A stretch of DNA of 64,000 nucleotides, taken from contig JACREQ010000111.1 in NCBI GenBank assembly GCA_016218155.1, forward strand, positions 31,035 through 95,034, read 5' to 3'. Origin of the DNA: Bacteroidia bacterium. Lineage in GTDB: Bacteria > Bacteroidota > Bacteroidia > Bacteroidales > GWA2-32-17. Under the pieces are notes generated by a model. That model was given only the letters and a program-made list of their open reading frames with translations, had not been told where the DNA came from and did not search any database. Below, in pieces: positions 1 to 64,000 of the stretch. The first letter of the stretch is position 1, and every line of letters begins with the position of its first letter. Both the position numbers and the translations under genes were made by a program.

Positions 1-31
1 CTGTTCCGGTAATAAATATTCTGGTTACCAC
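1..31 (-). CDS. 5' end of a beta-ketoacyl synthase-like gene that runs off the window (partial, 10 codons)
   Basis: The reverse complement reads GTG GTA ACC AGA ATA TTT ATT ACC GGA ACA = V-V-T-R-I-F-I-T-G-T, directly after the ACP stop codon. R-(I/V)-x-I-T-G-x-G is the usual N-terminus of KAS enzymes. Only 10 codons are visible. Confidence 0.3.
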   Translation of the reverse strand, partial: MVTRIFITGT

Positions 32-289
32 TTATGATTTTTGGCGATTTGTTATAAATTCTGCCATTGTTTTTACAGAATATAGAACTGTTTTTCCTTC
101 TTCAGCGGTTTGAATTTTATAACCGTATTTCTTTTCAATTAACACAATAAGTTCTAAAGCATCGATTGAGTCTAACCCCAAACCATCAATAAATAAAGGA
201 GCATTTGCATCAATATCAGAAGGTGTTATTTCTTCAAGATTTAATGCTTCAATTATTTCTACCTTAAGTTTTTCAATTAATTCGTCCAT
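32..289 (-). CDS. acyl carrier protein
   Basis: 85 aa acidic ORF with the phosphopantetheine-attachment motif GLDSIDALELI. It sits next to KS genes. Confidence 0.85.
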   Translation of the reverse strand: MDELIEKLKVEIIEALNLEEITPSDIDANAPLFIDGLGLDSIDALELIVLIEKKYGYKIQTAEEGKTVLYSVKTMAEFITNRQKS

Positions 290-304
290 AATACTTTATA
301 TTAC

Positions 305-949
305 TTAATCTAAAATAGTCTTTTTAAAATTCTCAACTGTAAAATTAATAATTCCGTTTATATTCTCAGCTGAATTATCAATGTTTTTTACCACACATAC
401 TGAAGCGTTATACTCATTATCGAGAAACTCAACCCAACCGGTTAACACAATCTTAATTCCCTGATTTATTAATAAATCGCTTATCATTGAATAGATAAAA
501 TCTGAATCAAACTCCTGAGAAATAAAAAAAGCAGTTTCCCCGAATATTTTGTGTTTAATGCAGATTTCTCCAATAACAATATTTGGTAATGTATATACAA
601 ATACTGCAGGGCTTGGAAAATAATTTGTCTTATCAATTATTGTATTCTGAAAGTTCTTATCAGTATCAAGTGAAGAAGCAGAATTCATTATTATTATACC
701 TATTTCTTCACCACTTACATTTTCTGATTTTAATTCATCGGCTAAAAACTCTGTTGCAATTATTCCAAGTTTTGAAAGGTTATCCATTTTAAAAAATTTA
801 GGATAAACCATTTCTTTACTTTTATATGCTTCTTTTATAAATTCAGAAAAAGTTAAACTGCTTTCTGATTTAAAAACAATTTCACCATTAACAAATATTT
901 TATTGTTAATTATTTTACAAAATTTTGATATGACTAGTTTCTCATTCAT
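305..949 (-). CDS. beta-ketoacyl synthase N-terminal-like protein lacking the catalytic Cys (chain-length-factor-like KS partner)
   Basis: 214 aa. It has KS-like blocks (YPKFFKMDNLSKLGIIATEFL, SPAVFVYTLPNIVIGEICIKHKIFGE) but no Cys-His-His triad. Its stop overlaps the upstream KS start by 4 nt. The arrangement is typical of aryl-polyene/flexirubin clusters. Confidence 0.6.
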   Translation of the reverse strand: MNEKLVISKFCKIINNKIFVNGEIVFKSESSLTFSEFIKEAYKSKEMVYPKFFKMDNLSKLGIIATEFLADELKSENVSGEEIGIIIMNSASSLDTDKNFQNTIIDKTNYFPSPAVFVYTLPNIVIGEICIKHKIFGETAFFISQEFDSDFIYSMISDLLINQGIKIVLTGWVEFLDNEYNASVCVVKNIDNSAENINGIINFTVENFKKTILD

Positions 950-2097
950 TTTCTTGAAAATACTGCTGCTGCATTACACCCACCAAAACCCGACGCTACT
1001 TTTAAACAGGAATCTATTTGTTTTTCTGTTGTTTTTGAATTTACATTTACTGGAACAGTAACTCCTGAGCTTTCAAAACCAATTGTTGCATGAAGTTTTC
1101 CTGTTTTAATTGAATGTATTGCAGCTATTGATTCAATAATACCAGCAGCACCAAGTGTGTGTCCAAAATATCCTTTCAATCCGACTAGTGGTATTTCAGA
1201 AAACTGCATTCTGTTAAAAGCTATAGCTTCCATTTCATCATTGAACGGTGTTGCGGTTCCATGAACAGAAATAAATCCGGGTTCCGTTTTAAGTTTACTT
1301 TTTGATTGTTCTATCGCTTTTTTCATTGCAATATAAAGACCTTCGCCTGTGCGTGATGGACCTGAAATATGATTTGCATCATTGCTAACTGAGCCTCCGC
1401 AATAAACAATATTATTCTCGTTGTTATATAGCTTATCTGACATTATAACAGTTCCGCATCCCTCGCCCAAACTTAACCCTGTACGATTTAAATCAAATGG
1501 TTTACATGGCAATGCACTTAAAGCAAGAAATGACTGAAAGCCTGAAATAACAAAGTTGGTTAAAATATCTGCACCACAAACTATAATATTTTTATATTTC
1601 CCCTGCTCAATTAATCTGGCAGCAGTTATAATTGCAACAACTCCGGATATACATGCATTTGAAACTACAATTGGAGTATTTTTAAACTTAAAATAGTTCT
1701 GAATCTGATGTGCAGCATTCCACAAGAATGATCTGTTACGTGGAATCTCTGGGCAACAACTTCCATCTAATAAATCAACATTACCTTTTGTTGTAGAAAG
1801 TATAAAAAGTGTATCATCTGATTTTACATCAATTTCAGTATTCTTTAATGCATCTGTTACTGACAATATGCACAATTTCTCAAATCTAGTATAACTAACA
1901 CCATCTGAGATTTTCTTAAATTCATTATTTAATCTTTCTGTATCTATGGCTGATGCATAAAATGGCTGGGAAGATAAATCACTCTTTTCAATAAATAAAA
2001 TTCCTGAAATTTGTTTTTCAATTGCAGTAAGGTTTTCGAGAGTATTAAAACCTAACGAAGAAATTATATTATCTGCAATGAAGTAAGCCTCTTTCAT
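946..2097 (-). CDS. beta-ketoacyl-ACP synthase (KAS I/II type)
   Basis: 383 aa. The active-site Cys lies in VVSNACISG, and the two His motifs are HGTATPFND and GHTLGAAG. Confidence 0.9.
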   Translation of the reverse strand: MKEAYFIADNIISSLGFNTLENLTAIEKQISGILFIEKSDLSSQPFYASAIDTERLNNEFKKISDGVSYTRFEKLCILSVTDALKNTEIDVKSDDTLFILSTTKGNVDLLDGSCCPEIPRNRSFLWNAAHQIQNYFKFKNTPIVVSNACISGVVAIITAARLIEQGKYKNIIVCGADILTNFVISGFQSFLALSALPCKPFDLNRTGLSLGEGCGTVIMSDKLYNNENNIVYCGGSVSNDANHISGPSRTGEGLYIAMKKAIEQSKSKLKTEPGFISVHGTATPFNDEMEAIAFNRMQFSEIPLVGLKGYFGHTLGAAGIIESIAAIHSIKTGKLHATIGFESSGVTVPVNVNSKTTEKQIDSCLKVASGFGGCNAAAVFSRK

Positions 2098-2546
2098 TAT
2101 ATATTGTTAGAAATCAATCCCACTTTCTTTTTCCAGTTAATAAAAAATTCGGGAAATGTTAAAAGTAATTCTCTGTCGGTATTTAAAAAAACCTGAATAG
2201 TTCTTGCAGTAGAAAGAACTTCTCTTGTATTTTTGTTATAAATTGTGTACTCAAAAACTAATTTTGCAGCATCGGTATCAATATATCTTGTAGAAATTAT
2301 TCCTGTATCACCATAAAAAAGCGGACGTTTAAATTTGCATTCTACAGAAACCAATGGAGTAACCATACCATTGTCAAAAAAATCCATGTAACCTAAACCA
2401 TATTTTCTTCCAAAAGCTTCACGTCCGTCTTCAAGATATTTTAAATAGTTACCATGCCAGACTACACGCATAGAATCAACCTCACTAAATCTCACAAGAA
2501 ATTCTGTCTCAACTTCAAATATTTTTGTTTTAGATATAACTGACAT
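2097..2546 (-). CDS. hotdog-fold acyl-CoA/acyl-ACP thioesterase (4HBT/YbgC-like)
   Basis: 149 aa. The N-terminal block RVRFSEVDSMRVVWHGNYLKYLEDGREAF is typical of 4HBT thioesterases. The gene overlaps the KS gene by 1 nt. Confidence 0.8.
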   Translation of the reverse strand: MSVISKTKIFEVETEFLVRFSEVDSMRVVWHGNYLKYLEDGREAFGRKYGLGYMDFFDNGMVTPLVSVECKFKRPLFYGDTGIISTRYIDTDAAKLVFEYTIYNKNTREVLSTARTIQVFLNTDRELLLTFPEFFINWKKKVGLISNNI

Positions 2547-2563
2547 TTTTTTTATTTATAGAA

Positions 2564-2571
2564 CAAAAGTA
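2564..2571 (-). promoter_or_regulatory. candidate Bacteroidota -7 box (TACTTTTG) for the thioesterase-KS-ACP operon
   Basis: The minus strand reads TACTTTTG, matching the TAnnTTTG consensus, 18 nt upstream of the ATG at 2546. Confidence 0.35.
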
Positions 2572-2620
2572 GAAATTTGTAAGAATAAAAAAGTATTTCT
2601 TTAACATGTAAAACACAACA

Positions 2621-3073
2621 TTAAAAATCTATTTGCTTAATAATCTTATCGTCTTTAAAATAAACTTCCTTCTTTTTCTTATTTTTATCGAAAAAAGTCC
2701 AGCAACCATCAGGTATTCCATTTTTATAACATGATTGCATATACTTAGTTCCATCTTCGTTATACACATTAAAAACTCCATCACTTTTTCCATTTCTGAA
2801 TGTTCCTTCACTCCATACTTTTCCATTTTCGAACCAATATGTCCATTTACCATCACGCACATTATCTTTTAAGCTACCTTCAAATTTCTTATTGCCATTT
2901 GAATAATACTCAAGCTTACTTAAAGTGTCTGATTTCCCATTTGATGTATCAACAAAACTTATTTTTGCTGGCTTGCCGTTTGAGTAAGTTGCATCAATTT
3001 TCTCAACACCTTTTCTACCACCACACGAAGAAAACGTAAAAGCAATAACAATTAAAAAAATATACTTATTCAT
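2621..3073 (-). CDS. lipoprotein with MORN-variant (YwqK-like) repeats
   Basis: 150 aa. It has a signal peptide with the lipobox FSSC. Repeated G-x-W-x-x-(Y/F)-x-x-N-G units are present (DGKWTYWFENGK, DGVFNVYNEDGT, DGCWTFFDKN). Confidence 0.7.
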   Translation of the reverse strand: MNKYIFLIVIAFTFSSCGGRKGVEKIDATYSNGKPAKISFVDTSNGKSDTLSKLEYYSNGNKKFEGSLKDNVRDGKWTYWFENGKVWSEGTFRNGKSDGVFNVYNEDGTKYMQSCYKNGIPDGCWTFFDKNKKKKEVYFKDDKIIKQIDF

Positions 3074-3121
3074 AACATTAATTAAAGTATAAAATCTGAT
3101 TTTGTTTTCTGGATAAAAATT

Positions 3122-3556
3122 CTACTTTCCCGACACGCTGTCAAGACCCTGTTGCATTTTATCAACATCGCCACCCATACTGTCAAGTGACTCGTTCATT
3201 GCATCATTTAACTCATCTTCTAATGATTTTGTATCAATGTTATTAAGTTCTTCCAACGAGTTAATTGAGTTTTCAATTTCTGAAATAGAATTCATTTCAT
3301 AGTACAATTGCCATCCCGAAACACTATTTGCAACAAATGACAAAATTAATGCTGTAATTATTAATCCTTTTTTCCCTTTTCCTTTGATTGCTATAATTAA
3401 TGCAATTATAGATAAAATTATTGCAGGTATCCCAACAAAAATTCCAATAGTTCCTAATATTGGAATAACTGAAACTAAAAGCGCAATTATTGCAATAACA
3501 AATGAAATAATTCCAAGAATTTTACCTGCATTTGATTTTTTTACTTGCTCTTCCAT
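3122..3556 (-). CDS. small membrane protein of unknown function
   Basis: 144 aa. Three very hydrophobic I/L/A-rich segments are followed by an acidic soluble tail. I recognise no family motif. Confidence 0.5.
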   Translation of the reverse strand: MEEQVKKSNAGKILGIISFVIAIIALLVSVIPILGTIGIFVGIPAIILSIIALIIAIKGKGKKGLIITALILSFVANSVSGWQLYYEMNSISEIENSINSLEELNNIDTKSLEDELNDAMNESLDSMGGDVDKMQQGLDSVSGK

Positions 3557-3561
3557 AAAAT

Positions 3562-4074
3562 TTATTTATTGTTTTTTAAAATGTTATATAAATCAGTTTC
3601 AATTGTTTTTTCGGGTGTTTCAACAATTCTTCCTATTTCCTTACCAGAAATTGTTATTACAAATGTTGGCACTTTTTCTAATTTAAGTCCTGAAATATCT
3701 AATTCACCTGCAATTTTATCAGAATCAACGCTAATTATCTTAATTGTATTTGGTGAATATCCAACCATATTCATAACTTTAAAAAACCTTGGAACCTCGC
3801 GACGACTATCGCTACACCATGTAGCCATGACAACAGTAACCTGATATTTCCCTGCAAATTGTTTCAATTGCTTTACAATATCCAAATCAGGTTTATAATC
3901 TTCAGCTTCTCGATTAAACCATTCAGAAAAAGGAGCCTCAGCAAATGCTTTTGTATTACATAATCCTATTAAAATTTCGCTTTTTGATTTTGTATCCATT
4001 TGTTTGTGATTATATTCCTGAGCAAAAATTGAAACAGAAAAAACCATAAACACTATTATCAGAATTGCATTCAT
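3562..4074 (-). CDS. secreted thioredoxin-fold protein (TlpA-like, single-Cys CxxS motif)
   Basis: 170 aa. It has an N-terminal signal peptide, the motif ATWCSDSRREVP in the thioredoxin active-site position, and VPTFVI later in the sequence. Confidence 0.7.
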   Translation of the reverse strand: MNAILIIVFMVFSVSIFAQEYNHKQMDTKSKSEILIGLCNTKAFAEAPFSEWFNREAEDYKPDLDIVKQLKQFAGKYQVTVVMATWCSDSRREVPRFFKVMNMVGYSPNTIKIISVDSDKIAGELDISGLKLEKVPTFVITISGKEIGRIVETPEKTIETDLYNILKNNK

Positions 4075-4093
4075 TTTTATTTGTTTAGTATAG

Positions 4094-4101
4094 CAAAAGT
4101 A
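4094..4101 (-). promoter_or_regulatory. candidate -7 box (TACTTTTG)
   Basis: The minus strand reads TACTTTTG, 20 nt upstream of the ATG at 4074. Confidence 0.3.
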
Positions 4102-4189
4102 GAATTTTTTCAGTAACCAACAAATTGCTCTTTACAATTTATATTCATTTAAAAGTCATATTTTCCTATTTTTACAAAAAATAAAATTT

Positions 4190-5167
4190 ATGAAACTTCA
4201 AACTCATGTTGAAATTTCTCCTTTGGTAGAAAAAATAAGTCATAAAAATAAAATACTATTAATAGGATCATGCTTTGCAGAAAACATTGGAGATAAATTA
4301 AGTCTGGCAAAATTCAACATTAACTGCAATCCTTTTGGTGTAATTTATAACCCAGTTTCAATTCAAAATAGTTTTGATATTCTTGAGAAAAAAAGATTAT
4401 TTACAAAAGAAGATCTCTTTTTTGAAAACGGTTTATGGAAAAGTTTTTACCACCATAGCAAGTTTAGTGATATTGATTTAAATTGTACTCTAAAAACAAT
4501 TAATGACAATATTATTTTTTCTCATGAATTTTTAAAAACAGCTGATTATGTTATTATTACTTTGGGAACCTCATGGATATATGAGTTTACAGAAAAAAAT
4601 ATTATAGTCTCGAATTGTCATAAAACACCTGCAGTTAATTTCAAAAGAAGGCTTTTAAGCATTGAAGAAACTATTAATTCTTTAAACTCAATAGTTAATA
4701 TTTTAAAAAGAATTAACTCTAATATTAAGATAATATTTACAGTTAGTCCGGTCAGGCATCTAAAAGATGGACACCATGCAAATACAGTAAGTAAATCATT
4801 ACTTTTTACGGCATTACAAAGCATTCAGATTAATAATGAAAATATTTTTTATTTTCCTGCGTATGAAATTTTAATGGATGAACTCCGTGATTACAGGTTT
4901 TATGCAGATGATATGATTCACCCATCATCAAAAGCAATAGAATACATTTGGGAAATATTTTCCAAATCCTACTTTAGTACCGAAACCATTGAATTAATTA
5001 AAGAAATTGAAGATTTAAAACGTGCTATGCAACATAAACCGTTTTTTAAAGAAACTGATGATTATAAAAACTTCAAATCTGCCTATTTCACAAAAGTCTG
5101 TATATTAAGCAATAAGCTTGCATTTTTAAATTTTCAACAAGAAAAAGATTTTTTTGAATGTAAATAA
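4190..5167 (+). CDS. GSCFA-domain protein
   Basis: 325 aa. The eponymous motif LIGSCFAENIG lies near the N-terminus, and the SGNH-like DDMIHPS block lies near the C-terminus. Confidence 0.8.
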   Translation: MKLQTHVEISPLVEKISHKNKILLIGSCFAENIGDKLSLAKFNINCNPFGVIYNPVSIQNSFDILEKKRLFTKEDLFFENGLWKSFYHHSKFSDIDLNCTLKTINDNIIFSHEFLKTADYVIITLGTSWIYEFTEKNIIVSNCHKTPAVNFKRRLLSIEETINSLNSIVNILKRINSNIKIIFTVSPVRHLKDGHHANTVSKSLLFTALQSIQINNENIFYFPAYEILMDELRDYRFYADDMIHPSSKAIEYIWEIFSKSYFSTETIELIKEIEDLKRAMQHKPFFKETDDYKNFKSAYFTKVCILSNKLAFLNFQQEKDFFECK

Positions 5168-5224
5168 AATGCTGTTTTTTGAAGATTAATGATTTGTTAA
5201 CCTTGACAAACGGACATTTTTTCG

Positions 5225-5232
5225 TATTTTTG
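5225..5232 (+). promoter_or_regulatory. candidate -7 box (TATTTTTG) for the alpha-glucan cluster
   Basis: TAnnTTTG match 80 nt upstream of the ATG at 5313. Confidence 0.3.
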
Positions 5233-5312
5233 TAAAATTTTAAAAACAACATTGTTTATAAGATTTTTAAAAACTAACAAACACTATTTCTCGATTTTAT
5301 TGGTACGCAGTT

Positions 5313-7262
5313 ATGGGGTACATTAAATTTGATAAGACACAACTAATAAATCTGGAATATTCGCTAAAACGCGAAGTTCTCAGATCAAATCGCGCTGGCT
5401 CATACGCATTCACTACAATTGTTGGCTGCAACACAAGAAAATACCATGCATTGCTTGCCTGTCCACTAGAGCATATTGATGGTGGAACACATGTTTTACT
5501 TTCATCACTTGATGAAACTGTAATTCAACATGGAGCTTCTTTTAATCTTGGTATTCATAAATATCCCGGTGTATACGAACCTAAAGGACATAAATACATT
5601 CGCGATTTCGATACTGATCCGGTAATGAATACTATTTACCGAATTGGGGGTGTAGTGCTTAAAAAGGAAATGTTATTAGTTACAAATGAAGAAAGAATGC
5701 TAATCAGATATACTTTGATTGATGCCCATTCTCCTACAAAATTAATGTTTAAACCTTTTTTAGCATATAGGAATATACATTCATTAAGTAAGGCAAATCT
5801 TGATGTTAACACAAAATTTACTTCTGTTCCGAATGGAGTAAAAGTAAAAATGTATACCGGCTATCCTTCACTTCACTTACAATTTTCGAAAAAACCTGAA
5901 TACGTTCCTGTTCCACACTGGTATTATAATATAGAATACCTTGAAGAACAAAACAGAGGTTATGATTTTCACGAAGATTTATATGTTCCAGGTTATTTCG
6001 AAGTTCCTATAAAAAAAGGAGAAACAATTGTTTTTTCTGCAGGAACAAGTCCAGCTGTAACTCAAACACTAAACAGACAATTTAATAAAGAACTTTCAGG
6101 TAGAATTCCTCGTGATAATTTTGAAAATTGTCTTATTAATTCTGCTCAACAATTTATAGTAAATAGAAATAAGCGAACTGAAGTTATTGCCGGCTTTCCA
6201 TGGTTTGGTCGTTGGGGCAGAGATACATTTATTTCTCTTCCTGGACTTACGCTTTCTCAAGGGGATTTAAAAACCTGCAAAGCAGTAATTGACACTATGC
6301 TGACAGAGTTAAAAGGTGGATTTTTTCCAAATGCCGGCTCTGCAGATAATCCTTGTTTTAATTCTGTGGATGCTCCACTTTGGTTCTTTTGGTCGTTACA
6401 ACAATTTTGCGAGTTTTCCCGCTGCCATAAACATGTTTGGAAAGAATATGGCAAGAAAATTAAAAAGATACTTTGTGAGTTCCGCAATGGAACAGATTTT
6501 AATATTAAAATGCATGAAAATGGTCTTTTGTGGCAAGGTGCGCCAGGATCTGCATTAACATGGATGGATGCCGTTGTTGGTGGAAAACCAGTTACTCCAC
6601 GCCGTGGCTTTGCAGTTGAAATTAATGCATTATGGTATAATGCTATAATGTTTAGCTTAACTGCAGCAAAAATAGCACAAGACAGAAAATTTGTTCTTGA
6701 ATGGATTGGAATACCTGAGCTTATTCAAAAGTCATTTTTAGAAACATTCTGGGATTCATCCAAAGGTTATCTGGCAGATTGTTGCGAATATGATAATAAA
6801 GACTGGAGTATGAGACCTAATCAGGTTTTTGCAACATCTTTACCATATTGTATTATTGAAGACGAAGAAATTAAAAAATCTATTTTGGATATTGTTAAGA
6901 AAGAATTGTTAACACCAAAAGGATTACGCACACTTTCTCCAAAAGATTCTAATTATGTTGGAATTTATCAGGGAGACCAGAACCACCGCGACAGTTCTTA
7001 CCATCAGGGAACAGTCTGGCCCTGGTTGTTAGGACATTTTGCCGAGGGATATTTACGTATTCACGGAAGCGCAGGAGTTGGATTTATAGAAAAAATATAT
7101 AAAGGATTTGAAGAAGATATGGTAATTCATGGCATTGGCTCTATAAGCGAAATTTATGATGGCGACCCACCTCATCATCCAAATGGAACAGTTTCGCAAG
7201 CATGGAGTGTTGCAGAATTATTAAGAATAAAAATGATGATTGATCAGTTTAAAGAGGAATAA
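5313..7262 (+). CDS. glycogen debranching enzyme (amylo-alpha-1,6-glucosidase family)
   Basis: 649 aa. The N-terminal block NTRKYHALL is typical of bacterial GDE N-domains. C-terminal (alpha/alpha)6 blocks are GFPWFGRWGRDTFISLPG, YHQGTVWPWLLG and SQAWSVAE. Confidence 0.85.
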   Translation: MGYIKFDKTQLINLEYSLKREVLRSNRAGSYAFTTIVGCNTRKYHALLACPLEHIDGGTHVLLSSLDETVIQHGASFNLGIHKYPGVYEPKGHKYIRDFDTDPVMNTIYRIGGVVLKKEMLLVTNEERMLIRYTLIDAHSPTKLMFKPFLAYRNIHSLSKANLDVNTKFTSVPNGVKVKMYTGYPSLHLQFSKKPEYVPVPHWYYNIEYLEEQNRGYDFHEDLYVPGYFEVPIKKGETIVFSAGTSPAVTQTLNRQFNKELSGRIPRDNFENCLINSAQQFIVNRNKRTEVIAGFPWFGRWGRDTFISLPGLTLSQGDLKTCKAVIDTMLTELKGGFFPNAGSADNPCFNSVDAPLWFFWSLQQFCEFSRCHKHVWKEYGKKIKKILCEFRNGTDFNIKMHENGLLWQGAPGSALTWMDAVVGGKPVTPRRGFAVEINALWYNAIMFSLTAAKIAQDRKFVLEWIGIPELIQKSFLETFWDSSKGYLADCCEYDNKDWSMRPNQVFATSLPYCIIEDEEIKKSILDIVKKELLTPKGLRTLSPKDSNYVGIYQGDQNHRDSSYHQGTVWPWLLGHFAEGYLRIHGSAGVGFIEKIYKGFEEDMVIHGIGSISEIYDGDPPHHPNGTVSQAWSVAELLRIKMMIDQFKEE

Positions 7263-7266
7263 GAAA

Positions 7267-8556
7267 ATGAAAGTGTTAATGTTTGGTTGGGAGTTTCCTC
7301 CGCATATTACAGGCGGACTTGGAACAGCTTGTTACGGGCTCGTTAAGGGGCTTGCCAAACACGGACTTGATGTTGTTTTTGTTGTTCCAAGATTATTTGG
7401 TGATGAAGATAATCGCTCAGCATTTCTTCTTGATGCAGGTGAAGTCGAAATTAATGAAAGAAATTTTTCCTATGACGAATACTGGAAAAATATTAAATAC
7501 TATGAAATTGGGTCTAACTTAATTCCATATGTCACTCCTCAGGATTTCAAACGAATGATTCAGGAAAGCAAACTTGAAAACATTACTTCCAGTGAAAATA
7601 TTTTCAGAGCAAAATATAAATTTTCCGGTAAATACGGACAGGATTTATACGAAGAAGTTAGCAGATATGCTTTAGTTGCTTCTGTTTTAGCCAAAGAAAA
7701 TCAGCACGATGTTATACATGCACACGATTGGTTAACTTATCCCGCAGGAATTGCAGCTAAAAAAGCTTCCGGTAAACCATTGGTTATTCATGTTCACGCA
7801 ACTGAATTCGACAGAAGCGGTGAAAATGTGAATCAATATGTTTTTGATATTGAAAAAAAGGGGATGGAAATTGCTGACAGGGTTATTACTGTAAGCCACC
7901 TTACAAGAAATATTGTTATAGAACGCTATGGAATAAACCCTGATAAAGTGGTAACAGTACATAATGCTGTTGAAAATTTAGGGAGTAATGACATAACTCA
8001 GAATAAAGGATTTCCAGAGAAATTAGTTACTTTCCTTGGTCGTATAACATATCAAAAAGGACCTGATTATTTTGTTGAAGCAGCAAATATGGTACTTCAA
8101 AAAGACAGTAACGTACGATTTGTTATGGCAGGAAGTGGAGATATGCTTTACAGAATGATACGCCGTGTTGGTCAACTCGGAATAAGTAACCGTTTTCAGT
8201 TTGCAGGTTTCTTAAAAGGCGAAGATGTTGACAGATTATTTTCAATAAGTGATGTTTATGTAATGCCATCAGTTTCGGAGCCGTTTGGAATTTCTCCACT
8301 TGAAGCAATGAGATCAAGTGTACCAGTAATTATTTCTAAACAATCCGGAGTTGCAGAAGTTTTAAAATATGCTGTAAAAGTTGATTTTTGGGATGTTGAT
8401 GCATTATCTGATGCTATTTACGGTTTGTTAAAATATCAGGGACTTTCAAAAATGTTCCGTAATCATGGTCGTGAAGAAGTTGATAATTTAAAGTGGGATA
8501 ACTCGGCCAGAAATGTAAAAAAAGTATATGAATCAGTTGCAGGAACTCTAAACTAA
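7267..8556 (+). CDS. GT4/GT5-like glycosyltransferase (alpha-glucan/glycogen synthase candidate)
   Basis: N-terminal block MKVLMFGWEFPPHITGGLG, plus the C-terminal GT-B block PSVSEPFGISPLEAMRSSVPVI. I chose the ATG at 7267 over the ORF-track start at 7240, which would overlap the upstream stop. Confidence 0.85.
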   Translation: MKVLMFGWEFPPHITGGLGTACYGLVKGLAKHGLDVVFVVPRLFGDEDNRSAFLLDAGEVEINERNFSYDEYWKNIKYYEIGSNLIPYVTPQDFKRMIQESKLENITSSENIFRAKYKFSGKYGQDLYEEVSRYALVASVLAKENQHDVIHAHDWLTYPAGIAAKKASGKPLVIHVHATEFDRSGENVNQYVFDIEKKGMEIADRVITVSHLTRNIVIERYGINPDKVVTVHNAVENLGSNDITQNKGFPEKLVTFLGRITYQKGPDYFVEAANMVLQKDSNVRFVMAGSGDMLYRMIRRVGQLGISNRFQFAGFLKGEDVDRLFSISDVYVMPSVSEPFGISPLEAMRSSVPVIISKQSGVAEVLKYAVKVDFWDVDALSDAIYGLLKYQGLSKMFRNHGREEVDNLKWDNSARNVKKVYESVAGTLN

Positions 8557-8561
8557 TTATA

Positions 8562-10001
8562 ATGAGAACCATTTGTTTTTATTTTCAGGTACACCAACCT
8601 TTCAGACTTCGCCGGTATCGCTTTTTCGATATTGGTAACGATCACCATTACTACGATGACTTTGCAAACCGTACCATTATGCGAAAAGTGGCAGATAAAT
8701 GTTATTTGCCAACAAATCAACTTATGTATGATCTGATTCAGGAATACGGAAACAGATTTCGTATTAGTTATTCCATTTCCGGAACAGCTCTTGACCAATT
8801 CGAAATGTACTGTCCTGAAGTTATTGAAAGTTTTAAAAGACTCGTTTCTACAGGTTGTGTTGAAATACTTGGAGAAACATATTCACATAGCCTTTCTGCT
8901 CTTCGTAACAAAGAAGAATTTGTAAGTCAGGTAACATTACACAGTAAAAAAATAGAAAGACTGTTTGGAGTAAAACCAACTTCATTTCGTAACACCGAGC
9001 TTATATACAGCGATGGAATTGGCGAAATGGCTGCCGAAATGGGTTTCAAGGCAATTTTAACAGAAGGTGCAAAACATGTTTTAGGTTGGAAATCACCTAA
9101 CTTTTTATATTGTAATGCCATTAATCCAAAACTAAAAGTTCTTTTAAAGAATTTCAGAATGAGTGATGATATTGCATTCCGCTTTTCAAATAAAGGCTGG
9201 AGTGAATGGCCCCTTACAACAGAGAAATATGTTAAATGGCTTAATGAAATAGACCCTAAACAGGAAATGGTTAATCTGTTTATGGATTACGAGACTTTTG
9301 GCGAACATCAATGGGCAGAGACAGGAATTTTTGAATTTATGAGACATTTGCCAAAGCAGGTTTTCTCAAATTCAAACTTTGAATTTATGACCCCTTCTGA
9401 AGTTGCAGATCATTTTGACCCTGTTTCAGCAATTCACGTTCCATACCCTATCTCTTGGGCTGATGAAGAAAGAGATTTAACTGCATGGCTAGGTAATGAA
9501 CTACAAGATGATGCTTTCGACAATCTTTATAATCTTGCAGACAGAATGAGGCTTGTAGATGATCCGGATCTTCTTCGTGATTGGCGATACCTGCAAACAA
9601 GTGACCATTTTTATTACCAGTGTACAAAGTGGTTTAGCGATGGTGACGTACATAAATATTTTAATCCTTACGATACACCTTACGAAGCCTTTATTAATTA
9701 CATGAATATTTTAAGTGATTTCGAAATTCGCTTAAACAAAATATCTGAACCAGCAGTTGTTTCTCCATTTGTTGAAAGAAAGAAAGTTGTTTCAATATTT
9801 AAACCTTCTACAATTATAAGACCTGGAACAGAACTGTTAATGCCAGAGATGGTTCAGGACCCAAAAAGAATTGCAAAAAAGAAAACAGTTAAAAAAGCTG
9901 CTGTTTCAAAAAAAGTAAAAGTAAAAACAAAAGTAAAAGCTGAAGCTAAACCAAAGTCTGCAACGAAGTCTAAAACTAAAAAGGCGGTTTCAAAAAAATA
10001 A
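8562..10001 (+). CDS. glycoside hydrolase family 57 (alpha-amylase-like) with a Lys-rich C-terminal tail
   Basis: 479 aa. GH57 conserved regions are visible: FQVHQPFR, VEILGETYSHS, FRNTELIY, MDYETFGEH. The last ~48 aa are K/A/V/S-rich. Confidence 0.85.
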   Translation: MRTICFYFQVHQPFRLRRYRFFDIGNDHHYYDDFANRTIMRKVADKCYLPTNQLMYDLIQEYGNRFRISYSISGTALDQFEMYCPEVIESFKRLVSTGCVEILGETYSHSLSALRNKEEFVSQVTLHSKKIERLFGVKPTSFRNTELIYSDGIGEMAAEMGFKAILTEGAKHVLGWKSPNFLYCNAINPKLKVLLKNFRMSDDIAFRFSNKGWSEWPLTTEKYVKWLNEIDPKQEMVNLFMDYETFGEHQWAETGIFEFMRHLPKQVFSNSNFEFMTPSEVADHFDPVSAIHVPYPISWADEERDLTAWLGNELQDDAFDNLYNLADRMRLVDDPDLLRDWRYLQTSDHFYYQCTKWFSDGDVHKYFNPYDTPYEAFINYMNILSDFEIRLNKISEPAVVSPFVERKKVVSIFKPSTIIRPGTELLMPEMVQDPKRIAKKKTVKKAAVSKKVKVKTKVKAEAKPKSATKSKTKKAVSKK

Positions 10002-10020
10002 ACTTAACTATATTATTATG

Positions 10021-10051
10021 CAGTCATGTCTTTCGGCATGACTGTTTTTTT
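10021..10051 (+). terminator. rho-independent terminator after the GH57 gene
   Basis: Stem cagtcatg/catgactg (8 bp, extendable), followed by T7. Confidence 0.7.
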
Positions 10052-10162
10052 ATATTAATAATATGTCTCTACAGAAATAAATAATGTTTAAGGCAGGATT
10101 ACAAATCTGAAAGAGCATGGGACAACAATTTCATAGTGTTTTATAAAATAATTTATATAGGA

Positions 10163-10190
10163 ATAGGGGTAAAATAATTCTCGATTGTCA
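10163..10190 (+). promoter_or_regulatory. candidate ECF-type promoter (ATAGGGG-N15-(A)TTGTC) upstream of the TonB-dependent receptor
   Basis: Both blocks recur with identical 15-nt spacing at 13208-13235, upstream of fecR. GGGG is rare in this AT-rich DNA. Confidence 0.4.
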
Positions 10191-10213
10191 TTTATATGAA
10201 AAGCAAAATATAA

Positions 10214-12577
10214 ATGGGTAATACAGAGAATATGAAAACAATTTCAAAAACATTAATTGCATTTATTTTAATAATATGTATTAATAATTTAATTGCACAA
10301 ACCATTACACAAACAATAAAAGGAAGAATTGTTGATAAAGAATCTCAAACACCTTTACCTGGCGCTACAATTGTAATCTTAAATACCGAGCCATTACTAG
10401 GTGGAATTACAAATGAGAATGGAAACTTTGTAATTAAAAATGTTCCGATAGGCAGATATAATATTAAATCTGTTTATCTCGGTTATGAACCGTCTATAGC
10501 CAGTGAAGTACTTGTTGGATCAGGTAAAGAAATTGTTATAAATTTTGAGTTAAGTGAAATTCTAAATAATTTAAATGAAGTTGTTGTAAAATCTAATAAA
10601 GGTGAAACCATGAATTCAATGGCTTCTGTAAGCGCACGACAACTTAGCGTAGAAGAAGCCAGCAGATATGCCGGTGGCTTTGATGATCCTGCCAGATTAG
10701 CTTCGTCATTTGCAGGCGTGAGCAGTAGCTTGGGAAATAATGGAATTGTTATCAGAGGAAATGCACCAAAAGGTTTATTGTGGCGAATGGAAGGAATTGA
10801 AATTTCTAATCCAACTCATTTTGCAAATATTCAGACTATAGGTGCAGGTGCAATAACAGCTTTAAGTAGTCAGATGTTAGCTAACTCCGATTTTTACACA
10901 GGTGCATTTCCTGCAGAATATGGTAATGCAACTTCTGGTGTTTTTGATATAAAATTAAAAACAGGCAACAATGATAAAAGGGAAAACACCGTGCAAATAG
11001 GCTTAATCGGAATTGACATCTCTTCTGAAGGTCCTTTTATAAAAGGTAAAAAAGCATCTTATATTTTTAATTACAGGTATTCTACATTAAATCTATTATC
11101 ACCCATTTTACCTAAAGAAATGGGAAAGTTAAAATATCAGGACCTATGTTTTAAGATGAATTTCCCAACCAAAAGTTTTGGAACATTTTCATTATGGGGT
11201 ATTGGCTATTTGGACTATCAGGCAAGAGAAGCATTAAAAGATTCGATGAAATGGGAATCTGATATGGATAAACAACAATTTAATATTGATCTTTTAATGA
11301 CAGCTGCAGGACTTAATAACAGAATTATTCTCGGAGAGAAAACATACTTAAATACTACAATTGCAATAACAGGAACAAGCCTTGGCATGAATCAGGATAG
11401 CTATACTGAAACAATGAATATGCTACCAACTAATAAAATAAATTATTTAACGCAAAAGCAAACAATATCAAGCTTTATTAACCATAAATTTAATGCTAAA
11501 CTTACAAATAAATCAGGCATTATTATTAACAAATTACAGTACAATTTTAATATTCAAAGCATTGATAACAATGAAACTGAATTGTCAACAAAAGTTAAAG
11601 AAAACGGAAAAAGTTATCAATTTCAAGCATATTCACAATCCAAGTATAATTTTACACAAAACCTAAATGTTGTTTTTGGCTTACACAGTCAGTTTTTTGC
11701 ATTAAACAAACATTATTCTTTTGAGCCAAGAACAAGTATTAGCTGGAATTTAGATGCTCGTCATACTTTAAGTTTATCTTATGGTTTACATAGCCAGATG
11801 GAAATGCTAAACTTTTATTTAGTACAACAAAGTACACAATACGGAATTAATGAGCCAAATAATAAACTTGATTTTTCAAAGGCACATCATTTTGTACTAT
11901 CATATGATTTCAAAATAAATGAGTTTTCGCACATAAAATTTGAACCATATTTTCAATATTTATTTAACGTACCTGTTATTCCCGATTCATATTACTCATT
12001 ACAGAATATGGAAGACGGTTTGTATTTTAACGACTCACTGGTAAACAAAGGTAAAGGACAAAACATTGGTTTAGATATAACATATGAAAGATTCTTAAAT
12101 CATGGCTATTATTACCTTGCAACAGCTTCAATATTCGACTCCAAATATATTGGTGGTGATGGCATAAAGCGAAACTCACGATTTAACAGAAATTATGTGT
12201 TTAATGTTTTAGGAGGAAAAGAGTGGAAAACCGGAAAGAATAAAAATAATATATTCAGCATTAATGGGAAATTCTGTTTAATGGGTGGAGAATGGTTAAA
12301 TCCACTAAATATTGAAGCTACTTATGATTCAAAATATATAGTTGAAGATGTTTCTAATGCATTTACAGAAAGAAAAAAGCCAGCTCAGGTACTTTCGTTT
12401 TCATTTAGCTATAGAATTAACAAGGCAAAACACGCAAGTATATGGTCGTTTAGCTACATGAATGTGTTAGGATATGCAGAATTCAGTGGTTATTACTTTG
12501 ATAAAATGAGTAACTCGATAAAAAAAGAAGTTGATAAATTAGTTATGCCAAGTATTAGTTATAAATTAGAATTTTAA
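10214..12577 (+). CDS. TonB-dependent receptor (CarboxypepD_reg-like N-domain, plug, beta-barrel; no STN domain)
   Basis: 787 aa. A signal peptide is followed by IKGRIVDKESQTPLPGATIVI (carboxypeptidase-regulatory-like), then plug-like IVIRGNAPKGLLWRMEGIEISNP, and a terminal ...SYKLEF barrel end. The real start may be the Met at 10232 (MKTISK...). Confidence 0.85.
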   Translation: MGNTENMKTISKTLIAFILIICINNLIAQTITQTIKGRIVDKESQTPLPGATIVILNTEPLLGGITNENGNFVIKNVPIGRYNIKSVYLGYEPSIASEVLVGSGKEIVINFELSEILNNLNEVVVKSNKGETMNSMASVSARQLSVEEASRYAGGFDDPARLASSFAGVSSSLGNNGIVIRGNAPKGLLWRMEGIEISNPTHFANIQTIGAGAITALSSQMLANSDFYTGAFPAEYGNATSGVFDIKLKTGNNDKRENTVQIGLIGIDISSEGPFIKGKKASYIFNYRYSTLNLLSPILPKEMGKLKYQDLCFKMNFPTKSFGTFSLWGIGYLDYQAREALKDSMKWESDMDKQQFNIDLLMTAAGLNNRIILGEKTYLNTTIAITGTSLGMNQDSYTETMNMLPTNKINYLTQKQTISSFINHKFNAKLTNKSGIIINKLQYNFNIQSIDNNETELSTKVKENGKSYQFQAYSQSKYNFTQNLNVVFGLHSQFFALNKHYSFEPRTSISWNLDARHTLSLSYGLHSQMEMLNFYLVQQSTQYGINEPNNKLDFSKAHHFVLSYDFKINEFSHIKFEPYFQYLFNVPVIPDSYYSLQNMEDGLYFNDSLVNKGKGQNIGLDITYERFLNHGYYYLATASIFDSKYIGGDGIKRNSRFNRNYVFNVLGGKEWKTGKNKNNIFSINGKFCLMGGEWLNPLNIEATYDSKYIVEDVSNAFTERKKPAQVLSFSFSYRINKAKHASIWSFSYMNVLGYAEFSGYYFDKMSNSIKKEVDKLVMPSISYKLEF

Positions 12578-12585
12578 AAAAATCA

Positions 12586-12593
12586 TACCTTTG
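12586..12593 (+). promoter_or_regulatory. candidate housekeeping -7 box (TACCTTTG) for the ECF sigma gene
   Basis: TAnnTTTG match 15 nt upstream of the TTG start at 12609. Confidence 0.3.
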
Positions 12594-12608
12594 TAATTCA
12601 TATTTTTT

Positions 12609-13208
12609 TTGATTTTGCAAATTACTGAAAACATTCTGATTGAGAAAATTAAGAATGGCGATAAAACTGCTTTTGAAAGTATTTTCAAATCGTATTATAA
12701 CCAATTGTGCTCCTATGCAAATAAATTCGTAAAAGATATTGATAATTGTGAGGAAATAGTTCAGGAAATCTTTTTCCAAATATGGCAAAATAAAAATAAA
12801 ATAGTAATTCAAACATCATTAAAATCATACCTTTTTAGATCAGTTCATAATAGTTGTTTAAATTATATTAAACATAAAAACATCGAGCAAAAGCATATAG
12901 AAAGCACTCTTTTTGAAAACAAAAATAGTTCGCAAGACTTTATAGATATTTTAGAATCAAATGAATTGCATGATAAAATAAGAATAACAATATATAAATT
13001 ACCACCAGAAAGAAAAAAAATATTTTTAATGATACGTTTTGAAAATTTAAAATATATTGAAGTTGCTGAAAAACTGAACATTTCGATAAAAACTGTAGAA
13101 AATCAAATGGGTAGTGCTTTAAAATTTATGCGTAATGAACTTAAAGAATACTTGCCAATGCTAATTCTACTTTCAATAAATTTTATTTATAATTTTTTAA
13201 AATCTTAA
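12609..13208 (+). CDS. ECF-subfamily RNA polymerase sigma-70 factor
   Basis: 199 aa. The region 2 block is GDKTAFESIF...EEIVQEIFFQIW. Region 4 carries an HTH (YIEVAEKLNISIKTVENQMGSALKFM). The start codon is TTG, and there is no in-frame ATG nearby. Confidence 0.85.
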   Translation: MILQITENILIEKIKNGDKTAFESIFKSYYNQLCSYANKFVKDIDNCEEIVQEIFFQIWQNKNKIVIQTSLKSYLFRSVHNSCLNYIKHKNIEQKHIESTLFENKNSSQDFIDILESNELHDKIRITIYKLPPERKKIFLMIRFENLKYIEVAEKLNISIKTVENQMGSALKFMRNELKEYLPMLILLSINFIYNFLKS

Positions 13209-13235
13209 TAGGGGAAAATGATTCAATAATTGTCT
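13208..13235 (+). promoter_or_regulatory. candidate ECF-type promoter (ATAGGGG-N15-ATTGTC) upstream of fecR
   Basis: Second copy of the two-block motif seen at 10163-10190. It lies in the 35-nt sigma-fecR spacer. Confidence 0.4.
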
Positions 13236-13243
13236 TATATAAA

Positions 13244-14251
13244 ATGAACAGTTTACCAGAAAATATTACACACGAACTCATTATTTCTTACTTAAAAAAA
13301 GAAACTACAAATGAGGAATCACTAGTAATAGAAGTGTGGCTTAATGCTTCTGTTGAAAACAAAGATTATTTTAATGATTTAAAAAATCTCTGGAGTGAAA
13401 CCGGAAAATTAAACCCTGCTCCAATTGAGGTTGACGTTGATACTGCATGGCAGAAATTATCCTCAAGAATTGAAAGCAAAGAAAACATTGCTATTTCTAG
13501 TAATAATCCATTTATTAAAACTTTATTAAAAGTAGCAGCAATAATTATCCCTGCTATAGCAATTATTTCATTTTATTTATTTTCAAATAAAGAATTAAAA
13601 CAAATTGATATTGTAACAACTAACAATAATATCCAAAAACAACTTTCTGATGGTAGCATAATTAATATAAATTCACATTCAAAATTAACTTACCCGGAGA
13701 AATTTGATAGCAAGCTGCGTGAAGTGAACCTTAGCGGTGAAGCCTTTTTTGAAATTTCACCAAACAAAGAAAAACCATTTATTATTCATTATAAAGACGC
13801 CAACGTAAAAGTTGTTGGAACATCGTTCAATGTAAATACCAACAATAATAAAGTAGAAGTGTTTGTTAAAACAGGAAAGGTTTTATTGTTTTGTGTTTCT
13901 TCAAACTCAAACGACACAAATTTAGTTACTTTAGTTGCCGGGGACAATGGAATCCTTGACCTAACAACAAAAAAAGCTTATAAAGAAGACTCTCCAAATG
14001 AAAATGATATTTTCTGGTATACAAAAACATTATTTTTTGACAAAGCTGAATTATCAGAGGTTATTGAAATATTACAAAAAAGCTATAATGTAAATATTGT
14101 ATTAAAAAATAAAGAGTTAAATAAACTTCGTTTATCTACAACTTTTAAAGATCAAAACATAGAATCTATACTTGATATTATCTCTGCTTCATTTAATTTA
14201 AAAGTTTCAAAAAATAATTCCACATACGAGATTGATGGAGAAAGTAATTAA
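13244..14251 (+). CDS. FecR-family anti-sigma factor
   Basis: 335 aa. It has an N-terminal cytoplasmic part, a single TM segment (AAIIIPAIAIISFYLF), the FecR block LSGEAFFEISPNKEKPFIIH...VKVVGTSFNV, and a C-terminal DUF4974-like part. Confidence 0.85.
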   Translation: MNSLPENITHELIISYLKKETTNEESLVIEVWLNASVENKDYFNDLKNLWSETGKLNPAPIEVDVDTAWQKLSSRIESKENIAISSNNPFIKTLLKVAAIIIPAIAIISFYLFSNKELKQIDIVTTNNNIQKQLSDGSIININSHSKLTYPEKFDSKLREVNLSGEAFFEISPNKEKPFIIHYKDANVKVVGTSFNVNTNNNKVEVFVKTGKVLLFCVSSNSNDTNLVTLVAGDNGILDLTTKKAYKEDSPNENDIFWYTKTLFFDKAELSEVIEILQKSYNVNIVLKNKELNKLRLSTTFKDQNIESILDIISASFNLKVSKNNSTYEIDGESN

Positions 14252-15854
14252 ACATTTTATTGTTTTTGGCATTTATATATTGATACTTTTTTTTGTGTCG
14301 GAAACTATTTTTGCTCAAACAAATCCATTAGATAAAAAGATTAGCCTTATTATCAAAAATGAAACTGTCGAGAAAACACTTAATAACATTAGTAAAAACA
14401 CTGGCATAATTTTTTCATACAATTCGGATATTATTCCACTAGATTCAATTATATCAATTACTTTAAAAAATAAAACCATTTCAAAATCTTTAAATAGCCT
14501 TTTAGGGAATAATTATTTTTTTAAAAGTTTAGGAAACCATATTATAATATTAAAAAAAAACAACTTAAGAAATTTTACAACGTGCACAATAAATGGTTTT
14601 ATTATAAATTCACTTACCGGTGACAAAATTCCGAATGCAACAATTTATGATTTAAATAAAAACTTTTCTGCATTAAGCGATTCCAATGGCTACTACAAAA
14701 TCTCTTTTCCCCCTGAAACCGAAACAATCGGATTAGGGTTCTGTAAAAATAATTTTAACGATACAGTAATCTTTATTAAATCAACTCTCGCTTTAACCAT
14801 AAATGTATCGCTAAAACCAGATTTAAGGGAGAATAATAACATTGAAAAACTTCAGCCAAAATTACCTTCCACAATTTTTATATTAAATATTAACGATTAT
14901 CGTATTGTAAAACGATTTGTAAAAAACGAAATGCTTTTACACGCTAAAAATTTAAATATCTACGAAAAAAGATTCGGACAATTTTCTATCCTTCCGTATA
15001 TTGGAACTAATAGAAGAATAAGTGGTGCAATAGTAAATCGTATTTCTTTTAATGCAATTGCAGGCTATTCAAACGGAGTAAATGGTGTTGAATTAGGAAC
15101 GTTGTTAAATATTTCAAAAAATGATGTTAAAGGATTTCAGATTTCCGGATTTGGAAATATTACAGGAGGAAATACTAATGGAGTTCAAATGGCGGGTGTA
15201 TTCAACCGCAACATAGGAAATGTCGGTGGTATTCAATTCTCCTGTTTTAGTAACATTATTCTAGATACACTTAAAGGAGTTCAGATAGGCTCTGTGAATT
15301 TTGTAAAAATAAATAAAGGGTTTCAATTTGGAATTATTAATATTGCAGACAGTTCCTCGGGTGTTTCCATCGGCTTTATGACTGTTGTTAAGAAGGGTTA
15401 TTATAATCTAAGTGTCTTTACAGATGAACTTTTAATGCCAAATATTGCTTTCAGAATTGGAACACATAAGTTTTATAATATCTGGGGGCTTTCAGCAAGT
15501 AAAGAAATGTGGGGCTTAACATATGGTTTCGGGTTTTATAGAAAACCAGAAAAGAAGTTTAGTTTAAATTATGATTTTAGCCTTACTCAAATGAGTTATA
15601 AAAAAGCTTTTGAGATTCAATTCTGCATGAAAACAAAGCTTCAGGCTGATTTAAATATAAGAGTTAATAAAAAACTTGACATGTTTGCAGGTATCTCCTA
15701 TAATATATTTGCATCAGACAAAATAATTGATTTAGAATTACAAAATCATATTACAAATATTACCAATTCTTATATTTCTACAACAACATTTAAAAGTGTA
15801 AGGTTGCAACACTGGCCAGGAATCTCATTGGGATTAAAATACCGTTTAAGCTAG
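14235..15854 (+). CDS. STN-domain plus CarboxypepD_reg-like domain protein with a repeat region and beta-rich C-terminus (not a full TonB-dependent receptor)
   Basis: About 539 aa. A signal/anchor is followed by an STN-like block (ISLIIKNETVEKTLNNISKNTGIIFSYNSD...ITLKNKTISKSLNSLL). Next comes TINGFIINSLTGDKIPNATIYD (CarboxypepD_reg-like), then about 8 V-x-G-x-Q-x-(A/S)-G-x-x-N repeats. It ends WPGISLGLKYRLS. I chose the ATG at 14235 over the TTG at 14232. The gene overlaps the fecR stop. Confidence 0.7.
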   Translation: MEKVIKHFIVFGIYILILFFVSETIFAQTNPLDKKISLIIKNETVEKTLNNISKNTGIIFSYNSDIIPLDSIISITLKNKTISKSLNSLLGNNYFFKSLGNHIIILKKNNLRNFTTCTINGFIINSLTGDKIPNATIYDLNKNFSALSDSNGYYKISFPPETETIGLGFCKNNFNDTVIFIKSTLALTINVSLKPDLRENNNIEKLQPKLPSTIFILNINDYRIVKRFVKNEMLLHAKNLNIYEKRFGQFSILPYIGTNRRISGAIVNRISFNAIAGYSNGVNGVELGTLLNISKNDVKGFQISGFGNITGGNTNGVQMAGVFNRNIGNVGGIQFSCFSNIILDTLKGVQIGSVNFVKINKGFQFGIINIADSSSGVSIGFMTVVKKGYYNLSVFTDELLMPNIAFRIGTHKFYNIWGLSASKEMWGLTYGFGFYRKPEKKFSLNYDFSLTQMSYKKAFEIQFCMKTKLQADLNIRVNKKLDMFAGISYNIFASDKIIDLELQNHITNITNSYISTTTFKSVRLQHWPGISLGLKYRLS

Positions 15855-15861
15855 CCGGAAA

Positions 15862-15891
15862 ATAAAAAAGTCATGCCTTGCGACATGACTT
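15862..15891 (-). terminator. terminator between convergent genes (strong for infB, weaker for the + strand gene)
   Basis: Stem agtcatg/catgact. On the minus strand it is followed by TTTTTTATTTT. Confidence 0.65.
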
Positions 15892-15911
15892 AATATATTT
15901 ATTGTAATTTG

Positions 15912-18872
15912 TTATAATTTCTTCTTTACTTCAAATTCTTTGAAAGCTTCAACTATATCGCCAACTTTAATATCATTAAAGCGATCAATATTTAATCCGC
16001 AATCTAATCCTGAAGCAACTTCTTTAACATCGTCTTTAAAACGTTTAAGTGAGCCAAGTTCTCCAGTATAAACAACAATACCATCACGGATTACGCGCAT
16101 TTTTGCAGTACGGTATATTTTTCCTTCGTTAACCATACATCCTGCAATTGTGCCAACTTTTCCGATTTTGAAAACTTGTCTGATTTCTGCTGATCCAAGA
16201 ATTTCTTCTTTAATAACAGGTGAAAGCATACCTTCCATCGCCTGTTTAATTTCTTCGATAGCATCATAAATAATAGAGTAAAGACGAATCTGAATTTCTT
16301 CTTTTTCGGCAAGTTTACGTGCATTTACAGATGGGCGAACCTGGAATCCGATAATTACAGCATTTGAAGCAGCTGCTAACATAATATCTGATTCTGAAAT
16401 CTGACCTACTGCTTTATGTATAACATTAACCTGAATTTCTTCGTTACTCAATTTTATTAATGAATCGCTTAATGCTTCTATTGATCCGTCAACGTCACCT
16501 TTTACAATAACATTAAGTTCTTTAAAATTACCAATAGCTAAACGACGACCAATTTCTTCGAGTGTAATATGTTTTTGAGTACGTAAGCCCTGTTCACGTA
16601 AAATCTGCATACGTTTGTTTGCAATTTCTCTGGCTTCCTGTTCGGTTTTTAATACGTTAAATTTATCACCAGCCTGAGGAGCACCATTAAGTCCAAGAAT
16701 CTGTACCGGCATTGATGGACCTGCTTCTTTAAGCTTCATGTTACGTTCATTAAACATTGCTTTAATTCTGCCATAGTATGAACCTGCAAGAACAATGTCA
16801 CCAACGTGTAAAGTACCAGCATTCACTAATAAATTTGAAATATATCCACGACCTTTATCCAACGATGACTCAATAACAACACCAGCAGCTTCGCGATTTG
16901 GGTTAGCTTTTAAATCTAACATATCAGCTTCAAGAATAACTTTATCAAGAAGTAGTGCTACGTTAGTTCCTGGTTTTGCGGCTATTTCCTGAGACTGGTA
17001 TTTGCCACCCCATTCTTCAACCAACAAATTCATTTTAGATAATTCTTCACGAATCTTTTCCGGATTAGCACCAGGCTTATCAATTTTATTAATTGCAAAA
17101 ACCATTGGCACGTTTGCGGCCTGAGCATGATTAATTGCTTCAACAGTCTGAGGTTTTACGCCATCATCCGCAGCAATAACAATAATCGTAACATCAGTCA
17201 GCTGAGCACCACGTGCACGCATCGCGGTAAACGCTTCGTGACCAGGAGTATCAAGGAAAGTAATAATTCTTCCACTTTCGTGTCTTACACTATAAGCTCC
17301 AATGTGCTGTGTTATACCACCGGCCTCACCTGCAACAACATTAGTATTTCGGATATAATCCAATAATTTTGTTTTTCCATGATCAACGTGTCCCATTACC
17401 GTAACAATAGGTGGACGAGGAATTAAGTCTTCAGGTTTATCAACAACTTCCTCAACCATATCGGCCTGAACTTCTAATGTAATAAATTCAACGGTAAAAC
17501 CAAATTCATCGGCAATAGCCGACAATGACTCAGCATCCAGACGTTGATTTATAGAAACAAATAAGCCTAAATTCATACAGGTTAAAATCACATCATTTGC
17601 AGGTACATTCATTAATGTAGCAAGTTCGTTTACAGAAACGAATTCAGTGATTTTAAGAATATTCTTTTCTTCTTCCAAACGATCCATTTCATCCTGCATC
17701 TTCTGGCTGACAGCATCACGCTTTTCACGACGATACTTAGAAGTTGTAGTTTTTCCTTTTCCACCAGCTAAAGAAGCCAATGTATCTTTTACATTGCGAT
17801 CTACTTCTTCTGTGTCAATTTCATTTCGATGTGGTCGTTTTTTATCGCCTTTTTTTCTTAATTTAGAACCACCACCAACTGATGGTAATACAGGAGCATC
17901 AGTTTTTACATCACCAGCTTTTACAAGATTAATTCTCTTACGTTTTTTCTTCTTTCTGGAATCGGCAGCATTATAATCAGAAGAAGAACCTGCTGGTTTT
18001 TGCTTTTTCTCTAATTTTAAAGGAACTTCAGCTGCAAGTTCTATTTTACCTACAATGTTTGGACCTGATAATTTTTTTATTGCAGGACGATATACTTCTG
18101 CATCTTTTTTGGTTTCAACAACCGTGTCAATAATTTCTTCTTCAAATTTTTGTTCAGGAATAACCTCTTCGGTAGTATGTTCTTCTTTTTTAGAAGATGG
18201 TTTTTCGTTGCCTTTATATTTTTGTTTACCTGTCTTTTTTGTTGGTTTCGTTTTCTGGTTTAAACTAGCTAAATCAAGTGTTCCAACTATCTTAATATTA
18301 CCTTCAATATTATCAACCTTTGTTGAGTAAATTTCAACTTCTTTTTTCTCAGCTTTCTTTTCTACTTCCTTTTCTTTCTTTGGTTCTGCCTCGGGAGCTT
18401 TCTTTTCTTCTTTTACTACCGGCTTTTCTTTTGTTGGAGGTGGAGGTGTTTCGGCAACAGGTTTTTGTTTTGGTTTTGGTTTATCTAATTCAATTTTACC
18501 AATAATTTTAATCTGAGGTTCAACAGGTTTGCTGAAATTCTTGATAATTAATTCGTCCTGTTCAGCAGGTTCATTTTCTGTTTCCTTCTCTAATTCTGCA
18601 GCTTTTTTATTAATGTCATCAATTGTGATTGATGCATTGCGCTCATTAGTTTTTAAATTAATTTCTGCCGATTTCTTCTTGATATTGCTATCAGAATTGT
18701 ACTCTACAAGTAGAGCATCATACATTTCCTGCGAAATTTTTGCATTAGGATTAATCTCTACTTTGTATCCTTTTTTATGCAAATAGTCAACAATGGTCTG
18801 AATTCCAACATTCAGCTCCTTTGCAACTTTATTTAATCGCATTGCCTTAATTTCTTCTGTCATATCCGGCAC
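15912..18872 (-). CDS. infB: translation initiation factor IF-2
   Basis: 986 aa. G-domain motifs GHVDHGKT, DTPGH and NKID are present, with a K/E/P-rich N-terminal region. The gene lies downstream of nusA. Confidence 0.97.
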   Translation of the reverse strand: MPDMTEEIKAMRLNKVAKELNVGIQTIVDYLHKKGYKVEINPNAKISQEMYDALLVEYNSDSNIKKKSAEINLKTNERNASITIDDINKKAAELEKETENEPAEQDELIIKNFSKPVEPQIKIIGKIELDKPKPKQKPVAETPPPPTKEKPVVKEEKKAPEAEPKKEKEVEKKAEKKEVEIYSTKVDNIEGNIKIVGTLDLASLNQKTKPTKKTGKQKYKGNEKPSSKKEEHTTEEVIPEQKFEEEIIDTVVETKKDAEVYRPAIKKLSGPNIVGKIELAAEVPLKLEKKQKPAGSSSDYNAADSRKKKKRKRINLVKAGDVKTDAPVLPSVGGGSKLRKKGDKKRPHRNEIDTEEVDRNVKDTLASLAGGKGKTTTSKYRREKRDAVSQKMQDEMDRLEEEKNILKITEFVSVNELATLMNVPANDVILTCMNLGLFVSINQRLDAESLSAIADEFGFTVEFITLEVQADMVEEVVDKPEDLIPRPPIVTVMGHVDHGKTKLLDYIRNTNVVAGEAGGITQHIGAYSVRHESGRIITFLDTPGHEAFTAMRARGAQLTDVTIIVIAADDGVKPQTVEAINHAQAANVPMVFAINKIDKPGANPEKIREELSKMNLLVEEWGGKYQSQEIAAKPGTNVALLLDKVILEADMLDLKANPNREAAGVVIESSLDKGRGYISNLLVNAGTLHVGDIVLAGSYYGRIKAMFNERNMKLKEAGPSMPVQILGLNGAPQAGDKFNVLKTEQEAREIANKRMQILREQGLRTQKHITLEEIGRRLAIGNFKELNVIVKGDVDGSIEALSDSLIKLSNEEIQVNVIHKAVGQISESDIMLAAASNAVIIGFQVRPSVNARKLAEKEEIQIRLYSIIYDAIEEIKQAMEGMLSPVIKEEILGSAEIRQVFKIGKVGTIAGCMVNEGKIYRTAKMRVIRDGIVVYTGELGSLKRFKDDVKEVASGLDCGLNIDRFNDIKVGDIVEAFKEFEVKKKL

Positions 18873-18911
18873 TTTTGTTTCCCTGAAAGGGTTTAAATAT
18901 ATAAAAAAATA

Positions 18912-20147
18912 TTATTCGAATTCTGATTTTACAATATTCACAACATTTTGAATTGTTTCTTCTTCCAAATCGGTACGACGAACCAACTCTTCAATACTAT
19001 GATTTAATATACTTTTTGCAGTATCACATCCAATTTTCTTAAATTCATCGATAACCCATGCATCGATTTCGTCTGAGAATTCGTCAAGGTCAACATCTTC
19101 ATCGTCTTCTTGAACATTTCTGTAAACATCTATTTCGAAACCGGTTAACTGACTTGCAAGACGAATATTTAAACCGCCTTTACCAATTGCAAGTGAAACC
19201 TGATCTGGATCTAAATATACTTCAGCTCTCTTATCGGGGTCAACAATTTTAATGTCGCTGATTTTTGCAGGACTTAAAGCACGCTGAATAAATAAGTTTG
19301 TGTTATTTGTAAAATTAATAACATCAATATTTTCATTTTTCAATTCGCGAACGATACCATGAATACGACTTCCCTTCATACCTACACATGCGCCAACCGG
19401 ATCAATTCTGTCATCATAAGATTCAACTGCCACTTTCGCTCTTTCACCTGGAATACGAACAATTTTCTTGATAGTAATAAGTCCGTCAAAAATCTCTGGA
19501 ACCTCAAGTTCAAAAAGTCTTTCAAGGAATACCGGTGATGTACGAGAAAGAATAATCAGTGGGTTGTTATTTTTCATTTCAACTCTTACAACAACTGCAC
19601 GAACATTATCGCCTTTTCTAAAGAAATCAGAAGGAATCTGTTCTGTTTTAGGCATTATTAATTCATTGCCTTCGTCATCAAGAATAAGAATTTCTTTTTT
19701 CCAGATTTGATATACCTCACCTGAAACAATTTCACCTATTCTATCTTTGTATTTACTGAAAATACTGTCTTTTTCAAGTTCCAGGATTTTAGAAGAAAGA
19801 TTCTGGCGTAAAGCAAGAATAGTACGTCTACCAAAATCTGCGAATTTTACTTCATCAGAAACATCTTCACCCTCTTCATAATCATCATCAATTTTTTTAG
19901 CATCTGATAACGCAATTTGAGTTACAGGATCAGTAAAATCTTCGTCATTAACAACTGTTCTGGTTCTCCAGATTTCAAAGTCACCTTTATCAATGTTAAT
20001 AATGATGTCGAAATTATCTGTTTCGCCAAATTGTTTATTTAATGTACTTCTAAAAACGTCTTCTAACACGCGCATCATAGTTGCCCTGTCGATGTTTTTC
20101 AGATCTTTAAATTCTGCAAAATGTTCTATTAAATTTAAATTTTCCAT
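18912..20147 (-). CDS. nusA: transcription termination/antitermination factor NusA
   Basis: 411 aa. It shows the S1 and two-KH-domain pattern (GACVGMKGSRI, AIGKGGLNIRLAS) and sits between rimP and infB. Confidence 0.95.
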   Translation of the reverse strand: MENLNLIEHFAEFKDLKNIDRATMMRVLEDVFRSTLNKQFGETDNFDIIINIDKGDFEIWRTRTVVNDEDFTDPVTQIALSDAKKIDDDYEEGEDVSDEVKFADFGRRTILALRQNLSSKILELEKDSIFSKYKDRIGEIVSGEVYQIWKKEILILDDEGNELIMPKTEQIPSDFFRKGDNVRAVVVRVEMKNNNPLIILSRTSPVFLERLFELEVPEIFDGLITIKKIVRIPGERAKVAVESYDDRIDPVGACVGMKGSRIHGIVRELKNENIDVINFTNNTNLFIQRALSPAKISDIKIVDPDKRAEVYLDPDQVSLAIGKGGLNIRLASQLTGFEIDVYRNVQEDDEDVDLDEFSDEIDAWVIDEFKKIGCDTAKSILNHSIEELVRRTDLEEETIQNVVNIVKSEFE

Positions 20148-20155
20148 AGTTCTTC

Positions 20156-20623
20156 TTATTTAAAAGAAACAACAATCATTACCGATTTTATATTATTAAA
20201 TTCTATTTCTAATTCTTTCTCTACCAATGCAGTTTTTTTTGTTTCTGCCGATTTTTCTTTCTGACTAAAAGACAATTTTATTGAATTATCGCAAACTTCT
20301 GATAAAACTCCTTTTAATTTCTTACCATCATTTAAAAGTACTTCAGCAGTTTTTCCAACATTTTTCTGATACTGAATTTTATGTGTCAGCGGTTTATCTA
20401 TTCCTGCAGATGAAACAGAAAGCTCGTAATCTTCAACTTCACGGTCAAAATTTTCTTCGATAAATCGACTAACTTTAATACAATCGCCAATTGTAATACC
20501 AGATACGCTTTCGATAAAAACCGTAAAAACATTTACAGGTTTTACCTCAACATCAACTACAATGTAGTCTTTGCCTAAATCAGCATTTGCAGCTACTTTT
20601 TGTATTTTTTCTTTTTCTATCAT
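20156..20623 (-). CDS. rimP: ribosome maturation factor RimP
   Basis: 155 aa ORF immediately upstream of nusA in the conserved rimP-nusA-infB order. It contains the SSAGIDKPL block. Confidence 0.9.
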   Translation of the reverse strand: MIEKEKIQKVAANADLGKDYIVVDVEVKPVNVFTVFIESVSGITIGDCIKVSRFIEENFDREVEDYELSVSSAGIDKPLTHKIQYQKNVGKTAEVLLNDGKKLKGVLSEVCDNSIKLSFSQKEKSAETKKTALVEKELEIEFNNIKSVMIVVSFK

Positions 20624-20636
20624 AAATAATTTAGGC

Positions 20637-20666
20637 TAATAAAACAGGGGACTTTCGGTCCCCTGT
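20637..20666 (-). terminator. terminator-like hairpin plus U-tract inside the rimP-nusA-infB leader (candidate attenuator)
   Basis: The minus strand reads ACAGGGGAC-CGAAA-GTCCCCTGT (9-bp GC-rich stem), followed by TTTTATT. It ends 13 nt before the rimP ATG. Confidence 0.55.
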
Positions 20667-20690
20667 CATATCTTTCCCCTGAATTCGTTG

Positions 20691-20698
20691 CAAAGATA
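20691..20698 (-). promoter_or_regulatory. candidate -7 box (TATCTTTG) for rimP-nusA-infB
   Basis: The minus strand matches TAnnTTTG, about 25 nt upstream of the leader hairpin. Confidence 0.4.
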
Positions 20699-20789
20699 TA
20701 AAAATATTTTTTGATTACAATAATTTTGTAAAAATCTTATTTAATCTACTGGATTTCATACTGCCAAAATAATTATATCATCATTAGGA

Positions 20790-20910
20790 GCCTGTGAAAC
20801 AGGCGTGGTAACTATTTTCTTGCGAAGCAAGAGAATCGTTGTCACGTCACTAATCATGGACTCAAGATGACGTAATTAGATTGCCACATCATTCTTCCTC
20901 GCAATGACAA
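20790..20910. repeat. cluster of nested short hairpins (REP-like intergenic element or small structured RNA)
   Basis: Four hairpins are visible: gcctgt-GAA-acaggc (20790-20804), ttttcttgc-GAA-gcaagagaa (20815-20835), acgtca...tgacgt (20844-20873) and attgc...gcaat (20880-20905). The last two are enclosed by ttgtca (20839-20844) / tgacaa (20905-20910). Confidence 0.3.
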
Positions 20911-20914
20911 ATTA

Positions 20915-22201
20915 TTAAGGATAAAGCAAATACTTTTTTCTTATTTCTTTAAACTTATTTAAATCATTTTGCCATAAAGTTTTAATTTCTGCTTCAGTTT
21001 TTCCTGCTTTTATTAATGGAATAACCTCATCAGTACCTATTAACTTTTGAAAAAAGGGATTAAAGAACGTCTCATTATTCGGCGACATCTTATACATATT
21101 AATGATATACTTTAATGTAAACACAGTATCAGTTGAATTTCTAAGATCGACACCATAGCATTTTTTATTTTCGTACATTGGATTTTTTGCGCCATTTGAA
21201 GATTTTGGAATAAAATGAAAAAGCATTGAATCGAGAAATGGACTCCCTAATACCTGAAAAGGAAACTCAGTACCCCTGCCAACGCTAACGTTTGTTCCTT
21301 CAAACAAACCAAGACTAGGATATAAATATACAGAACGCATATTGGGTAAATTTGGCGAAGGCTTTACAGGTAATGTGTACCTTGTGTTATGATTATAATT
21401 TTTACACTTAACAATTTGCAATTTACATTTAACATTTTTTGCAAGCCATCCTTCTCCGTTTATCATTTGTGCGTATTCTGCAATCGTCATCCCATAAACT
21501 AACGGAACCTGATGCATTCCGACAAATGACTTAAAGCTTGATTTTAAAACCGGTCCGTCTATGTAGTGTATGTTTGGATTTGGCCTGTCTAAAATTAAAA
21601 GTGGAATATTTTTTTCGGCACAAGCTTCCATAACATAGTGCATTGTAGAAATATAAGTATAAAAACGTACTCCCACATCCTGAATATCAAAAACAACTAT
21701 ATCTATACCTTTTAACTGTTCTGGCGACGGCTTTTTGTTTTTACCATATAATGAAATTATTGGCAGACCTGTTTTTTTATCTGTAGTTGAAGAAACAATC
21801 TCTCCTGCATCAGCAGTTCCCCTAAATCCATGTTCTGGACAAAATATCTTTTTAACCAAAATTCCTGCTGAAATTAATGAATCGACTAAATGTGTTTTTT
21901 CAACTAAAGAAGTTTGGTTTGCAACTATTGCAATATTTTTACCTTTGAGAATTGGGAAATATTCTGTGGTCTGATATGCACCAGGGAAAGTCTCTTCAGA
22001 TTTATTTTCATTTTCGGATTGCAAATCCGAATTTATATAATTCGGGATTATAAATCCCGAATAGCTTAGATAGCTCTGAGTACAGGATAAAACCTGTGCA
22101 AAAGAATTAAAACTAAAAAATAAAAACAGGAAACATACCAGTCTTGTTGGAGACAACTTCGACAAGGGCTCTATTTTTTTTGTGTGAAATAGATTATACA
22201 T
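20915..22201 (-). CDS. DUF1343-family protein (NamZ-like exo-beta-N-acetylmuramidase)
   Basis: 428 aa with a signal peptide. Family blocks are CPEHGFRG, DIVVFDIQDVGVRFYTYISTM and LILDRPNP. Confidence 0.8.
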   Translation of the reverse strand: MYNLFHTKKIEPLSKLSPTRLVCFLFLFFSFNSFAQVLSCTQSYLSYSGFIIPNYINSDLQSENENKSEETFPGAYQTTEYFPILKGKNIAIVANQTSLVEKTHLVDSLISAGILVKKIFCPEHGFRGTADAGEIVSSTTDKKTGLPIISLYGKNKKPSPEQLKGIDIVVFDIQDVGVRFYTYISTMHYVMEACAEKNIPLLILDRPNPNIHYIDGPVLKSSFKSFVGMHQVPLVYGMTIAEYAQMINGEGWLAKNVKCKLQIVKCKNYNHNTRYTLPVKPSPNLPNMRSVYLYPSLGLFEGTNVSVGRGTEFPFQVLGSPFLDSMLFHFIPKSSNGAKNPMYENKKCYGVDLRNSTDTVFTLKYIINMYKMSPNNETFFNPFFQKLIGTDEVIPLIKAGKTEAEIKTLWQNDLNKFKEIRKKYLLYP

Positions 22202-22288
22202 TTTACAAAGAATAAATTATTCAAAAATAATGAATGAGTTTGGTTATATACAAAAATTAAACAAATATTAATTTTCAACTGAGTTTAC

Positions 22289-22296
22289 TACTTTTG
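22289..22296 (+). promoter_or_regulatory. candidate -7 box (TACTTTTG) only 5 nt before the start codon
   Basis: TAnnTTTG match. If it is functional, the mRNA would be essentially leaderless. Confidence 0.25.
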
Positions 22297-22301
22297 TTGC
22301 A

Positions 22302-23465
22302 ATGAATAAAATAAATTCCATAATTGAGAATTATCCACCTGAAATGAAGTTTCTGCTTTTATGCTGTGGAAACAACAAATGGAATGCCGCCGACTTTAAG
22401 CAAAAACTTAACTGGGAAATATTCTTAAAATTAGTAAAACGACATAGAATTAATCCCGTTGTTTATGAGTTTACAATTAAAAATACTCATTTATTTCCTG
22501 AAGATATAAAAAAGCAAATTCAGGAATTACAAACTTTAAACTCAAAGCGGATGCTTAGCCTATCTGCCGAAATGATTAGGCTTAATAATCTATTTGACAG
22601 CAAAAATATTACAACTATCCCAATTAAAGGACCAGCATTAGCCTTTCAAATATATAACGATCCGGGAAAACGAAATTCTTTAGACTTGGATTTTTTAATT
22701 AAGCCAACAGATCTAGAGACCATTTCGGGATTAATGATTAATGAAGGATATAAACAAATAAAACCTGATTTTAAACTCAGTCCAAAACAATCAAAAGTTC
22801 ACAAAAAGATTATTCACCATTATTATTTTAAAAATCCTAATACCAATCTACTAGTAGAAATTCATTGGAAACTAATTACACCTTCTTCACTTTTTACTAA
22901 TTCAGAAAAAATGTTTTTTGAATCATTCATCACTTCAAATCCATTTATTAAAATAAAACCCGAACTTTTATTACATTATTTAATAGTACATGGCTCAATG
23001 CACAGATGGTATAAGCTATTTTGGTTAAATGACATACAGGAAATCATTCAGAGCAACAATAATTTTGACTACAATTATTTTAACAAGCTAACTAAATATT
23101 TCGGAGATGAAAGAATGGTAAGTCAAGCTTTATGTTTGATTCAAATAATTTTTAATTGTAACATTCCCAAAGATTTCCAAACATATAACATTAATAAAAG
23201 TATTATAAAATCAGCTTTAAGAGCAATAAATACTGAAGAAGAAAAGCTTCATAAAAGAACTTTTGAAAGAATAATTCGATTTAATTATATCATAAAACTA
23301 AAGGCTGGCTTCAAACATTTTATGTCTTGTTTAAATGCTCCCATGACAAACTATTTAGATTGGAAAACTCTACCTTTACCAGATTATTTATTTTTTCTGT
23401 ACTATCCACTTCGCCCATTTTTATGGTTTTGGTCGGTTTATATTAAAAAAGTTCACTCAGCATGA
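22302..23465 (+). CDS. uncharacterised nucleotidyltransferase-family protein (NTP_transf_5-like)
   Basis: 387 aa. The pattern IKGPALAFQIYNDPGKRNSLDLDFLI...VEIHWKL matches the uncharacterised nucleotidyltransferase family, as far as I can recognise it by eye. Confidence 0.6.
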   Translation: MNKINSIIENYPPEMKFLLLCCGNNKWNAADFKQKLNWEIFLKLVKRHRINPVVYEFTIKNTHLFPEDIKKQIQELQTLNSKRMLSLSAEMIRLNNLFDSKNITTIPIKGPALAFQIYNDPGKRNSLDLDFLIKPTDLETISGLMINEGYKQIKPDFKLSPKQSKVHKKIIHHYYFKNPNTNLLVEIHWKLITPSSLFTNSEKMFFESFITSNPFIKIKPELLLHYLIVHGSMHRWYKLFWLNDIQEIIQSNNNFDYNYFNKLTKYFGDERMVSQALCLIQIIFNCNIPKDFQTYNINKSIIKSALRAINTEEEKLHKRTFERIIRFNYIIKLKAGFKHFMSCLNAPMTNYLDWKTLPLPDYLFFLYYPLRPFLWFWSVYIKKVHSA

Positions 23466-24538
23466 AAATTGCAATAATCGGGACAAGAGGCATACCAAAC
23501 AATTACGGTGGATTTGAGCAATTTGCCGAACAAATTTCGGTAAGGCTTTCAGATTATGGAAACGATGTATATGTTTATAATCCTGCATTTCACACTTATA
23601 AAAACAATCTATACAAGAAAGTAAATATTATTCGCATACCTTGTCGTGAAAATATTTTTGGAAGTGCTGCACACTTTTTATACGATTATTTATGTTACAA
23701 ACATGCAATAAAACAACATGCAGATGTAATTCTGGTATGTGGGTATGGAACATCAGCTCCTGCAATTGCACTTATCAACAAACACCGTACAAAGGTAATT
23801 ACAAACATGGATGGGTTTGAGTGGGAAAGAGCTAAATATAATTCAATTACTAAGAAATTACTTAAATGGTTTGAGAATATTGTTGTAACAAAGTCTGATA
23901 AAATTATTGCAGATCATAAAATAATTCAGGAATATTACAAAAATAAATATAACATATTACCTGAGTACATTTCATATGGAGCAGATATAACTGCAAATTT
24001 TGATGAACTTTCTATTAATACATACGGACTAAAAAAAGATAACTATTTTTTAGTAGTTGCCCGTGACGAACCCGAGAATCAAATTGAATTTATTATAACT
24101 GCCTGGAAAAATTCTCATTCAGAGAAAACATTGTGCATTGTTACAAACATCCGGAAGCTGTCTAAAAAATATTCTGAACAAACTAACATTATTTTCATTA
24201 CAGGTCTATACGATTCGATAAAACTATCTAACCTTCGCCACTTTTCTTTTGCATGTATTCATGGACACACAGTTGGGGGAACTAACCCCTCATTATTAGA
24301 AGCTATGGCAGCAAAATCTTTTATTATTGCACATGATAATTTATTTCATAAAGAACTTTTGGAAAACAATGCATTATTTTTTAATACACCACAATCACTC
24401 ACCAAAATAATAATTGATTATACCAATATTATAGAAAAGAAGAACGTTTCAGTTCAAAACAATCTGACAAAAATTACTAATTTTCATCAATGGGATTTTA
24501 TTACAAATGAATATTTAAAACTTCTCTCCTGTTTATAA
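23462..24538 (+). CDS. glycosyltransferase with a DUF1972 N-domain (GT4, WchF/rhamnosyltransferase-like)
   Basis: 358 aa. The N-terminus MKIAIIGTRGIPNNYGGFEQFAEQ is the DUF1972 signature. The C-terminal GT-B block is HGHTVGGTNPSLLEAMA. The ATGA overlap with the upstream gene suggests translational coupling. Confidence 0.8.
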   Translation: MKIAIIGTRGIPNNYGGFEQFAEQISVRLSDYGNDVYVYNPAFHTYKNNLYKKVNIIRIPCRENIFGSAAHFLYDYLCYKHAIKQHADVILVCGYGTSAPAIALINKHRTKVITNMDGFEWERAKYNSITKKLLKWFENIVVTKSDKIIADHKIIQEYYKNKYNILPEYISYGADITANFDELSINTYGLKKDNYFLVVARDEPENQIEFIITAWKNSHSEKTLCIVTNIRKLSKKYSEQTNIIFITGLYDSIKLSNLRHFSFACIHGHTVGGTNPSLLEAMAAKSFIIAHDNLFHKELLENNALFFNTPQSLTKIIIDYTNIIEKKNVSVQNNLTKITNFHQWDFITNEYLKLLSCL

Positions 24539-24643
24539 AGATTCTTTTATCCGTTATTCTTGCTGTATTTTAAGCATATACATTATCAATAAAAACTGTA
24601 AAAAAATAGAGTAAAATTTTTAACAAAACAAGTATTATTACCT

Positions 24644-24668
24644 GGAACTTTAATATATTTAGTTCGTA
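24644..24668 (+). promoter_or_regulatory. candidate ECF-type promoter GGAAC-N16-CGTA upstream of the first T9SS cargo gene
   Basis: GGAAC at 24644-24648 and CGTAAA from 24665. The motif ends 40 nt before the ATG. A near-identical arrangement lies at 30287-30312. Confidence 0.4.
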
Positions 24669-24708
24669 AAATTATCTTGTTAAAATAAAAACTTGAAAAA
24701 TTAAGGAT

Positions 24709-27700
24709 ATGAAACTCTTTACTCTTATTATCGCTTTTGTAATTTCCTCATCGCTTGTTAATGCACAGGGATGGATGTGGGTAAAACATTTTAATGGTAC
24801 CGGGCAAAACATGCCAACTAGCGTAATACAAGATGCTTCAGGTAATAGTTATGTTTTTGGAAATATTAATGGAGCAGTAACTCAGGATGGCATTTCGTTA
24901 ACAACAAACGGACAAGATGCTTTCTTTGCAAAATATAATGCTGATGGACAAATCCAATGGATTAAACAGCTGGGTGGAACATATACACAAACCGCAGGAA
25001 GTATTGTTTTTAGTAACGATAAAAATTATATTTACTTATCTTTGTTAAACAATGGAACTTTCTCATTTGAAGGAACAGACATTCCTACTATTGGTGGATT
25101 TGACATTATAATTGTTCAATTCGACATTGCAGGTAATTACCAATGGGCATTTAATGCTGCTTATGGTGCAAGCAACCAAACAAACGGTGCTTTAGCAATT
25201 GACAACTCAGAAAATATCATTTTAGCTGGTGGTTTTTTAAATGATGTTACTTTTTTAGGAGGATTTTCATTAACATCTCCATCTGCATCAAATCAAAAAT
25301 TTATAGCAAAATTCGATAGCTGGGGAAATCTTTATTGGGCAAATAAAATTGACGACGATAATACAAATACTACCATTAAATCAATAAGTACTGATGCTAA
25401 TGGCTATTATTTCAGTGGACAATTTGCTGGAAATTTTTATTTACCTACCGGCACTTTAACTTCGAATTCAACTTACAGAGAAGGTTTTATTTATAAAACA
25501 GACATGGATGGAAATGGTATATGGGCAAGAAAAATTTCTGCAATTAACAATGATTTATATATAAATAAACATATTACTGATAATTCCGGCAATCATTATT
25601 TAGCAGGATATTATAACGGAGTTAGATTAAAAATTGATTCTACATCTACTGACACATCAAAAATAACTTACTTAAATACCACTTCCGGAACTTCAGATTT
25701 AATTGTTTTAAAATATAATGCTGACGGAAATTTGCAATGGACTAAGGCAATTGGGTCAATAAAAAACGAAAAAGCAATAAATCTTGATATCTCTAACAAT
25801 AAGCTTATAATCACTGGTTCTTATGAGGGCAGTGTGAATTTTGGAATCTATAACTTAACCAATTCTGGTGGTAGTGATGCATTTATTGCTGAGAGTGATC
25901 TAGATGGAGCTTTTTCAAATGCCATCAAGGCTTCCGGCACTTCAAATGATATAGGGCAAACTTCAGTCTATAGTTCTACCGGTAGAAACTTTATCGCTAT
26001 CGGAGACTTTGTTTCTCCTATTTTGACAATTGGTACCAATCAGCTTACAAATTCTCTAACTGGAATAAGAGATGCATATGTGGCAAAATTTGGTTGTTTT
26101 GATAGCCTACACTTATCTTCAACATTAATTTGTGTTGATTCCGAAGGTTTGCCAATTGCAAATGACGGTACAGCAACTGCCACACCATCCAACGGCTCTG
26201 AACCATATACCTATCTTTGGTCAAATAATGAAACTACACCTACAATAACCGGACTAGCAGCAGGCACATATACTGTAACTGTAAACGGTGCAAATAGTTG
26301 CACTGCCATAAGTTCAGTTAATGTTTCACTTAGCACAGGCTTAGCCTTAACAATGAATCAAAACAATATTACTTGTAGTGGAGGAAATGATGGCTATGCC
26401 TCAATATCTGTTTCAGGGGGAAACGCTCCATATACATATATTTGGTCGAACAGCGAAACAACATCAGATATTTACAATTTGTTACCTGGCTCATACAGCG
26501 TAACAGTAACTGACCAATGTGGAATTACAGCAGTAGATAATGCCTTAATTAGTCAACCAGATCCATTAAATGTTACTATTTCTTTTACAAATTTATCTTG
26601 TTACGGGCATGGTGACGATGGAACAGCTACAGCTATTGCAACTTTTGGTAACGAACCATATACGTATTTATGGTCAAACGATTCAACAAATGCATCTGTT
26701 ACCGGGTTAGTTGCAGGAACTTATTTTGTAAGTGTTACAGATAAGTGCGGTGAAACCGTTGTTAAAGAAGTAACTATAACAACACCACCTGCTTTAATAA
26801 CAGATATTACAAACAGAGTAAACGTTACATGCTTTGGTTTATGTAATGGATCAGCAACTGCAAATGTAACATCTGGTACAAGCCCATTTTCATATACATG
26901 GTCAACTACACCAGCTCAAACTGATGTAAATGCAATTAATCTTTGCGTTGGTAATTATTCTGTTTCTGTTACCGATGCAGCTGGTTGTACTTCTGTTTCC
27001 AATTTCTCCATCTCTGAGCCTGCAATATTATCAGGCACAATGGGACAAACAAATGCAAGTTGTTACGGATCATGTAATGGCTCTGCCTGGATTACTCCAT
27101 CCGGCGGAACAGCACCTATTAGCTATTTATGGAACGATGCCCAAACAAATGACACAATATACTCTTTATGTGCAGGAAAATATAAAGTTACAATAACAGA
27201 CATTAATAATTGTGTATATAACGATTCTGTTGATGTTATACAACCATTTACTTTAGCAGCAAACATTAGTCAAACAAACGTTAGTTGTTATGGTAGCTGC
27301 AATGGTACCGCAACTTCTGCGCCAACAGGAGGTGATGCTAATTATAATTATTTATGGTCTACAATACCAGCTAATACTACTAATTCAATTTCTTCCCTTT
27401 GTGAAGGCAAATATTATTTAACCGTTTCAGATGCTTATGGATGTAGTGTTATTGATTCAGTAACAATTACACAACCAGAAGTATTAACTTCAATAACATC
27501 TTTCACACCAATTAGTTGTTTTGGTGGTAATGATGGAACAGCTTCTGCAACCCCAACAGGAGGAACTCCATCTTATTCTTATTTATGGTCGGATAATCAG
27601 ACAACAGCAACTGCCACAAATTTGATTGCAGGTGTATTTTCAGTTACTGTTACAGACTTAAACAACTGCACAACAACAAATTTCGTTACTATTACAGAGC

Positions 27701-30003
27701 CGACTGTATTGTCTGTATTAACATCGTTCACACAAATCAGTTGTTTTGGTGGTAATGATGGAACAGCTACTGCAACTCCAGCAGGTGGGACACCTCCATA
27801 TACCTATTTATGGTCAGATAATCAAACAACAGCAACTGCCACAAATTTAGTAGCCGGAGTATTTTCAGTTACTATTACTGATTTAAACAATTGCACAGCA
27901 ACTAACTCTGTTACTATTACAGAACCATCAGCATTAACAGTATTAACATCGTTCACACAAATAAGCTGTTTTGGTAGAAATGATGGAACAGCTACTGCAA
28001 CTCCAGCAGGTGGAACTCCATCTTATTCTTATCTATGGTCAGATAATCAAACCACCGCTACAGCAATAAATTTAGTAGCCGGTAATTATTCTGTTACTAT
28101 TACTGATGGATGTAGTAATACAACAACTAGTTACATAACAGTAACTGAGCCCTCAATTATGCTTGCAACACCTTCACAGATTGAACCATCAATTAATTCG
28201 TGTGATGGAACAGCTACTATTTCCACTACGGGTGGAACAAGCCCTTACACTTATTACTGGAACACTTCACCGGTACAAACAACTAGTACAGCTACTAATA
28301 TTTGTGGTGGAATTTGCTCTGTTACGATTACTGACAATAATAGCTGTACAACTACTCAAGAATATGCTTTTAAGAAAGCCATTAATCTTTCTGTTTTTGG
28401 AACACCTACTGCAAACACAGCTACACTAATTTGGGATGGAAGTAACGCAACAAATTATCAATTACAATTTTACATAGAAGGGACTACAGAATATAATATA
28501 CAAACAATTACAAGCAGCCCCTATACACTAAATTCTTTGCAACCAAACACAGCCTATTGCTGCAGAATTAGGACAAATATCGACGGAAATTATTCCAATT
28601 ATTCACCTATAGTTCATTTCACTACTGCTAGTGGATCTTCAATTCTTGCAACTAATTTAGCTATACAAGGAACACCTACTGCAACTACTGCAAATTTGAC
28701 ATGGTCAGGAAGTGGAGCTGATTCTTACCAAATACAATATTATATTGATGGAACAACAAATTATCTTTTTCAAAGTTCAACAAATTCACCGTACACTTTA
28801 ACCAATTTAATACCAAACACAATCTATAATTGCAGAATAAGAACATATTCAGGAGGTACATACTCTAACTATTCTTCTGCAATCTCTTTTACAACTGCAG
28901 ATGGTTCATATATTGCAACAAACTTAAATGTTTCGGGAACACCAACCGCGAATTCTGCAACCTTAATCTGGGATGGTAGCGGAGCCGATTACTATCAAAT
29001 ACAATACTATATAGATGGAACTACAAATTATTTATCTCAAAACTCCACTTCTTCACCATTAATAATTAATGCGTTACAACCAAACACTACATATAATTGC
29101 AGAATTAGAACTTATTTTGGAGGTACTTATACCTCTTATTCATCCATAGTTAGTTTTACTACAGCTGATGGAAGTTCAATACTTGCTACAAACCTTGCTG
29201 TTTCTGGAACACCTTCAGCAAATGCTGCAACATTAATCTGGAATGGTAGCGGAGCCGATTCATACCAAATACAATACTATATAAATGGGACAACAAATTA
29301 CCTGACTCAAACTGCAACAAATTCCCCAACTACTCTTAATTCTTTACAACCAAACACATCTTATAATTGCAGGATTAGAACATTTTCAGGTGGTGTCTAC
29401 TCCAATTACTCTTCTGTCGTTTCTTTTACTACTGCCAATGGTACTTCAATATTAGCAACAAACTTATCTGTAGTAGGATCACCTACTACAACAACATGTA
29501 CACTTAGCTGGGACGGCAGTGGAGCCACCTCATATCAAATTATATACTATAAAGCCGGAACAACAATTTATAAATTTAAAAGTAGTACATCTAGTCCAGC
29601 TACATTAACTGCACTTGAGGCCAATACCACTTATAATTGTAGGATAAGAACATATTCTGGCGGAACTTATTCAAATTACTCTCCAATTCTAAGCTTTACA
29701 ACTGCTAGTACTGCTAAATCTTATACAGAATTAACAGAATCAACTATGACATTATTTGATATTAATACTTACCCGAACCCTGCTACTGATGTTATAAATT
29801 TAGATTTCAATTCAGAAAAAGAGGGACTTATTAACTTGTCAATTTATAATATTAATGGAATGCTCTGTGAAACAACAATTATTGAAAACTCAGTTGGACA
29901 AAATCATTTTTTATTTAAAATTAATAATCTTTCATCCGGAATATATTTCATGATTTTAAGTAAAAATGATTTTTCCTATAAGACAAAATTAATTGTTCAA
30001 TAA
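24709..30003 (+). CDS. giant T9SS-secreted surface protein (SBBP beta-propeller repeats, ~10 SprB repeats, 5 FN3-like repeats, T9SS C-terminal sorting domain)
   Basis: 1764 aa with a signal peptide. N-terminal G-x-(I/L)-(Q/Y)-W-x-K propeller repeats are followed by C-x-G-x-x-(D/N)-G-x-A...Y-x-Y-(L/I)-W-S units, then YQIQYY...NCRIRT units. The C-terminus YPNPATDVINLDF...GIYFMILS...KLIVQ is a Por_Secre_tail-type CTD. Confidence 0.9.
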   Translation: MKLFTLIIAFVISSSLVNAQGWMWVKHFNGTGQNMPTSVIQDASGNSYVFGNINGAVTQDGISLTTNGQDAFFAKYNADGQIQWIKQLGGTYTQTAGSIVFSNDKNYIYLSLLNNGTFSFEGTDIPTIGGFDIIIVQFDIAGNYQWAFNAAYGASNQTNGALAIDNSENIILAGGFLNDVTFLGGFSLTSPSASNQKFIAKFDSWGNLYWANKIDDDNTNTTIKSISTDANGYYFSGQFAGNFYLPTGTLTSNSTYREGFIYKTDMDGNGIWARKISAINNDLYINKHITDNSGNHYLAGYYNGVRLKIDSTSTDTSKITYLNTTSGTSDLIVLKYNADGNLQWTKAIGSIKNEKAINLDISNNKLIITGSYEGSVNFGIYNLTNSGGSDAFIAESDLDGAFSNAIKASGTSNDIGQTSVYSSTGRNFIAIGDFVSPILTIGTNQLTNSLTGIRDAYVAKFGCFDSLHLSSTLICVDSEGLPIANDGTATATPSNGSEPYTYLWSNNETTPTITGLAAGTYTVTVNGANSCTAISSVNVSLSTGLALTMNQNNITCSGGNDGYASISVSGGNAPYTYIWSNSETTSDIYNLLPGSYSVTVTDQCGITAVDNALISQPDPLNVTISFTNLSCYGHGDDGTATAIATFGNEPYTYLWSNDSTNASVTGLVAGTYFVSVTDKCGETVVKEVTITTPPALITDITNRVNVTCFGLCNGSATANVTSGTSPFSYTWSTTPAQTDVNAINLCVGNYSVSVTDAAGCTSVSNFSISEPAILSGTMGQTNASCYGSCNGSAWITPSGGTAPISYLWNDAQTNDTIYSLCAGKYKVTITDINNCVYNDSVDVIQPFTLAANISQTNVSCYGSCNGTATSAPTGGDANYNYLWSTIPANTTNSISSLCEGKYYLTVSDAYGCSVIDSVTITQPEVLTSITSFTPISCFGGNDGTASATPTGGTPSYSYLWSDNQTTATATNLIAGVFSVTVTDLNNCTTTNFVTITEPTVLSVLTSFTQISCFGGNDGTATATPAGGTPPYTYLWSDNQTTATATNLVAGVFSVTITDLNNCTATNSVTITEPSALTVLTSFTQISCFGRNDGTATATPAGGTPSYSYLWSDNQTTATAINLVAGNYSVTITDGCSNTTTSYITVTEPSIMLATPSQIEPSINSCDGTATISTTGGTSPYTYYWNTSPVQTTSTATNICGGICSVTITDNNSCTTTQEYAFKKAINLSVFGTPTANTATLIWDGSNATNYQLQFYIEGTTEYNIQTITSSPYTLNSLQPNTAYCCRIRTNIDGNYSNYSPIVHFTTASGSSILATNLAIQGTPTATTANLTWSGSGADSYQIQYYIDGTTNYLFQSSTNSPYTLTNLIPNTIYNCRIRTYSGGTYSNYSSAISFTTADGSYIATNLNVSGTPTANSATLIWDGSGADYYQIQYYIDGTTNYLSQNSTSSPLIINALQPNTTYNCRIRTYFGGTYTSYSSIVSFTTADGSSILATNLAVSGTPSANAATLIWNGSGADSYQIQYYINGTTNYLTQTATNSPTTLNSLQPNTSYNCRIRTFSGGVYSNYSSVVSFTTANGTSILATNLSVVGSPTTTTCTLSWDGSGATSYQIIYYKAGTTIYKFKSSTSSPATLTALEANTTYNCRIRTYSGGTYSNYSPILSFTTASTAKSYTELTESTMTLFDINTYPNPATDVINLDFNSEKEGLINLSIYNINGMLCETTIIENSVGQNHFLFKINNLSSGIYFMILSKNDFSYKTKLIVQ
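26092..28377 (+). repeat. about 10 tandem ~76-aa SprB-type repeats (coding); units 7-9 (27478-28152) are near-identical
   Basis: Repeated pattern: (I/V)SC(Y/F)G..(D/N)G.A.......GG..PY.Y.WS.......(I/L)..L.AG.Y.V.(V/I)TD...C. Confidence 0.75.
28378..29706 (+). repeat. 5 tandem ~89-aa FN3-like repeats (coding)
   Basis: Unit consensus: ATNLAVQGTPTAN.ATL.W.GSGA..YQIQYYI.GTTNY..Q...SSP.TL..L.PNT.YNCRIRTYSGG.YS.YS....FTTA.G.SI. Confidence 0.8.
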
Positions 30004-30016
30004 ATTTAAAAATAAG

Positions 30017-30048
30017 AGGCTGTCTCGAAAGGACAGCCTTTTATTTTT
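30017..30048 (+). terminator. rho-independent terminator
   Basis: Stem aggctgtc(t)/(g)gacagcct with loop cgaaa, followed by TTTTATTTTT. Confidence 0.7.
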
Positions 30049-30286
30049 GGTCTGTGGCTTACATGCCTATAATTTTTGCATCGTCGATAACTATTAATCT
30101 GCTTATCATAGACTTCGATGAATTTTCTCTGCGGTTACTAGAAATACTACCACACCTTCAGTAATAAATAGAAATAAAATATTAACCCGAAGGTTAGCAA
30201 TTGAGCAAATGCTATATTTTATGATAGCTTTAAACTAATTAATGATTTCATATATCACATTCAATTTAATTAAAAATGTATAAAAC

Positions 30287-30312
30287 GGAACATTTTTTTG
30301 ATGTATTTCGTA
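30287..30312 (+). promoter_or_regulatory. candidate ECF-type promoter GGAAC-N17-CGTA upstream of the second T9SS cargo gene
   Basis: GGAAC at 30287-30291 and CGTAAA from 30309. The motif ends 41 nt before the ATG, mirroring 24644-24668. Confidence 0.4.
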
Positions 30313-30353
30313 AATATAATCCTTGAATAATAATAACTAAAAATATACATTAT

Positions 30354-33300
30354 ATGAAACAACTTTTTAGCTTTATCGCACTGATAATTGCCTTGAACTT
30401 TTCTTTAAATGGAGCTAATTTTAAAGATCAACCTACAACTATTAAGCAACCTGACGGTACAGTTATTAACTGCCTGAATTCGGGCGATGAGTTTTTTAAC
30501 TATATTCATGATGAGTATGGTTACACTATTATTCAAGGTCAGGATGGATGGTATTATTATGCCGTAAAAGACAATTATGAACAAATAATTCCATCAACTT
30601 ATAAAGTAGGTACAATTAACCCTGATAATGTAAATCTTCAGAAGTTTGTAAAACTAACTAAAAATCAATATCAGGAAAAGGTAAATCGATATTTTGCACC
30701 ACTTAAAGACAATTCAAAAGGTGGTACCTATAATATAGGAAAAGCACCATCGTCAGGAACTTTTAATAATCTTGTAGTATATATTCGATTTGCAGACGAT
30801 CCAGCGTTTTCAAATAATCGTCAAACCTATATTGATCTTTTCACAGGAACCGGAGGAGCAACTTATAGTGTTCAGGAATATTTTACTTCAGTATCATATA
30901 ATCAAATGCTAGTTAATGCAACTCATTTTCCTGATTGTGCACCTACTACAAACATTTCATTTCAGGATGCACATAACAGAGGGTATTTTCAACCATACAA
31001 TGCAACCACTAACACGATAGGATATCAGGATGACACAGAAGCAAGATTAAGAGAACATCAGTTGCTTGTTGATGCAGTAAATTTTACAAAAACAGAAATT
31101 GAAGCTACATTACCTGCAAATGAAATTGATCTGGATTCTGATGGGTATGTAGATAATATGTCATTTATTATATACGGAGATAATGATGCCTGGAGTGATT
31201 TATTATGGGCTCACCGTTGGGCATTATATACATATAATGTTAGCATTAATGGAAAAAGAGTCTGGGATTATACTTTTCAACCGGAAACACAATGTACAGC
31301 AAGAACTACATGTCATGAACTATTTCATTGCATGGGGTCACCCGATTTATATCATTATACCGATAATGGAGTTGATCCTTGCTGGTACTGGGATTTAATG
31401 GAATATGGTTCAGGCTCTATGACTGCATATATGAAGGAACAGATAGGAGGATGGATTACAATTCCTTCAATTTCTACTAGTGGATCTTATAGTTTAAGCC
31501 CATTAGCAGGTTCGACAAATAATGCTTATAAGATTGCACTTCCTAATTCAACTACAGAATTTCTTATCCTTGAATTCAGAAAAAAAACCGGACCTGTTGA
31601 AGCAAAATTAACAGCTTCGGCCGACGAAGGTTTGCTTATTTACAGAATTAACACTAATGTAACTATTGACGATGGCAACCGCAATGGACCACCAGATATG
31701 CTGTGGGTTTACAGACCCAATGGTGATACCAATAATAATGGAACACCAGGCGATGCAACTTTCAGTTCTACACAAGGACGAACCTCTTTTTCTGATGTTT
31801 CAAATCCTGCATTACTACTTTCTGATGATGCAACCTGGGGTGGAATATCCATTACGAATATAGGTGCAGTTGGATCTACCATTTCTTTTAATGTTACCTT
31901 TCCATCATCTGGGTATAATGTTACTTTTAATGTAACTGATGGAACAAATCCTGTTTCTGGAGCTAATGTAACATTTAACAGTACTTCACAGTTAACTAAT
32001 GCTTCAGGCATAACTACTTTTACAAGTGTTTCTGCTGGTAATAATTTAGCATATTCTGTAGCAAAAACAGGTTATACAACTTCAAATGGTACTGTTAATG
32101 TTATAAATACTGATGTTACCAAAAATGTTGTACTAGCAAGTCAAACTGCAACTAATCTTGCAGTACAAGGTACTCCAACTGCAAATACAGCAACTTTAAT
32201 CTGGTCTGGAAGTGGTGCAACAAACTACCAGATACAGTATTATATACAAGGTACCACAAATTACTTCTTTCAAACTGCTAACTCCAGTCCATACACTTTA
32301 CAAGCTCTAGAACCAAATTCAATATATTGTTGTAGAATAAGAACAAATTTAAGTGGTACTTATACTTCATATTCTTCAATTGTAACATTTACTACTTCAA
32401 ACGGATCTTCAATTTTAGCAACTAATTTAGCTGTACAGGGCACTCCTACTGCTAATGCGGCAACTTTAACTTGGACTGGAAGTGGAGCAACTTCTTATCA
32501 GATTCAATACTACATTAATGGAAGTACAAATTATTATTTACAAACAGCAATAAGTTCGCCATTTACACTAAATGCCTTAGAACCAAACACAATATACAAC
32601 TGTAGAATAAGAACATATTCTGGCGGAATATATTCATCTTATTCTCCAATCTTAAGTTTTACAACTGCAAATGGAACTTCAATTCTTGCAAGTAATCTTG
32701 CAGTTCAAGGAACTCCAACTGCAAATGCTGCAACATTAACCTGGAATGGAAGTGGAGCTACCTCATATCAAATACAGTATTATATAAACGGAACAACAAA
32801 TTATAATATTCAGACTGTGGCAAGTTCACCATTTACACTCAATGCTTTAGAACCTAATACCACTTATAATTGCAGAATAAGAACATATTCAGGTGGTACT
32901 TATACATCATATTCTCCTATTATTAGTTTTACAACTGCAAATGGTACCTCTATTTTAGCAACAAATCTATCTGTACAGGGAACACCAACAACAACTACCT
33001 GTTCACTAACATGGAATGGGAATGGCGCAAACTCTTATCAAATTATCTACTATAAAACTGGTACAACAAATTATAATATTCGCAATTTCACTAGTAGTCC
33101 GGCATTACTTACCTCGCTTTTGCCTAATACAAATTATGAATGTAGAATCAGAACGTATTCCGGTGGAACTTATACATCTTACTCGCCAACTTTAACATTT
33201 TCAACTGCAGCTTCTTTTAAAAATGACGTAACAAATGAACCATTATTAAATTACTCCCCTATTACCGAAGCTATTATTTATCCTAATCCTGCAACTAGTT

Positions 33301-33512
33301 TTTATAACTTAGACTTTAGCTCTGAAACAAATGGACAAATAAATTTCTCAATATTTAATATTGATGGTAAGTTATGTGAAACTAAGGTAATAGAACATCA
33401 AAAAGGAATTAATCATTTTGTTTTTGAAACCCCAAAACTTTCATCCGGATTATACTTTATTATTTTAAATAAAAATGACTTTAATTTTCAGCTAAAGTTA
33501 ATTGTTAAATAA
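30354..33512 (+). CDS. T9SS-secreted M6-like (immune inhibitor A-type) zinc metalloprotease with an Ig/CarboxypepD-like domain, 4 FN3-like repeats and a CTD
   Basis: 1052 aa with a signal peptide. The zinc motif TCHELFHCMGSPDLYH (HExxH) is present. After YNVTFNVTDGTNPVSGANVTF come 4 YQIQYY/CRIRT units, ending in the C-terminal YPNPATSFYNLDF...GLYFIILN...KLIVK. Confidence 0.85.
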   Translation: MKQLFSFIALIIALNFSLNGANFKDQPTTIKQPDGTVINCLNSGDEFFNYIHDEYGYTIIQGQDGWYYYAVKDNYEQIIPSTYKVGTINPDNVNLQKFVKLTKNQYQEKVNRYFAPLKDNSKGGTYNIGKAPSSGTFNNLVVYIRFADDPAFSNNRQTYIDLFTGTGGATYSVQEYFTSVSYNQMLVNATHFPDCAPTTNISFQDAHNRGYFQPYNATTNTIGYQDDTEARLREHQLLVDAVNFTKTEIEATLPANEIDLDSDGYVDNMSFIIYGDNDAWSDLLWAHRWALYTYNVSINGKRVWDYTFQPETQCTARTTCHELFHCMGSPDLYHYTDNGVDPCWYWDLMEYGSGSMTAYMKEQIGGWITIPSISTSGSYSLSPLAGSTNNAYKIALPNSTTEFLILEFRKKTGPVEAKLTASADEGLLIYRINTNVTIDDGNRNGPPDMLWVYRPNGDTNNNGTPGDATFSSTQGRTSFSDVSNPALLLSDDATWGGISITNIGAVGSTISFNVTFPSSGYNVTFNVTDGTNPVSGANVTFNSTSQLTNASGITTFTSVSAGNNLAYSVAKTGYTTSNGTVNVINTDVTKNVVLASQTATNLAVQGTPTANTATLIWSGSGATNYQIQYYIQGTTNYFFQTANSSPYTLQALEPNSIYCCRIRTNLSGTYTSYSSIVTFTTSNGSSILATNLAVQGTPTANAATLTWTGSGATSYQIQYYINGSTNYYLQTAISSPFTLNALEPNTIYNCRIRTYSGGIYSSYSPILSFTTANGTSILASNLAVQGTPTANAATLTWNGSGATSYQIQYYINGTTNYNIQTVASSPFTLNALEPNTTYNCRIRTYSGGTYTSYSPIISFTTANGTSILATNLSVQGTPTTTTCSLTWNGNGANSYQIIYYKTGTTNYNIRNFTSSPALLTSLLPNTNYECRIRTYSGGTYTSYSPTLTFSTAASFKNDVTNEPLLNYSPITEAIIYPNPATSFYNLDFSSETNGQINFSIFNIDGKLCETKVIEHQKGINHFVFETPKLSSGLYFIILNKNDFNFQLKLIVK
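32145..33209 (+). repeat. 4 tandem ~89-aa FN3-like repeats (coding)
   Basis: Same unit as at 28378-29706. By eye the DNA-level identity between genes is only moderate. Confidence 0.8.
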
Positions 33513-33540
33513 AAACTTATTTTCTTACAATAGAATATAT

Positions 33541-33577
33541 AAAGTAAAGGGTTGCATTTTGCAACCCTTTACTTTTG
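33541..33577 (+). terminator. terminator-like long hairpin
   Basis: Perfect 15-bp stem aaagtaaagggttgc/gcaaccctttacttt with loop atttt. The T-rich run lies within and after the 3' arm. Confidence 0.7.
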
Positions 33578-33719
33578 CATATAGTATTAAAATTCTAATT
33601 ATTATACGAGCTCCATATTAATTTAATATACTAATACTTATAATACTTCATATTACGACATTAACATTTATTAACAATAAGTAATTTAGCTTATTTATAT
33701 TTAGTCTAAATTAATATAG

Positions 33720-33727
33720 TATATTTG
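33720..33727 (+). promoter_or_regulatory. candidate housekeeping -7 box (TATATTTG) for the third T9SS cargo gene
   Basis: TAnnTTTG match 63 nt upstream of the ATG at 33791. This upstream region has no GGAAC...CGTA motif. Confidence 0.3.
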
Positions 33728-33790
33728 TAATAATTAAGTAAAGCATATTCTTAATTATATAAAATACAAAAACAATTTAACTCCTTAAAT

Positions 33791-36499
33791 ATGAAAAAGC
33801 AATTTTACTCAACTAACAAATTTATTGTCTCAATATTTATGACAATAATTATAATCGTTCCCCTATTTATAAAGGCACAAACAACAACTGTTTTCTCAGA
33901 TAATTTTAATACCTCAATGGGTACTGGCTATACAACCTCACAAGGCACTATTGGTTCAAGTACAAGTTGGTTAATGAAAACAGCTTCCAGTTCATTTGAA
34001 GCAAAAATAGATGGAGGAATTTTAAATTTAAAAACGTCTGGAACAGGTTCTGGTGCAATTTACGCATATACAAACACAAGTTCGTTTTCTGCACCATATA
34101 CTACACAACTTAATTCTAATATTGGTGTTGTAACCTGGACATTTAATATGAGACAAATTAGAACTGATCCAAGCGGAATGTCGTCTGGTTCATACGGAGC
34201 TGCAGTAATATTGGCCTCCTCCACTTCAAATGTTCTTTCATCAACAGGTTCTTCGGGAGGTATAGGTTATGCGGTTTATTTCGGAACAAGTGGTTCTACT
34301 GATCCAATTTATTTAGCCCGATACTCAAATGGCATTCGAAGCGGAACAATTACACCAATAATAACATCTAATACATCAGGTTTAACAGATTTTGGTGCAG
34401 ATTATTTAAGTGTAAAAGTTACTTATAATCCATCTTCAAATAGCTGGGAGCTTTTTCTAAGAAACGATGGTAGTACTGCATTTTCCGATCCTTCTTCAGG
34501 CACATTAATATCTCAGGGAACTGCAACTAATAACACATATACAGGAACTAGCCTGGGTTTTATGGGTGCTGTATGGAACGGAAGTTCAACAGCAAACCAG
34601 ACTGCATTTTTTGACAACTTTAAAGTAACTGTTAAAAAATTAGACCAAACTATTTCCTTTGAAGCATTATCAGATAAAACATATGGTGACCCTGCTTTTA
34701 ACTTAACGGCAACTGGAGGTGCATCCGGAAATCCTGTTACTTTCTCAAGTTCAAATTCTTCAGTTGCAACTTGTAGTGGAACAAATGGTTCAACAGTAAC
34801 AATTGTTGGGGTTGGTTCTACTTCTATTACTGCATCGCAAACCGGAGACGCAAATTATAATGCTGCTTTACCTGTTACACAAAATTTAACTGTAAATTCT
34901 GCTCTTTACACAGTAACTTTTAATGTTACAGATGGAATAAATCCTGTTCCTGGTGCTGTTGTTTCATTTAATAGTCTTACCCAGCTAACAAATAGTATGG
35001 GAACAACTGTTTTTACAAATATAATAACTGGTAACAATCAAGCATATTCCATTTCAAAAAACGGATATAACACAATTAACAGCTCCTTAAATGTAGCATA
35101 TCAGGATATTGTTATTAACAACACTTTTGGAAGCCAAACCGCAACAAATCTTGTTGTTATTGGAACACCAACTGCAAATACTGCAACACTTGGCTGGAGT
35201 GGAAATGGAGCAACAAATTATCAGATATTATATTATATTAACGGTTCTACAAATTATTTTCTACAGTCAACAACAGCAAGTCCGTTCACAATACAGGCAC
35301 TTGAACCTAACACAATATACAATTGCAGAATTAGAAGTCTAATAGGTGGAATATACAGTTCATATTCTCCTATTGTAAGTTTTGTAACATCTAGCGGCAC
35401 CTCAATTCTTGCGACAAATTTAGCAGTTCAAGGAACACCTACAGTCAATTCTGTTACGTTAATCTGGAATGGAAGCGGAGCAACCAATTATCAGATTCAA
35501 TATAATCCTACAGGAACTTCAGAATATCATATTTACACTGCTAGTTCAAGCCCAGTAACAATTACAGGTCTAACACAAAACACTACCTATGACTGCAGAA
35601 TAAGAACTTATTCGGGTGGTATGTACACATCTTATTCTCAAGCGATCTCTTTTACAACACCTAATTACCTTTCTGTAACTGCAACAAATCTAGCAGTTCA
35701 AAGTATTGGTGCAAATTCTGCAACACTAACATGGACAGGATCTGGTGCAACGTATTACCAAATTCAATACTTTATTAATGGCTCTACCGAGTATTTCTTT
35801 CAAAATTCATCAACAGGACCATTTACTTTACAAGCTCTGCAACCAAATACAACCTATAATTGCAGAATTAGAACATATAATGGAGGTTCATTTACTTCAT
35901 ACTCTTCTATAGTAAGTTTTACAACCTCTAACGGAAGTTCTGTTCTTGCTACTAATTTATCAGTTCAGGGAATACCAACTGCAACTACTGCAACGCTTTT
36001 GTGGAATGGAAGTGGAGCTACAAGCTATCAGATTCAGTATTATGTTACAGGTACAACAAACTACAAATTTCAAAGCTCTACTTCAAGTCCTGTTACATTA
36101 ACAGGTTTATTACCTAACACAAATTATGATTGCAGAATAAGAACTTATTCCGGTGGCATTTATACATCATATTCGCCTGTTACTACTTTTACTACTGCTT
36201 CGTTAGCTAAATATATAGCAGAGTTAGAATCAATTTCAAAAGATCCTATTTCAGAAGCTGTGATTTATCCTAATCCCGCTATTGACTTTTATAATTTAGA
36301 TTTCTATTCTGAAACTGAAGGAACAGTTAGTTTATCAATATATAGTATTGATGGCAAACTTTATGAAAGTAGGATAATTGAAACTTCTTTGGGTTTAAAT
36401 CACTTTGAGCTTAAAACTCCTGATATTTCAACGGGAATTTACTATATAATGTTAAATAAAGGTGATTTTACCAGTAAATTAAAACTAATTAAACAATAA
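33791..36499 (+). CDS. T9SS-secreted surface protein (lectin/LamG-like head, Ig-like domain, CarboxypepD-like domain, 4 FN3-like repeats, CTD)
   Basis: 902 aa with a signal peptide. The S/T/G-rich head ends ...TAFFDNFKVTV (concanavalin-like feel). An Ig-like block follows (ISFEALSDKTYGDPAFNLTATGG...ITASQTGDANYNAA). After YTVTFNVTDGINPVPGAVVSF come 4 repeats, ending in the CTD YPNPAIDFYNLDF...GIYYIMLN...KLIKQ. Confidence 0.8.
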   Translation: MKKQFYSTNKFIVSIFMTIIIIVPLFIKAQTTTVFSDNFNTSMGTGYTTSQGTIGSSTSWLMKTASSSFEAKIDGGILNLKTSGTGSGAIYAYTNTSSFSAPYTTQLNSNIGVVTWTFNMRQIRTDPSGMSSGSYGAAVILASSTSNVLSSTGSSGGIGYAVYFGTSGSTDPIYLARYSNGIRSGTITPIITSNTSGLTDFGADYLSVKVTYNPSSNSWELFLRNDGSTAFSDPSSGTLISQGTATNNTYTGTSLGFMGAVWNGSSTANQTAFFDNFKVTVKKLDQTISFEALSDKTYGDPAFNLTATGGASGNPVTFSSSNSSVATCSGTNGSTVTIVGVGSTSITASQTGDANYNAALPVTQNLTVNSALYTVTFNVTDGINPVPGAVVSFNSLTQLTNSMGTTVFTNIITGNNQAYSISKNGYNTINSSLNVAYQDIVINNTFGSQTATNLVVIGTPTANTATLGWSGNGATNYQILYYINGSTNYFLQSTTASPFTIQALEPNTIYNCRIRSLIGGIYSSYSPIVSFVTSSGTSILATNLAVQGTPTVNSVTLIWNGSGATNYQIQYNPTGTSEYHIYTASSSPVTITGLTQNTTYDCRIRTYSGGMYTSYSQAISFTTPNYLSVTATNLAVQSIGANSATLTWTGSGATYYQIQYFINGSTEYFFQNSSTGPFTLQALQPNTTYNCRIRTYNGGSFTSYSSIVSFTTSNGSSVLATNLSVQGIPTATTATLLWNGSGATSYQIQYYVTGTTNYKFQSSTSSPVTLTGLLPNTNYDCRIRTYSGGIYTSYSPVTTFTTASLAKYIAELESISKDPISEAVIYPNPAIDFYNLDFYSETEGTVSLSIYSIDGKLYESRIIETSLGLNHFELKTPDISTGIYYIMLNKGDFTSKLKLIKQ
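35138..36199 (+). repeat. 4 tandem ~89-aa FN3-like repeats (coding)
   Basis: Same unit family as in the two upstream genes. Confidence 0.8.
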
Positions 36500-36517
36500 C
36501 ACTTAATATTTTTAAAT

Positions 36518-36550
36518 AAAAAATGGGGTGCAATTTGCACCCCATTTTTT
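36518..36550. terminator. bidirectional terminator between convergent genes
   Basis: Stem tggggtgca/tgcacccca, flanked by A6 on the left and T6 on the right. Confidence 0.7.
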
Positions 36551-36568
36551 ATTTAAAAAGTAATATTA

Positions 36569-37075
36569 TTATCTCGACTTTATTCTTTTTGCCGGAACCC
36601 CCGCATAAACACCATAAGACTCGCAATCTTTTGTAACTACTGCCCCTGCTGCTATAATACACCCCTCGCTTATTTTAACAGAAGGCATAATAATAGCATT
36701 AGTTCCAATCCATACATCATTTTCAATTATTCCTTGTTTTGTTTCTTTCTGCCCCTGTAATACCATTGGCACATTTTTATTCTCATGATTATGCATTCTT
36801 CCTAAAATTGTAACACCTGGTGCAATCATAACAAAGTTTCCAATTTTTACATTTACCAGACTTACATTCTCATTTATCTGGCAGTTATTACCAACACTTA
36901 CCTCTCTTCCGCTACCAAAATATACTTTTCTTTGAATCTTACACTTTTTGCCTAAAGGAAAAACCAATCGAAGAGTACCAACTCTTATCGAATTAAATAA
37001 TCTGCCACCAGGAATAAAAGAAGACGGTAAATTCTGTGCAAACAAATAATACATAAATAAAGCTATCCGTTTCAT
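36569..37075 (-). CDS. hexapeptide-repeat (LbH) O-acetyltransferase, WcaF/maltose acetyltransferase-like
   Basis: 168 aa. LbH repeats are visible: IGNFVMIAPGVTILG...VWIGTNAIIMPSVKISEGCIIAAGAVVTKD...GVPAKRI. Confidence 0.8.
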   Translation of the reverse strand: MKRIALFMYYLFAQNLPSSFIPGGRLFNSIRVGTLRLVFPLGKKCKIQRKVYFGSGREVSVGNNCQINENVSLVNVKIGNFVMIAPGVTILGRMHNHENKNVPMVLQGQKETKQGIIENDVWIGTNAIIMPSVKISEGCIIAAGAVVTKDCESYGVYAGVPAKRIKSR

Positions 37076-37079
37076 AACA

Positions 37080-37514
37080 TTATGTTTTTATCAGTTGCCC
37101 GTTTTTACCTATGGGCACTTCAGTTTTAATTATTTTTGCAGGATTACCACCGGCAATACAAAAAGAAGGAACATCTTTGGTAACAACTGACCCTGCTGCA
37201 ATAATTACATTATCATTAATTCTGATACCGGCAATAATTATTGAATTTACTCCAATAAAAACATTATTTCCAATAAAAGTATCTTTTCTTACTCCATCTC
37301 CAGAAACATAATCATGAGTTAATATTACCACGCCGGTAGTAACAACGGTATTTGAACCTATATGTATTCCTTTGGGATTAGTTTTATCAAGTCTCGCTTT
37401 AGATGATATAATTGCGGTAGGGCTAATATTCATTTTATATATCTTAGTATATATAAAATACATCAGATGCTTTACAAATATTGCCTTTAATAATGTTCTT
37501 AATTTTGAAATCAT
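37080..37514 (-). CDS. hexapeptide-repeat (LbH) acyltransferase
   Basis: 144 aa. LbH repeats are visible: [17 protein letters not shown]...[36 protein letters not shown]...GGNPAKII. Confidence 0.8.
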
Positions 37515-37516
37515 TC

Positions 37517-38737
37517 CTATTTGTTATTAATTAAATCAACCATAGTTTTAACTCTGTGTTCATAATTATTATTAGATCCTATTACATTTTCAATATAAGT
37601 ATTATATAAGTTAATCTTTTGGGAATAATTATCAGGAAATTTAAGTAAATCATCTAATTGCTCATTGTTATGAATTCTAATTCCACAATCATTAAATAAC
37701 AACAGATTTGTTTCATTAACACCGGGGTAATCAAACACAAATAATGGTTTTCTTAAAATTACTGCACCAAATAATGCGGTGCTATAATGACCCGCAACAA
37801 TTGTAGAATTTCCTATTAATTCAAAAACATCAGATACATCTGAAATAATAATTCCGGGTAAATCAGATAATCCTTCTTTATACCTTTCAATTGACTCGAT
37901 AGGATGAAGTTTTATAACAAATTTTAATCCTCTGCCAATTACTGTTTTTGCAATTTCCTTCAAATAGTTAAATTCTTCATCATAATTTAATGCACCAACT
38001 TTATGAAATACAAAAGGCTGATGAATATATAAAAAAACTTTGTCGTCGGAAGTATTAATCTTTTTTTGAGGTATTGGTTTTTGTGTTACCGGATAACCAG
38101 AAAATGCAACAGAATTCTCATTAAAACTAAAAAAAGGATTTACCTGTTTTAAACTGTTTTTAGAATATAATAAAGCGCAACTAAACTTTGCTCCAGAGTA
38201 ATTCTTTCTTTTCATTGCATTATATAAAATGCCAAATTCTTTTTTTGCTTTTACTCCTTTCAATAAAACAAATTGCAAATATTTAATACTATATTTAAAA
38301 TATCTCTTAATTGTTGCAATTTTATCAGGCGGATCAATAAATGCAGATAACGCACCCTGAGTTGTTAACCCATGTTCGATAAACACAGATGGCACACAAC
38401 AATGTGCAGCAAGTCGTATTATTAATATATCGAACATCGATTTAAAGTTATAAGATACAATTGCTATAGGAGCTACAGATTTTATAAGGAGTACAATTTT
38501 TCTTACATTTAATTTACTTATTTCATAAATTTTGTATTCTGGTTTATAGCCATCATCCTTTGTTAAGTGCGAAGTTAAAGCTGATGTATGTATTACAACA
38601 AAATCATATCCTAACTCTTTAAACTCTTTATAATAAGGCTCTACATAGTTTTTTAACTGAGATGTGTTTCTTGCAAAAAAAACAATAGTTCTATTGTTTA
38701 ATTTACTTTCAGCAATATTGTAAGTTCTTTTATCCAA
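37517..38737 (-). CDS. GT-B-like transferase of uncertain family (TagF/CDP-glycerol glycerophosphotransferase-like or bacterial sialyltransferase-like, has an HP motif)
   Basis: 406 aa. The blocks [10 protein letters not shown] (His-Pro motif) and [25 protein letters not shown] resemble the C-terminal half of TagF-type and capsule/polysialyl-type transferases. I cannot assign a family by eye. Confidence 0.45.
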
Positions 38738-38756
38738 AATAATTTAAAATTTCCAA

Positions 38757-39773
38757 TTACCTTAATCGCATTAGATTTAAAATCTTATAGCTTACTGTTC
38801 CCTTTTTTATTTTACTTCTTAATAGAGTTTTAGCAATACTAACAACATTTTTTAAAGGCAAGCCAATTATAATTAACCATATTGAATTTAATACAATTTT
38901 TATTGCATAATTATTCCTGTTCATTTTAAGAAGTTGAACTTTCCATTTTGATCTTCTTAAAATTAATTTTACAAGAAAAGTATCTATCTCTTTATTCTGA
39001 GTTTTACAGAAATAAAAATAATCTTTCAATAATAACGCATCCTCATGAATATAACCAGTTAATTTTAAAGTAAAAGTTTTTTGAACTTCTTCATGTGTTT
39101 TACATATTGTTTGATAATTTCCAATTACCGAATTTGAATGCTGTCGATAATAAATAAGCATATCGGGAATATATTTAATTCCTCCTAAAAGCATGGCTCT
39201 AAAACCTAAAATATTATCTTCGGCAACTGAATTAGCCAGTGGTTCGAACTTTTCAAATACATCTCTATGATAACAGGAAACTGCACCATGAGTATAAAAT
39301 TTACCTTTTAATAAATTTACTATTGATATATTATCCTCATTAATAGCAAAGTCTCCTTCTCTTTTGTTCTGTTCGTTTAAATAATAAAAATTTGAATAAA
39401 TTGCTCTTGCCTTATATCCGCTATTTACATAAGCATTATATATTTTCGACACTCTATCAGGTAAAGAAATATCATCACCGGCTGCACAAACAATTAACTG
39501 ACCATGAGATAAACTAACTAAAAGATCTATATGTGCAGTTATTCCTAAATTTTTTTTGTTTTGGTTAATTATTATTTTATGAGGACCGCTATAGTTATTT
39601 GCTAACTCCTGCATTATCGTAAAACTATTATCTTTAGAACAATCATCTGAAAGTATTATCTCTAAAGAACTATAATTTTGAGCAAATACAGATAAAATTG
39701 CTTCTTTTATGTACTTCTCGTGATTATAAGACCCTATAATAACAGACACCAAAGGTTGTTCATTTAATTCCAT
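38757..39773 (-). CDS. family 2 glycosyltransferase
   Basis: 338 aa. The N-terminus VSVIIGSYNHEKYIKEAILSVFAQNY...EIILSDDCSKDNS is typical of GT2, and an AGDDIS block follows. Confidence 0.85.
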   Translation of the reverse strand: MELNEQPLVSVIIGSYNHEKYIKEAILSVFAQNYSSLEIILSDDCSKDNSFTIMQELANNYSGPHKIIINQNKKNLGITAHIDLLVSLSHGQLIVCAAGDDISLPDRVSKIYNAYVNSGYKARAIYSNFYYLNEQNKREGDFAINEDNISIVNLLKGKFYTHGAVSCYHRDVFEKFEPLANSVAEDNILGFRAMLLGGIKYIPDMLIYYRQHSNSVIGNYQTICKTHEEVQKTFTLKLTGYIHEDALLLKDYFYFCKTQNKEIDTFLVKLILRRSKWKVQLLKMNRNNYAIKIVLNSIWLIIIGLPLKNVVSIAKTLLRSKIKKGTVSYKILNLMRLR

Positions 39774-39776
39774 GAT

Positions 39777-41267
39777 TTATTTTTTAATAACTCTATTCTT
39801 CAACTTAATAAGAATTGTATTTAATCCTATCCTTTTATCTAGTTCTTTATATGAAAACCAAGTTGAAATAAAGAGTAAAATACTTCCTAAATAATATGAA
39901 TAAGGCTTATCTATTAATTTAACAATTAAAAAACATGAAACAGCTAATAAAATATGTATTAAAAATATGCGCATAAATTCTTTAGTAAAAGAAAATTGGA
40001 ATTTTATTTTAATCACTATAAATATTTGAAATAAATGAAGTATAAAACCAAACATAAATGATATTCCCAAACCAGTTAGCCCAAATAGATAATAGCCAAG
40101 AATATTTAAACCTAACAAATAAGAATTTGATAATATCTCATTCCATAAAAGGGTTTTGCTATCTCCTTTAGCAAACAAAACATAACCCATTGACCAGCTT
40201 GCTGCTTTAAATAACATGCCTAATATTGCCCAATGCACCATTTCATTAATTGCAACAAATTTATTAGAGTATAGAATAATTACAACCCATTGTATAAAAA
40301 CAAGAAATAATAAAACAATAGGAGCCAGAATAAGAATTGCAATTTCTGCTTGTTCATTAATTGTTTGTTTACAAAGCACATTACTATGTGCTACTGCAGC
40401 AAGTCTCGGATAATAATCAGTTCCCATTGCAGAAAAAACCATACCTACATAGGTAGCAATAATTGCAAAACCAGCATTATAAAGACCAACCTGTTCAATG
40501 CCACCTGTATTACTTATATAAATTCTTACTAAATAAGATGTACCTAACGTAATTAAACCACTTAGACTTATCATGAAACCCATAATAAGCATCTTTTTAC
40601 CTTCAGCTATTGTAACTGCTTTAGTAACCTTTACAGTTTCAATTTCAATTTTATTAGAGAAAAACCAAGAAAGTAATAAGGCTACTATTGATGATATTAC
40701 TATTGCAGGAACTATAGCTTTTACACCCCAAATGTAATATAGCGGAATTGAAAAAAGCAAACCAAGCAGACTTCCCAACAAATTGGCTTTTGCAAGATAT
40801 TGCAATTTTCGCATACCCTGCAAAACTACTAATTGCCCGGAACTTAACTGATTAAATAACAAAGTAACTGAAATATAAATAAAAGCAAAAGTATAATCTC
40901 TGTTTCCAAAAGTTAACTGGCTAAGCCAGGGCGAAAGTGCAATAGTAACAATAGTGCCTAACAACCCTGTAATCCAAACCCAACGCCTAAGTACTGCAAC
41001 TATTGTTGCAATTCGCAAGTTGTTAGCAGTAGCATTTGCCTCTGCTACACTCTTTACAGCACTTGTACCTATACCAAAATTTGTTAATCCCGAAATAAAT
41101 CCTGTTGTTGATGAAAGTAAACCGGCTATGCCCATACCGGCAGGACCAAGTAAGACTGCAATTATTTTTGAACGAATTATAGAAATAACAATATTAACAA
41201 CTTGCACACCTCCAAAAAGTGATGTTGCTTTTATAATTTGCTTATAAGAACTCTGCGATTCTTGCAT
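39777..41267 (-). CDS. Wzx-type oligosaccharide flippase (MOP superfamily)
   Basis: 496 aa, polytopic, with at least 12 hydrophobic segments. The N-terminus KATSLFGGVQVVNIVISIIRSKIIAVLLGPAGMG is typical of O-antigen translocases. Confidence 0.8.
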   Translation of the reverse strand: MQESQSSYKQIIKATSLFGGVQVVNIVISIIRSKIIAVLLGPAGMGIAGLLSSTTGFISGLTNFGIGTSAVKSVAEANATANNLRIATIVAVLRRWVWITGLLGTIVTIALSPWLSQLTFGNRDYTFAFIYISVTLLFNQLSSGQLVVLQGMRKLQYLAKANLLGSLLGLLFSIPLYYIWGVKAIVPAIVISSIVALLLSWFFSNKIEIETVKVTKAVTIAEGKKMLIMGFMISLSGLITLGTSYLVRIYISNTGGIEQVGLYNAGFAIIATYVGMVFSAMGTDYYPRLAAVAHSNVLCKQTINEQAEIAILILAPIVLLFLVFIQWVVIILYSNKFVAINEMVHWAILGMLFKAASWSMGYVLFAKGDSKTLLWNEILSNSYLLGLNILGYYLFGLTGLGISFMFGFILHLFQIFIVIKIKFQFSFTKEFMRIFLIHILLAVSCFLIVKLIDKPYSYYLGSILLFISTWFSYKELDKRIGLNTILIKLKNRVIKK

Positions 41268-41866
41268 TATAAATTTTTAATTACTTTTGCAGGTACCCCG
41301 CCAATAATTACATTAGCAGGAAATAAACCAGCAACAACTGCACCTGTTGCAATAATTGTATTTTTTCCAATTTCAGAATTTTTAAGTATTGTAACATTGT
41401 TACCTATCCAAACATTTTCACCAATTATTACTTTACCAATTACTCCAAGTTGTCTCCTTTTATCTGGCTCAATACAATGTGCCTCAAAATCCATAATTGT
41501 AACATTTTGACCAATTAATGTATTATCACCAATTTCAATATAATTTGCGGCACTTATACATACATTATTATTTGTTGCAATATTATTTCCAAAAACAATT
41601 TTCGCATTTTTGTATCTAGCTTGTAATTCAATCATTCCATTACGATGAAAACCGCCTAATTTGTAGCCAAATGAAATATTTGTTCCAAAGACAACATAAC
41701 CTACGCCTGTAACCTTTGTTAATTGATTAACTGTTGGATATTTATTAGAAACCTGAATTTTCCCATGAAAAAACTTTGATAAGTTCGGAATTATAAATAA
41801 AAAATATCGCCTAATTATCATTTGCAATAGTCTAATAGTTCTCATAATTTTTTTGAATAAAAACAT
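41267..41866 (-). CDS. hexapeptide-repeat (LbH) acetyltransferase
   Basis: 199 aa. LbH repeats are visible: IEIGDNTLIGQNVTIMD...VIIGENVWIGNNVTILKNSEIGKNTIIATGAVV...GGVPAKVI. Confidence 0.8.
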   Translation of the reverse strand: MFLFKKIMRTIRLLQMIIRRYFLFIIPNLSKFFHGKIQVSNKYPTVNQLTKVTGVGYVVFGTNISFGYKLGGFHRNGMIELQARYKNAKIVFGNNIATNNNVCISAANYIEIGDNTLIGQNVTIMDFEAHCIEPDKRRQLGVIGKVIIGENVWIGNNVTILKNSEIGKNTIIATGAVVAGLFPANVIIGGVPAKVIKNL

Positions 41867-42106
41867 CTACTAAAACTAATTATTTATTTTATTAATTGAG
41901 CATAATTATATTATCACAACTATAATTATTCCTAAAACATCGTATCCATTTGTAACCTAAATTGCAATTAAACTTGATAATATTCATTTAAATAATTTTG
42001 AGTTTTGCAAGTTTTTCTCATGCATAAAACCCACTAGAATCTAGATATCTATAACAACTTTATTTATTTTAGCAGTATTGAACATTTAATTAATAAAATC
42101 TAATTA

Positions 42107-42808
42107 TTAAGATTCTTCTAAATCTGATTTAATAATTAAATGTCTTATTTTGCTAAATTTGATACTATCAATTAATTCAGGTTTTGCAGGATTACCTTTG
42201 TAAACTTTATTTGGCAATGTGTTTTCTAACAATACAGATCCTGCAATTATAAAATTATTTTCTGCAATTTTGATCAAATCTGGAATAGATGCATTTATTC
42301 CTATAAATGAACCTTCGCCTATTTCAGAAAAACCTGCTACAACAACATTTGAAGAAATAAAACAATGATCTTTAATTTTTGCCCTATGCCCTATTGTATT
42401 ATTTGACCATAGAATAACATTATTTCCAATTTCAACATTGTATTGTAAAATATTACCTTCAAATATAAAACAATTCTCTCCAATTTTTACATTATGCCAC
42501 ACAAATGCTTTGGGACTTATATATGTTGCAAAATTATATCCCATCAGTTTAGTTTCAAAATAAAATCGTTTGCGCAACGTATTCAATAATGTTGAAGATA
42601 TAGCTGTAAAAAGGTAAAACTCACTAGGAGGAAAGAGTACTTTTAATTCTTCATATGGTATTACTGTTATTCCGTTTATGGTTTGGTGTTTAATATATCT
42701 TTTTTCAACACAAAATGCAACAACTTCATATTCTCCATTTTCACTGAAATATTCATGAGCTATTTCTGCAAAATCTCCAGCACCAATTATTATTAACTTT
42801 TTTTTCAT
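42107..42808 (-). CDS. NeuD/PglD-family sugar acyltransferase
   Basis: 233 aa. An N-terminal Rossmann-like block KKLIIIGAGDFAEIAHEY is joined to a C-terminal LbH domain (IGENCFIFEGNILQYNVEIGNNVILWSNNTIGH...). Confidence 0.75.
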   Translation of the reverse strand: MKKKLIIIGAGDFAEIAHEYFSENGEYEVVAFCVEKRYIKHQTINGITVIPYEELKVLFPPSEFYLFTAISSTLLNTLRKRFYFETKLMGYNFATYISPKAFVWHNVKIGENCFIFEGNILQYNVEIGNNVILWSNNTIGHRAKIKDHCFISSNVVVAGFSEIGEGSFIGINASIPDLIKIAENNFIIAGSVLLENTLPNKVYKGNPAKPELIDSIKFSKIRHLIIKSDLEES

Positions 42809-42830
42809 TTAATATTTACTGTTTGGATAA

Positions 42831-43793
42831 TTATTCAAATAATATTTTTTCATTTGTTGAATACTCATAATGATCGTAAACTATAGTTCTGGCTCCAAAG
42901 CCCTCTTTTTGAAAAATTAATTTTGTATTTAAAAATTTCCCAGAATTTAAAGTTGAATTTCCGAAATCAAAATAAGACATTTCCGAATATACTTCATTAA
43001 TTAAAAAATTAAAAAGAAAATCTAAGCTACCGTTTACCTTCCCATCAAAACTTGCACTAATGTATTGGCAATGTGCAATTTTATTTTCTTCAAAAATTAA
43101 TACTCCTGCTTCAATTTTACTACAATTTTCTGCTACAAAGAGTTTAATGTTTTGTGGAAACTTTTCTGCTAAATACTCTATTTCTGAAAGAGAATGAATC
43201 GCTTTAACTCCATGTTTGTTTAACAAATTATTATTTAACAAATCCCAGTATTCTTTATAATTATTTGTTTGTCGTCCTACTATGCCGAGTTTTGCTGCCT
43301 TCTTAATACCCCTTTTTCGTAATTCCGAGAATGGTAGCTTATTTCTAAAATCAATACAAGAGGAAGCTAAAGATGCTATTTTTTGTGCATTGAGATTAAA
43401 CATTATATAAATATCTTCTTGAGAAGGAATACTATGATATATAAAAGGTATTGGCTTATAAACTACTTTTTCAATCCCTAAATGCTTTAGAAACGAGTTG
43501 ATTTCATTAAAAATACTAATAACCTCTGTAATATAAATTTTTTTTGGGAGAATTATTCCACCATAGGTTAAACCTTGATGTGAATAATATATTTTTTCTT
43601 TTATTGTTCCAGGCAATAATGCCATTAATTTATTTTCAGAAAAAATCATTAATGAAGAGTCAGGGAAAATATGTTGATGATATTCAATAAAAGTTCTATT
43701 AAATAAAAAAGTTCCATTTTTACTTTCCAATAAAAAATTATTCCAAATATCTTTATTTTCTTGTTTATAAAATTCAATTTTTATGTCTTTCAT
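42831..43793 (-). CDS. FemAB-like / GNAT-fold acyl- or aminoacyl-transferase
   Basis: 320 aa. The two-lobed pattern (WNNFLLESKNGTFLFNRTFIEYH... and ...KLFVAENCSKIEAGVLIFEE) resembles FemAB-like GNAT proteins found in glycan loci. This is a by-eye assignment. Confidence 0.5.
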   Translation of the reverse strand: MKDIKIEFYKQENKDIWNNFLLESKNGTFLFNRTFIEYHQHIFPDSSLMIFSENKLMALLPGTIKEKIYYSHQGLTYGGIILPKKIYITEVISIFNEINSFLKHLGIEKVVYKPIPFIYHSIPSQEDIYIMFNLNAQKIASLASSCIDFRNKLPFSELRKRGIKKAAKLGIVGRQTNNYKEYWDLLNNNLLNKHGVKAIHSLSEIEYLAEKFPQNIKLFVAENCSKIEAGVLIFEENKIAHCQYISASFDGKVNGSLDFLFNFLINEVYSEMSYFDFGNSTLNSGKFLNTKLIFQKEGFGARTIVYDHYEYSTNEKILFE

Positions 43794-43802
43794 TTTTTTG
43801 AA

Positions 43803-44621
43803 TTATATCTTTTTACCAGAAATAATACCATACCCCCAAACTCCAGAATAATAAACCTTCTCTAAAAAATCACATGAGTGACTAAAATTAAAAATATCTT
43901 CTTTAACAAATGATTTATTTACTTCGGCTCCGTTTTTTTCTAAATTCTCTTTCCAATATCTAATTGTTGGTATTACGTTTTTTGAAATATCTTCTTTTTC
44001 AATTTTATTAAAACCGCTTGTTTTTAATAATTCTTCATAAAACTCTAAAGTATCCAATCGCGCTTTTCCGAAAACTTTTTCTAGAATTTTTAAGGAATTT
44101 TGCCATTCGAAAATTTCTTTTGCTGTTGGATATTTGTTAAATGTTAAATCACACAATACCATTTGGCCTCCTGGTTTTAAAACCCGAAATGCTTCGTTTA
44201 TAAGCTTTTGTTTATCATCAATTAAATGCGACATTTCCATAATCCAAACCACATCAAACGAGTTTTCTGAAAATTGATTATCAATTGCATCTCGAAAATG
44301 AAATTTAACTTTTTGTGAAATATTTTCACTTTGTGCCATTTTATTTGCAGCGCTTATACCATTTTTACTGTTAGAAATTCCATCAACTGTACAATTGAAT
44401 TTTTTGTGCAAATACGCAGCAGGATTGCCAATTCCGCATCCTACATCTAAAAGTTTTTTTGTCCCATCAAGATTAATTTTCTCATACATTTTATCAATTA
44501 GCAAATCGGTTGCTTTTTCTAAAGTATCGGTTTCAGGACGAAAATATCCCCAATGAAAATTTTTCCCTAATAAAAACTCCCATGGAGTAGTTATATAATC
44601 GTAATGTTGGCTATTATCCAT
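43803..44621 (-). CDS. class I SAM-dependent methyltransferase
   Basis: 272 aa. Motif I is LLDVGCGIGNPA, and VLKPGGQMVLCD lies later in the sequence. Confidence 0.8.
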   Translation of the reverse strand: MDNSQHYDYITTPWEFLLGKNFHWGYFRPETDTLEKATDLLIDKMYEKINLDGTKKLLDVGCGIGNPAAYLHKKFNCTVDGISNSKNGISAANKMAQSENISQKVKFHFRDAIDNQFSENSFDVVWIMEMSHLIDDKQKLINEAFRVLKPGGQMVLCDLTFNKYPTAKEIFEWQNSLKILEKVFGKARLDTLEFYEELLKTSGFNKIEKEDISKNVIPTIRYWKENLEKNGAEVNKSFVKEDIFNFSHSCDFLEKVYYSGVWGYGIISGKKI

Positions 44622-44630
44622 ATTTAAATT

Positions 44631-45359
44631 TTAAATTGTTCCAGAATCTACAAATATATTCTGACCAGTTATTGATTTTGAATCATCTGCCAATAAAAAC
44701 GAAATAGTTTTAGCTACACTCCCCAAATCAGTTGCTTCTTTTAAAGAGGTTCTTTTATATATTCTATTCTTTTGTTCATCTGTTAATGTTGCACTCATTT
44801 CAGTTTCCATAAAACCAGCAACTATACAATTTGAACGAATTCCTATTTCGCCCCATTCGCGAGCTGTATTTTTCGAATATGCTTCTAAAGCCCCTTTGCT
44901 GGCAGCATACATCGACAATCCTTTGTATCCTGTATGTACACTTATTGATGAAATATGAATTATACTTCCTTTTGTTTTATGAAACAACATATTTCTAATA
45001 ATATTAGATGTCATTAACATTGGAGCAAATACATTTAAGTTAAACATTTTATCAAGTGGTTCGTGCATTGTGTTAGTAATTATTTCGTCATAGGCTAATG
45101 CAGCATTATTAACAAAACCATCAATTTTAACATTATACGATAAAAAGTTTTTAAAAACTTTTTCTTTTATGTTTTTTGAATCAGATAAATCAAAAAGATC
45201 AATAAATAGATTTTCTGGAAATTGATTTTTCAATCTTTCTAATTCACTCGTTAGGCTTCTGTTTATTGCATAAACATTACATCCATTTTGTAAAAGCTCT
45301 TTTGCAATTTCTAATCCTAATCCCTTTGAAGCTCCGGTTAAAACTATATTTTTGTTCAT
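44631..45359 (-). CDS. short-chain dehydrogenase/reductase (FabG-like ketoreductase)
   Basis: 242 aa. It has VLTGASKGLGLEIA (TGxxxGxG), NNAA, and the catalytic YAASK. Confidence 0.85.
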   Translation of the reverse strand: MNKNIVLTGASKGLGLEIAKELLQNGCNVYAINRSLTSELERLKNQFPENLFIDLFDLSDSKNIKEKVFKNFLSYNVKIDGFVNNAALAYDEIITNTMHEPLDKMFNLNVFAPMLMTSNIIRNMLFHKTKGSIIHISSISVHTGYKGLSMYAASKGALEAYSKNTAREWGEIGIRSNCIVAGFMETEMSATLTDEQKNRIYKRTSLKEATDLGSVAKTISFLLADDSKSITGQNIFVDSGTI

Positions 45360-45362
45360 CTG

Positions 45363-46577
45363 CTATTTTGATTTGCCATTATTAGTCATTTCAACTTTAT
45401 CAATAAACTTATATATTCTAGGTATTTTAAAATCCTGTAACTTCGTATTCAAAAAAGTTCTTATCTGTTCTTCTGTTAACTTGCAATTATTTTCAAAAAG
45501 AATTTCTGCACAAACAATATTTCCTAACACAGAATTTTTTTTTGCAAACACCTTTACGTAACTTACCTCGGGCAATTGTATAATGGTTTCTTCTATTTCT
45601 TTAGGATTAATTTTATATCCACCAGAATTTATCATCTCGGTTTTTCGTCCATTGAATTTAAATAAAAGTGGCACCTCTGAAACAATTTGCACTAAATCGC
45701 CAGTATAATACCAATCATCAGCTAATTGAAAACTTTTAGCTAATAATGATTTAAAAATCTGCAATTCATTATCAACTATTTTAATTTTACCTGCATATTG
45801 TTCAGGAATACTAAATAATTCGCCTTTTGATGTGAGTAATGAACCAACTTCTGTTGATGCATATATGTTATAAAATTTCGCATTCGGAAAAAACTGTTTC
45901 ATTTTTTCAATTAGGCTATCATCAGTTTTTTCGCCACCAAACGTTACTTTACTAATAAGATTAAATGCTTGTTGAAATGGTAAAAGCAATCTATAGAAAG
46001 TAGGTGTTGCTGATATATTTGTTATATTATACTTATTAAATTGTATAAATATGTTTTCTCTTTTTTGTGAAAAGAGATAAATTAATGAGTTTTTATTAAA
46101 AAATGCCTGAAAGAATACCTGTAAGCCAGCCATATGAGTTGGATTATAACAATATGCCCACGCATTATCAGAGTATTTATTATTTATTTTAATATTACGT
46201 GTTAAACTCTCAACCGAATGAATTACTTTTTTTGGTGTACCTGTAGTTCCAGAAGTAAATAAAGTAATTTCAGAATTTGAAGCCTTAACTCTTTCTATTA
46301 TTAAATCAATATTATTTATATCAATTTTAATCTTTGTTGTTTCAAAATACTTTTGTTCAATTTCAAGCTTTATTATTTCATTGTCGCTTATATCATTGTC
46401 TACCAAAATAATATTACTACCCGAAACTAACCCTTTTATTAAGTTTAATAAATATTTCCCAATATTAGGATTTTTATAACAAGGTGTATAATCATTAGCA
46501 CTATTTAAATAATCTAATAAATATTGATAAGTAAAGCTTGTGTGACTATTTTCGTCAACAAAGAACAAATTATTCAT
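45363..46577 (-). CDS. AMP-forming adenylating ligase (acyl- or aminoacyl-carrier-protein ligase)
   Basis: 404 aa. The AMP-binding core LFTSGTTGTPKKV is present, with YYTGDL and GYKINPKEIE. It is short for the family and is immediately followed by an SDR and preceded by a carrier protein. Confidence 0.8.
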   Translation of the reverse strand: MNNLFFVDENSHTSFTYQYLLDYLNSANDYTPCYKNPNIGKYLLNLIKGLVSGSNIILVDNDISDNEIIKLEIEQKYFETTKIKIDINNIDLIIERVKASNSEITLFTSGTTGTPKKVIHSVESLTRNIKINNKYSDNAWAYCYNPTHMAGLQVFFQAFFNKNSLIYLFSQKRENIFIQFNKYNITNISATPTFYRLLLPFQQAFNLISKVTFGGEKTDDSLIEKMKQFFPNAKFYNIYASTEVGSLLTSKGELFSIPEQYAGKIKIVDNELQIFKSLLAKSFQLADDWYYTGDLVQIVSEVPLLFKFNGRKTEMINSGGYKINPKEIEETIIQLPEVSYVKVFAKKNSVLGNIVCAEILFENNCKLTEEQIRTFLNTKLQDFKIPRIYKFIDKVEMTNNGKSK

Positions 46578-46579
46578 TT

Positions 46580-46813
46580 TTACAAAATATTCAATTCTCT
46601 TTTAACTTCTCCAATAGTATTAATAAGACCTTTTTCAAATACATCTATACCAAACTTTTCTTCAATCCTTACGGTTAATTCGGCCAGATTAAATGAATCA
46701 AAACCAAGATCGTTTCTTAAATGCATATTATCATTAACTGATTCTACAGTTTTTTTGTTAGCATTAGCTAAAACAGTATTAATTATTTCCAAAAGTTCGT
46801 TCATATAAAACAT
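46580..46813 (-). CDS. acyl/peptidyl carrier protein
   Basis: 77 aa with the motif LGFDSFNLAELTVRIEEKFG (attachment Ser). Confidence 0.8.
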   Translation of the reverse strand: MFYMNELLEIINTVLANANKKTVESVNDNMHLRNDLGFDSFNLAELTVRIEEKFGIDVFEKGLINTIGEVKRELNIL

Positions 46814-47238
46814 TATTTTAATATTAAAAAATCATTATACTTCCTTAAATAATCACTTTCTTCATATTTCTCTGAAGTCAGTACTAAACAAATTGCTCCT
46901 GATGAAAAATTTAATTCGTGAGCCCAAATACCTGGAGGGATATGCAAAGCATAAAATGGTCTGTTTAAAAAAATATTTCTATTATTTGTTCCATCATCTA
47001 TCTCAACTTCAAAACTACCGCTGGCTGCAACTAAAAACTGATGACACTCCTTGTGTGCATGTGCCCCACGAGATTCTCCACCAGGTATATCATATATATA
47101 AAACACTCTTTTAATCTCAAAACATAGTTGTTCATTGTTAGTAACAACAGTAATATTTCCTGCCGGATTATGAATTTTTGGTAATTGCACAATTTTGCAA
47201 TCATCAATAGTACTTGTATGAAAATTTATTTTTTGCAC
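46813..47238 (-). CDS. WxcM/FdtA-like cupin (dTDP-4-keto-6-deoxyhexose 3,4-ketoisomerase), copy A
   Basis: 141 aa. Family blocks are LPKIHNPAGNITV, FEIKRVFYIYDIPGGESRGAHAHK and ALHIPPGIWA. Confidence 0.8.
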   Translation of the reverse strand: MQKINFHTSTIDDCKIVQLPKIHNPAGNITVVTNNEQLCFEIKRVFYIYDIPGGESRGAHAHKECHQFLVAASGSFEVEIDDGTNNRNIFLNRPFYALHIPPGIWAHELNFSSGAICLVLTSEKYEESDYLRKYNDFLILK

Positions 47239-47627
47239 AGCTTTAAAAAATCATGAAAATTATAAATATAATCATCGGGGTTATAAACTTGAGAAGCTAA
47301 TATAAGACATAATGAGTTAGTCGAAAAATTTTCCATTCTTCTCCAAATTCCATTTGGCACATAAAGCCCATAATAAGATCTGTTTAAAGAAAACACTTCT
47401 TCTTTAACTCCATTATGAAGAACTACATCAAAACTTCCGGATAAAGCAATTACAAATTCATGTAATGTTTTATATGCATGTCCTCCACGCACCTGTCCGC
47501 CGGGCACATCATAAATCCAGTATGCTCGTTTTATTTCAAAAGGAATATGATTTCCGCCTTCAAGAAATGATAAGTTTCCGCGAGGGTCGGTTATTTTTGG
47601 AAGATCAATTCGGTATACGTTATCCAT
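47226..47627 (-). CDS. WxcM/FdtA-like cupin (3,4-ketoisomerase), copy B
   Basis: Family blocks are LPKITDPRGNLSFLE, FEIKRAYWIYDVPGGQVRGGHAYK and GLYVPNGIWR. I chose the Met at 47627 (MDNVYRIDLPKI). The ORF-track start at 47684 would overlap the upstream gene by 29 nt. Confidence 0.75.
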   Translation of the reverse strand: MDNVYRIDLPKITDPRGNLSFLEGGNHIPFEIKRAYWIYDVPGGQVRGGHAYKTLHEFVIALSGSFDVVLHNGVKEEVFSLNRSYYGLYVPNGIWRRMENFSTNSLCLILASQVYNPDDYIYNFHDFLKLCKK

Positions 47628-47655
47628 TATCGATTTGGGATTTAGGATTTGGGAT

Positions 47656-48756
47656 TTAAAATTTATTGATTTTTCCAACAACATATTCTGCTTCCTGTAT
47701 AGTTAAAACAGGGCTAATTGGTAAACTTAATACCTGATCGTGTATTGTTTCAGTAATAGGAAATGACAAGTTATTCCATTCTTTATATGCAATTTGTTTA
47801 TGTGGCGGTACAGGGTAATGTATTACAGTTTGAATACCATTATCTAATAAATATTTTTGTAACTCGTCCCGTTTTTCTGTTTTTATTACAAAAAGATGCC
47901 ATACCGGTTTTCCGTAATTCGCAACAATTGGCAATATAATTTTGGAATTTTTAATTTTAGACAGATAGTAATCTGCAATTTTTTGACGATGTTCGTTTTC
48001 TGTATCCAAATATTTTAATCTAATAGAAAGTATAGCTGCCTGTATTTCATCCAAACGACTATTAGTACCCTTATACAAATTATAATATTTTTTATGAGAG
48101 CCATAATTTCTTAAAGCATTTACAGTTTCTGCCAATTTATCATCGTTTGTTGTTATAGCACCTCCATCGCCCAAAGCTCCAAGATTTTTTCCGGGATAAA
48201 AACTAAACCCCGCCGCATCTCCAAAGCTTCCGGCTTTGATTTTATTGCACGTTGCACCATGCGCCTGGGCAGCATCTTCAATTACAAGTAAATTATGTTT
48301 TTTTGCAATCTCAAGAACATGGGTCATGTCAGCACATTGTCCGTATAAATGAACCGGCATTATTGCCTTCGTTTTAGATGAAATCTTTTCCTCTATTTTT
48401 AGTGAATCAATATTAAAAGTATTAGATTCAGGTTCAACCAAAACCGGCACTAAACCATTTGCAGAAATTGATAATATAGTAGCAATATATGTATTTGCAG
48501 GAACAATTATTTCATCGCCTTGCTTTAATTTTCCTATCTCAATATAAGCGCGAAATATTAGTATTAATGCATCTAAACCATTTGCTACACCAATGCAATG
48601 TTTTACTCCAATATATTTTGCAAAATTCTTTTCGAATTCTTCAACCTCTTTTCCTAAAATAAACCATCCGGATTCTATAACACTGTTTATTGCATTTTGA
48701 ATCTCAATATTATATGGCTTAATTATTTTTTGTATATCAAGAAATTTTATCTCCAT
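47656..48756 (-). CDS. DegT/DnrJ/EryC1/StrS-family sugar aminotransferase (FdtB/QdtB-like)
   Basis: 366 aa. It has DAAQAHGA and the PLP-Lys block [16 protein letters not shown]. It is adjacent to the FdtA-like cupins. Confidence 0.85.
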
Positions 48757-48828
48757 TTTAAGGTACTAGATTTTCTATTAAAAATTCAGAAATTACAACT
48801 ATATTTATAAATGACACCAAAAATAATT

Positions 48829-49983
48829 TTATGATTTAATGTTTAAAACCTTTTCTATTGTCTCATGCAATTTTGATGCAAAAGCATTCCAATTTAATAC
48901 TGTTTCAAATCTTTTGCGAGAAAGAACTGACATCTCTCTATATTTTTCTTTATTCTTTATCAGAAATAATATCTGTTTTGCATAATCGACATAGTTACTA
49001 TCACGCGGAAGTACAATACCTGTTTCATTATTTATAACTATTTCAGATATATCACCAATACTATTAGAAATACATGGCAAACCATAGGCGGCAGCTTCAC
49101 AAAAAACAATTCCATACATTTCTGCTCCTGGAAACAATATAAAAAAATGGGCATCAATATATAACTTATCAATAATCGACAATTCTTGAGGATTATTCTT
49201 ATTAAGCATCGGATAATTTGTAATATACGGTCTGCTAAATTCATCAGGAACTTTACTGCCAACAATTGTTAGCTGAATATTTACATTTTGTTTAATAAGT
49301 TCATCACAAATTGCAATAGCAATTGCCCCGCCTTTTCTGTCCCAACCCTTACCAACAAATAAAAGTTTTACAGGCTCATTATCCTTAATCTCTTTTATAG
49401 AAAACTTTATATTATCTGTATTTAAATTAGCGCCAAATGGTATTACAGTAATTTTAGATGATGATATATTAAAATCATTAACTAACGAAGGAATAATCCA
49501 CTTTGATGATGACACTATATGAACAGCTTTATCTGAAACAGTTATTGCACAGTGTCTTTGAGATTTTAAATATTTTTTAGACCAACCCTTTCCATTGTTA
49601 TACTCTTTATAAAGTAAATCAACTGTAGCATCAGTTATTATAAATAATGGAGTGCTGCTATTTGTGTAAAGAAAAGGAATATTTGAAGGTGAAACTATTG
49701 CATCAACCGGATCATTTTTCAATATGTTATCTATGTACTTTGCATAAATCTTTGGTAAAAAATAAGAATGATAATAATTTACACATTGTTTTCTGGTTAA
49801 TTTATTTAATATTGACGAAAACGAAGTAAATAAAAAATATAATAACCGATTACCTTTTTTAATAGGGCTAATGGTAACAATTTCATTAAAACTATTTTTA
49901 AGATGATTATACATATAATAAGGAGTACCTGACCAGATCCCCTTATCGTGAACATTTTGCGGAAGAATAAATGCAATTTTCAT
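48829..49983 (-). CDS. family 4 (GT-B) glycosyltransferase
   Basis: 384 aa. The C-terminal block GAEMYGIVFCEAAAYGLPCISNSIGDISEIV is EX7E-like. Confidence 0.8.
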   Translation of the reverse strand: MKIAFILPQNVHDKGIWSGTPYYMYNHLKNSFNEIVTISPIKKGNRLLYFLFTSFSSILNKLTRKQCVNYYHSYFLPKIYAKYIDNILKNDPVDAIVSPSNIPFLYTNSSTPLFIITDATVDLLYKEYNNGKGWSKKYLKSQRHCAITVSDKAVHIVSSSKWIIPSLVNDFNISSSKITVIPFGANLNTDNIKFSIKEIKDNEPVKLLFVGKGWDRKGGAIAIAICDELIKQNVNIQLTIVGSKVPDEFSRPYITNYPMLNKNNPQELSIIDKLYIDAHFFILFPGAEMYGIVFCEAAAYGLPCISNSIGDISEIVINNETGIVLPRDSNYVDYAKQILFLIKNKEKYREMSVLSRKRFETVLNWNAFASKLHETIEKVLNIKS

Positions 49984-50029
49984 TTTTGCAAAATACGTTA
50001 ATTTGGAACAATAAAATGACTAATTATAA

Positions 50030-51316
50030 TCACATCTCAGTTTCCTTTAATTCTATTTCATTTAATAAATATAAAAGAGCAATTACAATATTTAAAAGCA
50101 TTAGTCCTTGTACAGAAAAATAGCTTGAAGAAAAACCATGAAAAAAAAAGAAAACAGGCATTATAGCAAAGCCTAAAGCATATGATTTGGCTGATATAGA
50201 TTTCGCTGACTTATATATCTTAATTCCTGTTTTATATATTTTAATATAAATCAGAAAAAACAAATAAACACCAATTAATCCAAAAACAAGTATAACATTT
50301 TGCCATGTAGAATCGCCATTAAGAGCATATGGATCATTATAAACAACTGATATAACTTCTTCTGAATTGTAATCATTATAGTTTAATCCAACCCCAAATA
50401 CCGGCACTTCGCTAAGTAACACACCCATCTTATCTGAAAACATCTGATATCTTGTTGCAAAAGTTCCTTCATTTTTTGAAATATCATTATAACCAGATAA
50501 CATTCTATTTGAAAAAACAGAAGAATTAAAGCCAATAGCTGTAAATATTGTTAACACAGAAAACCCTATAATACTTAAAAGTAATGCATAGTTAAACAAC
50601 ATTGACAGGCGCCTTGTTTGTTTTAAATGAATATAAAGTATAAGCGAATATGAAATAAATAATCCGAAAATAAAGCCTCTTGAGAGTGTGAGAATACAAA
50701 CAACAAGCGATAAAATAACAACAAAATATTTATATAGCATTTTGTTAGTCGCCGGTTTAGAAATAATTTCTGATAAACCCAAAATTGTCATTGGTGCCAC
50801 GATAAAAATTCCGGGATTATTTATTCTCCTTATCCCTTCATAATCGGCAGCCCCCCCAGATGCTTCAAAATCTGCACCTGTAATAAACTGATAAAGATAT
50901 ACAGAGGAGGCAATAAATGCAATCCAATAAAGTGTATTCATAAAATACTTAATATCACTCTCATCATTAATTAATTTAATCATTGGAAAGAATAAGACGA
51001 TAGTATAAATAGGAATTAATCTTTGAGCAATTAGACCTATTCCTATACCTTGGAATAAGATGCCCCTAATTATTTCTACAAACAATAAGCCTATAATTAA
51101 AACATAAGGCAAAAGAAATCCTTTAAATATTACTATTTTTTTCTTTTTAATAAAATATGAGATAAAAAGCAGATATATTATTAAAACAAGACTATCTGTA
51201 ACATTAAAGAATGGTGTTCTTAGTGATAACCAATACCATGCAATACCAAAAGTTTTTAAACCACCGGTTACAATAAAAAGAGTTATTAATAATATATTTA
51301 ATTTGTTACGAAACAT
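50030..51316 (-). CDS. Wzy-type O-antigen/capsule repeat-unit polymerase (O-antigen ligase-like family)
   Basis: 428 aa, about 10-12 TM segments, very AT-rich. A loop between late TM segments is typical of Wzy. It shares the locus with Wzx. Confidence 0.65.
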   Translation of the reverse strand: MFRNKLNILLITLFIVTGGLKTFGIAWYWLSLRTPFFNVTDSLVLIIYLLFISYFIKKKKIVIFKGFLLPYVLIIGLLFVEIIRGILFQGIGIGLIAQRLIPIYTIVLFFPMIKLINDESDIKYFMNTLYWIAFIASSVYLYQFITGADFEASGGAADYEGIRRINNPGIFIVAPMTILGLSEIISKPATNKMLYKYFVVILSLVVCILTLSRGFIFGLFISYSLILYIHLKQTRRLSMLFNYALLLSIIGFSVLTIFTAIGFNSSVFSNRMLSGYNDISKNEGTFATRYQMFSDKMGVLLSEVPVFGVGLNYNDYNSEEVISVVYNDPYALNGDSTWQNVILVFGLIGVYLFFLIYIKIYKTGIKIYKSAKSISAKSYALGFAIMPVFFFFHGFSSSYFSVQGLMLLNIVIALLYLLNEIELKETEM

Positions 51317-52347
51317 TTTTGTAAAATATATTTAGCTGCAATTTCAGGAGTATAATTAGCATTTACATGCTGTAATAAAGTATCAGTTAAAATTGTTCTT
51401 TCATTCTCGTTCTCCAGATAATATTTAACAACATCAGCAACTTCTGAATAATCTTTAATGACAGGGATTTTTATTGACCCGAAAATTAAGGGAATATCTT
51501 TCCGATATTCAACAATAGGTAATATTCCAGAGCCAATAGACTCTAATACCCGAAGATGAATACCATTAAGAATGCCTGGATTACCATCAACCACAGTAAT
51601 TTTTGAGCAATTATACACACAATTTACTTCACTAAAAGTAAGCGGTTTTTTTCTTAAAACAACTTTATTTTTAAGTTGAGGAAAATATGAAAACCATTTA
51701 ACCCATGACGAATCACCATAAATCTTTAAATCAAACTCTGTTAATTTGCTAAATAATAAAGCCTTTTTATATCCCCAAGTATCGTGATAGTTACGACCGA
51801 CATACACAACATCATTAGCAAACTGCTTCTTTTCATCTTCTGTTATTTCTGTTATAAAGTTTGTTTTATTAGAATAACCCCAAAGAAGATAATCAACATT
51901 TTTAATCCCAATAACTTTTAGTTGTTCAATCCAGAAAGTATCGGGCGCAAAAATATAATCGGCCTGTAAAAATGTGGGTAGATTATATGATCTTTTATGA
52001 ACAAAATAAGGACTATCACCTAAATAAAAAACCAATTTAGAAGTTTCTTTTATTTTTATTGCTGTTTCGGGCAACAATTGCATATCATTATATGCTATTA
52101 CTAATTCAGGCTTTTCTTTTTCAATAATTTCTAAATATTTACTATTTAAGTTTGCCTGAATTTTTGATAGTGCTTTTCCAAAATATTTTACAGGCAACCG
52201 TGAGTATAATCTTGTTCTTCTTTTCTGAAATCTACTTGAATAATCATTTGGGTCAATTACAATAACTGACCATCCCAGACTTTCAAATCCTTGAACAACC
52301 AACGATGTTAAAGTGTATGCTTTAAGTGATATTAGTACAATTTTCAT
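51298..52347 (-). CDS. CgeB-like / DUF3880-type glycosyltransferase-family protein
   Basis: 349 aa. The C-terminal block NGIHLRVLESIGSGILPIVEY resembles the Glyco_trans_1_2 (CgeB) family. This is a by-eye assignment. Confidence 0.5.
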   Translation of the reverse strand: MKIVLISLKAYTLTSLVVQGFESLGWSVIVIDPNDYSSRFQKRRTRLYSRLPVKYFGKALSKIQANLNSKYLEIIEKEKPELVIAYNDMQLLPETAIKIKETSKLVFYLGDSPYFVHKRSYNLPTFLQADYIFAPDTFWIEQLKVIGIKNVDYLLWGYSNKTNFITEITEDEKKQFANDVVYVGRNYHDTWGYKKALLFSKLTEFDLKIYGDSSWVKWFSYFPQLKNKVVLRKKPLTFSEVNCVYNCSKITVVDGNPGILNGIHLRVLESIGSGILPIVEYRKDIPLIFGSIKIPVIKDYSEVADVVKYYLENENERTILTDTLLQHVNANYTPEIAAKYILQKCFVTN

Positions 52348-52374
52348 TTCTTAAATATTTATGATTGTACGTTG

Positions 52375-53088
52375 TTAATCGTACATACAGAATTCTATCT
52401 GCATAATTGGTTGCTTTGTCATATTATAGTATAACATTCTTATTATTTTTTTTATCATATTATCATTTCTACTTAAAAAAGAAATATTATACCCTCTTGT
52501 TTCAACATTTTTAAAACCCAATTTTTTAAAAGTATTTTCGAATTCATCAAGTGTATAACTAATCTGATGTCCATCCTGTTCAAAAGAATGACCGCAGTTA
52601 GGGCATATTCTATAAGTTAAAGGCAACTTATGAGGAACAGCACCAACTACCTTACCTCCGTTCTTTAAAAGCTTTTTTAGGTTTTCTACAACTTTAATCA
52701 ATTCGTCATGACGAAAATGTTCAAGCACATGATTTACTAAAACAACATCATACTTAACCTTAACTTCACTTTCATTCATAAGATCCACAACCCTAAAATC
52801 AGCGTTAGCAATTTTTTTTTTCAAAAATTCATCCCTTGTAATTTCAATATTCTTTGGTGAAATATCGGCACCACAGACCCATTTAAAAATTGAAGAAAGT
52901 AACTCTAATGTTTTACCGTTTCCAAAACCAATCTCCATTAAATCACAATTCACTATTTTCTTTTCTTTTAGTAAATCTATAATATAATAATATGTAGGAT
53001 CATTTTTTCCCGACTTTCCTGAATATGCTTCACGACTTACCGTCTGGTATGCATCCCATATCTCCGGTTTATTTGTTTTATTTGCCAT
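52375..53088 (-). CDS. class I SAM-dependent methyltransferase with a Cys/His zinc-ribbon-like insert
   Basis: 237 aa. Motif I is LMEIGFGNGKT, LKNGGKVVG lies later, and a CPNCGHSF element is present. The gene contains an A10 coding homopolymer. Confidence 0.75.
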   Translation of the reverse strand: MANKTNKPEIWDAYQTVSREAYSGKSGKNDPTYYYIIDLLKEKKIVNCDLMEIGFGNGKTLELLSSIFKWVCGADISPKNIEITRDEFLKKKIANADFRVVDLMNESEVKVKYDVVLVNHVLEHFRHDELIKVVENLKKLLKNGGKVVGAVPHKLPLTYRICPNCGHSFEQDGHQISYTLDEFENTFKKLGFKNVETRGYNISFLSRNDNMIKKIIRMLYYNMTKQPIMQIEFCMYD

Positions 53089-53610
53089 TTATTTGTTTTT
53101 AAATTTCGACATAATTATTACATCCTCATATTTATTATTTATAAAAACATGCTCAGCCAAAATTCCTTCTCTTTTAAAACCATTATTTTCATATAATTTA
53201 ATTGCGTTAATATTATTTGACAATACTTCTAAAGTAATTTTGTGTAAATTCAATGTTGCAAAAGCATATTCAACTAAAAGGCTTAATGCTTCTTTACCCA
53301 TTCCTTTCCCTTGATTCTCTTTATCGCCAATAATAATTCCAAAATAACAATTCCGATGAATCCAATTTATTGATTTAAGCATAGTATAACCAATTACTTT
53401 CTCCTTTATATCTGTTATAGTAAAAAAGACTTCATTATTTTGAACATTGTTGGCTACTTTATTGTACCAATTATCATCAAGTTCCTTTGTTACAGGAAAT
53501 GGATGAAGAATAGCCTGATTTTTTATTTCTAAATCATTTCTCCATTGATTGAATAAAGTTAAATCTTCTTTTTCAATCATTCTTAGTTTAACATTTTTTC
53601 CTATGAGCAT
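53089..53610 (-). CDS. GNAT N-acetyltransferase (RimL/PseH-like)
   Basis: 173 aa. It has LRMIEKEDLTLFNQWRND and the acetyl-CoA loop QGKGMGKEAL. Confidence 0.8.
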   Translation of the reverse strand: MLIGKNVKLRMIEKEDLTLFNQWRNDLEIKNQAILHPFPVTKELDDNWYNKVANNVQNNEVFFTITDIKEKVIGYTMLKSINWIHRNCYFGIIIGDKENQGKGMGKEALSLLVEYAFATLNLHKITLEVLSNNINAIKLYENNGFKREGILAEHVFINNKYEDVIIMSKFKNK

Positions 53611-53612
53611 AG

Positions 53613-54797
53613 TTATAATACTTTAATTTTGGATTGTAATATTTCTGAGTATTTTAATGCATTTTCGATAGCAGAATGCCTGTTATTGCTTTTAACAATT
53701 ACAAAACCGGCTCTCTTTGAAGAATCGGTTATTTCTGATGTAAGTTCTCCTTCTTTTAAAAATATATTGGCATGAACTAAATGCTCATCATTAAGTAAGT
53801 CACTCCACTGTTCTACTTTAACTACTGTTTTACCGGCAGGTAAATTCAGATACCTAATTACTGCAGCATTCTCACTTCTTACAGGGACTCCCATAAAATC
53901 ATTCATTGCAATCTGAACAGATAATTTCTCTATATTAATTCCAGTTGACAATGGGACTAAATGGGAGGTAATATAATCACCGCCCAAACGTGCACCAATT
54001 TCAACCATTTTAGGTCCTTTGTTTGTTATTTTAAGCTCAGCATGAGTTGCACAATTATCAAGTTCTAAAGCAATAATAGCTTTTTTAACAATCTCTTCAA
54101 TAGCTTCTTTTTCATAGTCAGAAATATTTGCAGGCTGTATGTGTGCCATTTCTACCGTGTGAGGAAATGGAGTTATTTCTTTTTCTGTTATTTGAATAAC
54201 AAATGTTTTTCCATTGTTAGTAACACTTTCCACACTATATTCATGTCCTTCAATAAACTCTTCAACTATTGCTTTACCTGTTGATGAAAAAGCAACTGTT
54301 AGATTAAAATATCTTTCTAAATCAGCTTTATTCTCTATTCGAAAAACACCTCTGCTCGAGAAAGAATCAACTGGCTTTAAAATTGCAGGAAATAATATAT
54401 TTTTATCATCAATTTCTGACGGAGAATTTATTAAATAACCTTTAGCGCAAGGCACTTTATTTTTAATAAAAGCTTGTTTCATCAGGTATTTATCACGAGC
54501 TCTTTTTATTCCTTCAACTGTTGGAAATCTATATTTTTTTTCTTCTGCCAATTGCGCCATTAACAATAAAGGATTCTCCATTTGGCATGTAACAATACCT
54601 TTAATATTATATTTTTCAGCAATCTCCTTAGTACCTTCATAATCTTTTGGAGCTACAACTTCAAATATATCTGCATATTTTTTTCCTAATGCATTTTCAT
54701 TTGGATCTATAACAATAGTTCTATAACCAAGTTCTTTTGCTCCAGTAATTAAAGTTTTCTGGTTGTCGCCACCCCCAAAGATTAAAATGCTCTCCAT
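53613..54797 (-). CDS. ATP-grasp ligase (L-amino-acid-ligase/amidoligase-like)
   Basis: 394 aa. The pre-ATP-grasp N-terminus ILIFGGGDNQ is followed by FPAILKPVDSFSSRGV, VEEFIEGHEYSVE and EIGARLGGD. Confidence 0.8.
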   Translation of the reverse strand: MESILIFGGGDNQKTLITGAKELGYRTIVIDPNENALGKKYADIFEVVAPKDYEGTKEIAEKYNIKGIVTCQMENPLLLMAQLAEEKKYRFPTVEGIKRARDKYLMKQAFIKNKVPCAKGYLINSPSEIDDKNILFPAILKPVDSFSSRGVFRIENKADLERYFNLTVAFSSTGKAIVEEFIEGHEYSVESVTNNGKTFVIQITEKEITPFPHTVEMAHIQPANISDYEKEAIEEIVKKAIIALELDNCATHAELKITNKGPKMVEIGARLGGDYITSHLVPLSTGINIEKLSVQIAMNDFMGVPVRSENAAVIRYLNLPAGKTVVKVEQWSDLLNDEHLVHANIFLKEGELTSEITDSSKRAGFVIVKSNNRHSAIENALKYSEILQSKIKVL

Positions 54798-54803
54798 TAT
54801 AAA

Positions 54804-55982
54804 CTAAACATTAAATACTTTTTTAACTGCATTAACAACATTCTTTTTTTCACTTTCAGTTAGTGATGGATAAATGGGCAATCTTAACAACCGACTAAAA
54901 AATTCCATACTACCTGGAAAATCTATATCCTGCCCTAAATTTGTATAATATTTATTTCTATGCAACGGGGTATAATGTACATTTGACATAACACCTTCAG
55001 CCCTTAAAGCATCCATAATCCAATATTTTTCTTCAGGTGGAACCAATATTCCAAACAAATGCCAGTTATGCTCTGAACCATCAGTAATTCTCATAAAATC
55101 AAGACCCGTAATGCCCGATAAATGCTCCTTATAATAATGTGCAATACTTTTTCTTTCGGCATTCATACTATCAAGTTTTTTTAGCTGCGAAAGTCCTAAT
55201 GCACCTAAAATATTAGACTGTACATAAGAATTCCCTATATCAACGTATTCGTAAAAACCTCTTGTTTTATTATCTGTAAGAAATGAATATTTATCAGTTC
55301 CTTTCTCCCTCATTATTTTAATCCTGTCTGCTATTTCGTCAGAGTTAGTTGTTACGGCACCACCTTCACCTGATGTCAGGTTTTTTGTGCCATGAAAACT
55401 AAAAGTAGAAACATCTGCCAATGCACCTGTTTTTACACCACGATAAACAGAACCAATTGATTGCGCAGTATCGTGAACGACATATAAATTATTTCTTCTT
55501 GCTATTTTGTTAATTTCATCCATTTCTGCCGGAATACCGCCATAATCAACTGGTGCAATAGCAACAGTTTTTTCAGTAATTAATGCTTCGAGTTTTGAAA
55601 TATCTAAACTACCATTATCTGAATAGACATCAGCAAGAACTACTTTTAAATTATTGTAAATAGCACCAAGTGCAGTAGAAGTATATGTAAAATCGGGAAT
55701 AATAACTTCACTGCCTTCTTTAAAATTTTTTACTCTGAACGCAAGCTCCAATGCACTTGTTGCAGAATTAACAAATAGTACATGTTTTACTCCTAGATAT
55801 TCTGCCATTTCTTTTTCAAATTCCCTGCAAGCAGGACCATCACCTGAAACAAAAGTAGATCTTAAGGCCTTATCAACAGCCTCATAATCATCTTCCTGTA
55901 AAAACGGCTTGTGAATTAGTATGGGTTCGTTTGAAATAGGCTTACCACCATTAATAGCTAATGCCGGATCGTTTTTTTTCAT
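54804..55982 (-). CDS. DegT/DnrJ/EryC1/StrS-family sugar aminotransferase
   Basis: 392 aa. It has HDTAQSIGS and the PLP-Lys block SFHGTKNLTSGEGGA. Confidence 0.85.
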   Translation of the reverse strand: MKKNDPALAINGGKPISNEPILIHKPFLQEDDYEAVDKALRSTFVSGDGPACREFEKEMAEYLGVKHVLFVNSATSALELAFRVKNFKEGSEVIIPDFTYTSTALGAIYNNLKVVLADVYSDNGSLDISKLEALITEKTVAIAPVDYGGIPAEMDEINKIARRNNLYVVHDTAQSIGSVYRGVKTGALADVSTFSFHGTKNLTSGEGGAVTTNSDEIADRIKIMREKGTDKYSFLTDNKTRGFYEYVDIGNSYVQSNILGALGLSQLKKLDSMNAERKSIAHYYKEHLSGITGLDFMRITDGSEHNWHLFGILVPPEEKYWIMDALRAEGVMSNVHYTPLHRNKYYTNLGQDIDFPGSMEFFSRLLRLPIYPSLTESEKKNVVNAVKKVFNV

Positions 55983-56060
55983 TTATTTCAATTTTATTTT
56001 TCAATTAATGTATTTTAATAATTACAATCTAAAGAAGTTTTTTAGACTTTACATACAAAA

Positions 56061-56975
56061 CTAAATAGTTCTATAATGGGAATAATATTCATAAAAATTG
56101 AATACCCTTATTAATTCATCAATTCCCTGCTCAATTGTTTTATTTGGTTTATATCCTAACTTTTCAATTTTATCAAACGAAACAATAAAGTGTCTTAAAT
56201 CTTTATCTTTAATATCAGAATCAATAATATTAAAATCTACTTTTTGTTTTATCAGATTTGCTATTTCTAATTTTGAATAATTTAAATTATTTCCTCCTGC
56301 ATTAAAAATCTGACCCTTCATTTTTTCAAAATTATTTAATGCAAACAAATAACAATTTACAGCATCGTCAACATGAATAAACGTTCTTTTGGCAAAGCTA
56401 TCAAAAAGAACAACTACATGTTCTTTCATAGCTTTATATGTAAAATCGTTAACCATAAGATCCATTCTCATTTTTGGGCTAGGTCCGAATACAGTAGCAA
56501 ATCTCAAGCTAATAGAATTCTCTCTGTCAGACACAATTTTTTCTGCATCATACTTTGTAATTCCATATGTACTAACCGGATCAACCGATGTGTTTTCATC
56601 ACATGCAACACCAGACCTTCCATAAAAAGAAGTAGTAGAAGCATTAATTAATATTTGTTGTTTTGAAAGATTTTTTACTAATATTTTTGTTGCCTCAACA
56701 TTAATCAAAATAGCAGAACTTGGATTAGCTGCACAAGCAGGAAATCCGCTAATACCGGCTAAATGAAACACCACATCATAACTATGAAGATTTTTTATTT
56801 CATTTCTTATATCAGATTTCAATACAGTCAAATTTGGATATTCTGTAAGAAAAAGAAATGGCTCAAAACCATACATAAAATTATCTAATACCGTAACATC
56901 ATATTTTGCTTCTAACAAAGCTCTTGTTAGTTTAATGCCTTTATATCCGGCTCCTCCTGTGATAAGAATTTTCAT
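56061..56975 (-). CDS. NAD-dependent epimerase/dehydratase (extended SDR)
   Basis: 304 aa. It has MKILITGGAGYKG (GxxGxxG) and the catalytic YGITK. Confidence 0.85.
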   Translation of the reverse strand: MKILITGGAGYKGIKLTRALLEAKYDVTVLDNFMYGFEPFLFLTEYPNLTVLKSDIRNEIKNLHSYDVVFHLAGISGFPACAANPSSAILINVEATKILVKNLSKQQILINASTTSFYGRSGVACDENTSVDPVSTYGITKYDAEKIVSDRENSISLRFATVFGPSPKMRMDLMVNDFTYKAMKEHVVVLFDSFAKRTFIHVDDAVNCYLFALNNFEKMKGQIFNAGGNNLNYSKLEIANLIKQKVDFNIIDSDIKDKDLRHFIVSFDKIEKLGYKPNKTIEQGIDELIRVFNFYEYYSHYRTI

Positions 56976-57027
56976 AATATTATAATTGTTAATTATTTTA
57001 CATTTGAAAGAAATCGCTTTAAAAATT

Positions 57028-58254
57028 TCAACAATTTAATGCATTTATATATTTAATATACTCAGTTGCTACTGCATCCCATGTTTTATTTTTTACTGTT
57101 TCAGAAATTTCTTTACTCGAATATTTTTTCTTCTTAAGGGTTTCCAACAATTTTGCAATTGTTAAAACATCCTTCCCATTAATAAAAACAGAATTTATTT
57201 CATTTAACAAATTACCTTCTTTAGCAATTGGTAAATCTGAAGGAACTATAACAGGAACTCCACAAGCAATGCTTTCAATGTTTACCATACCAAATCCTTC
57301 CATAATGGATGGTTGTATTAAAAAATCACATTGCACAAAATAAGTTGAAAGTTGTGCTTGTGATATATAACCAAGATATTTAAAAGTTATAGATTGACTT
57401 TTAGCAAACTCATCCATATCCTTGGCTAAATTATTTGGATCATAACCTATACAAATAAATTCAAAGCGAGTTGGCTCTTTACACATTGAAATAGCTTGTA
57501 GAACTCTATTCTGACCTTTATTTTCATTTAAAACACCAACAGAAAGCAGCCTTATTTTATTCTCATTTTTTTTCTCAAGATTAACAACTGGTACAACTCC
57601 TGGATTAAATAAGACAGGATCAAATCCATTATTAAAGACTGCTTTATTCTCCTGACTTACATTGTATTTAGCACACCACTCTAATAGGTTCTCATGTGAA
57701 AGAAAATTAAATCCATCCCAAGTTTGAGTTGATATTTCTTTTTCAAGGTTTATTAATTGTTTATAATTTTTATGCTGATAAGCTTTTGTATTTAAACCAT
57801 GAATTCGAATAATTTTTTTAAACTTCATTTTTAAATTTAAATTATTAAGAACAACTCCGGCAAGCGCACCATGTACATGAACAATGTCCGGCTTTTTCAT
57901 TTTTATATAATAATGAAACATACAAAAAAGTTTAAATGCAGTAAATCTAGTTAAACCACATTGAAAAATATCTTTTTTTGAGATTTTATAATACTTTAAA
58001 AATGTTGATAGTGAATGAAAAAATAATGAAAAAATAATTCTAAAATGAAACCCATTAATTTGCATTCCATCTACACAAACTCTCCTTTTATTTAAATCAG
58101 TTGCAATATAATGTGTGTCAAATGACTCTTTTTCTTTCAAACAAATTGCATAATGTAAATTATATGTAGCATAAGCAATACCTCCTTTATTTGTTCCACC
58201 TTTTGAATATGGTAACAATCCAAAAACAAGCATCAAAGGATACTCTCTAAACAT
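57028..58254 (-). CDS. family 4 (GT-B) glycosyltransferase
   Basis: 408 aa. The C-terminal block is PSIMEGFGMVNIESIACGVPVIV. Confidence 0.8.
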   Translation of the reverse strand: MFREYPLMLVFGLLPYSKGGTNKGGIAYATYNLHYAICLKEKESFDTHYIATDLNKRRVCVDGMQINGFHFRIIFSLFFHSLSTFLKYYKISKKDIFQCGLTRFTAFKLFCMFHYYIKMKKPDIVHVHGALAGVVLNNLNLKMKFKKIIRIHGLNTKAYQHKNYKQLINLEKEISTQTWDGFNFLSHENLLEWCAKYNVSQENKAVFNNGFDPVLFNPGVVPVVNLEKKNENKIRLLSVGVLNENKGQNRVLQAISMCKEPTRFEFICIGYDPNNLAKDMDEFAKSQSITFKYLGYISQAQLSTYFVQCDFLIQPSIMEGFGMVNIESIACGVPVIVPSDLPIAKEGNLLNEINSVFINGKDVLTIAKLLETLKKKKYSSKEISETVKNKTWDAVATEYIKYINALNC

Positions 58255-58945
58255 TATTTAGTCTTGCTTTAAATAAGAATTCTGCAAATAGAAAATCAAA
58301 CGCATTATCAATATCAACAGACCTTTCAACAGGCATAATATATGCTTTTGTACTTTTACCTAAAAATCCTTTATTAAAAAAATACTCATCCATTTCTGAT
58401 ATATATATTGCTCCATTTATTCTGTAATAAATTGGCAAATCCTGTGAACGTTTTCCCTTTACTTCAGGTTTTATAAAATCAGCCATACTTTTATTTTCAG
58501 GAAGTACATTTGCCCATAAAGGAGAATGTTCCATTTCAGAAACAGAAACAATTGACTTTACTTCATCATTTAACATTTCAATTGAATTATCAATATCCTC
58601 TGAAGTTCGAAGTGGAGAAGTAGGTTGCAATAGTAAAATATAATTAAATTTTTCATTAATATATTTTATAACATGATTTAAAACAATTATAGAATCAGCA
58701 TTATCAGTTGCAAGTTCTGATGGTCTAATAAATGGAACTTCTGCTCCATATTCTAATGAAATTCTCTTAATCTCTTCCGAATCAGTTGATACAATTAATC
58801 TATCAATATATTTAGATCCTTTTCCAGATTCAATTGTCTTAGAAATTAAAGGACTACCCGCAAAATCTAACATATTCTTGTTTAACAATCGTTTGCTAGC
58901 GGCTCTTGCAGTAATAATTGCTAATATTTTCTTACCATTATACAT
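58247..58945 (-). CDS. neuA: acylneuraminate (nonulosonate) cytidylyltransferase, CMP-NulO synthetase
   Basis: 232 aa. The N-terminus KKILAIITARAASKRLLNKN and the block LLLQPTSPLR are typical of the CMP-NeuAc/CMP-Leg synthetase family. Confidence 0.85.
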   Translation of the reverse strand: MYNGKKILAIITARAASKRLLNKNMLDFAGSPLISKTIESGKGSKYIDRLIVSTDSEEIKRISLEYGAEVPFIRPSELATDNADSIIVLNHVIKYINEKFNYILLLQPTSPLRTSEDIDNSIEMLNDEVKSIVSVSEMEHSPLWANVLPENKSMADFIKPEVKGKRSQDLPIYYRINGAIYISEMDEYFFNKGFLGKSTKAYIMPVERSVDIDNAFDFLFAEFLFKARLNNV

Positions 58946-58969
58946 CTTTATTGTAAATAGTTATAACAA

Positions 58970-60019
58970 TTAATCAAATTTTAGTTTATAAATATCATTT
59001 TTTGCTTTTTCAAAATCATCTTTATTGCCGATATCAAGCCAATATGCAGATAAAGGATACGAAATAACTTTTTTGCCTTCTTTTATTAATTTCTCCATTA
59101 AATCTGTGGTATTGTAAAAAGTGTCTTTGGGAAAATATTTAAACACAGATTTTTTCATCAAATAAATTCCTCCATTTGAATAGTAGGTATAGGTTGGTTT
59201 TTCTTTAAAATCCAAAATATGACCATTACTAGTTTCCAAAACTGCATAAGGTATATTAACTTGATATGGAATTGTAACAACAGTCATATCTGCATCCTGA
59301 TTTATAAAATCTAGAAAAAAATGTTCATAATCAATGTTTGTAAGCAAATCAGAATTAACAACAAGAATATTATCATGTTCAAAATTTTCTATTTTGGAAA
59401 TTGCGCCAATAGTTCCCATAGGTTTATCTTCTCTTACATATTGAATAATAACATTACGATCATTTCCATTTCCAAAATATTTCTCAATTTGTTCTCCCAA
59501 ATAATTAACAGAAATCCAAAAATCATCTATTCCAAATAAAGACAAACGATTTAAATTGTGTTCTAGTATTGGCTTATCACCTACTATTAATAAAGGCTTT
59601 GGTATGGTATCGGTAAATGGACGAAGCCTTTCACCTCTACCCCCAGCCATAATAACAGCATCAACCGGAAGATATGATTTAATTTCTCGGAAATTAATAA
59701 CATTAACTACATGATTTTCTTTATCTAGTATTGGAATAATTCTAAAGTTGTTTTCGCGATATTCAATTACTTTTGATAAATCATTCTCACCTTTTCTAAT
59801 AAACCGAGGATTTTTCTGAATAATTTCATCCACAACATTACTAATACCATAACCTTTTAACAAACCACGTCTGACATCGCCATCGGTTAAAGAACCGATT
59901 AGTTTATCCTCTTCATTAACAATAAATAAAATTGCATCTTTAGCAAGAATATCCAATTGACTTAAAGCATCTTTTACAAGGCTCCCTTTTTTTAATAAAT
60001 GCTTATTGAAAGATCTCAT
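58970..60019 (-). CDS. CBS-domain nucleotidyltransferase (PtmE-like sugar-1-phosphate nucleotidylyltransferase)
   Basis: 349 aa. An N-terminal CBS pair (LIGSLTDGDVRRGLL) is joined to the NTP-transferase block AVIMAGGRGERLRPFTDTIPKPLL. Confidence 0.8.
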   Translation of the reverse strand: MRSFNKHLLKKGSLVKDALSQLDILAKDAILFIVNEEDKLIGSLTDGDVRRGLLKGYGISNVVDEIIQKNPRFIRKGENDLSKVIEYRENNFRIIPILDKENHVVNVINFREIKSYLPVDAVIMAGGRGERLRPFTDTIPKPLLIVGDKPILEHNLNRLSLFGIDDFWISVNYLGEQIEKYFGNGNDRNVIIQYVREDKPMGTIGAISKIENFEHDNILVVNSDLLTNIDYEHFFLDFINQDADMTVVTIPYQVNIPYAVLETSNGHILDFKEKPTYTYYSNGGIYLMKKSVFKYFPKDTFYNTTDLMEKLIKEGKKVISYPLSAYWLDIGNKDDFEKAKNDIYKLKFD

Positions 60020-61119
60020 TTATTTATTTTTAAAATACTAATTATTTTTTCTGCAGCATTACCATCCCCATATAAATTTACACTTAATGGAGGTGGTAAT
60101 TTTTCAATAACATTAACTGTTGTTAAGATATTTTTCTTTGAACAATTTATAGAGTAAATATTAGGGGTTAAAATTCTACCTTTTTGTCTGTCACCAATAT
60201 TAATAACATATTTTGGAAAATATGAGGCTTCAACAAAACCGCTTGATGTGTTTCCTAATAAAAAACTACAATATTTCATGCAAGATAAATAACCCTTCAT
60301 CCCAAATGACTCAATAAGAATTATTTTATTTTTGTTTAATGCAAATTCTTCTATTTTATTTCTGACCATTAAACCCATTGTATCAGAATTTGGCATTGTT
60401 ATAACAATTTGGTATTTCTCCATTAATACCTCTATAGAAGCTAATAATTCAGAAATATAAATTTCATTTTTTTCTAATGAAACGGTTTCCGGATGAAATG
60501 TTGTTAGTATAGTTGGTTTATTTAAATCAATATTAAATTGCTTTTTAAAATCATCAATATTATATAATTCAACATTTTTTAAATTATCAATACTAAGAGC
60601 TCCAACATTAAACACATTTTGGTGCTTATCAGTAATCTCTAAAGCTCTTTTTTTATACACTTCTGTAGAAACAAAGATAAAATCAGACATTAATGAAATA
60701 CTATGTCTGTATGAATTATCTATTGCACCTAATGTAGTCTCTCCACCATATAAATGTACAAATTTTACATTAAAAGGAGATCCAGCAACAACAGCAGCAA
60801 ACATTTCATATCTATCCCCTATAGCAAAAATTATATCAAATTTATTATTACTCCAAAAATCTGCAAACACTTTAATTGTTTCGCCAATTGAAGAAGAAAT
60901 TTCTAAAGGAGAATCACCTGCTGCAGTAGTAACGATTTGATGATTTACCTTAAAGTTATTGCTTAAAATTTCACTTATTGTTTTACCATGAACATCTGAT
61001 AAATGAGTACCAAAAGCAATTATCTCTGATTGAAAAAAATTATCAGCAAATATCTTTTTTAGTAATGGCAAATAAATACCAAAATCAGCTCTAGAACTTG
61101 TAAGTATACCTACTTTCAT
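60016..61119 (-). CDS. neuC: hydrolysing NDP-N-acetylhexosamine 2-epimerase (NeuC/LegG family)
   Basis: 367 aa. The N-terminus MKVGILTSSRADFGIYLPLLKKI and the block GDRYEMFAA are typical of NeuC. Confidence 0.85.
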   Translation of the reverse strand: MKVGILTSSRADFGIYLPLLKKIFADNFFQSEIIAFGTHLSDVHGKTISEILSNNFKVNHQIVTTAAGDSPLEISSSIGETIKVFADFWSNNKFDIIFAIGDRYEMFAAVVAGSPFNVKFVHLYGGETTLGAIDNSYRHSISLMSDFIFVSTEVYKKRALEITDKHQNVFNVGALSIDNLKNVELYNIDDFKKQFNIDLNKPTILTTFHPETVSLEKNEIYISELLASIEVLMEKYQIVITMPNSDTMGLMVRNKIEEFALNKNKIILIESFGMKGYLSCMKYCSFLLGNTSSGFVEASYFPKYVINIGDRQKGRILTPNIYSINCSKKNILTTVNVIEKLPPPLSVNLYGDGNAAEKIISILKINK

Positions 61120-61133
61120 TTAGATTTTTTTTA

Positions 61134-62135
61134 TTAAATTTCAATAATCTCATCTTCCTGAAAGTCTCTTCCGGCTTCCCTTCCAATTATATCATCCCAA
61201 TGCATAGGGCTTATACCAATACCAGGCCTCTTAATTATTATGTTTTTATCAGTAAACACTTCTCCCTTTCTAATAAAACTGGCAGCATAAATACTTTTTC
61301 TTGCAACTGTAATATTTTTTATTTCAGAAACTGATGGTTTTTTTACTCCATTTCCTAATGCCTTTTCTACATTTCTAATTGACTCAACCATTATTTTTAG
61401 TTCATTAGGTGATAAGCTTGCTTTATGATCAGGACCTTCCATATTTTTATCCAGTGTAAAATGCTTTTCAATTACTTCAGCACCCATAGCAACTGCAGCT
61501 ATAGGAATCTCAATTCCTGATGTATGGTCAGAATATCCAATTTTAACGCATAACTTATCTTTGATTGTAATCATTGCTTTTAAATTAACATCATACATGG
61601 GTGTAGGATATTCAGTATTACAATGAAGAACAGTAATTTTCTTCTTGGGAGTTCCTGCTTTTACTAAAATATTAATTGCACTTTCTATTTCTTTCATTTC
61701 GCTCATTCCTGTTGAGAGAATTACTTCCTTTTTTAGTGAGCCAATTTTTTTTAAAAGTAGTAAGTTGGTAATTTCACCAGAGGCTATTTTAAAAACTCTC
61801 ATATTTATGCTATTAAGAAAATCAACACTTGGTAAATCAAAAGGAGTAGACAAAAATTCTATCCCAATAAACTTACAATAGTCGTTTAATTTTTTAAATG
61901 AATCGTATGACAATTCTAGATTTTTTGCCATTTGATATTGAGTCTCATTTACATCAGTGCCTTCAAGTTGATATAATGCTTTTTTTGCAGATTTTGTAAT
62001 TGTTAAATCAGCATTAAAAGTTTGAAACTTTATTGCATCAACTCTTGCTAAGAAAGCTTCGTCAATCATTCTTTTTGCCAATTCAAAAGAACCATTGTGG
62101 TTAACTCCAGCTTCAGCAATTATAAAAGTTCTCAT
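61134..62135 (-). CDS. neuB: nonulosonic acid synthase (NeuB/LegI family)
   Basis: 333 aa. It has FIIAEAGVNHNGS, DAIKFQTF and SDHT, plus a C-terminal SAF-like domain. Confidence 0.9.
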   Translation of the reverse strand: MRTFIIAEAGVNHNGSFELAKRMIDEAFLARVDAIKFQTFNADLTITKSAKKALYQLEGTDVNETQYQMAKNLELSYDSFKKLNDYCKFIGIEFLSTPFDLPSVDFLNSINMRVFKIASGEITNLLLLKKIGSLKKEVILSTGMSEMKEIESAINILVKAGTPKKKITVLHCNTEYPTPMYDVNLKAMITIKDKLCVKIGYSDHTSGIEIPIAAVAMGAEVIEKHFTLDKNMEGPDHKASLSPNELKIMVESIRNVEKALGNGVKKPSVSEIKNITVARKSIYAASFIRKGEVFTDKNIIIKRPGIGISPMHWDDIIGREAGRDFQEDEIIEI

Positions 62136-62147
62136 ATTAAAGAGTTC

Positions 62148-62825
62148 TTATAAGTTTTCTCTCTCAGATCTTGAAATACTAGTATTTGGTCTGCCAATTT
62201 TTATAACCTTTGCAGGCACACCTCCAACAATAGACTCCGGATCAACATTCTTTACAACACATGAACTAGCACCCACAATAGAATAATCACCAACTTCAAT
62301 GTCCTTAATAAATGCATTTGCTCCAATTTGACATACTTTTCCAATTCTTCCGCCACCATTAACTGTCACATTTGGGCTTATTATTGAAAATTCACCAACA
62401 CTTACTTCATGTCCCAAAACAACATGAATATTTAGCATAACAAAGTCGTGAATTGTACAATTTACAGTTAGGTCAGTATATCTACCGATAACAACACCCT
62501 TTCCAATTTTATTGGATTTATGAACTCTTACTGTAGGAGATATTAATGTAGCCCATTTAATTTTTTCATTATTCATTTTTCTAATTGTTTTCTCACGTAA
62601 TCTTGCATCGCCAAATCCAACAATAAAATAACAATTTGAAAATAAATTAAAACTATCGTATCCACCCAATACTTTATAATCAAGAATTTTCTTTTTGTTT
62701 TCAAAAGCGAAATCATCAAGAAAACCCATAATATTCCACTCAAGTTTATTCTCATTAATTTCTTCAATTAACCAAGCCAACTCTTGACCAAGAGCACCAG
62801 CACCTACAATAATGATATCTTTCAT
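62148..62825 (-). CDS. NeuD/PglD/LegH-family N-acetyltransferase
   Basis: 225 aa. An N-terminal block DIIIVGAGALGQELAWLI is joined to a C-terminal LbH domain (IGANAFIKDIEVGDYSIVGASSCVV...GGVPAKVI). Confidence 0.8.
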   Translation of the reverse strand: MKDIIIVGAGALGQELAWLIEEINENKLEWNIMGFLDDFAFENKKKILDYKVLGGYDSFNLFSNCYFIVGFGDARLREKTIRKMNNEKIKWATLISPTVRVHKSNKIGKGVVIGRYTDLTVNCTIHDFVMLNIHVVLGHEVSVGEFSIISPNVTVNGGGRIGKVCQIGANAFIKDIEVGDYSIVGASSCVVKNVDPESIVGGVPAKVIKIGRPNTSISRSERENL

Positions 62826-62929
62826 ATTTACATTTATTATAAAATTATCCTACTAGGAAAATTTACTCAAAAATTTTCAATTTTTTCTGCTACCAATTAA
62901 GGCTAAGGTTGAGGGTTGTGGAATTCTAA

Positions 62930-64000
62930 TTAAAATAATCTTACGCTGCTTGGGATATTTACTAATGTATTTTCAATCTTTTCCGCCACTGAAAATTTTT
63001 GTGAAGTTTGGTACATTGGCAATTTATTCATTATAACCCATGCCGGACGTGACATAACATTATTTGAATTTGAAAATTCAAGAAATTTGTTTCTTGCTAT
63101 ACGATCGGGCATAAAAATACAATTAAGCCAAAAGTTTGTTGTATTTCCCTGTTTTTCAGCAATAAATGAAATCTCTAATGCATTAAAAAACTCTTTATAT
63201 TCCATTGCCAGCGTTCTTTTATTCTCAAGGAATATTGTTATATTTTCCATTTGAGCAACACCTACGGCAGCATTTATATTTGGCATACGAAAATTAAACC
63301 CTGCATCGGTATGAAAAAACTCATATGGATGTGGTTTTTTAGCGGTAGTAGTAAGATATTTTGCGCGAGCAGCAAAAGCCTCATCATTTGTTATTATCAT
63401 TCCACCACCACCAGTTGTTACAATTTTATTGCCATTAAAACTTAAAATAGCTGCCATACCAAAAGTACCTGTATGTTTTGTTCCAACAAATGATCCAAGA
63501 GATTCGGCAGCATCTTCAATAACTGTAATATTCCATTTATTACAAATATTTATAATCTTTTCGATCTGGCACGGATGTCCGAATATATGAACCGGAACAC
63601 ATGCGGCAATTCTTTTTCCTGAAGTTTTATTAACGCAAATATTCTCACGTAACTCACAATTTTTATTTAAAAACTCTTCTAACATTAAGGGATCTAACCC
63701 GAGAGTTTGTTCTTCACAATCAACAAATACAGGATTTCCACCAGCATGAACAATTGCATTTGCCGTAGCTGCAAAAGTTAAAGGAGAGGTAATCACTTCT
63801 TCTCCTTGTTTTAATCCCGCAACAATAAGTGATACCTGTAATGCAGTTGTTCCGTTTACAGTAGCAACAGCATATTTAGCTCCGGTATATTTTGCAATTT
63901 CTTCTTCAAATCTCGTAACAAATTCCCCAACATATGAAACAAATGTAGAATCGATACATTTTGCAAGATATTTTTTTTCGTTACCCGGAAAAACAGGAGC
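62930..64000 (-). CDS. DegT-family aminotransferase (LegC/PglE-like), 5' end beyond the window
   Basis: The frame stays open to position 64000 (357 codons). Upstream of the ORF-track GTG the translation continues ...PGNEKKYLAKCIDSTFVSYVGEFVTRFEEEIAKYTGAKYAVATVNGTTALQVSLIVAGLKQGEEVITSPLTF. It also has DAAESLGS and the PLP-Lys block SFNGNKIVTTGGGGM. Confidence 0.85.
   Translation of the reverse strand, partial: APVFPGNEKKYLAKCIDSTFVSYVGEFVTRFEEEIAKYTGAKYAVATVNGTTALQVSLIVAGLKQGEEVITSPLTFAATANAIVHAGGNPVFVDCEEQTLGLDPLMLEEFLNKNCELRENICVNKTSGKRIAACVPVHIFGHPCQIEKIINICNKWNITVIEDAAESLGSFVGTKHTGTFGMAAILSFNGNKIVTTGGGGMIITNDEAFAARAKYLTTTAKKPHPYEFFHTDAGFNFRMPNINAAVGVAQMENITIFLENKRTLAMEYKEFFNALEISFIAEKQGNTTNFWLNCIFMPDRIARNKFLEFSNSNNVMSRPAWVIMNKLPMYQTSQKFSVAEKIENTLVNIPSSVRLF

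Follow-up and report, generated by a model that had tools for sequence, protein, structure and literature searches.

Here we describe four plus-strand genes at positions 10214-15854 of the window (the whole 64,000-nt stretch of DNA analysed), encoding a TonB-dependent transporter (TBDT), an ECF sigma factor, a FecR-type anti-sigma factor and an outer membrane (OM) protein called P4. With a probability of about 0.7 they constitute a module for cell-surface signalling across the envelope that resembles FecI/FecR systems, but in which the OM signalling partner is P4 and not a TonB-dependent transducer.

Layout of the module

ORF calling placed the transporter gene at 10214-12577 (787 aa), the sigma gene at 12609-13208 (199 aa), fecR at 13244-14251 (335 aa) and the P4 gene at 14232-15854 (540 aa); the sigma-fecR-P4 gene set is widespread in Bacteroidota and, to our knowledge, unstudied. 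On the left the module is bordered by a terminator-like hairpin on the same strand (10020-10045; an 11-bp stem followed by a T-run), which closes an upstream cluster of glycogen genes (GDE, GT4, GH57), and on the right by a bidirectional terminator-like hairpin (15868-15891) between P4 and the convergent infB of the infB/nusA flank. All four ORFs being assigned and both flanks accounted for in this way, a SusD-like gene is absent, and the NTE domains of the module thus occur without the SusD-like neighbour of a SusC/SusD-type transporter.

The sigma factor is of the Bacteroides type (TIGR02985, E 2e-50; Sigma70_r2/r4_2). The anti-sigma factor matches FecR (E 2e-17) and FecR_C (E 1e-14), and consists of a cytoplasmic N-terminus, a TM segment at 94-113, a FecR domain at 124-213 and an STN-like FecR_C domain at 263-328. 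A Gly192-Thr193 motif lies inside the FecR domain, which we take to be about the position of the Gly-Thr site to which self-cleavage of FoxR has been mapped. The pairing of an ECF sigma gene with a FecR-family anti-sigma gene, by which FecIR-type systems are recognised, was found in all 19 related loci, with both genes directly upstream of P4 over an identity range of 28-91%. A first-pass annotation had noticed that P4 begins within the fecR stop region, and the stop codon (14249-14251) is indeed overlapped by 17-20 nt, with ATG 14235 as the probable start of P4 and TTG 14232 as the alternative; overlap or abutment with fecR is common to most P4 relatives. Genome searches identified this FecR gene as the only one, and the only STN proteins besides P4 were two secretins, with no STN-bearing TBDT, which leaves no other candidate than P4 for the STN partner.

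The transporter and the STN-bearing protein

The 787-aa protein runs from a signal peptide (1-28) through an NTE/CarbopepD_reg domain (32-113) to a plug (~141-250) and a barrel (~257-787, C-terminus ...YKLEF), just as had been claimed for a receptor that passes from its signal peptide to a CarboxypepD_reg-like domain and plug without STN. The Pfam scan matched CarbopepD_reg_2 over residues 35-125 (E 1.4e-17) and, weakly, Plug over 157-243 (E 0.013), but neither a barrel domain nor, up to E 0.1, STN. This agrees with the AF2 model (pLDDT 83, pTM 0.82), with the signal peptide leading directly into the NTE beta-sandwich (32-113) and then plug and barrel, and its Foldseek matches were FpvA, FoxA, PqqU, FhuA and BtuB (E 5e-25 to 1e-21, TM 0.6-0.7). 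A 22-strand barrel enclosing a plug, and a TonB box (NLNEVVVKS, residues 119-128, in the disordered segment 120-130) N-terminal to that plug, mark the protein as a TonB-dependent transporter, and the N-terminal STN extension of a transducer is missing from it. STN is likewise missing in most members of the receptor family and present in a minority of 886-909 aa. These STN-fused receptors (e.g., P0179) stand behind sigma-FecR pairs with a different sigma factor and without the promoter motif ATAGGGGTA-N13-TTGTC discussed below; the separation seen in the window is therefore not a recent fission. The genome contains only two copies of the 787-type TBDT subfamily.

Pfam, homologues, structural matches and an AF2 model (pLDDT 88) together describe P4 as a signal peptide, an STN domain, an NTE, a disordered linker, a beta-solenoid and a barrel of about eight strands, all features lying on the plus strand. 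The STN domain (aa 35-108; 14334-14555) gave a match at aa 35-68 with 27.6 bits (E 2.6e-6), 0.8 bits under the Pfam cut-off of 28.4 bits, many P4 homologues carry precomputed PF07660 matches, and the two beta-alpha-beta units at 36-108 of the model are the fold described for STN. The HMM comparison of both proteins, as proposed earlier, matched STN in P4, just under the cut-off, and not in the receptor. In P4 the STN domain is followed by an NTE/CarbopepD_reg-like domain (aa 118-194; 14583-14813), matched by CarbopepD_reg_2 at aa 120-197 (26.8 bits, just below the Pfam cut-off), by profile alignment and structurally by the NTE of the SusC protein BT3090 (9hfj, E 2.7e-4, TMt 0.80). The disordered linker (aa 197-216; 14820-14879; pLDDT<50 at 201-216) occupies the position of a TBDT TonB box, since in the profile alignment it aligns with ELNEVVVS of the solved TBDT 9gbc_A. 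A canonical-like box, D-[EST]-hydrophobic-hydrophobic-V, is found here in 16 of 58 P4 relatives compared to 3.6 expected. The segment of the window's P4 reads NNIEKLQPKL, and because the box has degenerated in this clade, with a Pro included, involvement of TonB is doubtful for the window's P4.

The C-terminal part of P4 begins with a beta-solenoid of G-x-Q-x-x-G-x-x-N repeats (aa 245-386; 14964-15389), modelled as short regular strands at pLDDT 93-97. It matches the LA_2272 repeat and, weakly, VC2662, and the G, Q and N columns of the repeats are invariant. The remaining residues (aa 390-540; 15399-15851) form a small beta-barrel of about eight long strands in the AF2 model, for which the 8-stranded OM barrels NspA, OmpX, Ail, OmpW, PagL and the OmpA N-domain are the best structural matches; they score weakly (E 1e-3 to 2e-2) and show no similarity in sequence, and none of them comes with a solenoid or an STN/NTE head. 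According to the model, this barrel may anchor P4 in the outer membrane, and an even number of strands would place the solenoid on the periplasmic side. P4 therefore combines a signal peptide, an N-terminal STN and a C-terminal barrel, as expected of the OM partner in a FecIR-type system, with no sign of the plug and 22-strand barrel of a TonB-dependent transducer. The claim that P4 consists of STN, CarboxypepD_reg and a body too short for those two parts is borne out by the Pfam matches and by the model of P4 alone, in which solenoid and barrel are self-contained.

The first-pass annotation had called the module split, which holds for one half of P4. In a collinear alignment, profile positions 7-210 of P4 match the N-termini of ORFs of 860-1250 aa, classed as SusC-like/TBDT by length, and the N-terminal ~215 aa of P4 are, judged by this alignment and that with 9gbc_A, homologous to TBDT N-termini, the relic of a TonB box included. 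The last 300 residues are no piece of a TBDT but come from another OM family, one with stand-alone paralogs. We read P4 as a mosaic, in which a TBDT-derived head of STN, NTE and TonB-box position was grafted onto a non-transporter barrel protein. Homology of the first 200 aa to transducer N-termini, and STN and NTE scores just under the Pfam cut-offs, would also suit a P4 ORF that is the decayed 5' fragment of a SusC-like/TBDT transducer gene, a pseudogene. Against this stand homologues of 535-790 aa with the same architecture in hundreds to thousands, an ORF free of internal stops, a confident and self-contained C-terminal fold unlike a plug or 22-strand barrel, the stand-alone paralogs of that half, and the terminator and infB directly 3' of P4, which also agree with the earlier remark that no SusC-like remainder follows (hairpin 15868-15891, then convergent infB). 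The chance that P4 is such a fragment is negligible, and we regard the idea as refuted by the size of the family, the independent fold and the missing downstream remainder.

Gene neighbourhoods and promoter motifs

Thousands of P4 relatives exist in Bacteroidota. Among word-sharing candidates 312 matches were obtained, for which the NCBI name is 'STN and carboxypeptidase regulatory-like domain-containing protein', and 3,641 cluster representatives (50% clustering) match the P4 family at E<=1e-30, the best 150 of which are all full-length (542-790 aa). Eight of the 19 loci have a 787-type TBDT (E<=1e-156) as a neighbour, at varying positions: it lies upstream of the sigma gene in the window and downstream of P4 in L060 (whose relative is 70% identical), L002, L004, L042, L048, L050 and L051. 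Since the TBDT is adjacent in only these eight loci, P4 does not strictly depend on a neighbouring transporter. Nine of the 19 loci include an adjacent paralog that consists of solenoid and barrel on their own, and the solenoid-barrel body without any sigma factor or FecR forms an independent, widespread family, present for example in 47 of the 49 genomes of one family.

Two copies of an ECF-type promoter motif were identified on the plus strand of the module by their position and conservation. Motif A (aATAGGGGTAaaataattctcgaTTGTCat, 10163-10190) ends 24 nt 5' of the transporter ATG and has counterparts before the orthologous TBDT genes of L060, L004, L042 and L050, while motif B (aATAGGGGaaaatgattcaataaTTGTCtt, 13208-13235), 9 nt 5' of the fecR ATG, keeps its position in L060, L061, L001 and L002. 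The pattern ATAGGGGTA-N13-TTGTC is promoter-like and conserved over distant loci 5' of sigma or fecR, TBDT and paralog genes: it precedes sigma in 11 loci (four near-matches counted) or fecR in five, the TBDT gene in five of eight and the solenoid-barrel paralog in all nine. Two of the three TBDT genes without the motif start within 25 nt of the preceding gene. With N15 spacing the pattern occurs exactly twice in the 4.78-Mb genome, both times in the module. The sigma factor may drive the TBDT and fecR-P4 from these candidate cognate promoters. For the sigma gene itself, TACCTTTG (12587-12594, plus strand, 15 nt 5' of the gene) matches TAnnTTTG, the consensus of the Bacteroidota housekeeping -7 element, and we infer that it is a candidate basal promoter.

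The shared motif and a linkage kept despite changes in gene order raise the question of whether P4 is a pure adaptor without sensing of its own. It would then pick up the ligand or TonB status of the 787-aa TBDT, for example via its solenoid or through the NTEs of both proteins, and pass this on to FecR, making the pair a genuinely split transducer. The presence of an NTE in both proteins would fit such a role, as would the receptors of this TBDT family that have a fused STN and stand behind sigma-FecR pairs. However, 11 of the 19 loci have no adjacent 787-type TBDT and nine have a solenoid-barrel paralog instead, the fused relatives use another sigma factor and no such promoter motif, and the solenoid-barrel body is found independently of sigma and FecR, and we therefore consider a pure adaptor unlikely. 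Family size, confident fold, synteny in 19 of 19 loci and the motif 5' of the receptor gene instead uphold the proposal of a dedicated STN-bearing OM component as predicted contact partner of FecR, separate from the STN-less receptor yet functionally tied to it.

Proposed signalling and its relation to known systems

FecR-type periplasmic domains are bound by STN, as shown for the PupB STN and PupR (PMC7186176), and transducers are described as shielding the anti-sigma factor from proteolysis in the absence of signal (PMC11637429). We infer all steps, stimulus and protein contacts of the following mechanism. The STN of P4 would dock on the STN-like FecR_C and the juxtamembrane part of FecR, as PupB STN does on PupR, and in the resting state this contact would stabilise FecR, which holds the sigma factor. 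A cue would alter this contact. It would come either from the body of P4, through the state of solenoid and barrel, or from the co-regulated transporter that lacks STN, through its activity. FecR would then be processed and the sigma factor released. From ATAGGGGTA-N13-TTGTC promoters the sigma factor would transcribe fecR-P4 and the TBDT gene, the latter probably with read-through into the sigma gene, resulting in a positive loop and induction of the transporter.

The stabilising effect of STN on FecR-type periplasmic domains reported in PMC7186176 and PMC11637429 could also be the sole function of P4, as a constitutive stabiliser or negative regulator whose STN would only protect FecR against proteolysis and link it to the OM, with the cue sensed elsewhere, e.g. 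as envelope stress on FecR. The degenerate TonB-box relic of the window's clade and the translational coupling of fecR and P4, suggesting stoichiometric production, point in this direction. We nevertheless find this unlikely, since the solenoid-barrel body is highly conserved, down to its invariant repeat columns, and plain paralogs are co-regulated by motif, both of which argue for a body of P4 that does more than anchoring. Judged by the motif, the plain solenoid-barrel paralog is a regulon member in many relatives. By analogy with FecA and the non-signalling TBDTs, P4 may be the signalling-competent version of the solenoid-barrel family.

The FecI-FecR-FecA, PupI-PupR-PupB and FoxI-FoxR-FoxA systems of Proteobacteria share with the module an ECF sigma factor, a single-pass FecR with STN-like C-terminal domain, an OM protein with N-terminal STN and a TonB-dependent transporter in the regulon (here by motif). 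In the module, however, the STN lies off the transporter, the controlled transporter has none, and the STN carrier consists of NTE, beta-solenoid and ~8-stranded barrel without plug or 22-strand barrel. Closer at hand, the SusC-like transducers of ECF-sigma/anti-sigma loci in Bacteroides combine STN, NTE, TonB box, plug and barrel; their loci have the TIGR02985 sigma model and a FecR with FecR_C (DUF4974) in common with the module, and the P4 head follows the same phylum-specific order. P4 differs from these transducers in that a SusD partner, a plug and a large barrel are all missing, and the module lies outside a polysaccharide utilisation locus and has its own conserved promoter motif, ATAGGGGTA-N13-TTGTC. 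The order of solenoid and barrel resembles a classical (type Va) autotransporter, in which a 12-strand barrel at the C-terminus exports a beta-helix passenger at the N-terminus. The modelled P4 barrel has about eight long strands and matches 8-strand barrels best, and the periplasm-acting STN/NTE head N-terminal to the solenoid argues against export.

The first-pass annotation was aware of no characterised example; a characterised precedent is VreA of the P. aeruginosa PUMA3 system, a 23-kDa STN protein without TBDT barrel that is mostly soluble in the periplasm and has a TolA/TonB-like C-terminal domain (PMC2729926). Like P4, VreA is an STN-bearing non-transporter 'receptor' encoded beside a sigma/anti-sigma pair, VreI-VreR. 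The architecture is nevertheless different, with an NTE, a solenoid and a membrane barrel of its own in P4, and so are the phylum and the gene order (vreA precedes vreI).

TonB-dependent transducers are the textbook carriers of cell-surface signalling, in which the importer of a ligand also reports it. In the P4 family, a large family of Bacteroidota, the presumed reporting head (STN, NTE and TonB-box position) sits on a structurally unrelated small-barrel protein, while the ECF sigma factor and FecR are retained and the regulon still includes a transporter. A bolder reading, which we hold to be rather unlikely, is that the family is a TonB-coupled OM signalling device that transports nothing, and that, in clades with a canonical box right behind the NTE, TonB pulls the solenoid on its 8-stranded barrel rather than a plug, the movement of the STN switching FecR; TonB-dependent signalling would then be uncoupled from TonB-dependent transport, and solenoid-barrel proteins would be a new family of OM sensors or effectors. 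Confirmation of P4 as signalling partner would show the STN/FecR relay to be a portable module, and would give a function to thousands of 'STN and carboxypeptidase regulatory-like domain-containing' or hypothetical proteins. It would moreover provide Bacteroidota genetics with a clean ECF promoter and regulon and, because the NTE here is apart from the transporter, with a simple system for the role of this enigmatic domain.

Layout of the module and its transporter

The module occupies window 10020-15891 as a compact unit of four genes, all in the same direction and with a terminator-like hairpin at either end, between glycogen-metabolism genes upstream (GDE, GT4/GT5 and GH57) and the convergent infB and nusA downstream. 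Identified by Pfam, AF2 and Foldseek, its first product is a TonB-dependent transporter (TBDT) of 787 aa (10214-12577, +), followed by an ECF sigma factor (12609-13208, +; TIGR02985, E 2e-50) and a FecR anti-sigma factor (13244-14251, +; FecR E 2e-17, FecR_C E 1e-14) with a transmembrane segment at 94-113 and Gly192-Thr193 within the FecR domain. The fourth product, a 540-aa protein here called P4 (14232-15854, +; Pfam and AF2), is encoded by a reading frame that overlaps the fecR stop codon, opening 17-20 nt ahead of it. The G+C content of the module (window 10000-15900) is 0.25-0.30 compared to 0.35-0.38 in the flanks. In a 70%-identical relative (L060) the module is found elsewhere, with mnmE upstream, a PBP-like gene downstream and an altered gene order, and together with the low G+C this suggests that the module moves or rearranges as a unit.

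The first-pass annotation had described the 787-aa receptor as passing from its signal peptide directly to a carboxypeptidase-regulatory-like domain (NTE) without any STN domain, the domain that contacts FecR, and both Pfam and AF2 agreed. In the Pfam scan only CarbopepD_reg (E 1e-17) and, weakly, Plug were recognized, with no STN, and the AF2 model (40 homologues; pLDDT 83, pTM 0.82) ordered a signal peptide, the NTE beta-sandwich (32-113), a disordered segment carrying the TonB box NLNEVVVKS, a plug and a large barrel. Foldseek matched this model to FpvA, FoxA, PqqU, FptA, FhuA and BtuB (E 5e-25 to 1e-21, TM 0.6-0.7). The 787-aa receptor is thus a true TonB-dependent transporter that carries no STN. 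Its family counts more than 7,900 matches, mostly of about 780 aa, lacking STN and named 'TonB-dependent receptor' by NCBI; of the TBDT subfamily found next to P4 genes, only two members belong to the window's genome. A minority of the family, 886-909 aa long, bears an N-terminal STN, and one such fused member is arranged canonically, as sigma, FecR, STN-TBDT. A recent fission of an STN-fused TBDT was rejected as an origin of the module, because at the locus of the fused relative (L005) the sigma is more distant (8e-28) and the ATAGGGGTA...TTGTC motif is absent.

The window's genome, 100% complete by marker genes, contains a single FecR-family gene and a single clear FecR_C domain. Apart from P4, STN searches of this genome matched two 636-aa secretins only and turned up no STN-bearing TBDT; P4 is the only possible STN partner for FecR in this genome. 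The two secretin genes (G000:C44:3753-5663 and G000:C113:47-1957; STN, Secretin_N and Secretin) have near-identical domain coordinates, one of them lies less than 50 nt from a contig end, and the pair may be either a genuine duplication or a repeat in the assembly.

Architecture, family and origin of P4

The AF2 model of P4 (58 homologues; pLDDT 88, pTM 0.69) comprises a signal-peptide helix (aa 2-25), an STN domain of two beta-alpha-beta units (aa 36-108; Pfam E 2.6e-6, 0.8 bits below the cut-off), a beta-sandwich (aa 118-194), a disordered stretch (aa 201-216), two short helices (aa 224-240), a regular short-strand solenoid of G-x-Q-x-x-G-x-x-N repeats (aa 245-386; pLDDT 93-97) and about eight long strands (aa 390-538). 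The top Foldseek match was the NTE of the SusC protein BT3090 (9hfj), and the C-terminus was matched by the small 8-stranded barrels NspA, OmpW, OmpX, Ail, PagL and OmpA. Neither the model nor Foldseek revealed a plug or a 22-strand barrel. No Pfam family covers the solenoid-barrel half, and a single-sequence search of P4 against sequences of solved structures gave no match. We infer from the model that the barrel has some eight strands and that the solenoid would lie on the periplasmic side. Locus L047 (9185-11329, genome G259) encodes a 714-aa variant with a second small beta-barrel-like domain beyond the usual C-terminus, ending ...FNLRFAYRFNL.

A word-seeded search retrieved 312 P4 homologues of 535-690 aa, several carrying the NCBI name 'STN and carboxypeptidase regulatory-like domain-containing protein'. 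When a profile was run exhaustively against 1.84 billion cluster representatives, 3,641 of them matched at E<=1e-30, the best 150 all being full-length (542-790 aa), and a full-length member is encoded in at least 13 of 301 sampled Bacteroidota genomes. Since the family is large, conserved and full-length, and the AF2 model is confident and self-contained, we rejected the possibility that P4 is a pseudogene or fragment. The earlier view that P4 is not the 5' remnant of a SusC-like gene is thereby upheld, given thousands of relatives and a model without plug or 22-strand barrel. P4 is accordingly a complete protein, mosaic in its architecture.

Positions 7-210 of the P4 profile (STN, then NTE) are collinear with the N-terminal regions of ORFs of 860-1250 aa that occur in many genomes and, judged by length alone, are SusC-like or TBDT genes. 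Against solved structures, the profile aligned with the TBDT 9gbc_A across the NTE and onward through its TonB box, placing the family consensus 'ekLdkLevke' opposite 'ELNEVVVS'. In the alignment columns after the NTE, 16 of 58 members carry a canonical-looking TonB box (e.g., IDLDEVLVYN, ISMDTVVISS and FLLDTIVVSP), compared to 3.6 expected from shuffling. A 'DTxII' strand is conserved inside the NTE itself, and the post-NTE segment of the window's clade has degenerated to NNIEKLQPKL. The C-terminal half also exists alone, as genes of 375-411 aa right beside P4 genes, whose products pass from a signal peptide immediately to solenoid and barrel and have no TonB box. In one Bacteroidota family (f29), 47 of 49 genomes further have solenoid-barrel genes of 360-530 aa without any sigma/FecR, and such genes occur sporadically in other families. 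Since its N-terminal half aligns with transducers and its C-terminal half exists alone, P4 appears to be a transducer head grafted onto another outer-membrane protein family.

The STN-NTE order in P4 (aa 35-194) and in the collinear ORFs conflicts with the report that the NTE precedes STN 'in all cases' among STN-containing SusCs (PMC7782687). In Bacteroidota family f29 (L052, L053, L054, L059), stand-alone solenoid-barrel genes encode 406-530 aa without STN, NTE, sigma or FecR. In both loci whose neighbors were scanned (L052 and L053), a gene for a PagL-like barrel (lipid A deacylase family) lies one or two genes away and a bPH_2 gene is present, and L052 also has cyclophilin and MsrB nearby; these neighborhoods gave no functional clue besides the PagL-like gene.

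Conserved neighborhood and shared promoter-like motif

Surveying the co-occurrence of sigma/FecR pairs with the STN protein, we found sigma and fecR immediately upstream of P4 and co-oriented with it in 19/19 loci (the window, L001-L004, L040-L051, L060 and L061; P4 proteins 28-91% identical), which were chosen from best matches and are not phylogenetically independent. A 787-type TBDT (phmmer E<=1e-156) adjoined P4 in eight of the 19 and a plain solenoid-barrel paralog, without the STN/NTE head, in nine, including two with both. Neither was within reach in four loci, one of them at a contig end; in another, L061, a TBDT homologue is possibly on the same contig outside the 7 kb compared. The TBDT gene precedes sigma in the window and follows P4 in L060, so that its linkage to P4 is kept through rearrangement.

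A two-block motif had been proposed from the window, and phylogenetic footprinting strongly bore it out. The motif ATAGGGGTA-N13-TTGTC precedes sigma in 11 loci (four of them near-matches), fecR in the window's clade (the window, L060, L061, L001 and L002), 5/8 TBDT genes and all nine paralog genes. Two of the three motif-less TBDT genes start 25 nt or less from their upstream neighbor; that of L048 is 705 nt away and has no motif in front. TAGGGG-N15-TTGTC has exactly two occurrences in the 4.78 Mb of the window's genome, before the TBDT gene (motif A, 10164-10189) and before fecR (motif B, 13209-13234), and none at the second TBDT paralog. The only other matches genome-wide, with N14 or N16 spacing (33841-33865, -, and 60162-60188, +), likewise belong to the 64-kb window but lie inside oppositely oriented ORFs and are probably due to chance, a reversed-pattern control also giving two. 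In the window, the sigma gene begins 31 nt past the TBDT gene with no terminator between and has its own TAnnTTTG-like element, TACCTTTG, so that on sequence grounds it could be transcribed at a basal level as well as from motif A.

A relaxed pattern was no commoner than its reversed control and is therefore no guide to regulons in genomes richer in GC. Exact-spacing matches to the full motif, the only ones considered, added a few candidates, among them the G175 gene named next. The motif precedes a 142-aa lipoprotein gene, PepSY-like by eye, directly after P4 in genome G043 (L040:8556-8984, -; motif L040:9016-9041), and an unlinked 315-aa lipoprotein gene in G175 (L098, G175:C1:425925); in L004 the gene after the TBDT encodes a DUF2807 protein. 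These three are possible further regulon members.

Relation to known systems and proposed signaling

The module appears to work like FecIRA and SusC-type trans-envelope signaling, but lacks their defining feature, an STN carried by the TonB-dependent transducer. The first-pass annotation was aware of no characterized example, but to say that there is no precedent would be too strong, since VreA of the P. aeruginosa PUMA3 system carries STN and a TolA/TonB-like domain on a soluble protein without a barrel (PMC2729926). VreA is the nearest characterized exception, from which the P4 module differs in architecture, phylum and gene order. Our literature search found no paper on the P4 architecture or family, nor is the architecture mentioned in the main text of the ECF reclassification paper.

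Transducer STN domains bind the periplasmic domain of FecR-type proteins (PMC7186176), and transducers are reported to shield the anti-sigma factor before induction (PMC11637429). On this basis we propose that the STN of P4 would dock on FecR, that this contact would be altered when P4 or the co-regulated transporter changes, and that FecR would then be processed, the freed sigma transcribing the motif-bearing units. P4 may sense by itself, relay the state of the transporter or merely stabilize FecR. Where a clade has kept the box intact, coupling of P4 to TonB is plausible; in the window's clade it is doubtful. Since the plain solenoid-barrel protein probably belongs to the regulon in many relatives, P4 would relate to it as FecA does to a non-signaling TBDT, and by this analogy P4 may be the signaling-competent copy of the output protein.

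Follow-up and report, generated by a model that had tools for sequence, protein, structure and literature searches.

Three adjacent open reading frames (ORFs) on the forward strand of an uncultured Bacteroidota bacterium encode proteins of 1764, 1052 and 902 amino acids, at positions 24709-30003, 30354-33512 and 33791-36499 of the window (the whole stretch of 64,000 nucleotides that was analysed). The initial annotation, made from the letters alone, described them as three tandem T9SS cargo genes with unrelated heads on one shared C-terminal module. In this study, we have re-examined that description, and it was borne out nearly throughout: the heads are adhesin-like in gene 1, zinc protease-like in gene 2 and lectin-like in gene 3, with no mutual relatedness.

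Gene 1 (24709..30003, +) encodes a putative signal peptide, an SBBP-like beta-propeller, ten SprB repeats, five FN3 units and a type A C-terminal sorting domain (CTD). An SBBP propeller followed by about ten SprB repeats had been proposed for its head, and this is what the profiles recover. The propeller (approximately residues 22-465, +) is matched by NF047494 with an E-value of 7.8e-27, under the equivalog cut-off, and the repeat region (approximately residues 466-1223; 26104..28377, +) contains ten PF13573 stretches that score 293.9 bits against a cut-off of 28. One part of this region, at 27455-28129, is a sub-array of three copies of 225 nt, with 76-81% nucleotide identity and a longest exact run of 35 nt. 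SprB is a protein of several thousand residues with a type B CTD. With its ten SprB repeats (PF13573), gene 1 resembles SprB of Flavobacterium johnsoniae (PMC9143113, PMC12618676), but its CTD is of type A, its head is an SBBP-like propeller and its stalk is made of FN3 units, and it is for these reasons not a SprB orthologue. A role as the SprB gliding adhesin was rejected on the type of the CTD and also because no sprF-like gene, for a PorP/SprF-type partner, was found among the neighbouring genes checked.

Gene 2 (30354..33512, +) encodes a putative signal peptide, an M6-like metalloprotease head, a CPD-like beta-sandwich, four FN3 units and a type A CTD. Its metalloprotease domain (residues 141-431; 30774..31646, +) aligns with TIGR03296 over the full model length (positions 1-286 of 286, E = 6e-30), though the score of 105.1 bits is just under the curated cut-off of 110.8. 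A Pfam profile search gave no match to PF05547 at E ≤ 0.01; homologues at 70% identity to this head carry both PF05547 and an NCBI M6 name. The reading of this head as an HExxH protease of the M6/InhA-like type agrees with the zinc motif HELFHCMGSPD (residues 321-331; 31314-31346, +), and the pattern HExxHxxGxxD, which we take from MEROPS and TIGRFAM descriptions to define M6, is kept in 119 of 120 homologues of the head. The prototype of M6 is immune inhibitor A (InhA) of Bacillus. Among Bacteroidales, more than 100 T9SS proteins named M6 by NCBI (P0128, P0140, P0149 and others) are 49-73% identical to the gene 2 head over its full 495 aa and share HExxHxxGxxD with it. Where they differ is in their tails, which include InlB B-repeat, PKD, MAM, GEVED, BACON and a Cys-bracketed FN3-like type.

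Gene 3 (33791..36499, +) encodes a putative signal peptide, a ConA/legume-lectin-like head, an Ig-like domain, a CPD-like domain, four FN3 units and a type A CTD. The head (residues 28-286; 33872..34648, +) had no Pfam, NCBIfam or PDB match in profile and sequence searches, and PDB sequence searches with all three heads returned nothing useful. Its predicted structure (pLDDT 90.6) is a two-sheet jelly roll like that of legume lectins and the concanavalin A-like lectin/glucanase fold (PDB 1q8q, 2pel), with a Foldseek E-value of 1e-7 and TM scores of 0.50-0.55 among the best matches to legume lectins, as the proposal of a lectin-like head followed by an Ig-like domain would have it. The 50 Foldseek matches listed are all legume lectins or lectin-like seed proteins (TM 0.41-0.55). 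Arcelins and an alpha-amylase inhibitor are among the seed proteins in these listed matches. Sequence identity to legume lectins is only 10-17%, and lectin activity would be only a guess from the modelled fold. The Ig-like domain (residues 287-371; 34649..34903, +) belongs to the Big_2/PF26918 type, which many homologues also have, a call that rests on precomputed Pfam assignments of homologues covering only that quarter of the query; compared directly with Big_2, it gives an E-value of only 0.98. With 40 homologues at 52-67% identity and 665 cluster representatives in the wider family, the gene 3 head marks a conserved lectin-fold family of several hundred sequence clusters for which neither Pfam-A nor NCBIfam has a model.

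Behind these heads the three proteins end alike. Four to five FN3-like units per ORF, 13 in total, had been counted, and Pfam fn3 (PF00041) likewise delimits five, four and four stretches in genes 1, 2 and 3 (E-values of 2e-33, 3.9e-26 and 2.7e-31; 114.9, 91.5 and 108.0 bits against a cut-off of 25). Together with cutting at the CRIR motif, and for gene 2 with AF2/Foldseek, this places the stalks at 28378..29724 (+; gene 1, units 1-5, each of 90 aa, with a one-residue overlap between units 2 and 3, in register), 32148..33227 (+; gene 2, units 1-4) and 35141..36217 (+; gene 3, units 1-4). The 13 units so cut measure 89-90 aa and are 46-88% identical to one another. The repeat is predicted to fold into seven strands (AF2 pLDDT 94.3), and its best Foldseek matches are tandem FN3 structures. 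Used as a tblastn query against the whole 4.78-Mb genome, a single unit found only the 13 units of genes 1-3 and no further gene with the same stalk. Preceding the FN3 units in genes 2 and 3 only, as had been noted for a CarboxypepD/Ig-like domain with the signature YxVTFNVTDG, is a CPD-like (CarboxypepD_reg-like) seven-strand beta-sandwich, which in gene 2 (31899..32147, +) is the first cassette domain and is 56-58% identical to its counterpart in gene 3 (34904..35140, +). The latter is 40-43% identical to the CPD-like domains of P0022, the nearest relative of the gene 3 head. The domain goes with the stalk, not with the head, and is part of the shared cassette; the gene 2 copy also has weak matches to PF25641 and to the crAss-like phage head-fibre protein 7qof.

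A Por_Secre_tail-type CTD had been proposed for each ORF, and Por_Secre_tail and TIGR04183 both exceed their curated cut-offs in all three (PF18962, 46.5, 42.6 and 33.4 bits against 27; TIGR04183, 41.5, 41.0 and 40.4 bits against 23, the match reaching the last residue each time). These type A CTDs, at residues 1688-1764 of gene 1 (29770..30000, +), 975-1052 of gene 2 (33276..33509, +) and 825-902 of gene 3 (36263..36496, +), are 53-60% identical to one another and approximately 30-42% identical to other CTDs in the genome. The stalks are nearly free of charge outside the CRIR motif, as first described: D, E, K and R make up 4.2-6.2% of their residues, with two arginines per unit falling within CRIR. 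The corresponding figures are 14-18% for the heads of genes 1 and 2, 9% for that of gene 3 and 16-24% for the CTDs. Overall, the stalk is about 5% charged and about 11% tyrosine, and rich in T, S and N. The block C-R-I-R-(T/S) is invariant within the window, as claimed, but not beyond it, where one relative has C-K-I-R. Across 25 FN3 units from three genomes, 17 columns are invariant, and the FN3 subtype can be recognised by its low charge, by Y-x-C-R-I-R and by positional variants of the first, internal and last units.

The genome encodes a T9SS set, gldK/L/M/N, sprA, porU and porV, each above its curated cut-off, with gldKLMN contiguous at C107:216471-221523 and sprA and porU each split over contig ends. 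At least 150 of its ORFs bear a CTD. The N-termini of genes 1-3, judged by eye, begin with M-K, followed by a hydrophobic stretch and by A-Q or N-G around residues 19-30. The sequence evidence supports all three proteins as T9SS type A cargo. By analogy with what is established for this cargo family, each would be exported by Sec, its CTD would be recognised, and it would pass through the SprA translocon, to be released or, once PorU has taken off the CTD, attached to the outer membrane. In other Bacteroidota, release and not anchoring is the fate of many cargo proteins of type A. The general plan of such cargo is a Sec signal peptide, an N-terminal functional domain and Ig-like or FN3-like intermediates (reviews PMC5445135, PMC10202324), ahead of a type A CTD that forms a C-terminal Ig-like beta-sandwich sorting domain (structure PMC4804311). 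Genes 1-3, with signal peptides that are putative, follow this plan and do not differ from it in kind; what is lineage-specific is the FN3 subtype and its confinement to one locus.

Upstream of gene 1, an ECF-sigma-like promoter motif, GGAAC-N16-CGTAAA (24644..24670, +), ends 38 nt 5' of the ATG, and a GGAAC-N17-CGTAAA version (30287..30314, +) ends 39 nt 5' of the gene 2 ATG. These are the two occurrences in the window, against 0.02 expected, and there are only five in the whole genome. In a sister species, the motif is kept upstream of the gene 1 orthologue and is degenerate (GAAAC-N17-CGTAAT) at the gene 2 orthologue; upstream of gene 3, the motif of genes 1 and 2 is absent. An ECF-sigma-dependent promoter is probably common to genes 1 and 2, to judge from the motif match and its one orthologous conservation. 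An ECF sigma/FecR pair encoded at 12609-14251 is unlikely to be the regulator of these promoters, because the sister species has kept the promoter, while its best match to this sigma factor is only 37% identical and is not syntenic. Each gene was also said to have its own terminator, and a hairpin with a T-rich tail does lie 3' of every stop codon. After gene 1 (AGGCTGTC...GACAGCCT, then TTTTATTTTT) it is at 30017..30048; after gene 2 it has a 16-bp stem with a GGGTTGCA/TGCAACCC core and a T-rich 3' arm (33541..33576); and between gene 3 and a convergent acetyltransferase gene it is bidirectional (A-tract, ATGGGGTGCA/TGCACCCCAT, T-tract; 36519..36552). From these terminators and the promoter motif, genes 1-3 appear to be separate transcription units, and gene 3 may be a separately regulated, lineage-specific addition or survivor.

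At the syntenic locus of the sister species (G004), genes 1 and 2 have orthologues and gene 3 does not. The two orthologues have four and three FN3 units, that of gene 2 is 79% identical over the head, and that of gene 1 has roughly half the SprB repeats (by eye, rather than counted with an HMM). Downstream, a polysaccharide cluster flanks our locus at 36.5-64 kb; a functional link between the two finds no support in the sister species, which has pyrF, prfA, era and der in that place. In another MAG, a convergent polysaccharide cluster follows a homologue, and in GWF2_33_38 a glycosyltransferase precedes the cargo gene. The cassette itself was absent from six of the seven other same-genus genomes searched.

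The copies of the cassette are 46-88% identical in amino acids and 60-77% in nucleotides, the longest exact run between genes is 20-29 nt, and the fraction of identical residues that use the same codon (0.38-0.55) is alike for paralogous and orthologous pairs. The stalk is under purifying selection although its synonymous sites are saturated. The cassette is thus old, its copies having diverged under purifying selection. That the stalks have recently undergone gene conversion or concerted evolution was rejected on the exact runs of at most 29 nt and on paralogue codon identity that is not above that of orthologues. In a tree of the units from both species, the first units of genes 1 and 2 form one clade (89/97), the last units form another (97/92), which the last unit of gene 3 joins at 82/64, and the internal units cluster gene by gene. 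This grouping of first and last units by position suggests that the cassette was copied as a block. It would have had a single origin and then spread by block duplication beside itself, with the N-terminal functional part replaced at each duplication. RgpA, Kgp and HagA of Porphyromonas gingivalis likewise have a common C-terminal module behind differing N-terminal parts in one genome. Their shared modules are near-identical through recombination and are themselves adhesins, whereas the copies here are 46-88% identical, show no recent conversion, consist of FN3 spacers and belong to adjacent genes.

A comparison of relatives for head swapping had been proposed as a check, and relatives do bear other heads on the same cassette. 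In the MAG GWF2_33_38, the cassette (54-64% identity) lies under a Reprolysin_5 and BNR_assoc_N head, and more distant versions within the order carry C10 + SprB, M6 + GEVED, S8 and LRR heads. A second tandem array of three genes, which have a shared tail of their own, is present in another family. Conversely, the head families are each widespread, for the most part singly and in front of other tails. The M6 heads of gene 2 (P0002) and P0128 are 70% identical and their stalks 28%; the lectin-like heads of gene 3 (P0003) and P0022 are 67% identical and their stalks 25%. Compared the other way, P0002 and P0003 have stalks with 63% identity, and P0022 and P0128 have stalks with 55%, the latter being a comparison between two different MAGs. 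This checkerboard shows an apparent exchange of heads and stalks in both directions. Based on these results, we consider it likely that the locus represents modular T9SS cargo, formed as copies were made and their heads replaced, rather than a dedicated system of three parts. One secretion-competent stalk and tag would have come to serve a binding protein with SBBP and SprB repeats, a zinc protease of the M6 type and a protein with a lectin fold.

A part of the initial annotation that fares poorly is its conclusion that the locus is a single modular surface-display system. In such a system an adhesin, a protease and a lectin would be presented at a common height and work together on a single substrate or prey surface. 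The genes are indeed neighbours with a common orientation, no other locus of the genome carries the cassette, genes 1 and 2 have a near genome-unique promoter motif at a like distance from the ATG and have stayed paired in the sister species, and the array in another family is a second instance of the arrangement. Against this, gene 3 is missing from the syntenic sister locus and lacks the promoter motif, a terminator follows every gene, the cassette is wholly absent from most of the same-genus genomes searched, and each head is widespread on other stalks. The heads would not stand at a common height, because the stalks are unequal (5/4/4 units here, 4/3 in the sister species) and SprB repeats lengthen the gene 1 protein by about 760 aa. 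Moreover, local duplication yields tandem paralogues without any shared function. Joint action is for these reasons improbable, and duplication with head replacement remains the better account of the locus. A related possibility concerns the genome rather than the locus, namely that stalk type belongs to the genome and not to the protein: unrelated heads would be put or kept on one lineage-specific cassette of CPD-like domain, FN3 units and CTD, and the same heads elsewhere would sit on another cassette. We regard this as doubtful, if slightly less so than joint action. If true, it would point to selection for a matched display vector, suited, for instance, to capsule or O-antigen depth or to the organism's own T9SS shuttle and attachment proteins, and stalk and CTD cassettes should therefore co-vary with envelope glycan loci.

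As for the stalk, its fold and position make a passive extended spacer the most likely role of the FN3 chain. An FN3 domain is about 3.5 nm long, and the stalk would on this figure measure about 14-18 nm and keep the head clear of the membrane anchor and CTD. Its odd composition could reflect a binding or packing role. One could go further and suppose that the stalk is a functional surface, which either binds polysaccharide (a substrate, or capsule or O-antigen of the same cell) or lies packed alongside neighbouring stalks in a surface layer, and is conserved for that reason. The charge content under that of heads and CTDs would fit, as would the purifying selection despite saturated synonymous sites and the polysaccharide-synthesis genes adjoining both this locus and a homologue in another MAG, and the invariant columns seem more than a spacer needs. 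Most of the invariant residues, however, are those expected of the usual FN3 core (W of strand B, Y-x-C/V-x-I/V-x of strand F, Gly/Pro turns), the polysaccharide neighbourhood is not kept in the sister species, more distant cassette versions are normally charged, and the Pfam profile search gave no carbohydrate-binding family match. We think a functional surface of this kind improbable, and prefer the passive spacer. The suggestion that the stalk is glycosylated also fails to find support in its sequence. The Bacteroidota O-glycosylation motif D-(S/T)-(A/I/L/V/M/T), as given in PMC11611037 (citing Fletcher et al.), does not occur in the three stalks, even in the widened T. forsythia form; it occurs six times in the head and SprB region of gene 1 and not at all in genes 2 and 3. 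N-x-S/T sequons in the stalks of genes 2 and 3 are no commoner than composition predicts, those of gene 1 are about 1.7 sd above it, and no sequon position is conserved among the stalks.

In conclusion, these genes leave the understanding of the T9SS itself unchanged. The cassette, a short, charge-poor and well-folding FN3 chain with a CTD, is a candidate natural display scaffold. The re-use of such cassettes is a common route to new secreted proteins in Bacteroidota and a known pattern, of which genes 1-3 would provide a clean, dated example: a stalk-plus-tag unit duplicated locally, and its working end replaced, as the T9SS secretome grows.

Based on our results, the three neighbouring plus-strand ORFs gene 1 (24709-30003, 1764 aa), gene 2 (30354-33512, 1052 aa) and gene 3 (33791-36499, 902 aa) are probably ordinary modular type IX secretion system (T9SS) cargo, in which a secretion-competent stalk-plus-tag would have been duplicated in place and then fitted with new heads, the chain of FN3 units serving as an extended spacer. 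Their only rival in 24709-36499, on both strands, is one 100-aa antisense ORF, and all three N-termini resemble signal peptides by eye. The initial annotation had claimed a common C-terminal module, and profile searches (Pfam, NCBIfam) agree: genes 1, 2 and 3 carry five, four and four fn3 stretches and a sorting domain (CTD), with TIGR04183 scoring 40-42 bits in each protein against a cut-off of 23. In gene 1, the CTD is of type A, which rules this gene out as an SprB orthologue; its head combines ten SprB repeats (293.9 bits) with an SBBP-type propeller match (NF047494, E 7.8e-27) that is far below the equivalog cut-off and therefore indicates the fold class only. Three consecutive 225-nt SprB units (27455-28129) share 76-81% nucleotide identity, their longest exact run being 35 nt, and mark an internal expansion younger than the remaining array, though not a very recent one. 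By eye, the sister species has about half as many SprB repeats.

The genome holds the machinery for such cargo, one of the checks the annotation had named. GldK, GldL, GldM and GldN are contiguous (C107:216471-221523), PorV is present and SprA and PorU are each broken over two contig ends, every match being above its curated cut-off. At least 150 ORFs bear TIGR04183 (a lower bound, 150 of 423 candidates having been scored), which makes genes 1-3 a minor share of a very large secretome. As in the T9SS cargo family at large, their products would be exported, relieved of the CTD and anchored.

Cut at the CRIR motif, the stalks consist of 13 linker-free units of 89-90 aa that are 46-88% identical, and when one unit was searched by tblastn in the complete 4.78-Mb assembly, it matched exactly these 13 and no further copy. 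The three CTDs are 53-60% identical mutually and only ~30-42% to other CTDs in the genome, and the CPD-like domain (the YxVTFNVTDG beta-sandwich) is common to genes 2 and 3 only, at 56% identity. A confident AlphaFold model of this domain with the first FN3 unit (pLDDT 94.3; input alignment of 25 rows from three genomes) predicts two seven-strand sandwiches, and the PDB entries closest to it are tandem FN3 and Ig-FN3 proteins, in line with the proposed repeat fold. With the CTD scores and the T9SS genes, this means that each of the refuting outcomes listed in the initial annotation failed to appear. The CPD-like domain at 31899-32147 also weakly matches crAss-like phage head-fibre proteins (PDB 7qof, E 0.075; Pfam PF25641, E 0.0015), which probably reflects merely a common small beta-sandwich. 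The last units of genes 1 (29455-29724) and 2 (32958-33227), and those of their orthologues, have an extra strand-B Cys (T-T-C-x-L-x-W) on top of the strand-F Cys of CRIR, where classical Ig domains have their B-F disulfide, and such a bond may staple the unit adjoining the CTD. The last unit of gene 3 is without the strand-B Cys, and CC-RIR is the form seen in the first units of genes 1 and 2.

The head of gene 2 matches the full TIGR03296 M6 domain (E 6e-30; 105.1 bits, where the cut-off is 110.8) and is 79% identical to its sister-species orthologue. More than 100 proteins, many of them with PF05547 and the NCBI name "M6 family metalloprotease domain-containing protein", align with it across all 495 aa at 49-73% identity, and HExxHxxGxxD is kept in 119 of 120 homologues; judged from sequence, this head is M6-like, narrowly under the curated threshold. 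For the head of gene 3 (33872-34648, plus strand, residues 28-286), sequence searches of Pfam-A, NCBIfam and the PDB gave no match. Its model (pLDDT 90.6, pTM 0.91) has a predicted ConA/legume-lectin fold and matches legume lectins (E 1e-7, TM 0.50-0.55), so that the earlier "lectin/LamG-like" label is right as to fold. Among the first 120 matches, 40 homologues at 52-67% identity lie in T9SS proteins labelled Bacteroidota, Ignavibacteria and Cloacimonas; a full scan gave 665 representatives of 50%-identity clusters (188 at E <= 1e-30), proteins of 280-3100 aa in which the domain nearly always stands directly behind the signal peptide. This domain, well conserved across phyla (52-68% identity), is a candidate for a domain-family model of its own.

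The cassette is old. Nucleotide identity between FN3 units is 60-77%, stalks of different genes match exactly over 20-29 nt at the longest, and where residues are identical the fraction with the same codon (0.38-0.55) is alike for paralogous and orthologous pairs, which together place synonymous sites near saturation; the short exact runs, and codon fractions no higher in paralogues, also rule out recent gene conversion of the stalks. A maximum-likelihood tree of 25 units, taken from the source genome, MAG GWF2_33_38 and the sister species, unites the first units of genes 1 and 2 from both species (89/97), and likewise their last units (97/92), which the last unit of gene 3 joins (82/64). This grouping by position indicates block copying of the cassette that predates the separation of the two species. 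Internal units cluster by gene, and the unit counts (five and four in genes 1 and 2 here, four and three in the sister species) point to their later gain or loss.

Heads and cassettes have also been exchanged, in both directions. A sample of 400 genomes from the order contains seven more that match the cassette at E <= 1e-30. GWF2_33_38 has a CRIR-type cassette (54-64% identity, five units, CPD-like domain) behind a Reprolysin_5 + BNR_assoc_N head, and more distant versions carry Peptidase_C10 + SprB or Peptidase_M6 + GEVED heads. In a complete genome from another family of the order, three T9SS cargo genes also form a tandem array (L039/L040, G122:C1:3801287-3819434); their products, of 982 aa (unknown head), 3203 aa (LRR protein) and 1685 aa (S8 subtilase), have a GEVED/FN3/CTD tail in common (53-71% identity). 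Among the proteins nearest to the gene 2 head are P0127 (73%), with a related CRIR-like tail, and P0126, P0128, P0129 and P0130 (62-72%), with a different, Cys-bracketed FN3-like tail. In P0022, closest to the gene 3 head (67%), the head-Ig-CPD order is unchanged but the tail is again Cys-bracketed; over 496 aa this tail shares 55% identity with the one in P0128, an M6 protein from a different MAG. Both tails are only ~25-28% identical to the window tails, themselves 63% identical mutually. The CPD-like domain follows the tail: that of gene 3 is 58% identical to that of gene 2 and 40-43% to those of P0022, whose third copy is 76% identical to that of P0128. This domain therefore belongs to the cassette, as had been proposed, and the overall pattern indicates that heads and cassettes recombined at least twice.

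Of seven other genomes of the genus, only the sister species (G004, MAG QH2S170213_bin_357) has the cassette; the remaining ones searched are 74-100% complete. Its locus is syntenic with the window from ~15,900 through gene 2, including the upstream NTP_transf_5 and GT4 genes, and synteny stops exactly behind gene 2: gene 3 is absent there and pyrF, prfA, era and der come next, whereas in the window a polysaccharide cluster of at least 27 kb follows gene 3 to the window end. The cargo genes thus lie between a conserved NTP_transf_5 and GT4/DUF1972 pair (22302-24538) and this large minus-strand O-antigen/capsule cluster (36569-64000), with Wzx, Wzy, glycosyltransferases, acetyltransferases, an aminotransferase and an acyl-carrier module. 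In another MAG (L045), a homologous M6 cargo gene also precedes a convergent polysaccharide cluster.

Each gene has its own terminator, as first noted: GC-cored hairpins with T-rich tails stand behind all three stop codons (30017-30048, 33541-33576 and 36519-36552). An ECF-type motif, GGAAC-N16/17-CGTAAA, ends 38 nt before the ATG of gene 1 (24644-24670) and 39 nt before that of gene 2 (30287-30314), two matches in the window against 0.02 expected; with a CGTAA[AT] ending, only five occur genome-wide, these two included. In the sister species, it is kept before the gene 1 orthologue with a changed spacer and is degenerate before that of gene 2 (GAAAC-N17-CGTAAT). Upstream of gene 3 the motif is absent, and a housekeeping-type Bacteroidota box, TATATTTG, lies ~65 nt upstream instead, by eye. 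An ECF sigma/FecR pair 9 kb upstream (12609-14251) is probably not the regulator of these promoters, since its best sister-genome match is only 37% identical and not syntenic. The surrounding genes (10214-15854) encode a TonB-dependent-receptor-like protein without STN domain, the ECF sigma, the FecR anti-sigma and, as a protein of its own (540 aa), an STN domain.

The initial annotation read the locus as a surface-display system presenting an adhesin, a protease and a lectin on a common stalk. A dedicated three-part system of this kind is a weak reading: the sister species does without gene 3, regulation as well as termination is separate, stalk lengths are unequal, and each head family is mostly found elsewhere, on other tails. 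The stalk, unusually charge-poor (D+E+K+R 4.2-6.2%, against 14-18% in the heads of genes 1 and 2, 9% in that of gene 3 and 16-24% in the CTDs) and Tyr-rich, may, though with low probability, have a functional, binding role instead of being a spacer. Its suggested glycosylation finds no sequence support: the O-glycosylation motif D(S/T)(A/I/L/V/M/T) (PMC11611037) occurs zero times in a scan of the three stalks, N-x-S/T occurs 17, 11 and 9 times in genes 1, 2 and 3 against 12.3, 10.6 and 8.4 expected from composition, and no such position is present in more than 6 of the 13 units.

Duplicated ordinary cargo thus remains our preferred reading. The gingipains and HagA are likewise cargo genes with C-terminal modules in common, and their likeness to genes 1-3 is this sharing of modules by different cargo genes. 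The architecture itself is textbook T9SS cargo (PMC5445135, PMC10202324, PMC4804311). Both aspects are known already; the more interesting part is the checkerboard of heads and stalks, together with a lectin-fold head family that is without a model.

Follow-up and report, generated by a model that had tools for sequence, protein, structure and literature searches.

A minus-strand operon joining 3-amino-3,6-dideoxyhexose genes, an acyl carrier module and a Fem-type protein in a Bacteroidales polysaccharide locus

The nine genes and the sugar-forming set

Nine open reading frames were located on the minus strand between positions 42107 and 48756 of the window (the whole stretch of DNA analyzed, 64,000 nucleotides). 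All lie where a sequence-only reading had placed them, on the strand it gave, and their families are backed by highly significant matches. From upstream to downstream they are the following.

47656..48756, minus strand: FdtB/QdtB-like PLP sugar aminotransferase, 366 aa (PF01041, 4e-113)
47226..47684, minus strand: FdtA-family cupin, upstream copy (PF05523, 1e-50; RGGHAYK)
46813..47238, minus strand: FdtA-family 3,4-ketoisomerase, downstream copy (PF05523, 7e-51; RGAHAHK)
46580..46813, minus strand: acyl carrier protein (ACP), 77 aa (PP-binding, 2e-8)
45363..46577, minus strand: short ANL adenylate-forming ligase, 404 aa (AMP-binding and AMP-binding_C)
44631..45359, minus strand: FabG-like ketoreductase, SDR (adh_short_C2, 8e-46)
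43803..44621, minus strand: class I SAM methyltransferase, MT (CMAS, 2e-23; also Methyltransf_11/25/31)
42831..43793, minus strand: Fem-type tandem-GNAT protein, here GNAT312 (TIGR03019 FemAB, 1e-8; structure model)
42107..42808, minus strand: PglD/NeuD/VioB-type LbH N-acyltransferase (TIGR03570, 180 bits, cutoff 160.8)

Because intergenic distances range from -29 to +22 bp and the next gene follows after 240 bp, the nine genes fit a single operon within a larger polysaccharide locus. This locus extends from about 36.5 kb past 64 kb and also carries a legionaminic-acid (Leg) pathway, Wzx, Wzy and glycosyltransferases. The cassette had been described as having no ketosynthase, and none was found in the window. 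RmlA/RmlB orthologues were not found in the window either, which counts against the pathway proposed below and against naming the nucleotide carrier of the sugar.

The first three genes were recognized as the 3,4-ketoisomerase/aminotransferase set by PF01041, PF05523 and PDB matches to FdtA, in agreement with the sequence-only reading. The FdtB-like aminotransferase shows a lysine motif in its translation, shares 55-65% identity with the DegT genes found last in FdtA operons of other loci and would, from context only, act at C3. The downstream FdtA copy keeps H-x-H in the canonical RGAHAHK and matches 5tpu (2e-30) and 2pa7 FdtA (1e-28). For the upstream copy, with top PDB matches 5tpu, 7n67 and 2pa7, a variant motif was found in which Tyr replaces the second catalytic His (RGGHAYK); the H-A-Y/F variant is kept in the upstream copy of tandem FdtA pairs at other loci.

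The acyl carrier module and its relatives

The carrier has a serine, Ser39, within a DSF motif. The ligase carries the core motifs A3 TSGTTGTPK, A5 YASTE, A7 YYTGD and A8 GRKTEMINSGGYKI and the invariant A10 Lys402, and its fold is nearest to MenE, oxalyl-CoA synthetase and 4-chlorobenzoyl-CoA ligase. The SDR (motifs TGASKGLG, NNAA and YAASK) scored 156 bits against the 3-oxoacyl-ACP reductase model, which is under cutoff. Its top PDB matches are the ACP-dependent ketoreductases CylG, FabG and MupS, and at 56-66% identity across loci it is the best-conserved member of the triad.

Of 80 species-level loci, which are mostly from Bacteroidota, 76 have the ACP immediately upstream of the ligase and keep the order ACP>ligase>SDR. 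Triad neighborhoods are polysaccharide regions with sugar aminotransferases, LbH transferases, NeuB, Bac_transf, Wzx and glycosyltransferases. This conserved context supports the proposal of a dedicated acyl-carrier machine made up of ACP, ligase and ketoreductase. The gene combination, which had seemed unfamiliar, is not rare (the ligase is carried by at least 161 species genomes), and the absence of a ketosynthase or FabH is the norm (62/80 triad loci).

The methyltransferase matched RebM (3bus, 2e-28) and a D-glucose O-methyltransferase (6uv6) best in the PDB; TylM1 and DesVI were absent among its best PDB matches. Since all relatives examined have an MT gene after the triad (L088, L096/97, L098/99, L180 and L181), in three sugar contexts (Fdt, NeuB/Leg and other), the gene was assigned by position to the acyl module. 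The resulting four-gene module is portable and widespread, as its conserved context shows, and its chemistry would be that set out below.

The survey also covered co-occurrence with fdtA/fdtB. Ten of the 80 loci, together with locus L096, share the recurring order FdtA-FdtA-ACP-ligase-SDR-(MT)-QdtC-like LbH-FdtB; the QdtC homologue of these operons matches 3fs8 (3e-57). Being flanked by FdtA and FdtB and accompanied by a QdtC-like transferase, the triad is tied to the 3-amino sugar. In L096, RmlB/RmlA-like genes are followed by FdtA-FdtA-ACP-LIG-SDR-MT-LbH258-DegT, and the window shares 86% (ACP), 70% (LIG), 85% (SDR) and 84% (MT) identity with it. In its closest relatives the ACP-ligase-ketoreductase-MT block precedes a QdtC-like transferase that would use the 3-amine directly, and the window itself is apparently a mosaic in which an operon of the FdtA-FdtA-GNAT312-PglD type gained this block.

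GNAT312 and the PglD-type enzyme

GNAT312 has no Pfam match, and its score against TIGR03019 FemAB (34 bits) is far under the cutoff of 260, which counts against the role proposed here. An AlphaFold2 model (pLDDT 93, pTM 0.89) has a Fem-type tandem-GNAT fold. The best Foldseek matches were Sbb17/Sba18, FemA, FemX and MprF (TM 0.6-0.74), whereas acetyl-CoA tandem GNATs reached TM 0.35-0.56 only. Its FQKEGFG aligns with RFKLGFGG of Sbb17, FK.GFG being common to both.

The GNAT312 family adjoins FdtA or FdtB in 40 of 43 loci, 5 with PglD and 1 with a QdtC-like gene. In operons lacking an ACP it is flanked by FdtA and FdtB, and in the surveyed loci it never adjoins an ACP. From this distribution GNAT312 is taken to be an independent FdtA/FdtB partner outside the carrier machinery in which it had been included. 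Its fold and context suggest that it probably adds an amino acid from aminoacyl-tRNA to the sugar 3-amine; no dedicated tRNA genes occur near it, which speaks against this role. As GNAT312 and the acyl cassette never occur together in the 166 other loci surveyed, a hand-off between the two is without comparative support.

The PglD-type enzyme, the sole LbH protein of the operon, scored 29.6 bits against PglD_N and matched VioB (2e-16) and PerB (4e-11) in the PDB; the His of its 'IGH' aligns with the conserved His. It is the candidate for the last, capping reaction. Its identity is 34-48% to PglDs from GNAT312 operons lacking an ACP (48% for L159, 45% for L156) versus 28-33% to ACP-adjoining PglDs, and by this measure it is orthologous to the former and may use acetyl-CoA. 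Owing to this relationship, direct PglD transfer of the ACP-borne acyl group to the sugar amine, which had been expected to replace acetylation, becomes just one option among several.

Proposed product, alternatives and known systems

We tentatively propose, at a probability a little short of even, that FdtA/FdtB, the acyl module, GNAT312 and the PglD-type enzyme together produce a nucleotide-activated 3-amino-3,6-dideoxyhexose (Fuc3N/Qui3N type) whose N-substituent is composite and other than acetyl, destined for a Wzx/Wzy-dependent polysaccharide. The most likely product would be an NDP-3-amino-3,6-dideoxyhexose with an aminoacyl spacer and a methylated hydroxyacyl cap, in which the acid and the amino acid, like the enzyme that draws on the acyl-ACP, are inferred. 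Judged by family membership, NDP-4-keto-6-deoxyhexose would be converted to the 3-amino sugar by the FdtA pair and FdtB. The 404-aa ligase would adenylate a small keto or hydroxy acid and load it onto the dedicated ACP, the FabG-like SDR would set the hydroxyl by reducing the ACP-bound acyl group, and the RebM-like methyltransferase would methylate the tethered acyl, likely on the oxygen of that hydroxyl. The Fem-type tandem GNAT would then aminoacylate the 3-amine from aminoacyl-tRNA, as its fold and context suggest, and in the last and weakest step the PglD-type LbH enzyme would move the acyl group from the ACP to the newly introduced alpha-amine as a cap. Our best guess for this group is a C4 3-hydroxyacyl such as 3-hydroxybutanoyl, methylated in this operon; pyruvate (via lactyl to 2-methoxypropanoyl) and other acids are just as compatible. 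The generic fold and sequence neighbors of the ligase count against naming the acid; to our knowledge, free acetoacetate is not an obvious metabolite of anaerobic Bacteroidota.

Direct acylation of the 3-amine by the PglD-type enzyme, with GNAT312 redundant or otherwise employed (e.g., in forming an O-aminoacyl ester), is unlikely, though credible. It agrees with the 10 loci and L096, where the same module (70-86% identical in L096) is followed by one QdtC-like LbH and FdtB without GNAT312, and aaPGS/MprF, makers of aminoacyl esters, are among the fold neighbors of GNAT312. However, the GNAT312 family is the sole acyltransferase candidate in most FdtA-FdtB operons and should thus act on the 3-amine itself, so that two enzymes would compete for one amine. 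Moreover, the PglD-type enzymes studied to date (VioB, PerB and PglD) act, as far as we know, on C4 amines.

Two separate decorations are improbable to a similar degree: GNAT312 could be an ordinary acetyl-CoA N-acetyltransferase replacing FdtC (giving Fuc3NAc/Qui3NAc), while the ACP module and PglD acylate a different amine of the repeat unit, on legionaminic acid or on the 4-amino sugar made by the second DegT (54804-55982). The module is portable and lies beside NeuB/Leg genes in L028, L065, L098 and L180, the window holds both the Leg pathway and the second aminotransferase, NCBI annotates GNAT312 as an N-acetyltransferase, and 4-amines are the classical substrates of PglD-type enzymes. 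Against this, the nine genes are translationally packed together with the Fdt genes, and both other routes come with an acyltransferase gene of their own, a PglD-like gene (62148-62825) for the Leg pathway and a GNAT (53089-53610) for the second DegT. The window, unlike L180, has no deacetylase for freeing the Leg N5 amine, and the structural neighbors of GNAT312 are aminoacyl-tRNA enzymes.

DltA/DltC-style loading of an amino acid, followed by reduction or methylation and transfer, had also been suggested and is very doubtful. Weak DltA and DltC matches occur among many others, DltA structures are among the distant fold neighbors of the ligase, and aminoacyl amides on Qui3N are known chemistry (PMC3210612). 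However, the A4 region NPTHMAGL aligns with PLFHVHGL of acid-CoA ligases, the His-containing and not the Asp-containing amino-acid type. The carrier scored 17 bits against DltC models (cutoffs 52-68) and about 34 against generic ACP NCBIfam models, its invariant partner is a FabG/CylG/MupS-like ketoreductase without a role on an amino acid, and amino-acid addition is already explained by the Fem-type enzyme. Least probable is an ordinary acyl-CoA ligase, with ACP and SDR serving lipid metabolism beside the sugar genes by chance, which suits its source name 'acyl-CoA ligase' and best NCBIfam matches (fatty-acid and OSB CoA ligases, all far under cutoffs) but not the ACP>ligase>SDR order kept in 76/80 loci within polysaccharide regions, nor the triad embedded between FdtA and FdtB.

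Of the sequence-only reading, the sugar genes, the carrier machine and the link between them are supported; DltA-style loading is disfavored, and the FemAB-like protein is placed outside the carrier machine. By joining 3-amino-sugar genes, a portable acyl module and a Fem-type enzyme, the operon makes an unusual composite amide decoration likely. Matching chemistry, an aminoacyl spacer plus cap, is known from Qui3N(N-acetyl-alanyl) (PMC3210612) and Qui4N(N-3-hydroxybutyryl-alanyl) (PMC7685785), and Orf11 of BD-12 biosynthesis is an earlier example of a Fem-type enzyme that aminoacylates an amino sugar (PMC12945691). The enzymology, which had been called poorly defined, is not wholly so, as predicted analogues are already in print: ACP-dependent N-acylation by PglD homologues for WfpC-G of F. 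psychrophilum (PMC6519341) and the ACP/ligase pair RfbK/L of V. cholerae O1 (PMC12208996).

The operon and its surroundings

All nine open reading frames listed in the sequence-only reading were recovered on the minus strand, and their families were confirmed by Pfam and NCBIfam. They encode an FdtB-type aminotransferase, two FdtA-type ketoisomerases, a carrier protein (ACP), a ligase, a FabG-like ketoreductase (SDR), a class I SAM methyltransferase (MT), a tandem-GNAT protein with a Fem-type fold (GNAT312) and a PglD-type hexapeptide transferase (LbH). Intergenic gaps were -29 to +22 bp, then 240 bp. The polysaccharide locus around the operon extends over at least 27 kb, from ~36.5 kb to past 64 kb, and also contains a legionaminic-acid (Leg) pathway, a second aminotransferase with an ATP-grasp enzyme and a GNAT, Wzy, Wzx and glycosyltransferases. 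Its low end is bordered by T9SS-secreted fn3/SprB-repeat proteins. The features are as follows.

24709-36499, plus strand: three large T9SS-secreted proteins (1764, 1052 and 902 aa) with SprB and fn3 repeats and Por_Secre_tail, abutting the 3' end of the polysaccharide locus
37517-38737: polysialyltransferase-like gene, at the opposite end of the locus from the Leg pathway
42107-48756, minus strand: the nine-gene operon
42831-43793, minus strand: GNAT312
46813-47238, minus strand: downstream FdtA cupin
47226-47684, minus strand: upstream FdtA cupin
52375-55982: second amino-sugar sub-module, with a DegT aminotransferase (4-amino type by best matches), an ATP-grasp ligase, a GNAT and a methyltransferase
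58247-63796: legionaminic-acid-type pathway upstream of the operon, running off the window end, with a LegC-family aminotransferase (cut by the window end), a PglD-like acetyltransferase, NeuB, NeuC, a CBS/nucleotidyltransferase and a cytidylyltransferase

The second sub-module may provide another amino-acid-bearing or acylated sugar of the same repeat unit. RmlA and RmlB orthologues were absent from the window, and the nucleotidyltransferase of L096 (relatives' loci from the surveys are designated by L and a number) matched the Leg-pathway gene at 58970-60019 at only 38%. Promoter and terminator scanning gave nothing above chance, and no RNA families were found by an Rfam search.

The aminotransferase matched PF01041 with 378.8 bits (4e-113), and its translation contains the PLP-binding lysine motif. 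Both FdtA cupins matched PF05523 with ~171 bits versus a cutoff of 23 (about 1e-50 each), as well as PDB entries for FdtA, QdtA and WlaRA/B. The catalytic His-x-His pair, which we take to be His49/His51 of FdtA, is kept in the downstream cupin (RGAHAHK); in the upstream cupin, the second His is replaced by Tyr (RGGHAYK). The tandem pair suggests either a heterodimer in which one of the sites is degenerate or the formation of two products, as for C. jejuni WlaRA/WlaRB. It is a conserved architecture, also present in L011, L016, L020, L041, L046, L087 and L091-L095, with H-A-Y/F always in the upstream copy and H-A-H in the downstream copy. Some loci have both copies fused into one ORF of 274-299 aa, and the single-copy locus L089 carries H-A-H.

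The donor triad and its methyltransferase

Among the epitopes that commonly define the serotypes of O-antigens and capsules are non-acetyl amides on amino sugars (3-hydroxybutanoyl, dihydroxyhexanoyl, N-acyl-aminoacyl); most of the enzymes for their synthesis and attachment have no assignment. Three adjacent genes of the operon, ACP, ligase and SDR, form a donor triad. The ACP (77 aa) matched PF00550 with 34.8 bits versus a cutoff of 20.8 and, in agreement with its earlier reading as a carrier, has a predicted modifiable serine, Ser39 in GFDSFNL (D-S-F). The ligase (404 aa) has the ANL core motifs A3 (TSGTTGTPK), A5 (YASTE), A7 (YYTGD) and A8 (GRKTEMINSGGYKI), together with the A10 lysine K402, which is invariant across the family alignment. 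Its N-terminal subdomain is shortened, the Pfam match beginning at profile position 158. The A4 region NPTHMAGL was aligned with PLFHVHGL (His-type) of an oxalate-CoA ligase, and MenE, oxalyl-CoA synthetase and 4-chlorobenzoyl-CoA ligase were found as fold neighbours. Structure prediction (pLDDT 80) and fold search returned only generic ANL neighbours (TM ~0.4), with no substrate inference. Loading of an amino acid in the DltA/DltC style, put forward in the sequence-only reading, is disfavoured: DltC models gave 17 bits versus 52 and 68 and the DltA model 67 versus 476, far under the cutoffs, and A4 is of the His-bearing acid-CoA-ligase kind, where enzymes for amino acids have Asp. On the strength of the A4 alignment, the fold neighbours and these low scores, the most likely substrate of the ligase is a carboxylic acid rather than an amino acid.

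The SDR carries TGxxxGxG, NNAG-like and S...YxxxK motifs and gave an adh_short_C2-type match (8e-46). Its best PDB matches were CylG, FabG and MupS, all reducers of ACP-bound 3-oxoacyl groups. Since it scored 156 bits against the FabG equivalog, with a cutoff of 298, it is a paralogue of the FabG-like kind, distinct from FabG.

More than 2900 ligase homologues were found, mostly of 403-407 aa. Scanning of GTDB species representatives with the ligase confirmed 161 loci, the best 80 of which were analysed. They are mostly from Bacteroidota (Bacteroides, Prevotella, Parabacteroides, Alistipes, Odoribacter, Paludibacter, Flavobacterium, Cloacibacterium), with a few in Ignavibacteria, Chloroherpeton, Opitutales, Spirochaetaceae and Firmicute MAGs. 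Flavobacterium granuli DSM 19729, Bacteroides heparinolyticus DSM 23917, Parabacteroides goldsteinii and Prevotella micans are cultured bacteria that have the triad. In 76 of these best 80, the ACP lies directly upstream and the SDR directly downstream of the ligase; given this adjacency, the ligase would load the neighbouring ACP. Identity among triad members was highest for the SDR (56-66%) and 42-50% for the ligase. A FabH ketosynthase was present within 9 kb of only 18 of the best 80, so its absence is the norm: the sequence-only reading was correct in finding none in the window, and the 62 of 80 loci without FabH make this less unusual than it had supposed.

The MT family is small (330 proteins at E <= 1e-20). 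All relatives examined come after ACP-ligase-SDR, though the sugar context differs: an Fdt operon in L088 and L096/97, and NeuB loci in L098/99, with a 181-aa hexapeptide protein, and L180, with an unannotated protein and a deacetylase. In L181, two LbH proteins are nearby, one of them PglD_N-type. The top PDB matches were RebM, D-glucose O-methyltransferase and MitM. A role as sugar N,N-dimethyltransferase of the TylM1/DesVI type was rejected, as neither enzyme was among 55 PDB matches and the MT stays with the ACP module. Because of this shared travel with the triad and its closest solved relatives, the MT is assigned to the acyl module (triad plus MT). It would methylate the ACP-bound acyl, the probable site being the hydroxyl that the reductase would set.

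The other partners of the triad vary. One set, typical of gut Bacteroidales such as Parabacteroides goldsteinii, comprises a PglD_N-type LbH with a second ACP, a second ketoreductase (KR), FabH, DegT and Bac_transf. Others include NeuB and metallo-beta-lactamase-fold, PIG-L and aminoglycoside-acetyltransferase-like proteins. An unannotated 320-350-aa protein is paired with a polysaccharide deacetylase, in some cases of the XrtA/PEP-CTERM type TIGR03006, in L008, L012, L037, L043, L050, L058, L060, L063, L067, L070 and L180. This pairing suggests deacetylation followed by re-acylation from the ACP on an already N-acetylated sugar. The recurring deacetylase-paired proteins of 322-349 aa showed no detectable relation to GNAT312 (hhalign probabilities <1%) and gave no NCBIfam matches. 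The extended set, in the order Bac_transf, PglD-type LbH, ACP, KR, FabH, ACP, ligase, SDR and DegT, was observed in L001-L006, L024 and L042. L001-L006 are from P. goldsteinii and gut metagenomes. In all of these capsule loci of gut Bacteroidales, which differ in the rest of their genes, the set lies at the 3' end. It is consistent with a longer dihydroxyacyl group on an initiating 4-amino sugar.

Co-occurrence with fdtA/fdtB, proposed earlier as a check, was found: 10 of the best 80 of 161 loci have the order FdtA-(FdtA)-ACP-ligase-SDR-LbH-FdtB, with an LbH that is a clear QdtC homologue (PDB 3fs8, 3e-57). In L096, which has one of the modules most closely related to that of the window, RmlB-like, nucleotidyltransferase and epimerase genes are followed by FdtA-FdtA-ACP-ligase-SDR-MT-LbH258-DegT, with identities to the window of 86% (ACP), 70% (ligase), 85% (SDR) and 84% (MT), and L088 has this core too. 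As L096, L088 and the 10 loci carry the triad inside Fdt operons, gene context supports the central idea of the sequence-only reading, that the ACP-borne acyl would end on the amine of the Fdt sugar. The LbH proteins found with the module come from subfamilies that are unrelated to one another, and similarity therefore cannot assign the transferase of the window.

In total, the order-invariant triad was found in at least 161 species genomes, among them gut Bacteroides, Parabacteroides, Prevotella and Alistipes and environmental Flavobacterium, and plugs into 3-amino, 4-amino and nonulosonic-acid pathways.

GNAT312, the transfer step and the acyl group

The 'FemAB-like' protein had been counted as part of the carrier machinery. 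Instead, it is an independent partner of Fdt genes. Its family comprises more than 6000 proteins. GNAT312 lies between FdtA and DegT, without an ACP, in Prevotella melaninogenica as well as other Bacteroidota. Scanning of metagenomes confirmed at least 575 of 600 candidate stretches, and context was analysed for the 43 loci, among the matches listed, with at least 2.5 kb on both sides. Within 3 kb, FdtA or FdtB was present in 40 of these 43 listed loci and both in 30, and GNAT312 thus occupies the place of FdtC/QdtC. Other neighbours were a PglD of the window type (5/43) and a QdtC-like LbH (1/43). No ACP, ligase, SDR or MT was found beside GNAT312 in any of the 43.

The structure of GNAT312 was modelled with high confidence (pLDDT 93.2, pTM 0.89). 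Foldseek matches were Sbb17/Sba18, as complexes with the amino-sugar compound streptothrisamine, and FemA, FemX and MprF (TM 0.59-0.74); acetyl-CoA-dependent tandem GNATs fitted more poorly (TM 0.35-0.56). The invariant C-terminal FQKEGFG was aligned with RFKLGFGG of Sbb17 (shared FK.GFG), at a sequence identity to the Fem-type neighbours of only ~12%. GNAT312 had no Pfam match and scored 34.4 (1e-8) against TIGR03019, with a cutoff of 260; some homologues gave weak PF13480 matches. Dedicated tRNA genes were absent from the window, and unrelated tRNAs were present in 2 of 41 loci. GNAT312 may therefore work like a Fem enzyme, going by its modelled fold, and is not a sequence-level member; in view of this and of the lack of dedicated tRNAs, tRNA dependence is argued from structure. 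One Fem-type precedent is Orf11 of BD-12 biosynthesis, which was shown to use Gly-tRNA for glycylation of the streptothrisamine amino sugar (PMC12945691). ORFs of 311-334 aa beside GNAT312 were rejected as further Fem paralogues building a peptide chain, being GH32-like, GT2 or methyltransferase proteins. An amino-acid permease lies between GNAT312 and DegT in L091/L092 (8945-10606), and an ATP-grasp enzyme lies upstream in L089 (6299-7480); these neighbours are circumstantial hints of amino-acid involvement.

The PglD-type enzyme of the window matched TIGR03570, the NeuD/PglB/VioB family (180.1 versus 160.8), and PglD_N (29.6 versus 23.4); in alignments with VioB and PerB, its 'TIGH' His falls on their conserved His. 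It is 48, 45 and 34% identical to the PglD partners of GNAT312, versus 28-33% to PglDs beside carrier proteins. The best matches of GNAT312 (46-52%) and of the PglD-type enzyme (49%) are in ACP-less operons such as L159, L100 and L119, with the order FdtA-FdtA-GNAT312-PglD-FdtB, and the ACP-ligase-SDR-MT block is of the L096 type. By these comparisons, the operon appears to be a mosaic of two operon types. GNAT312 and the module occurred together in none of 166 other surveyed loci. In L156 (6188-8966), also ACP-less, a FabH-like gene lies directly upstream of a PglD-type gene and GNAT312. This neighbour hints that the PglD subfamily can pair with different acyl-donor generators.

The most economical reading, taken tentatively and with nearly as much confidence as doubt, combines GNAT312 aminoacylation with PglD capping by a module-supplied acyl group. 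GNAT312 would aminoacylate the 3-amine; in ACP-less operons, its PglD partner would then cap the new alpha-amine with acetyl, and in the window the inserted module would provide a different cap. The acetyl-cap step matches N-acetyl-alanyl-Qui3N in Aeromonas and Pseudoalteromonas (PMC3210612), and the module-cap step matches N-(3-hydroxybutanoyl)-alanyl on Qui4N (PMC3210612; PMC7685785 for E. coli O123).

Alternatively, the PglD-type enzyme may still use acetyl-CoA, as its orthology with the PglDs of ACP-less operons would favour, and the acyl-ACP would then need another transferase or acceptor.

For capping by the module, the best guess for the acyl group is a C4 3-hydroxyacyl, because, to our knowledge, no other non-acetyl N-acyl group is as common on the amino sugars of bacteria as 3-hydroxybutanoyl, because the reductase resembles FabG, and because FabH additions would extend such a group to 3,5-dihydroxyhexanoyl. 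Other candidates are pyruvate, converted via lactyl to 2-methoxypropanoyl, or other small keto or hydroxy acids. The extension would apply to the 18 of 80 loci in which the triad is joined by FabH, a second ACP and a second KR. 3,5-Dihydroxyhexanoyl has been documented as a substituent in Flavobacterium, and a Wfp cassette lacking a ligase was proposed for it (PMC6519341).

A bolder proposal, considered rather unlikely, is that GNAT312, almost always between FdtA and FdtB in Bacteroidota, represents a new aminoacyl-tRNA-dependent class acting on nucleotide-activated 3-amino sugars, with a product capped here by a methylated hydroxyacyl from a ligase-primed, ketosynthase-free ACP module. If true, an N-(acyl)aminoacyl amino sugar is made in the window, the missing enzymology is found for O-antigen and capsule groups like N-acetyl-alanyl-Qui3N and N-(3-hydroxybutanoyl)-alanyl-Qui4N, and the many operons without a capping enzyme keep a free amine, contributing to zwitterionic polysaccharides.

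The analysis thus defined a donor triad, an accessory MT travelling with the module and a Fem-fold family dedicated to Fdt operons. Should the functions be confirmed, N-acyl decorations could become predictable from sequence for serotyping and glycoengineering, and polysaccharide pathways would be shown to draw on aminoacyl-tRNA.

Comparison with known systems

Anthrose synthesis of Bacillus uses AntD, one of the acyl-CoA-dependent LbH N-acyltransferases, to attach a short hydroxyacyl, 3-hydroxy-3-methylbutanoyl, to an amino-dideoxy sugar which undergoes methylation as well; its donor is an acyl-CoA from CoA-dependent enzymes, with no carrier protein or ligase. The FdtA/B/C and QdtA/B/C pathways to dTDP-Fuc3NAc and dTDP-Qui3NAc share a homologous ketoisomerase and aminotransferase with the operon, and relatives of the cassette contain a QdtC homologue. 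The window, in contrast, lacks an FdtC/QdtC-type acetyltransferase, carries two ketoisomerases in tandem, one of them with a variant active site, and would draw its acyl donor from a carrier-protein module instead of acetyl-CoA. Fem-type enzymes (Orf11, Sbb17/Sba18, FemX), the group nearest to GNAT312 in structure (TM 0.65-0.74), act on an antibiotic intermediate or a peptidoglycan precursor, whereas the presumed acceptor here is a nucleotide-sugar.

The V. cholerae set RfbKLMNO includes LuxC/LuxE-type and alcohol-dehydrogenase-type reductases. A hexapeptide transferase is said, after work of Morona et al. in 1995, to complete the V. cholerae O1 tetronate pathway. In the O-antigen locus of V. 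cholerae O1, the ACP RfbK and the ANL ligase RfbL were proposed to activate 2,4-dihydroxybutanoate, N-acylating perosamine (PMC12208996). A dedicated ACP, a ligase (compared by described role), a proposed short hydroxy acid, an amino-dideoxy sugar and an LbH are common to both; RfbKLMNO is without a FabG-like ketoreductase, methyltransferase and Fem-type enzyme, and its acceptor is GDP-perosamine (C4 amine). As no LuxC/E-type or iron-ADH-type genes were found in the operon, the window system is akin to the tetronate cassette and not a member of it.

In F. psychrophilum, WfpC-WfpG are associated with 3,5-dihydroxyhexanoyl on Qui2NAc4N, and the PglD homologue WfpG was predicted to transfer an ACP-bound hydroxyacyl to the sugar amine (PMC6519341). 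This Bacteroidota O-PS locus likewise has its own ACP (WfpD), ketoreductase (WfpF) and PglD homologue. It differs in being primed by two ketosynthases, in lacking a ligase, methyltransferase and Fem-type GNAT, and in its UDP-4-amino sugar acceptor. No ketosynthase is present in the window, in line with the triad loci lacking FabH, which sets it outside the Wfp type. The triad with FabH, second ACP and second KR (18/80 loci, e.g. P. goldsteinii) looks like a hybrid of the ligase and Wfp designs.

Given the Vibrio and Wfp precedents, carrier-protein-dependent N-acylation of amino sugars is of an already predicted kind, and its principle will not surprise a specialist. The module is defined, widespread and tractable, and GNAT312 is a candidate tRNA-dependent step in polysaccharide synthesis. 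No relevant publication came up in literature searches on this precise set of genes, on PglD enzymes that depend on acyl-ACP or on Fem-type enzymes that act on nucleotide sugars. The sequence-only reading had not recognised the combination; its triad is widespread (161 loci), and the combination as such was found in no published description. Likewise without a published description that we found, and new here, are the ligase-primed triad, its portability and its pairing with a Fem-fold transferase. The system is akin to both RfbK/RfbL and Wfp and a member of neither, since its reductases differ, a ketosynthase is lacking, and a methyltransferase and a Fem-type enzyme are added.
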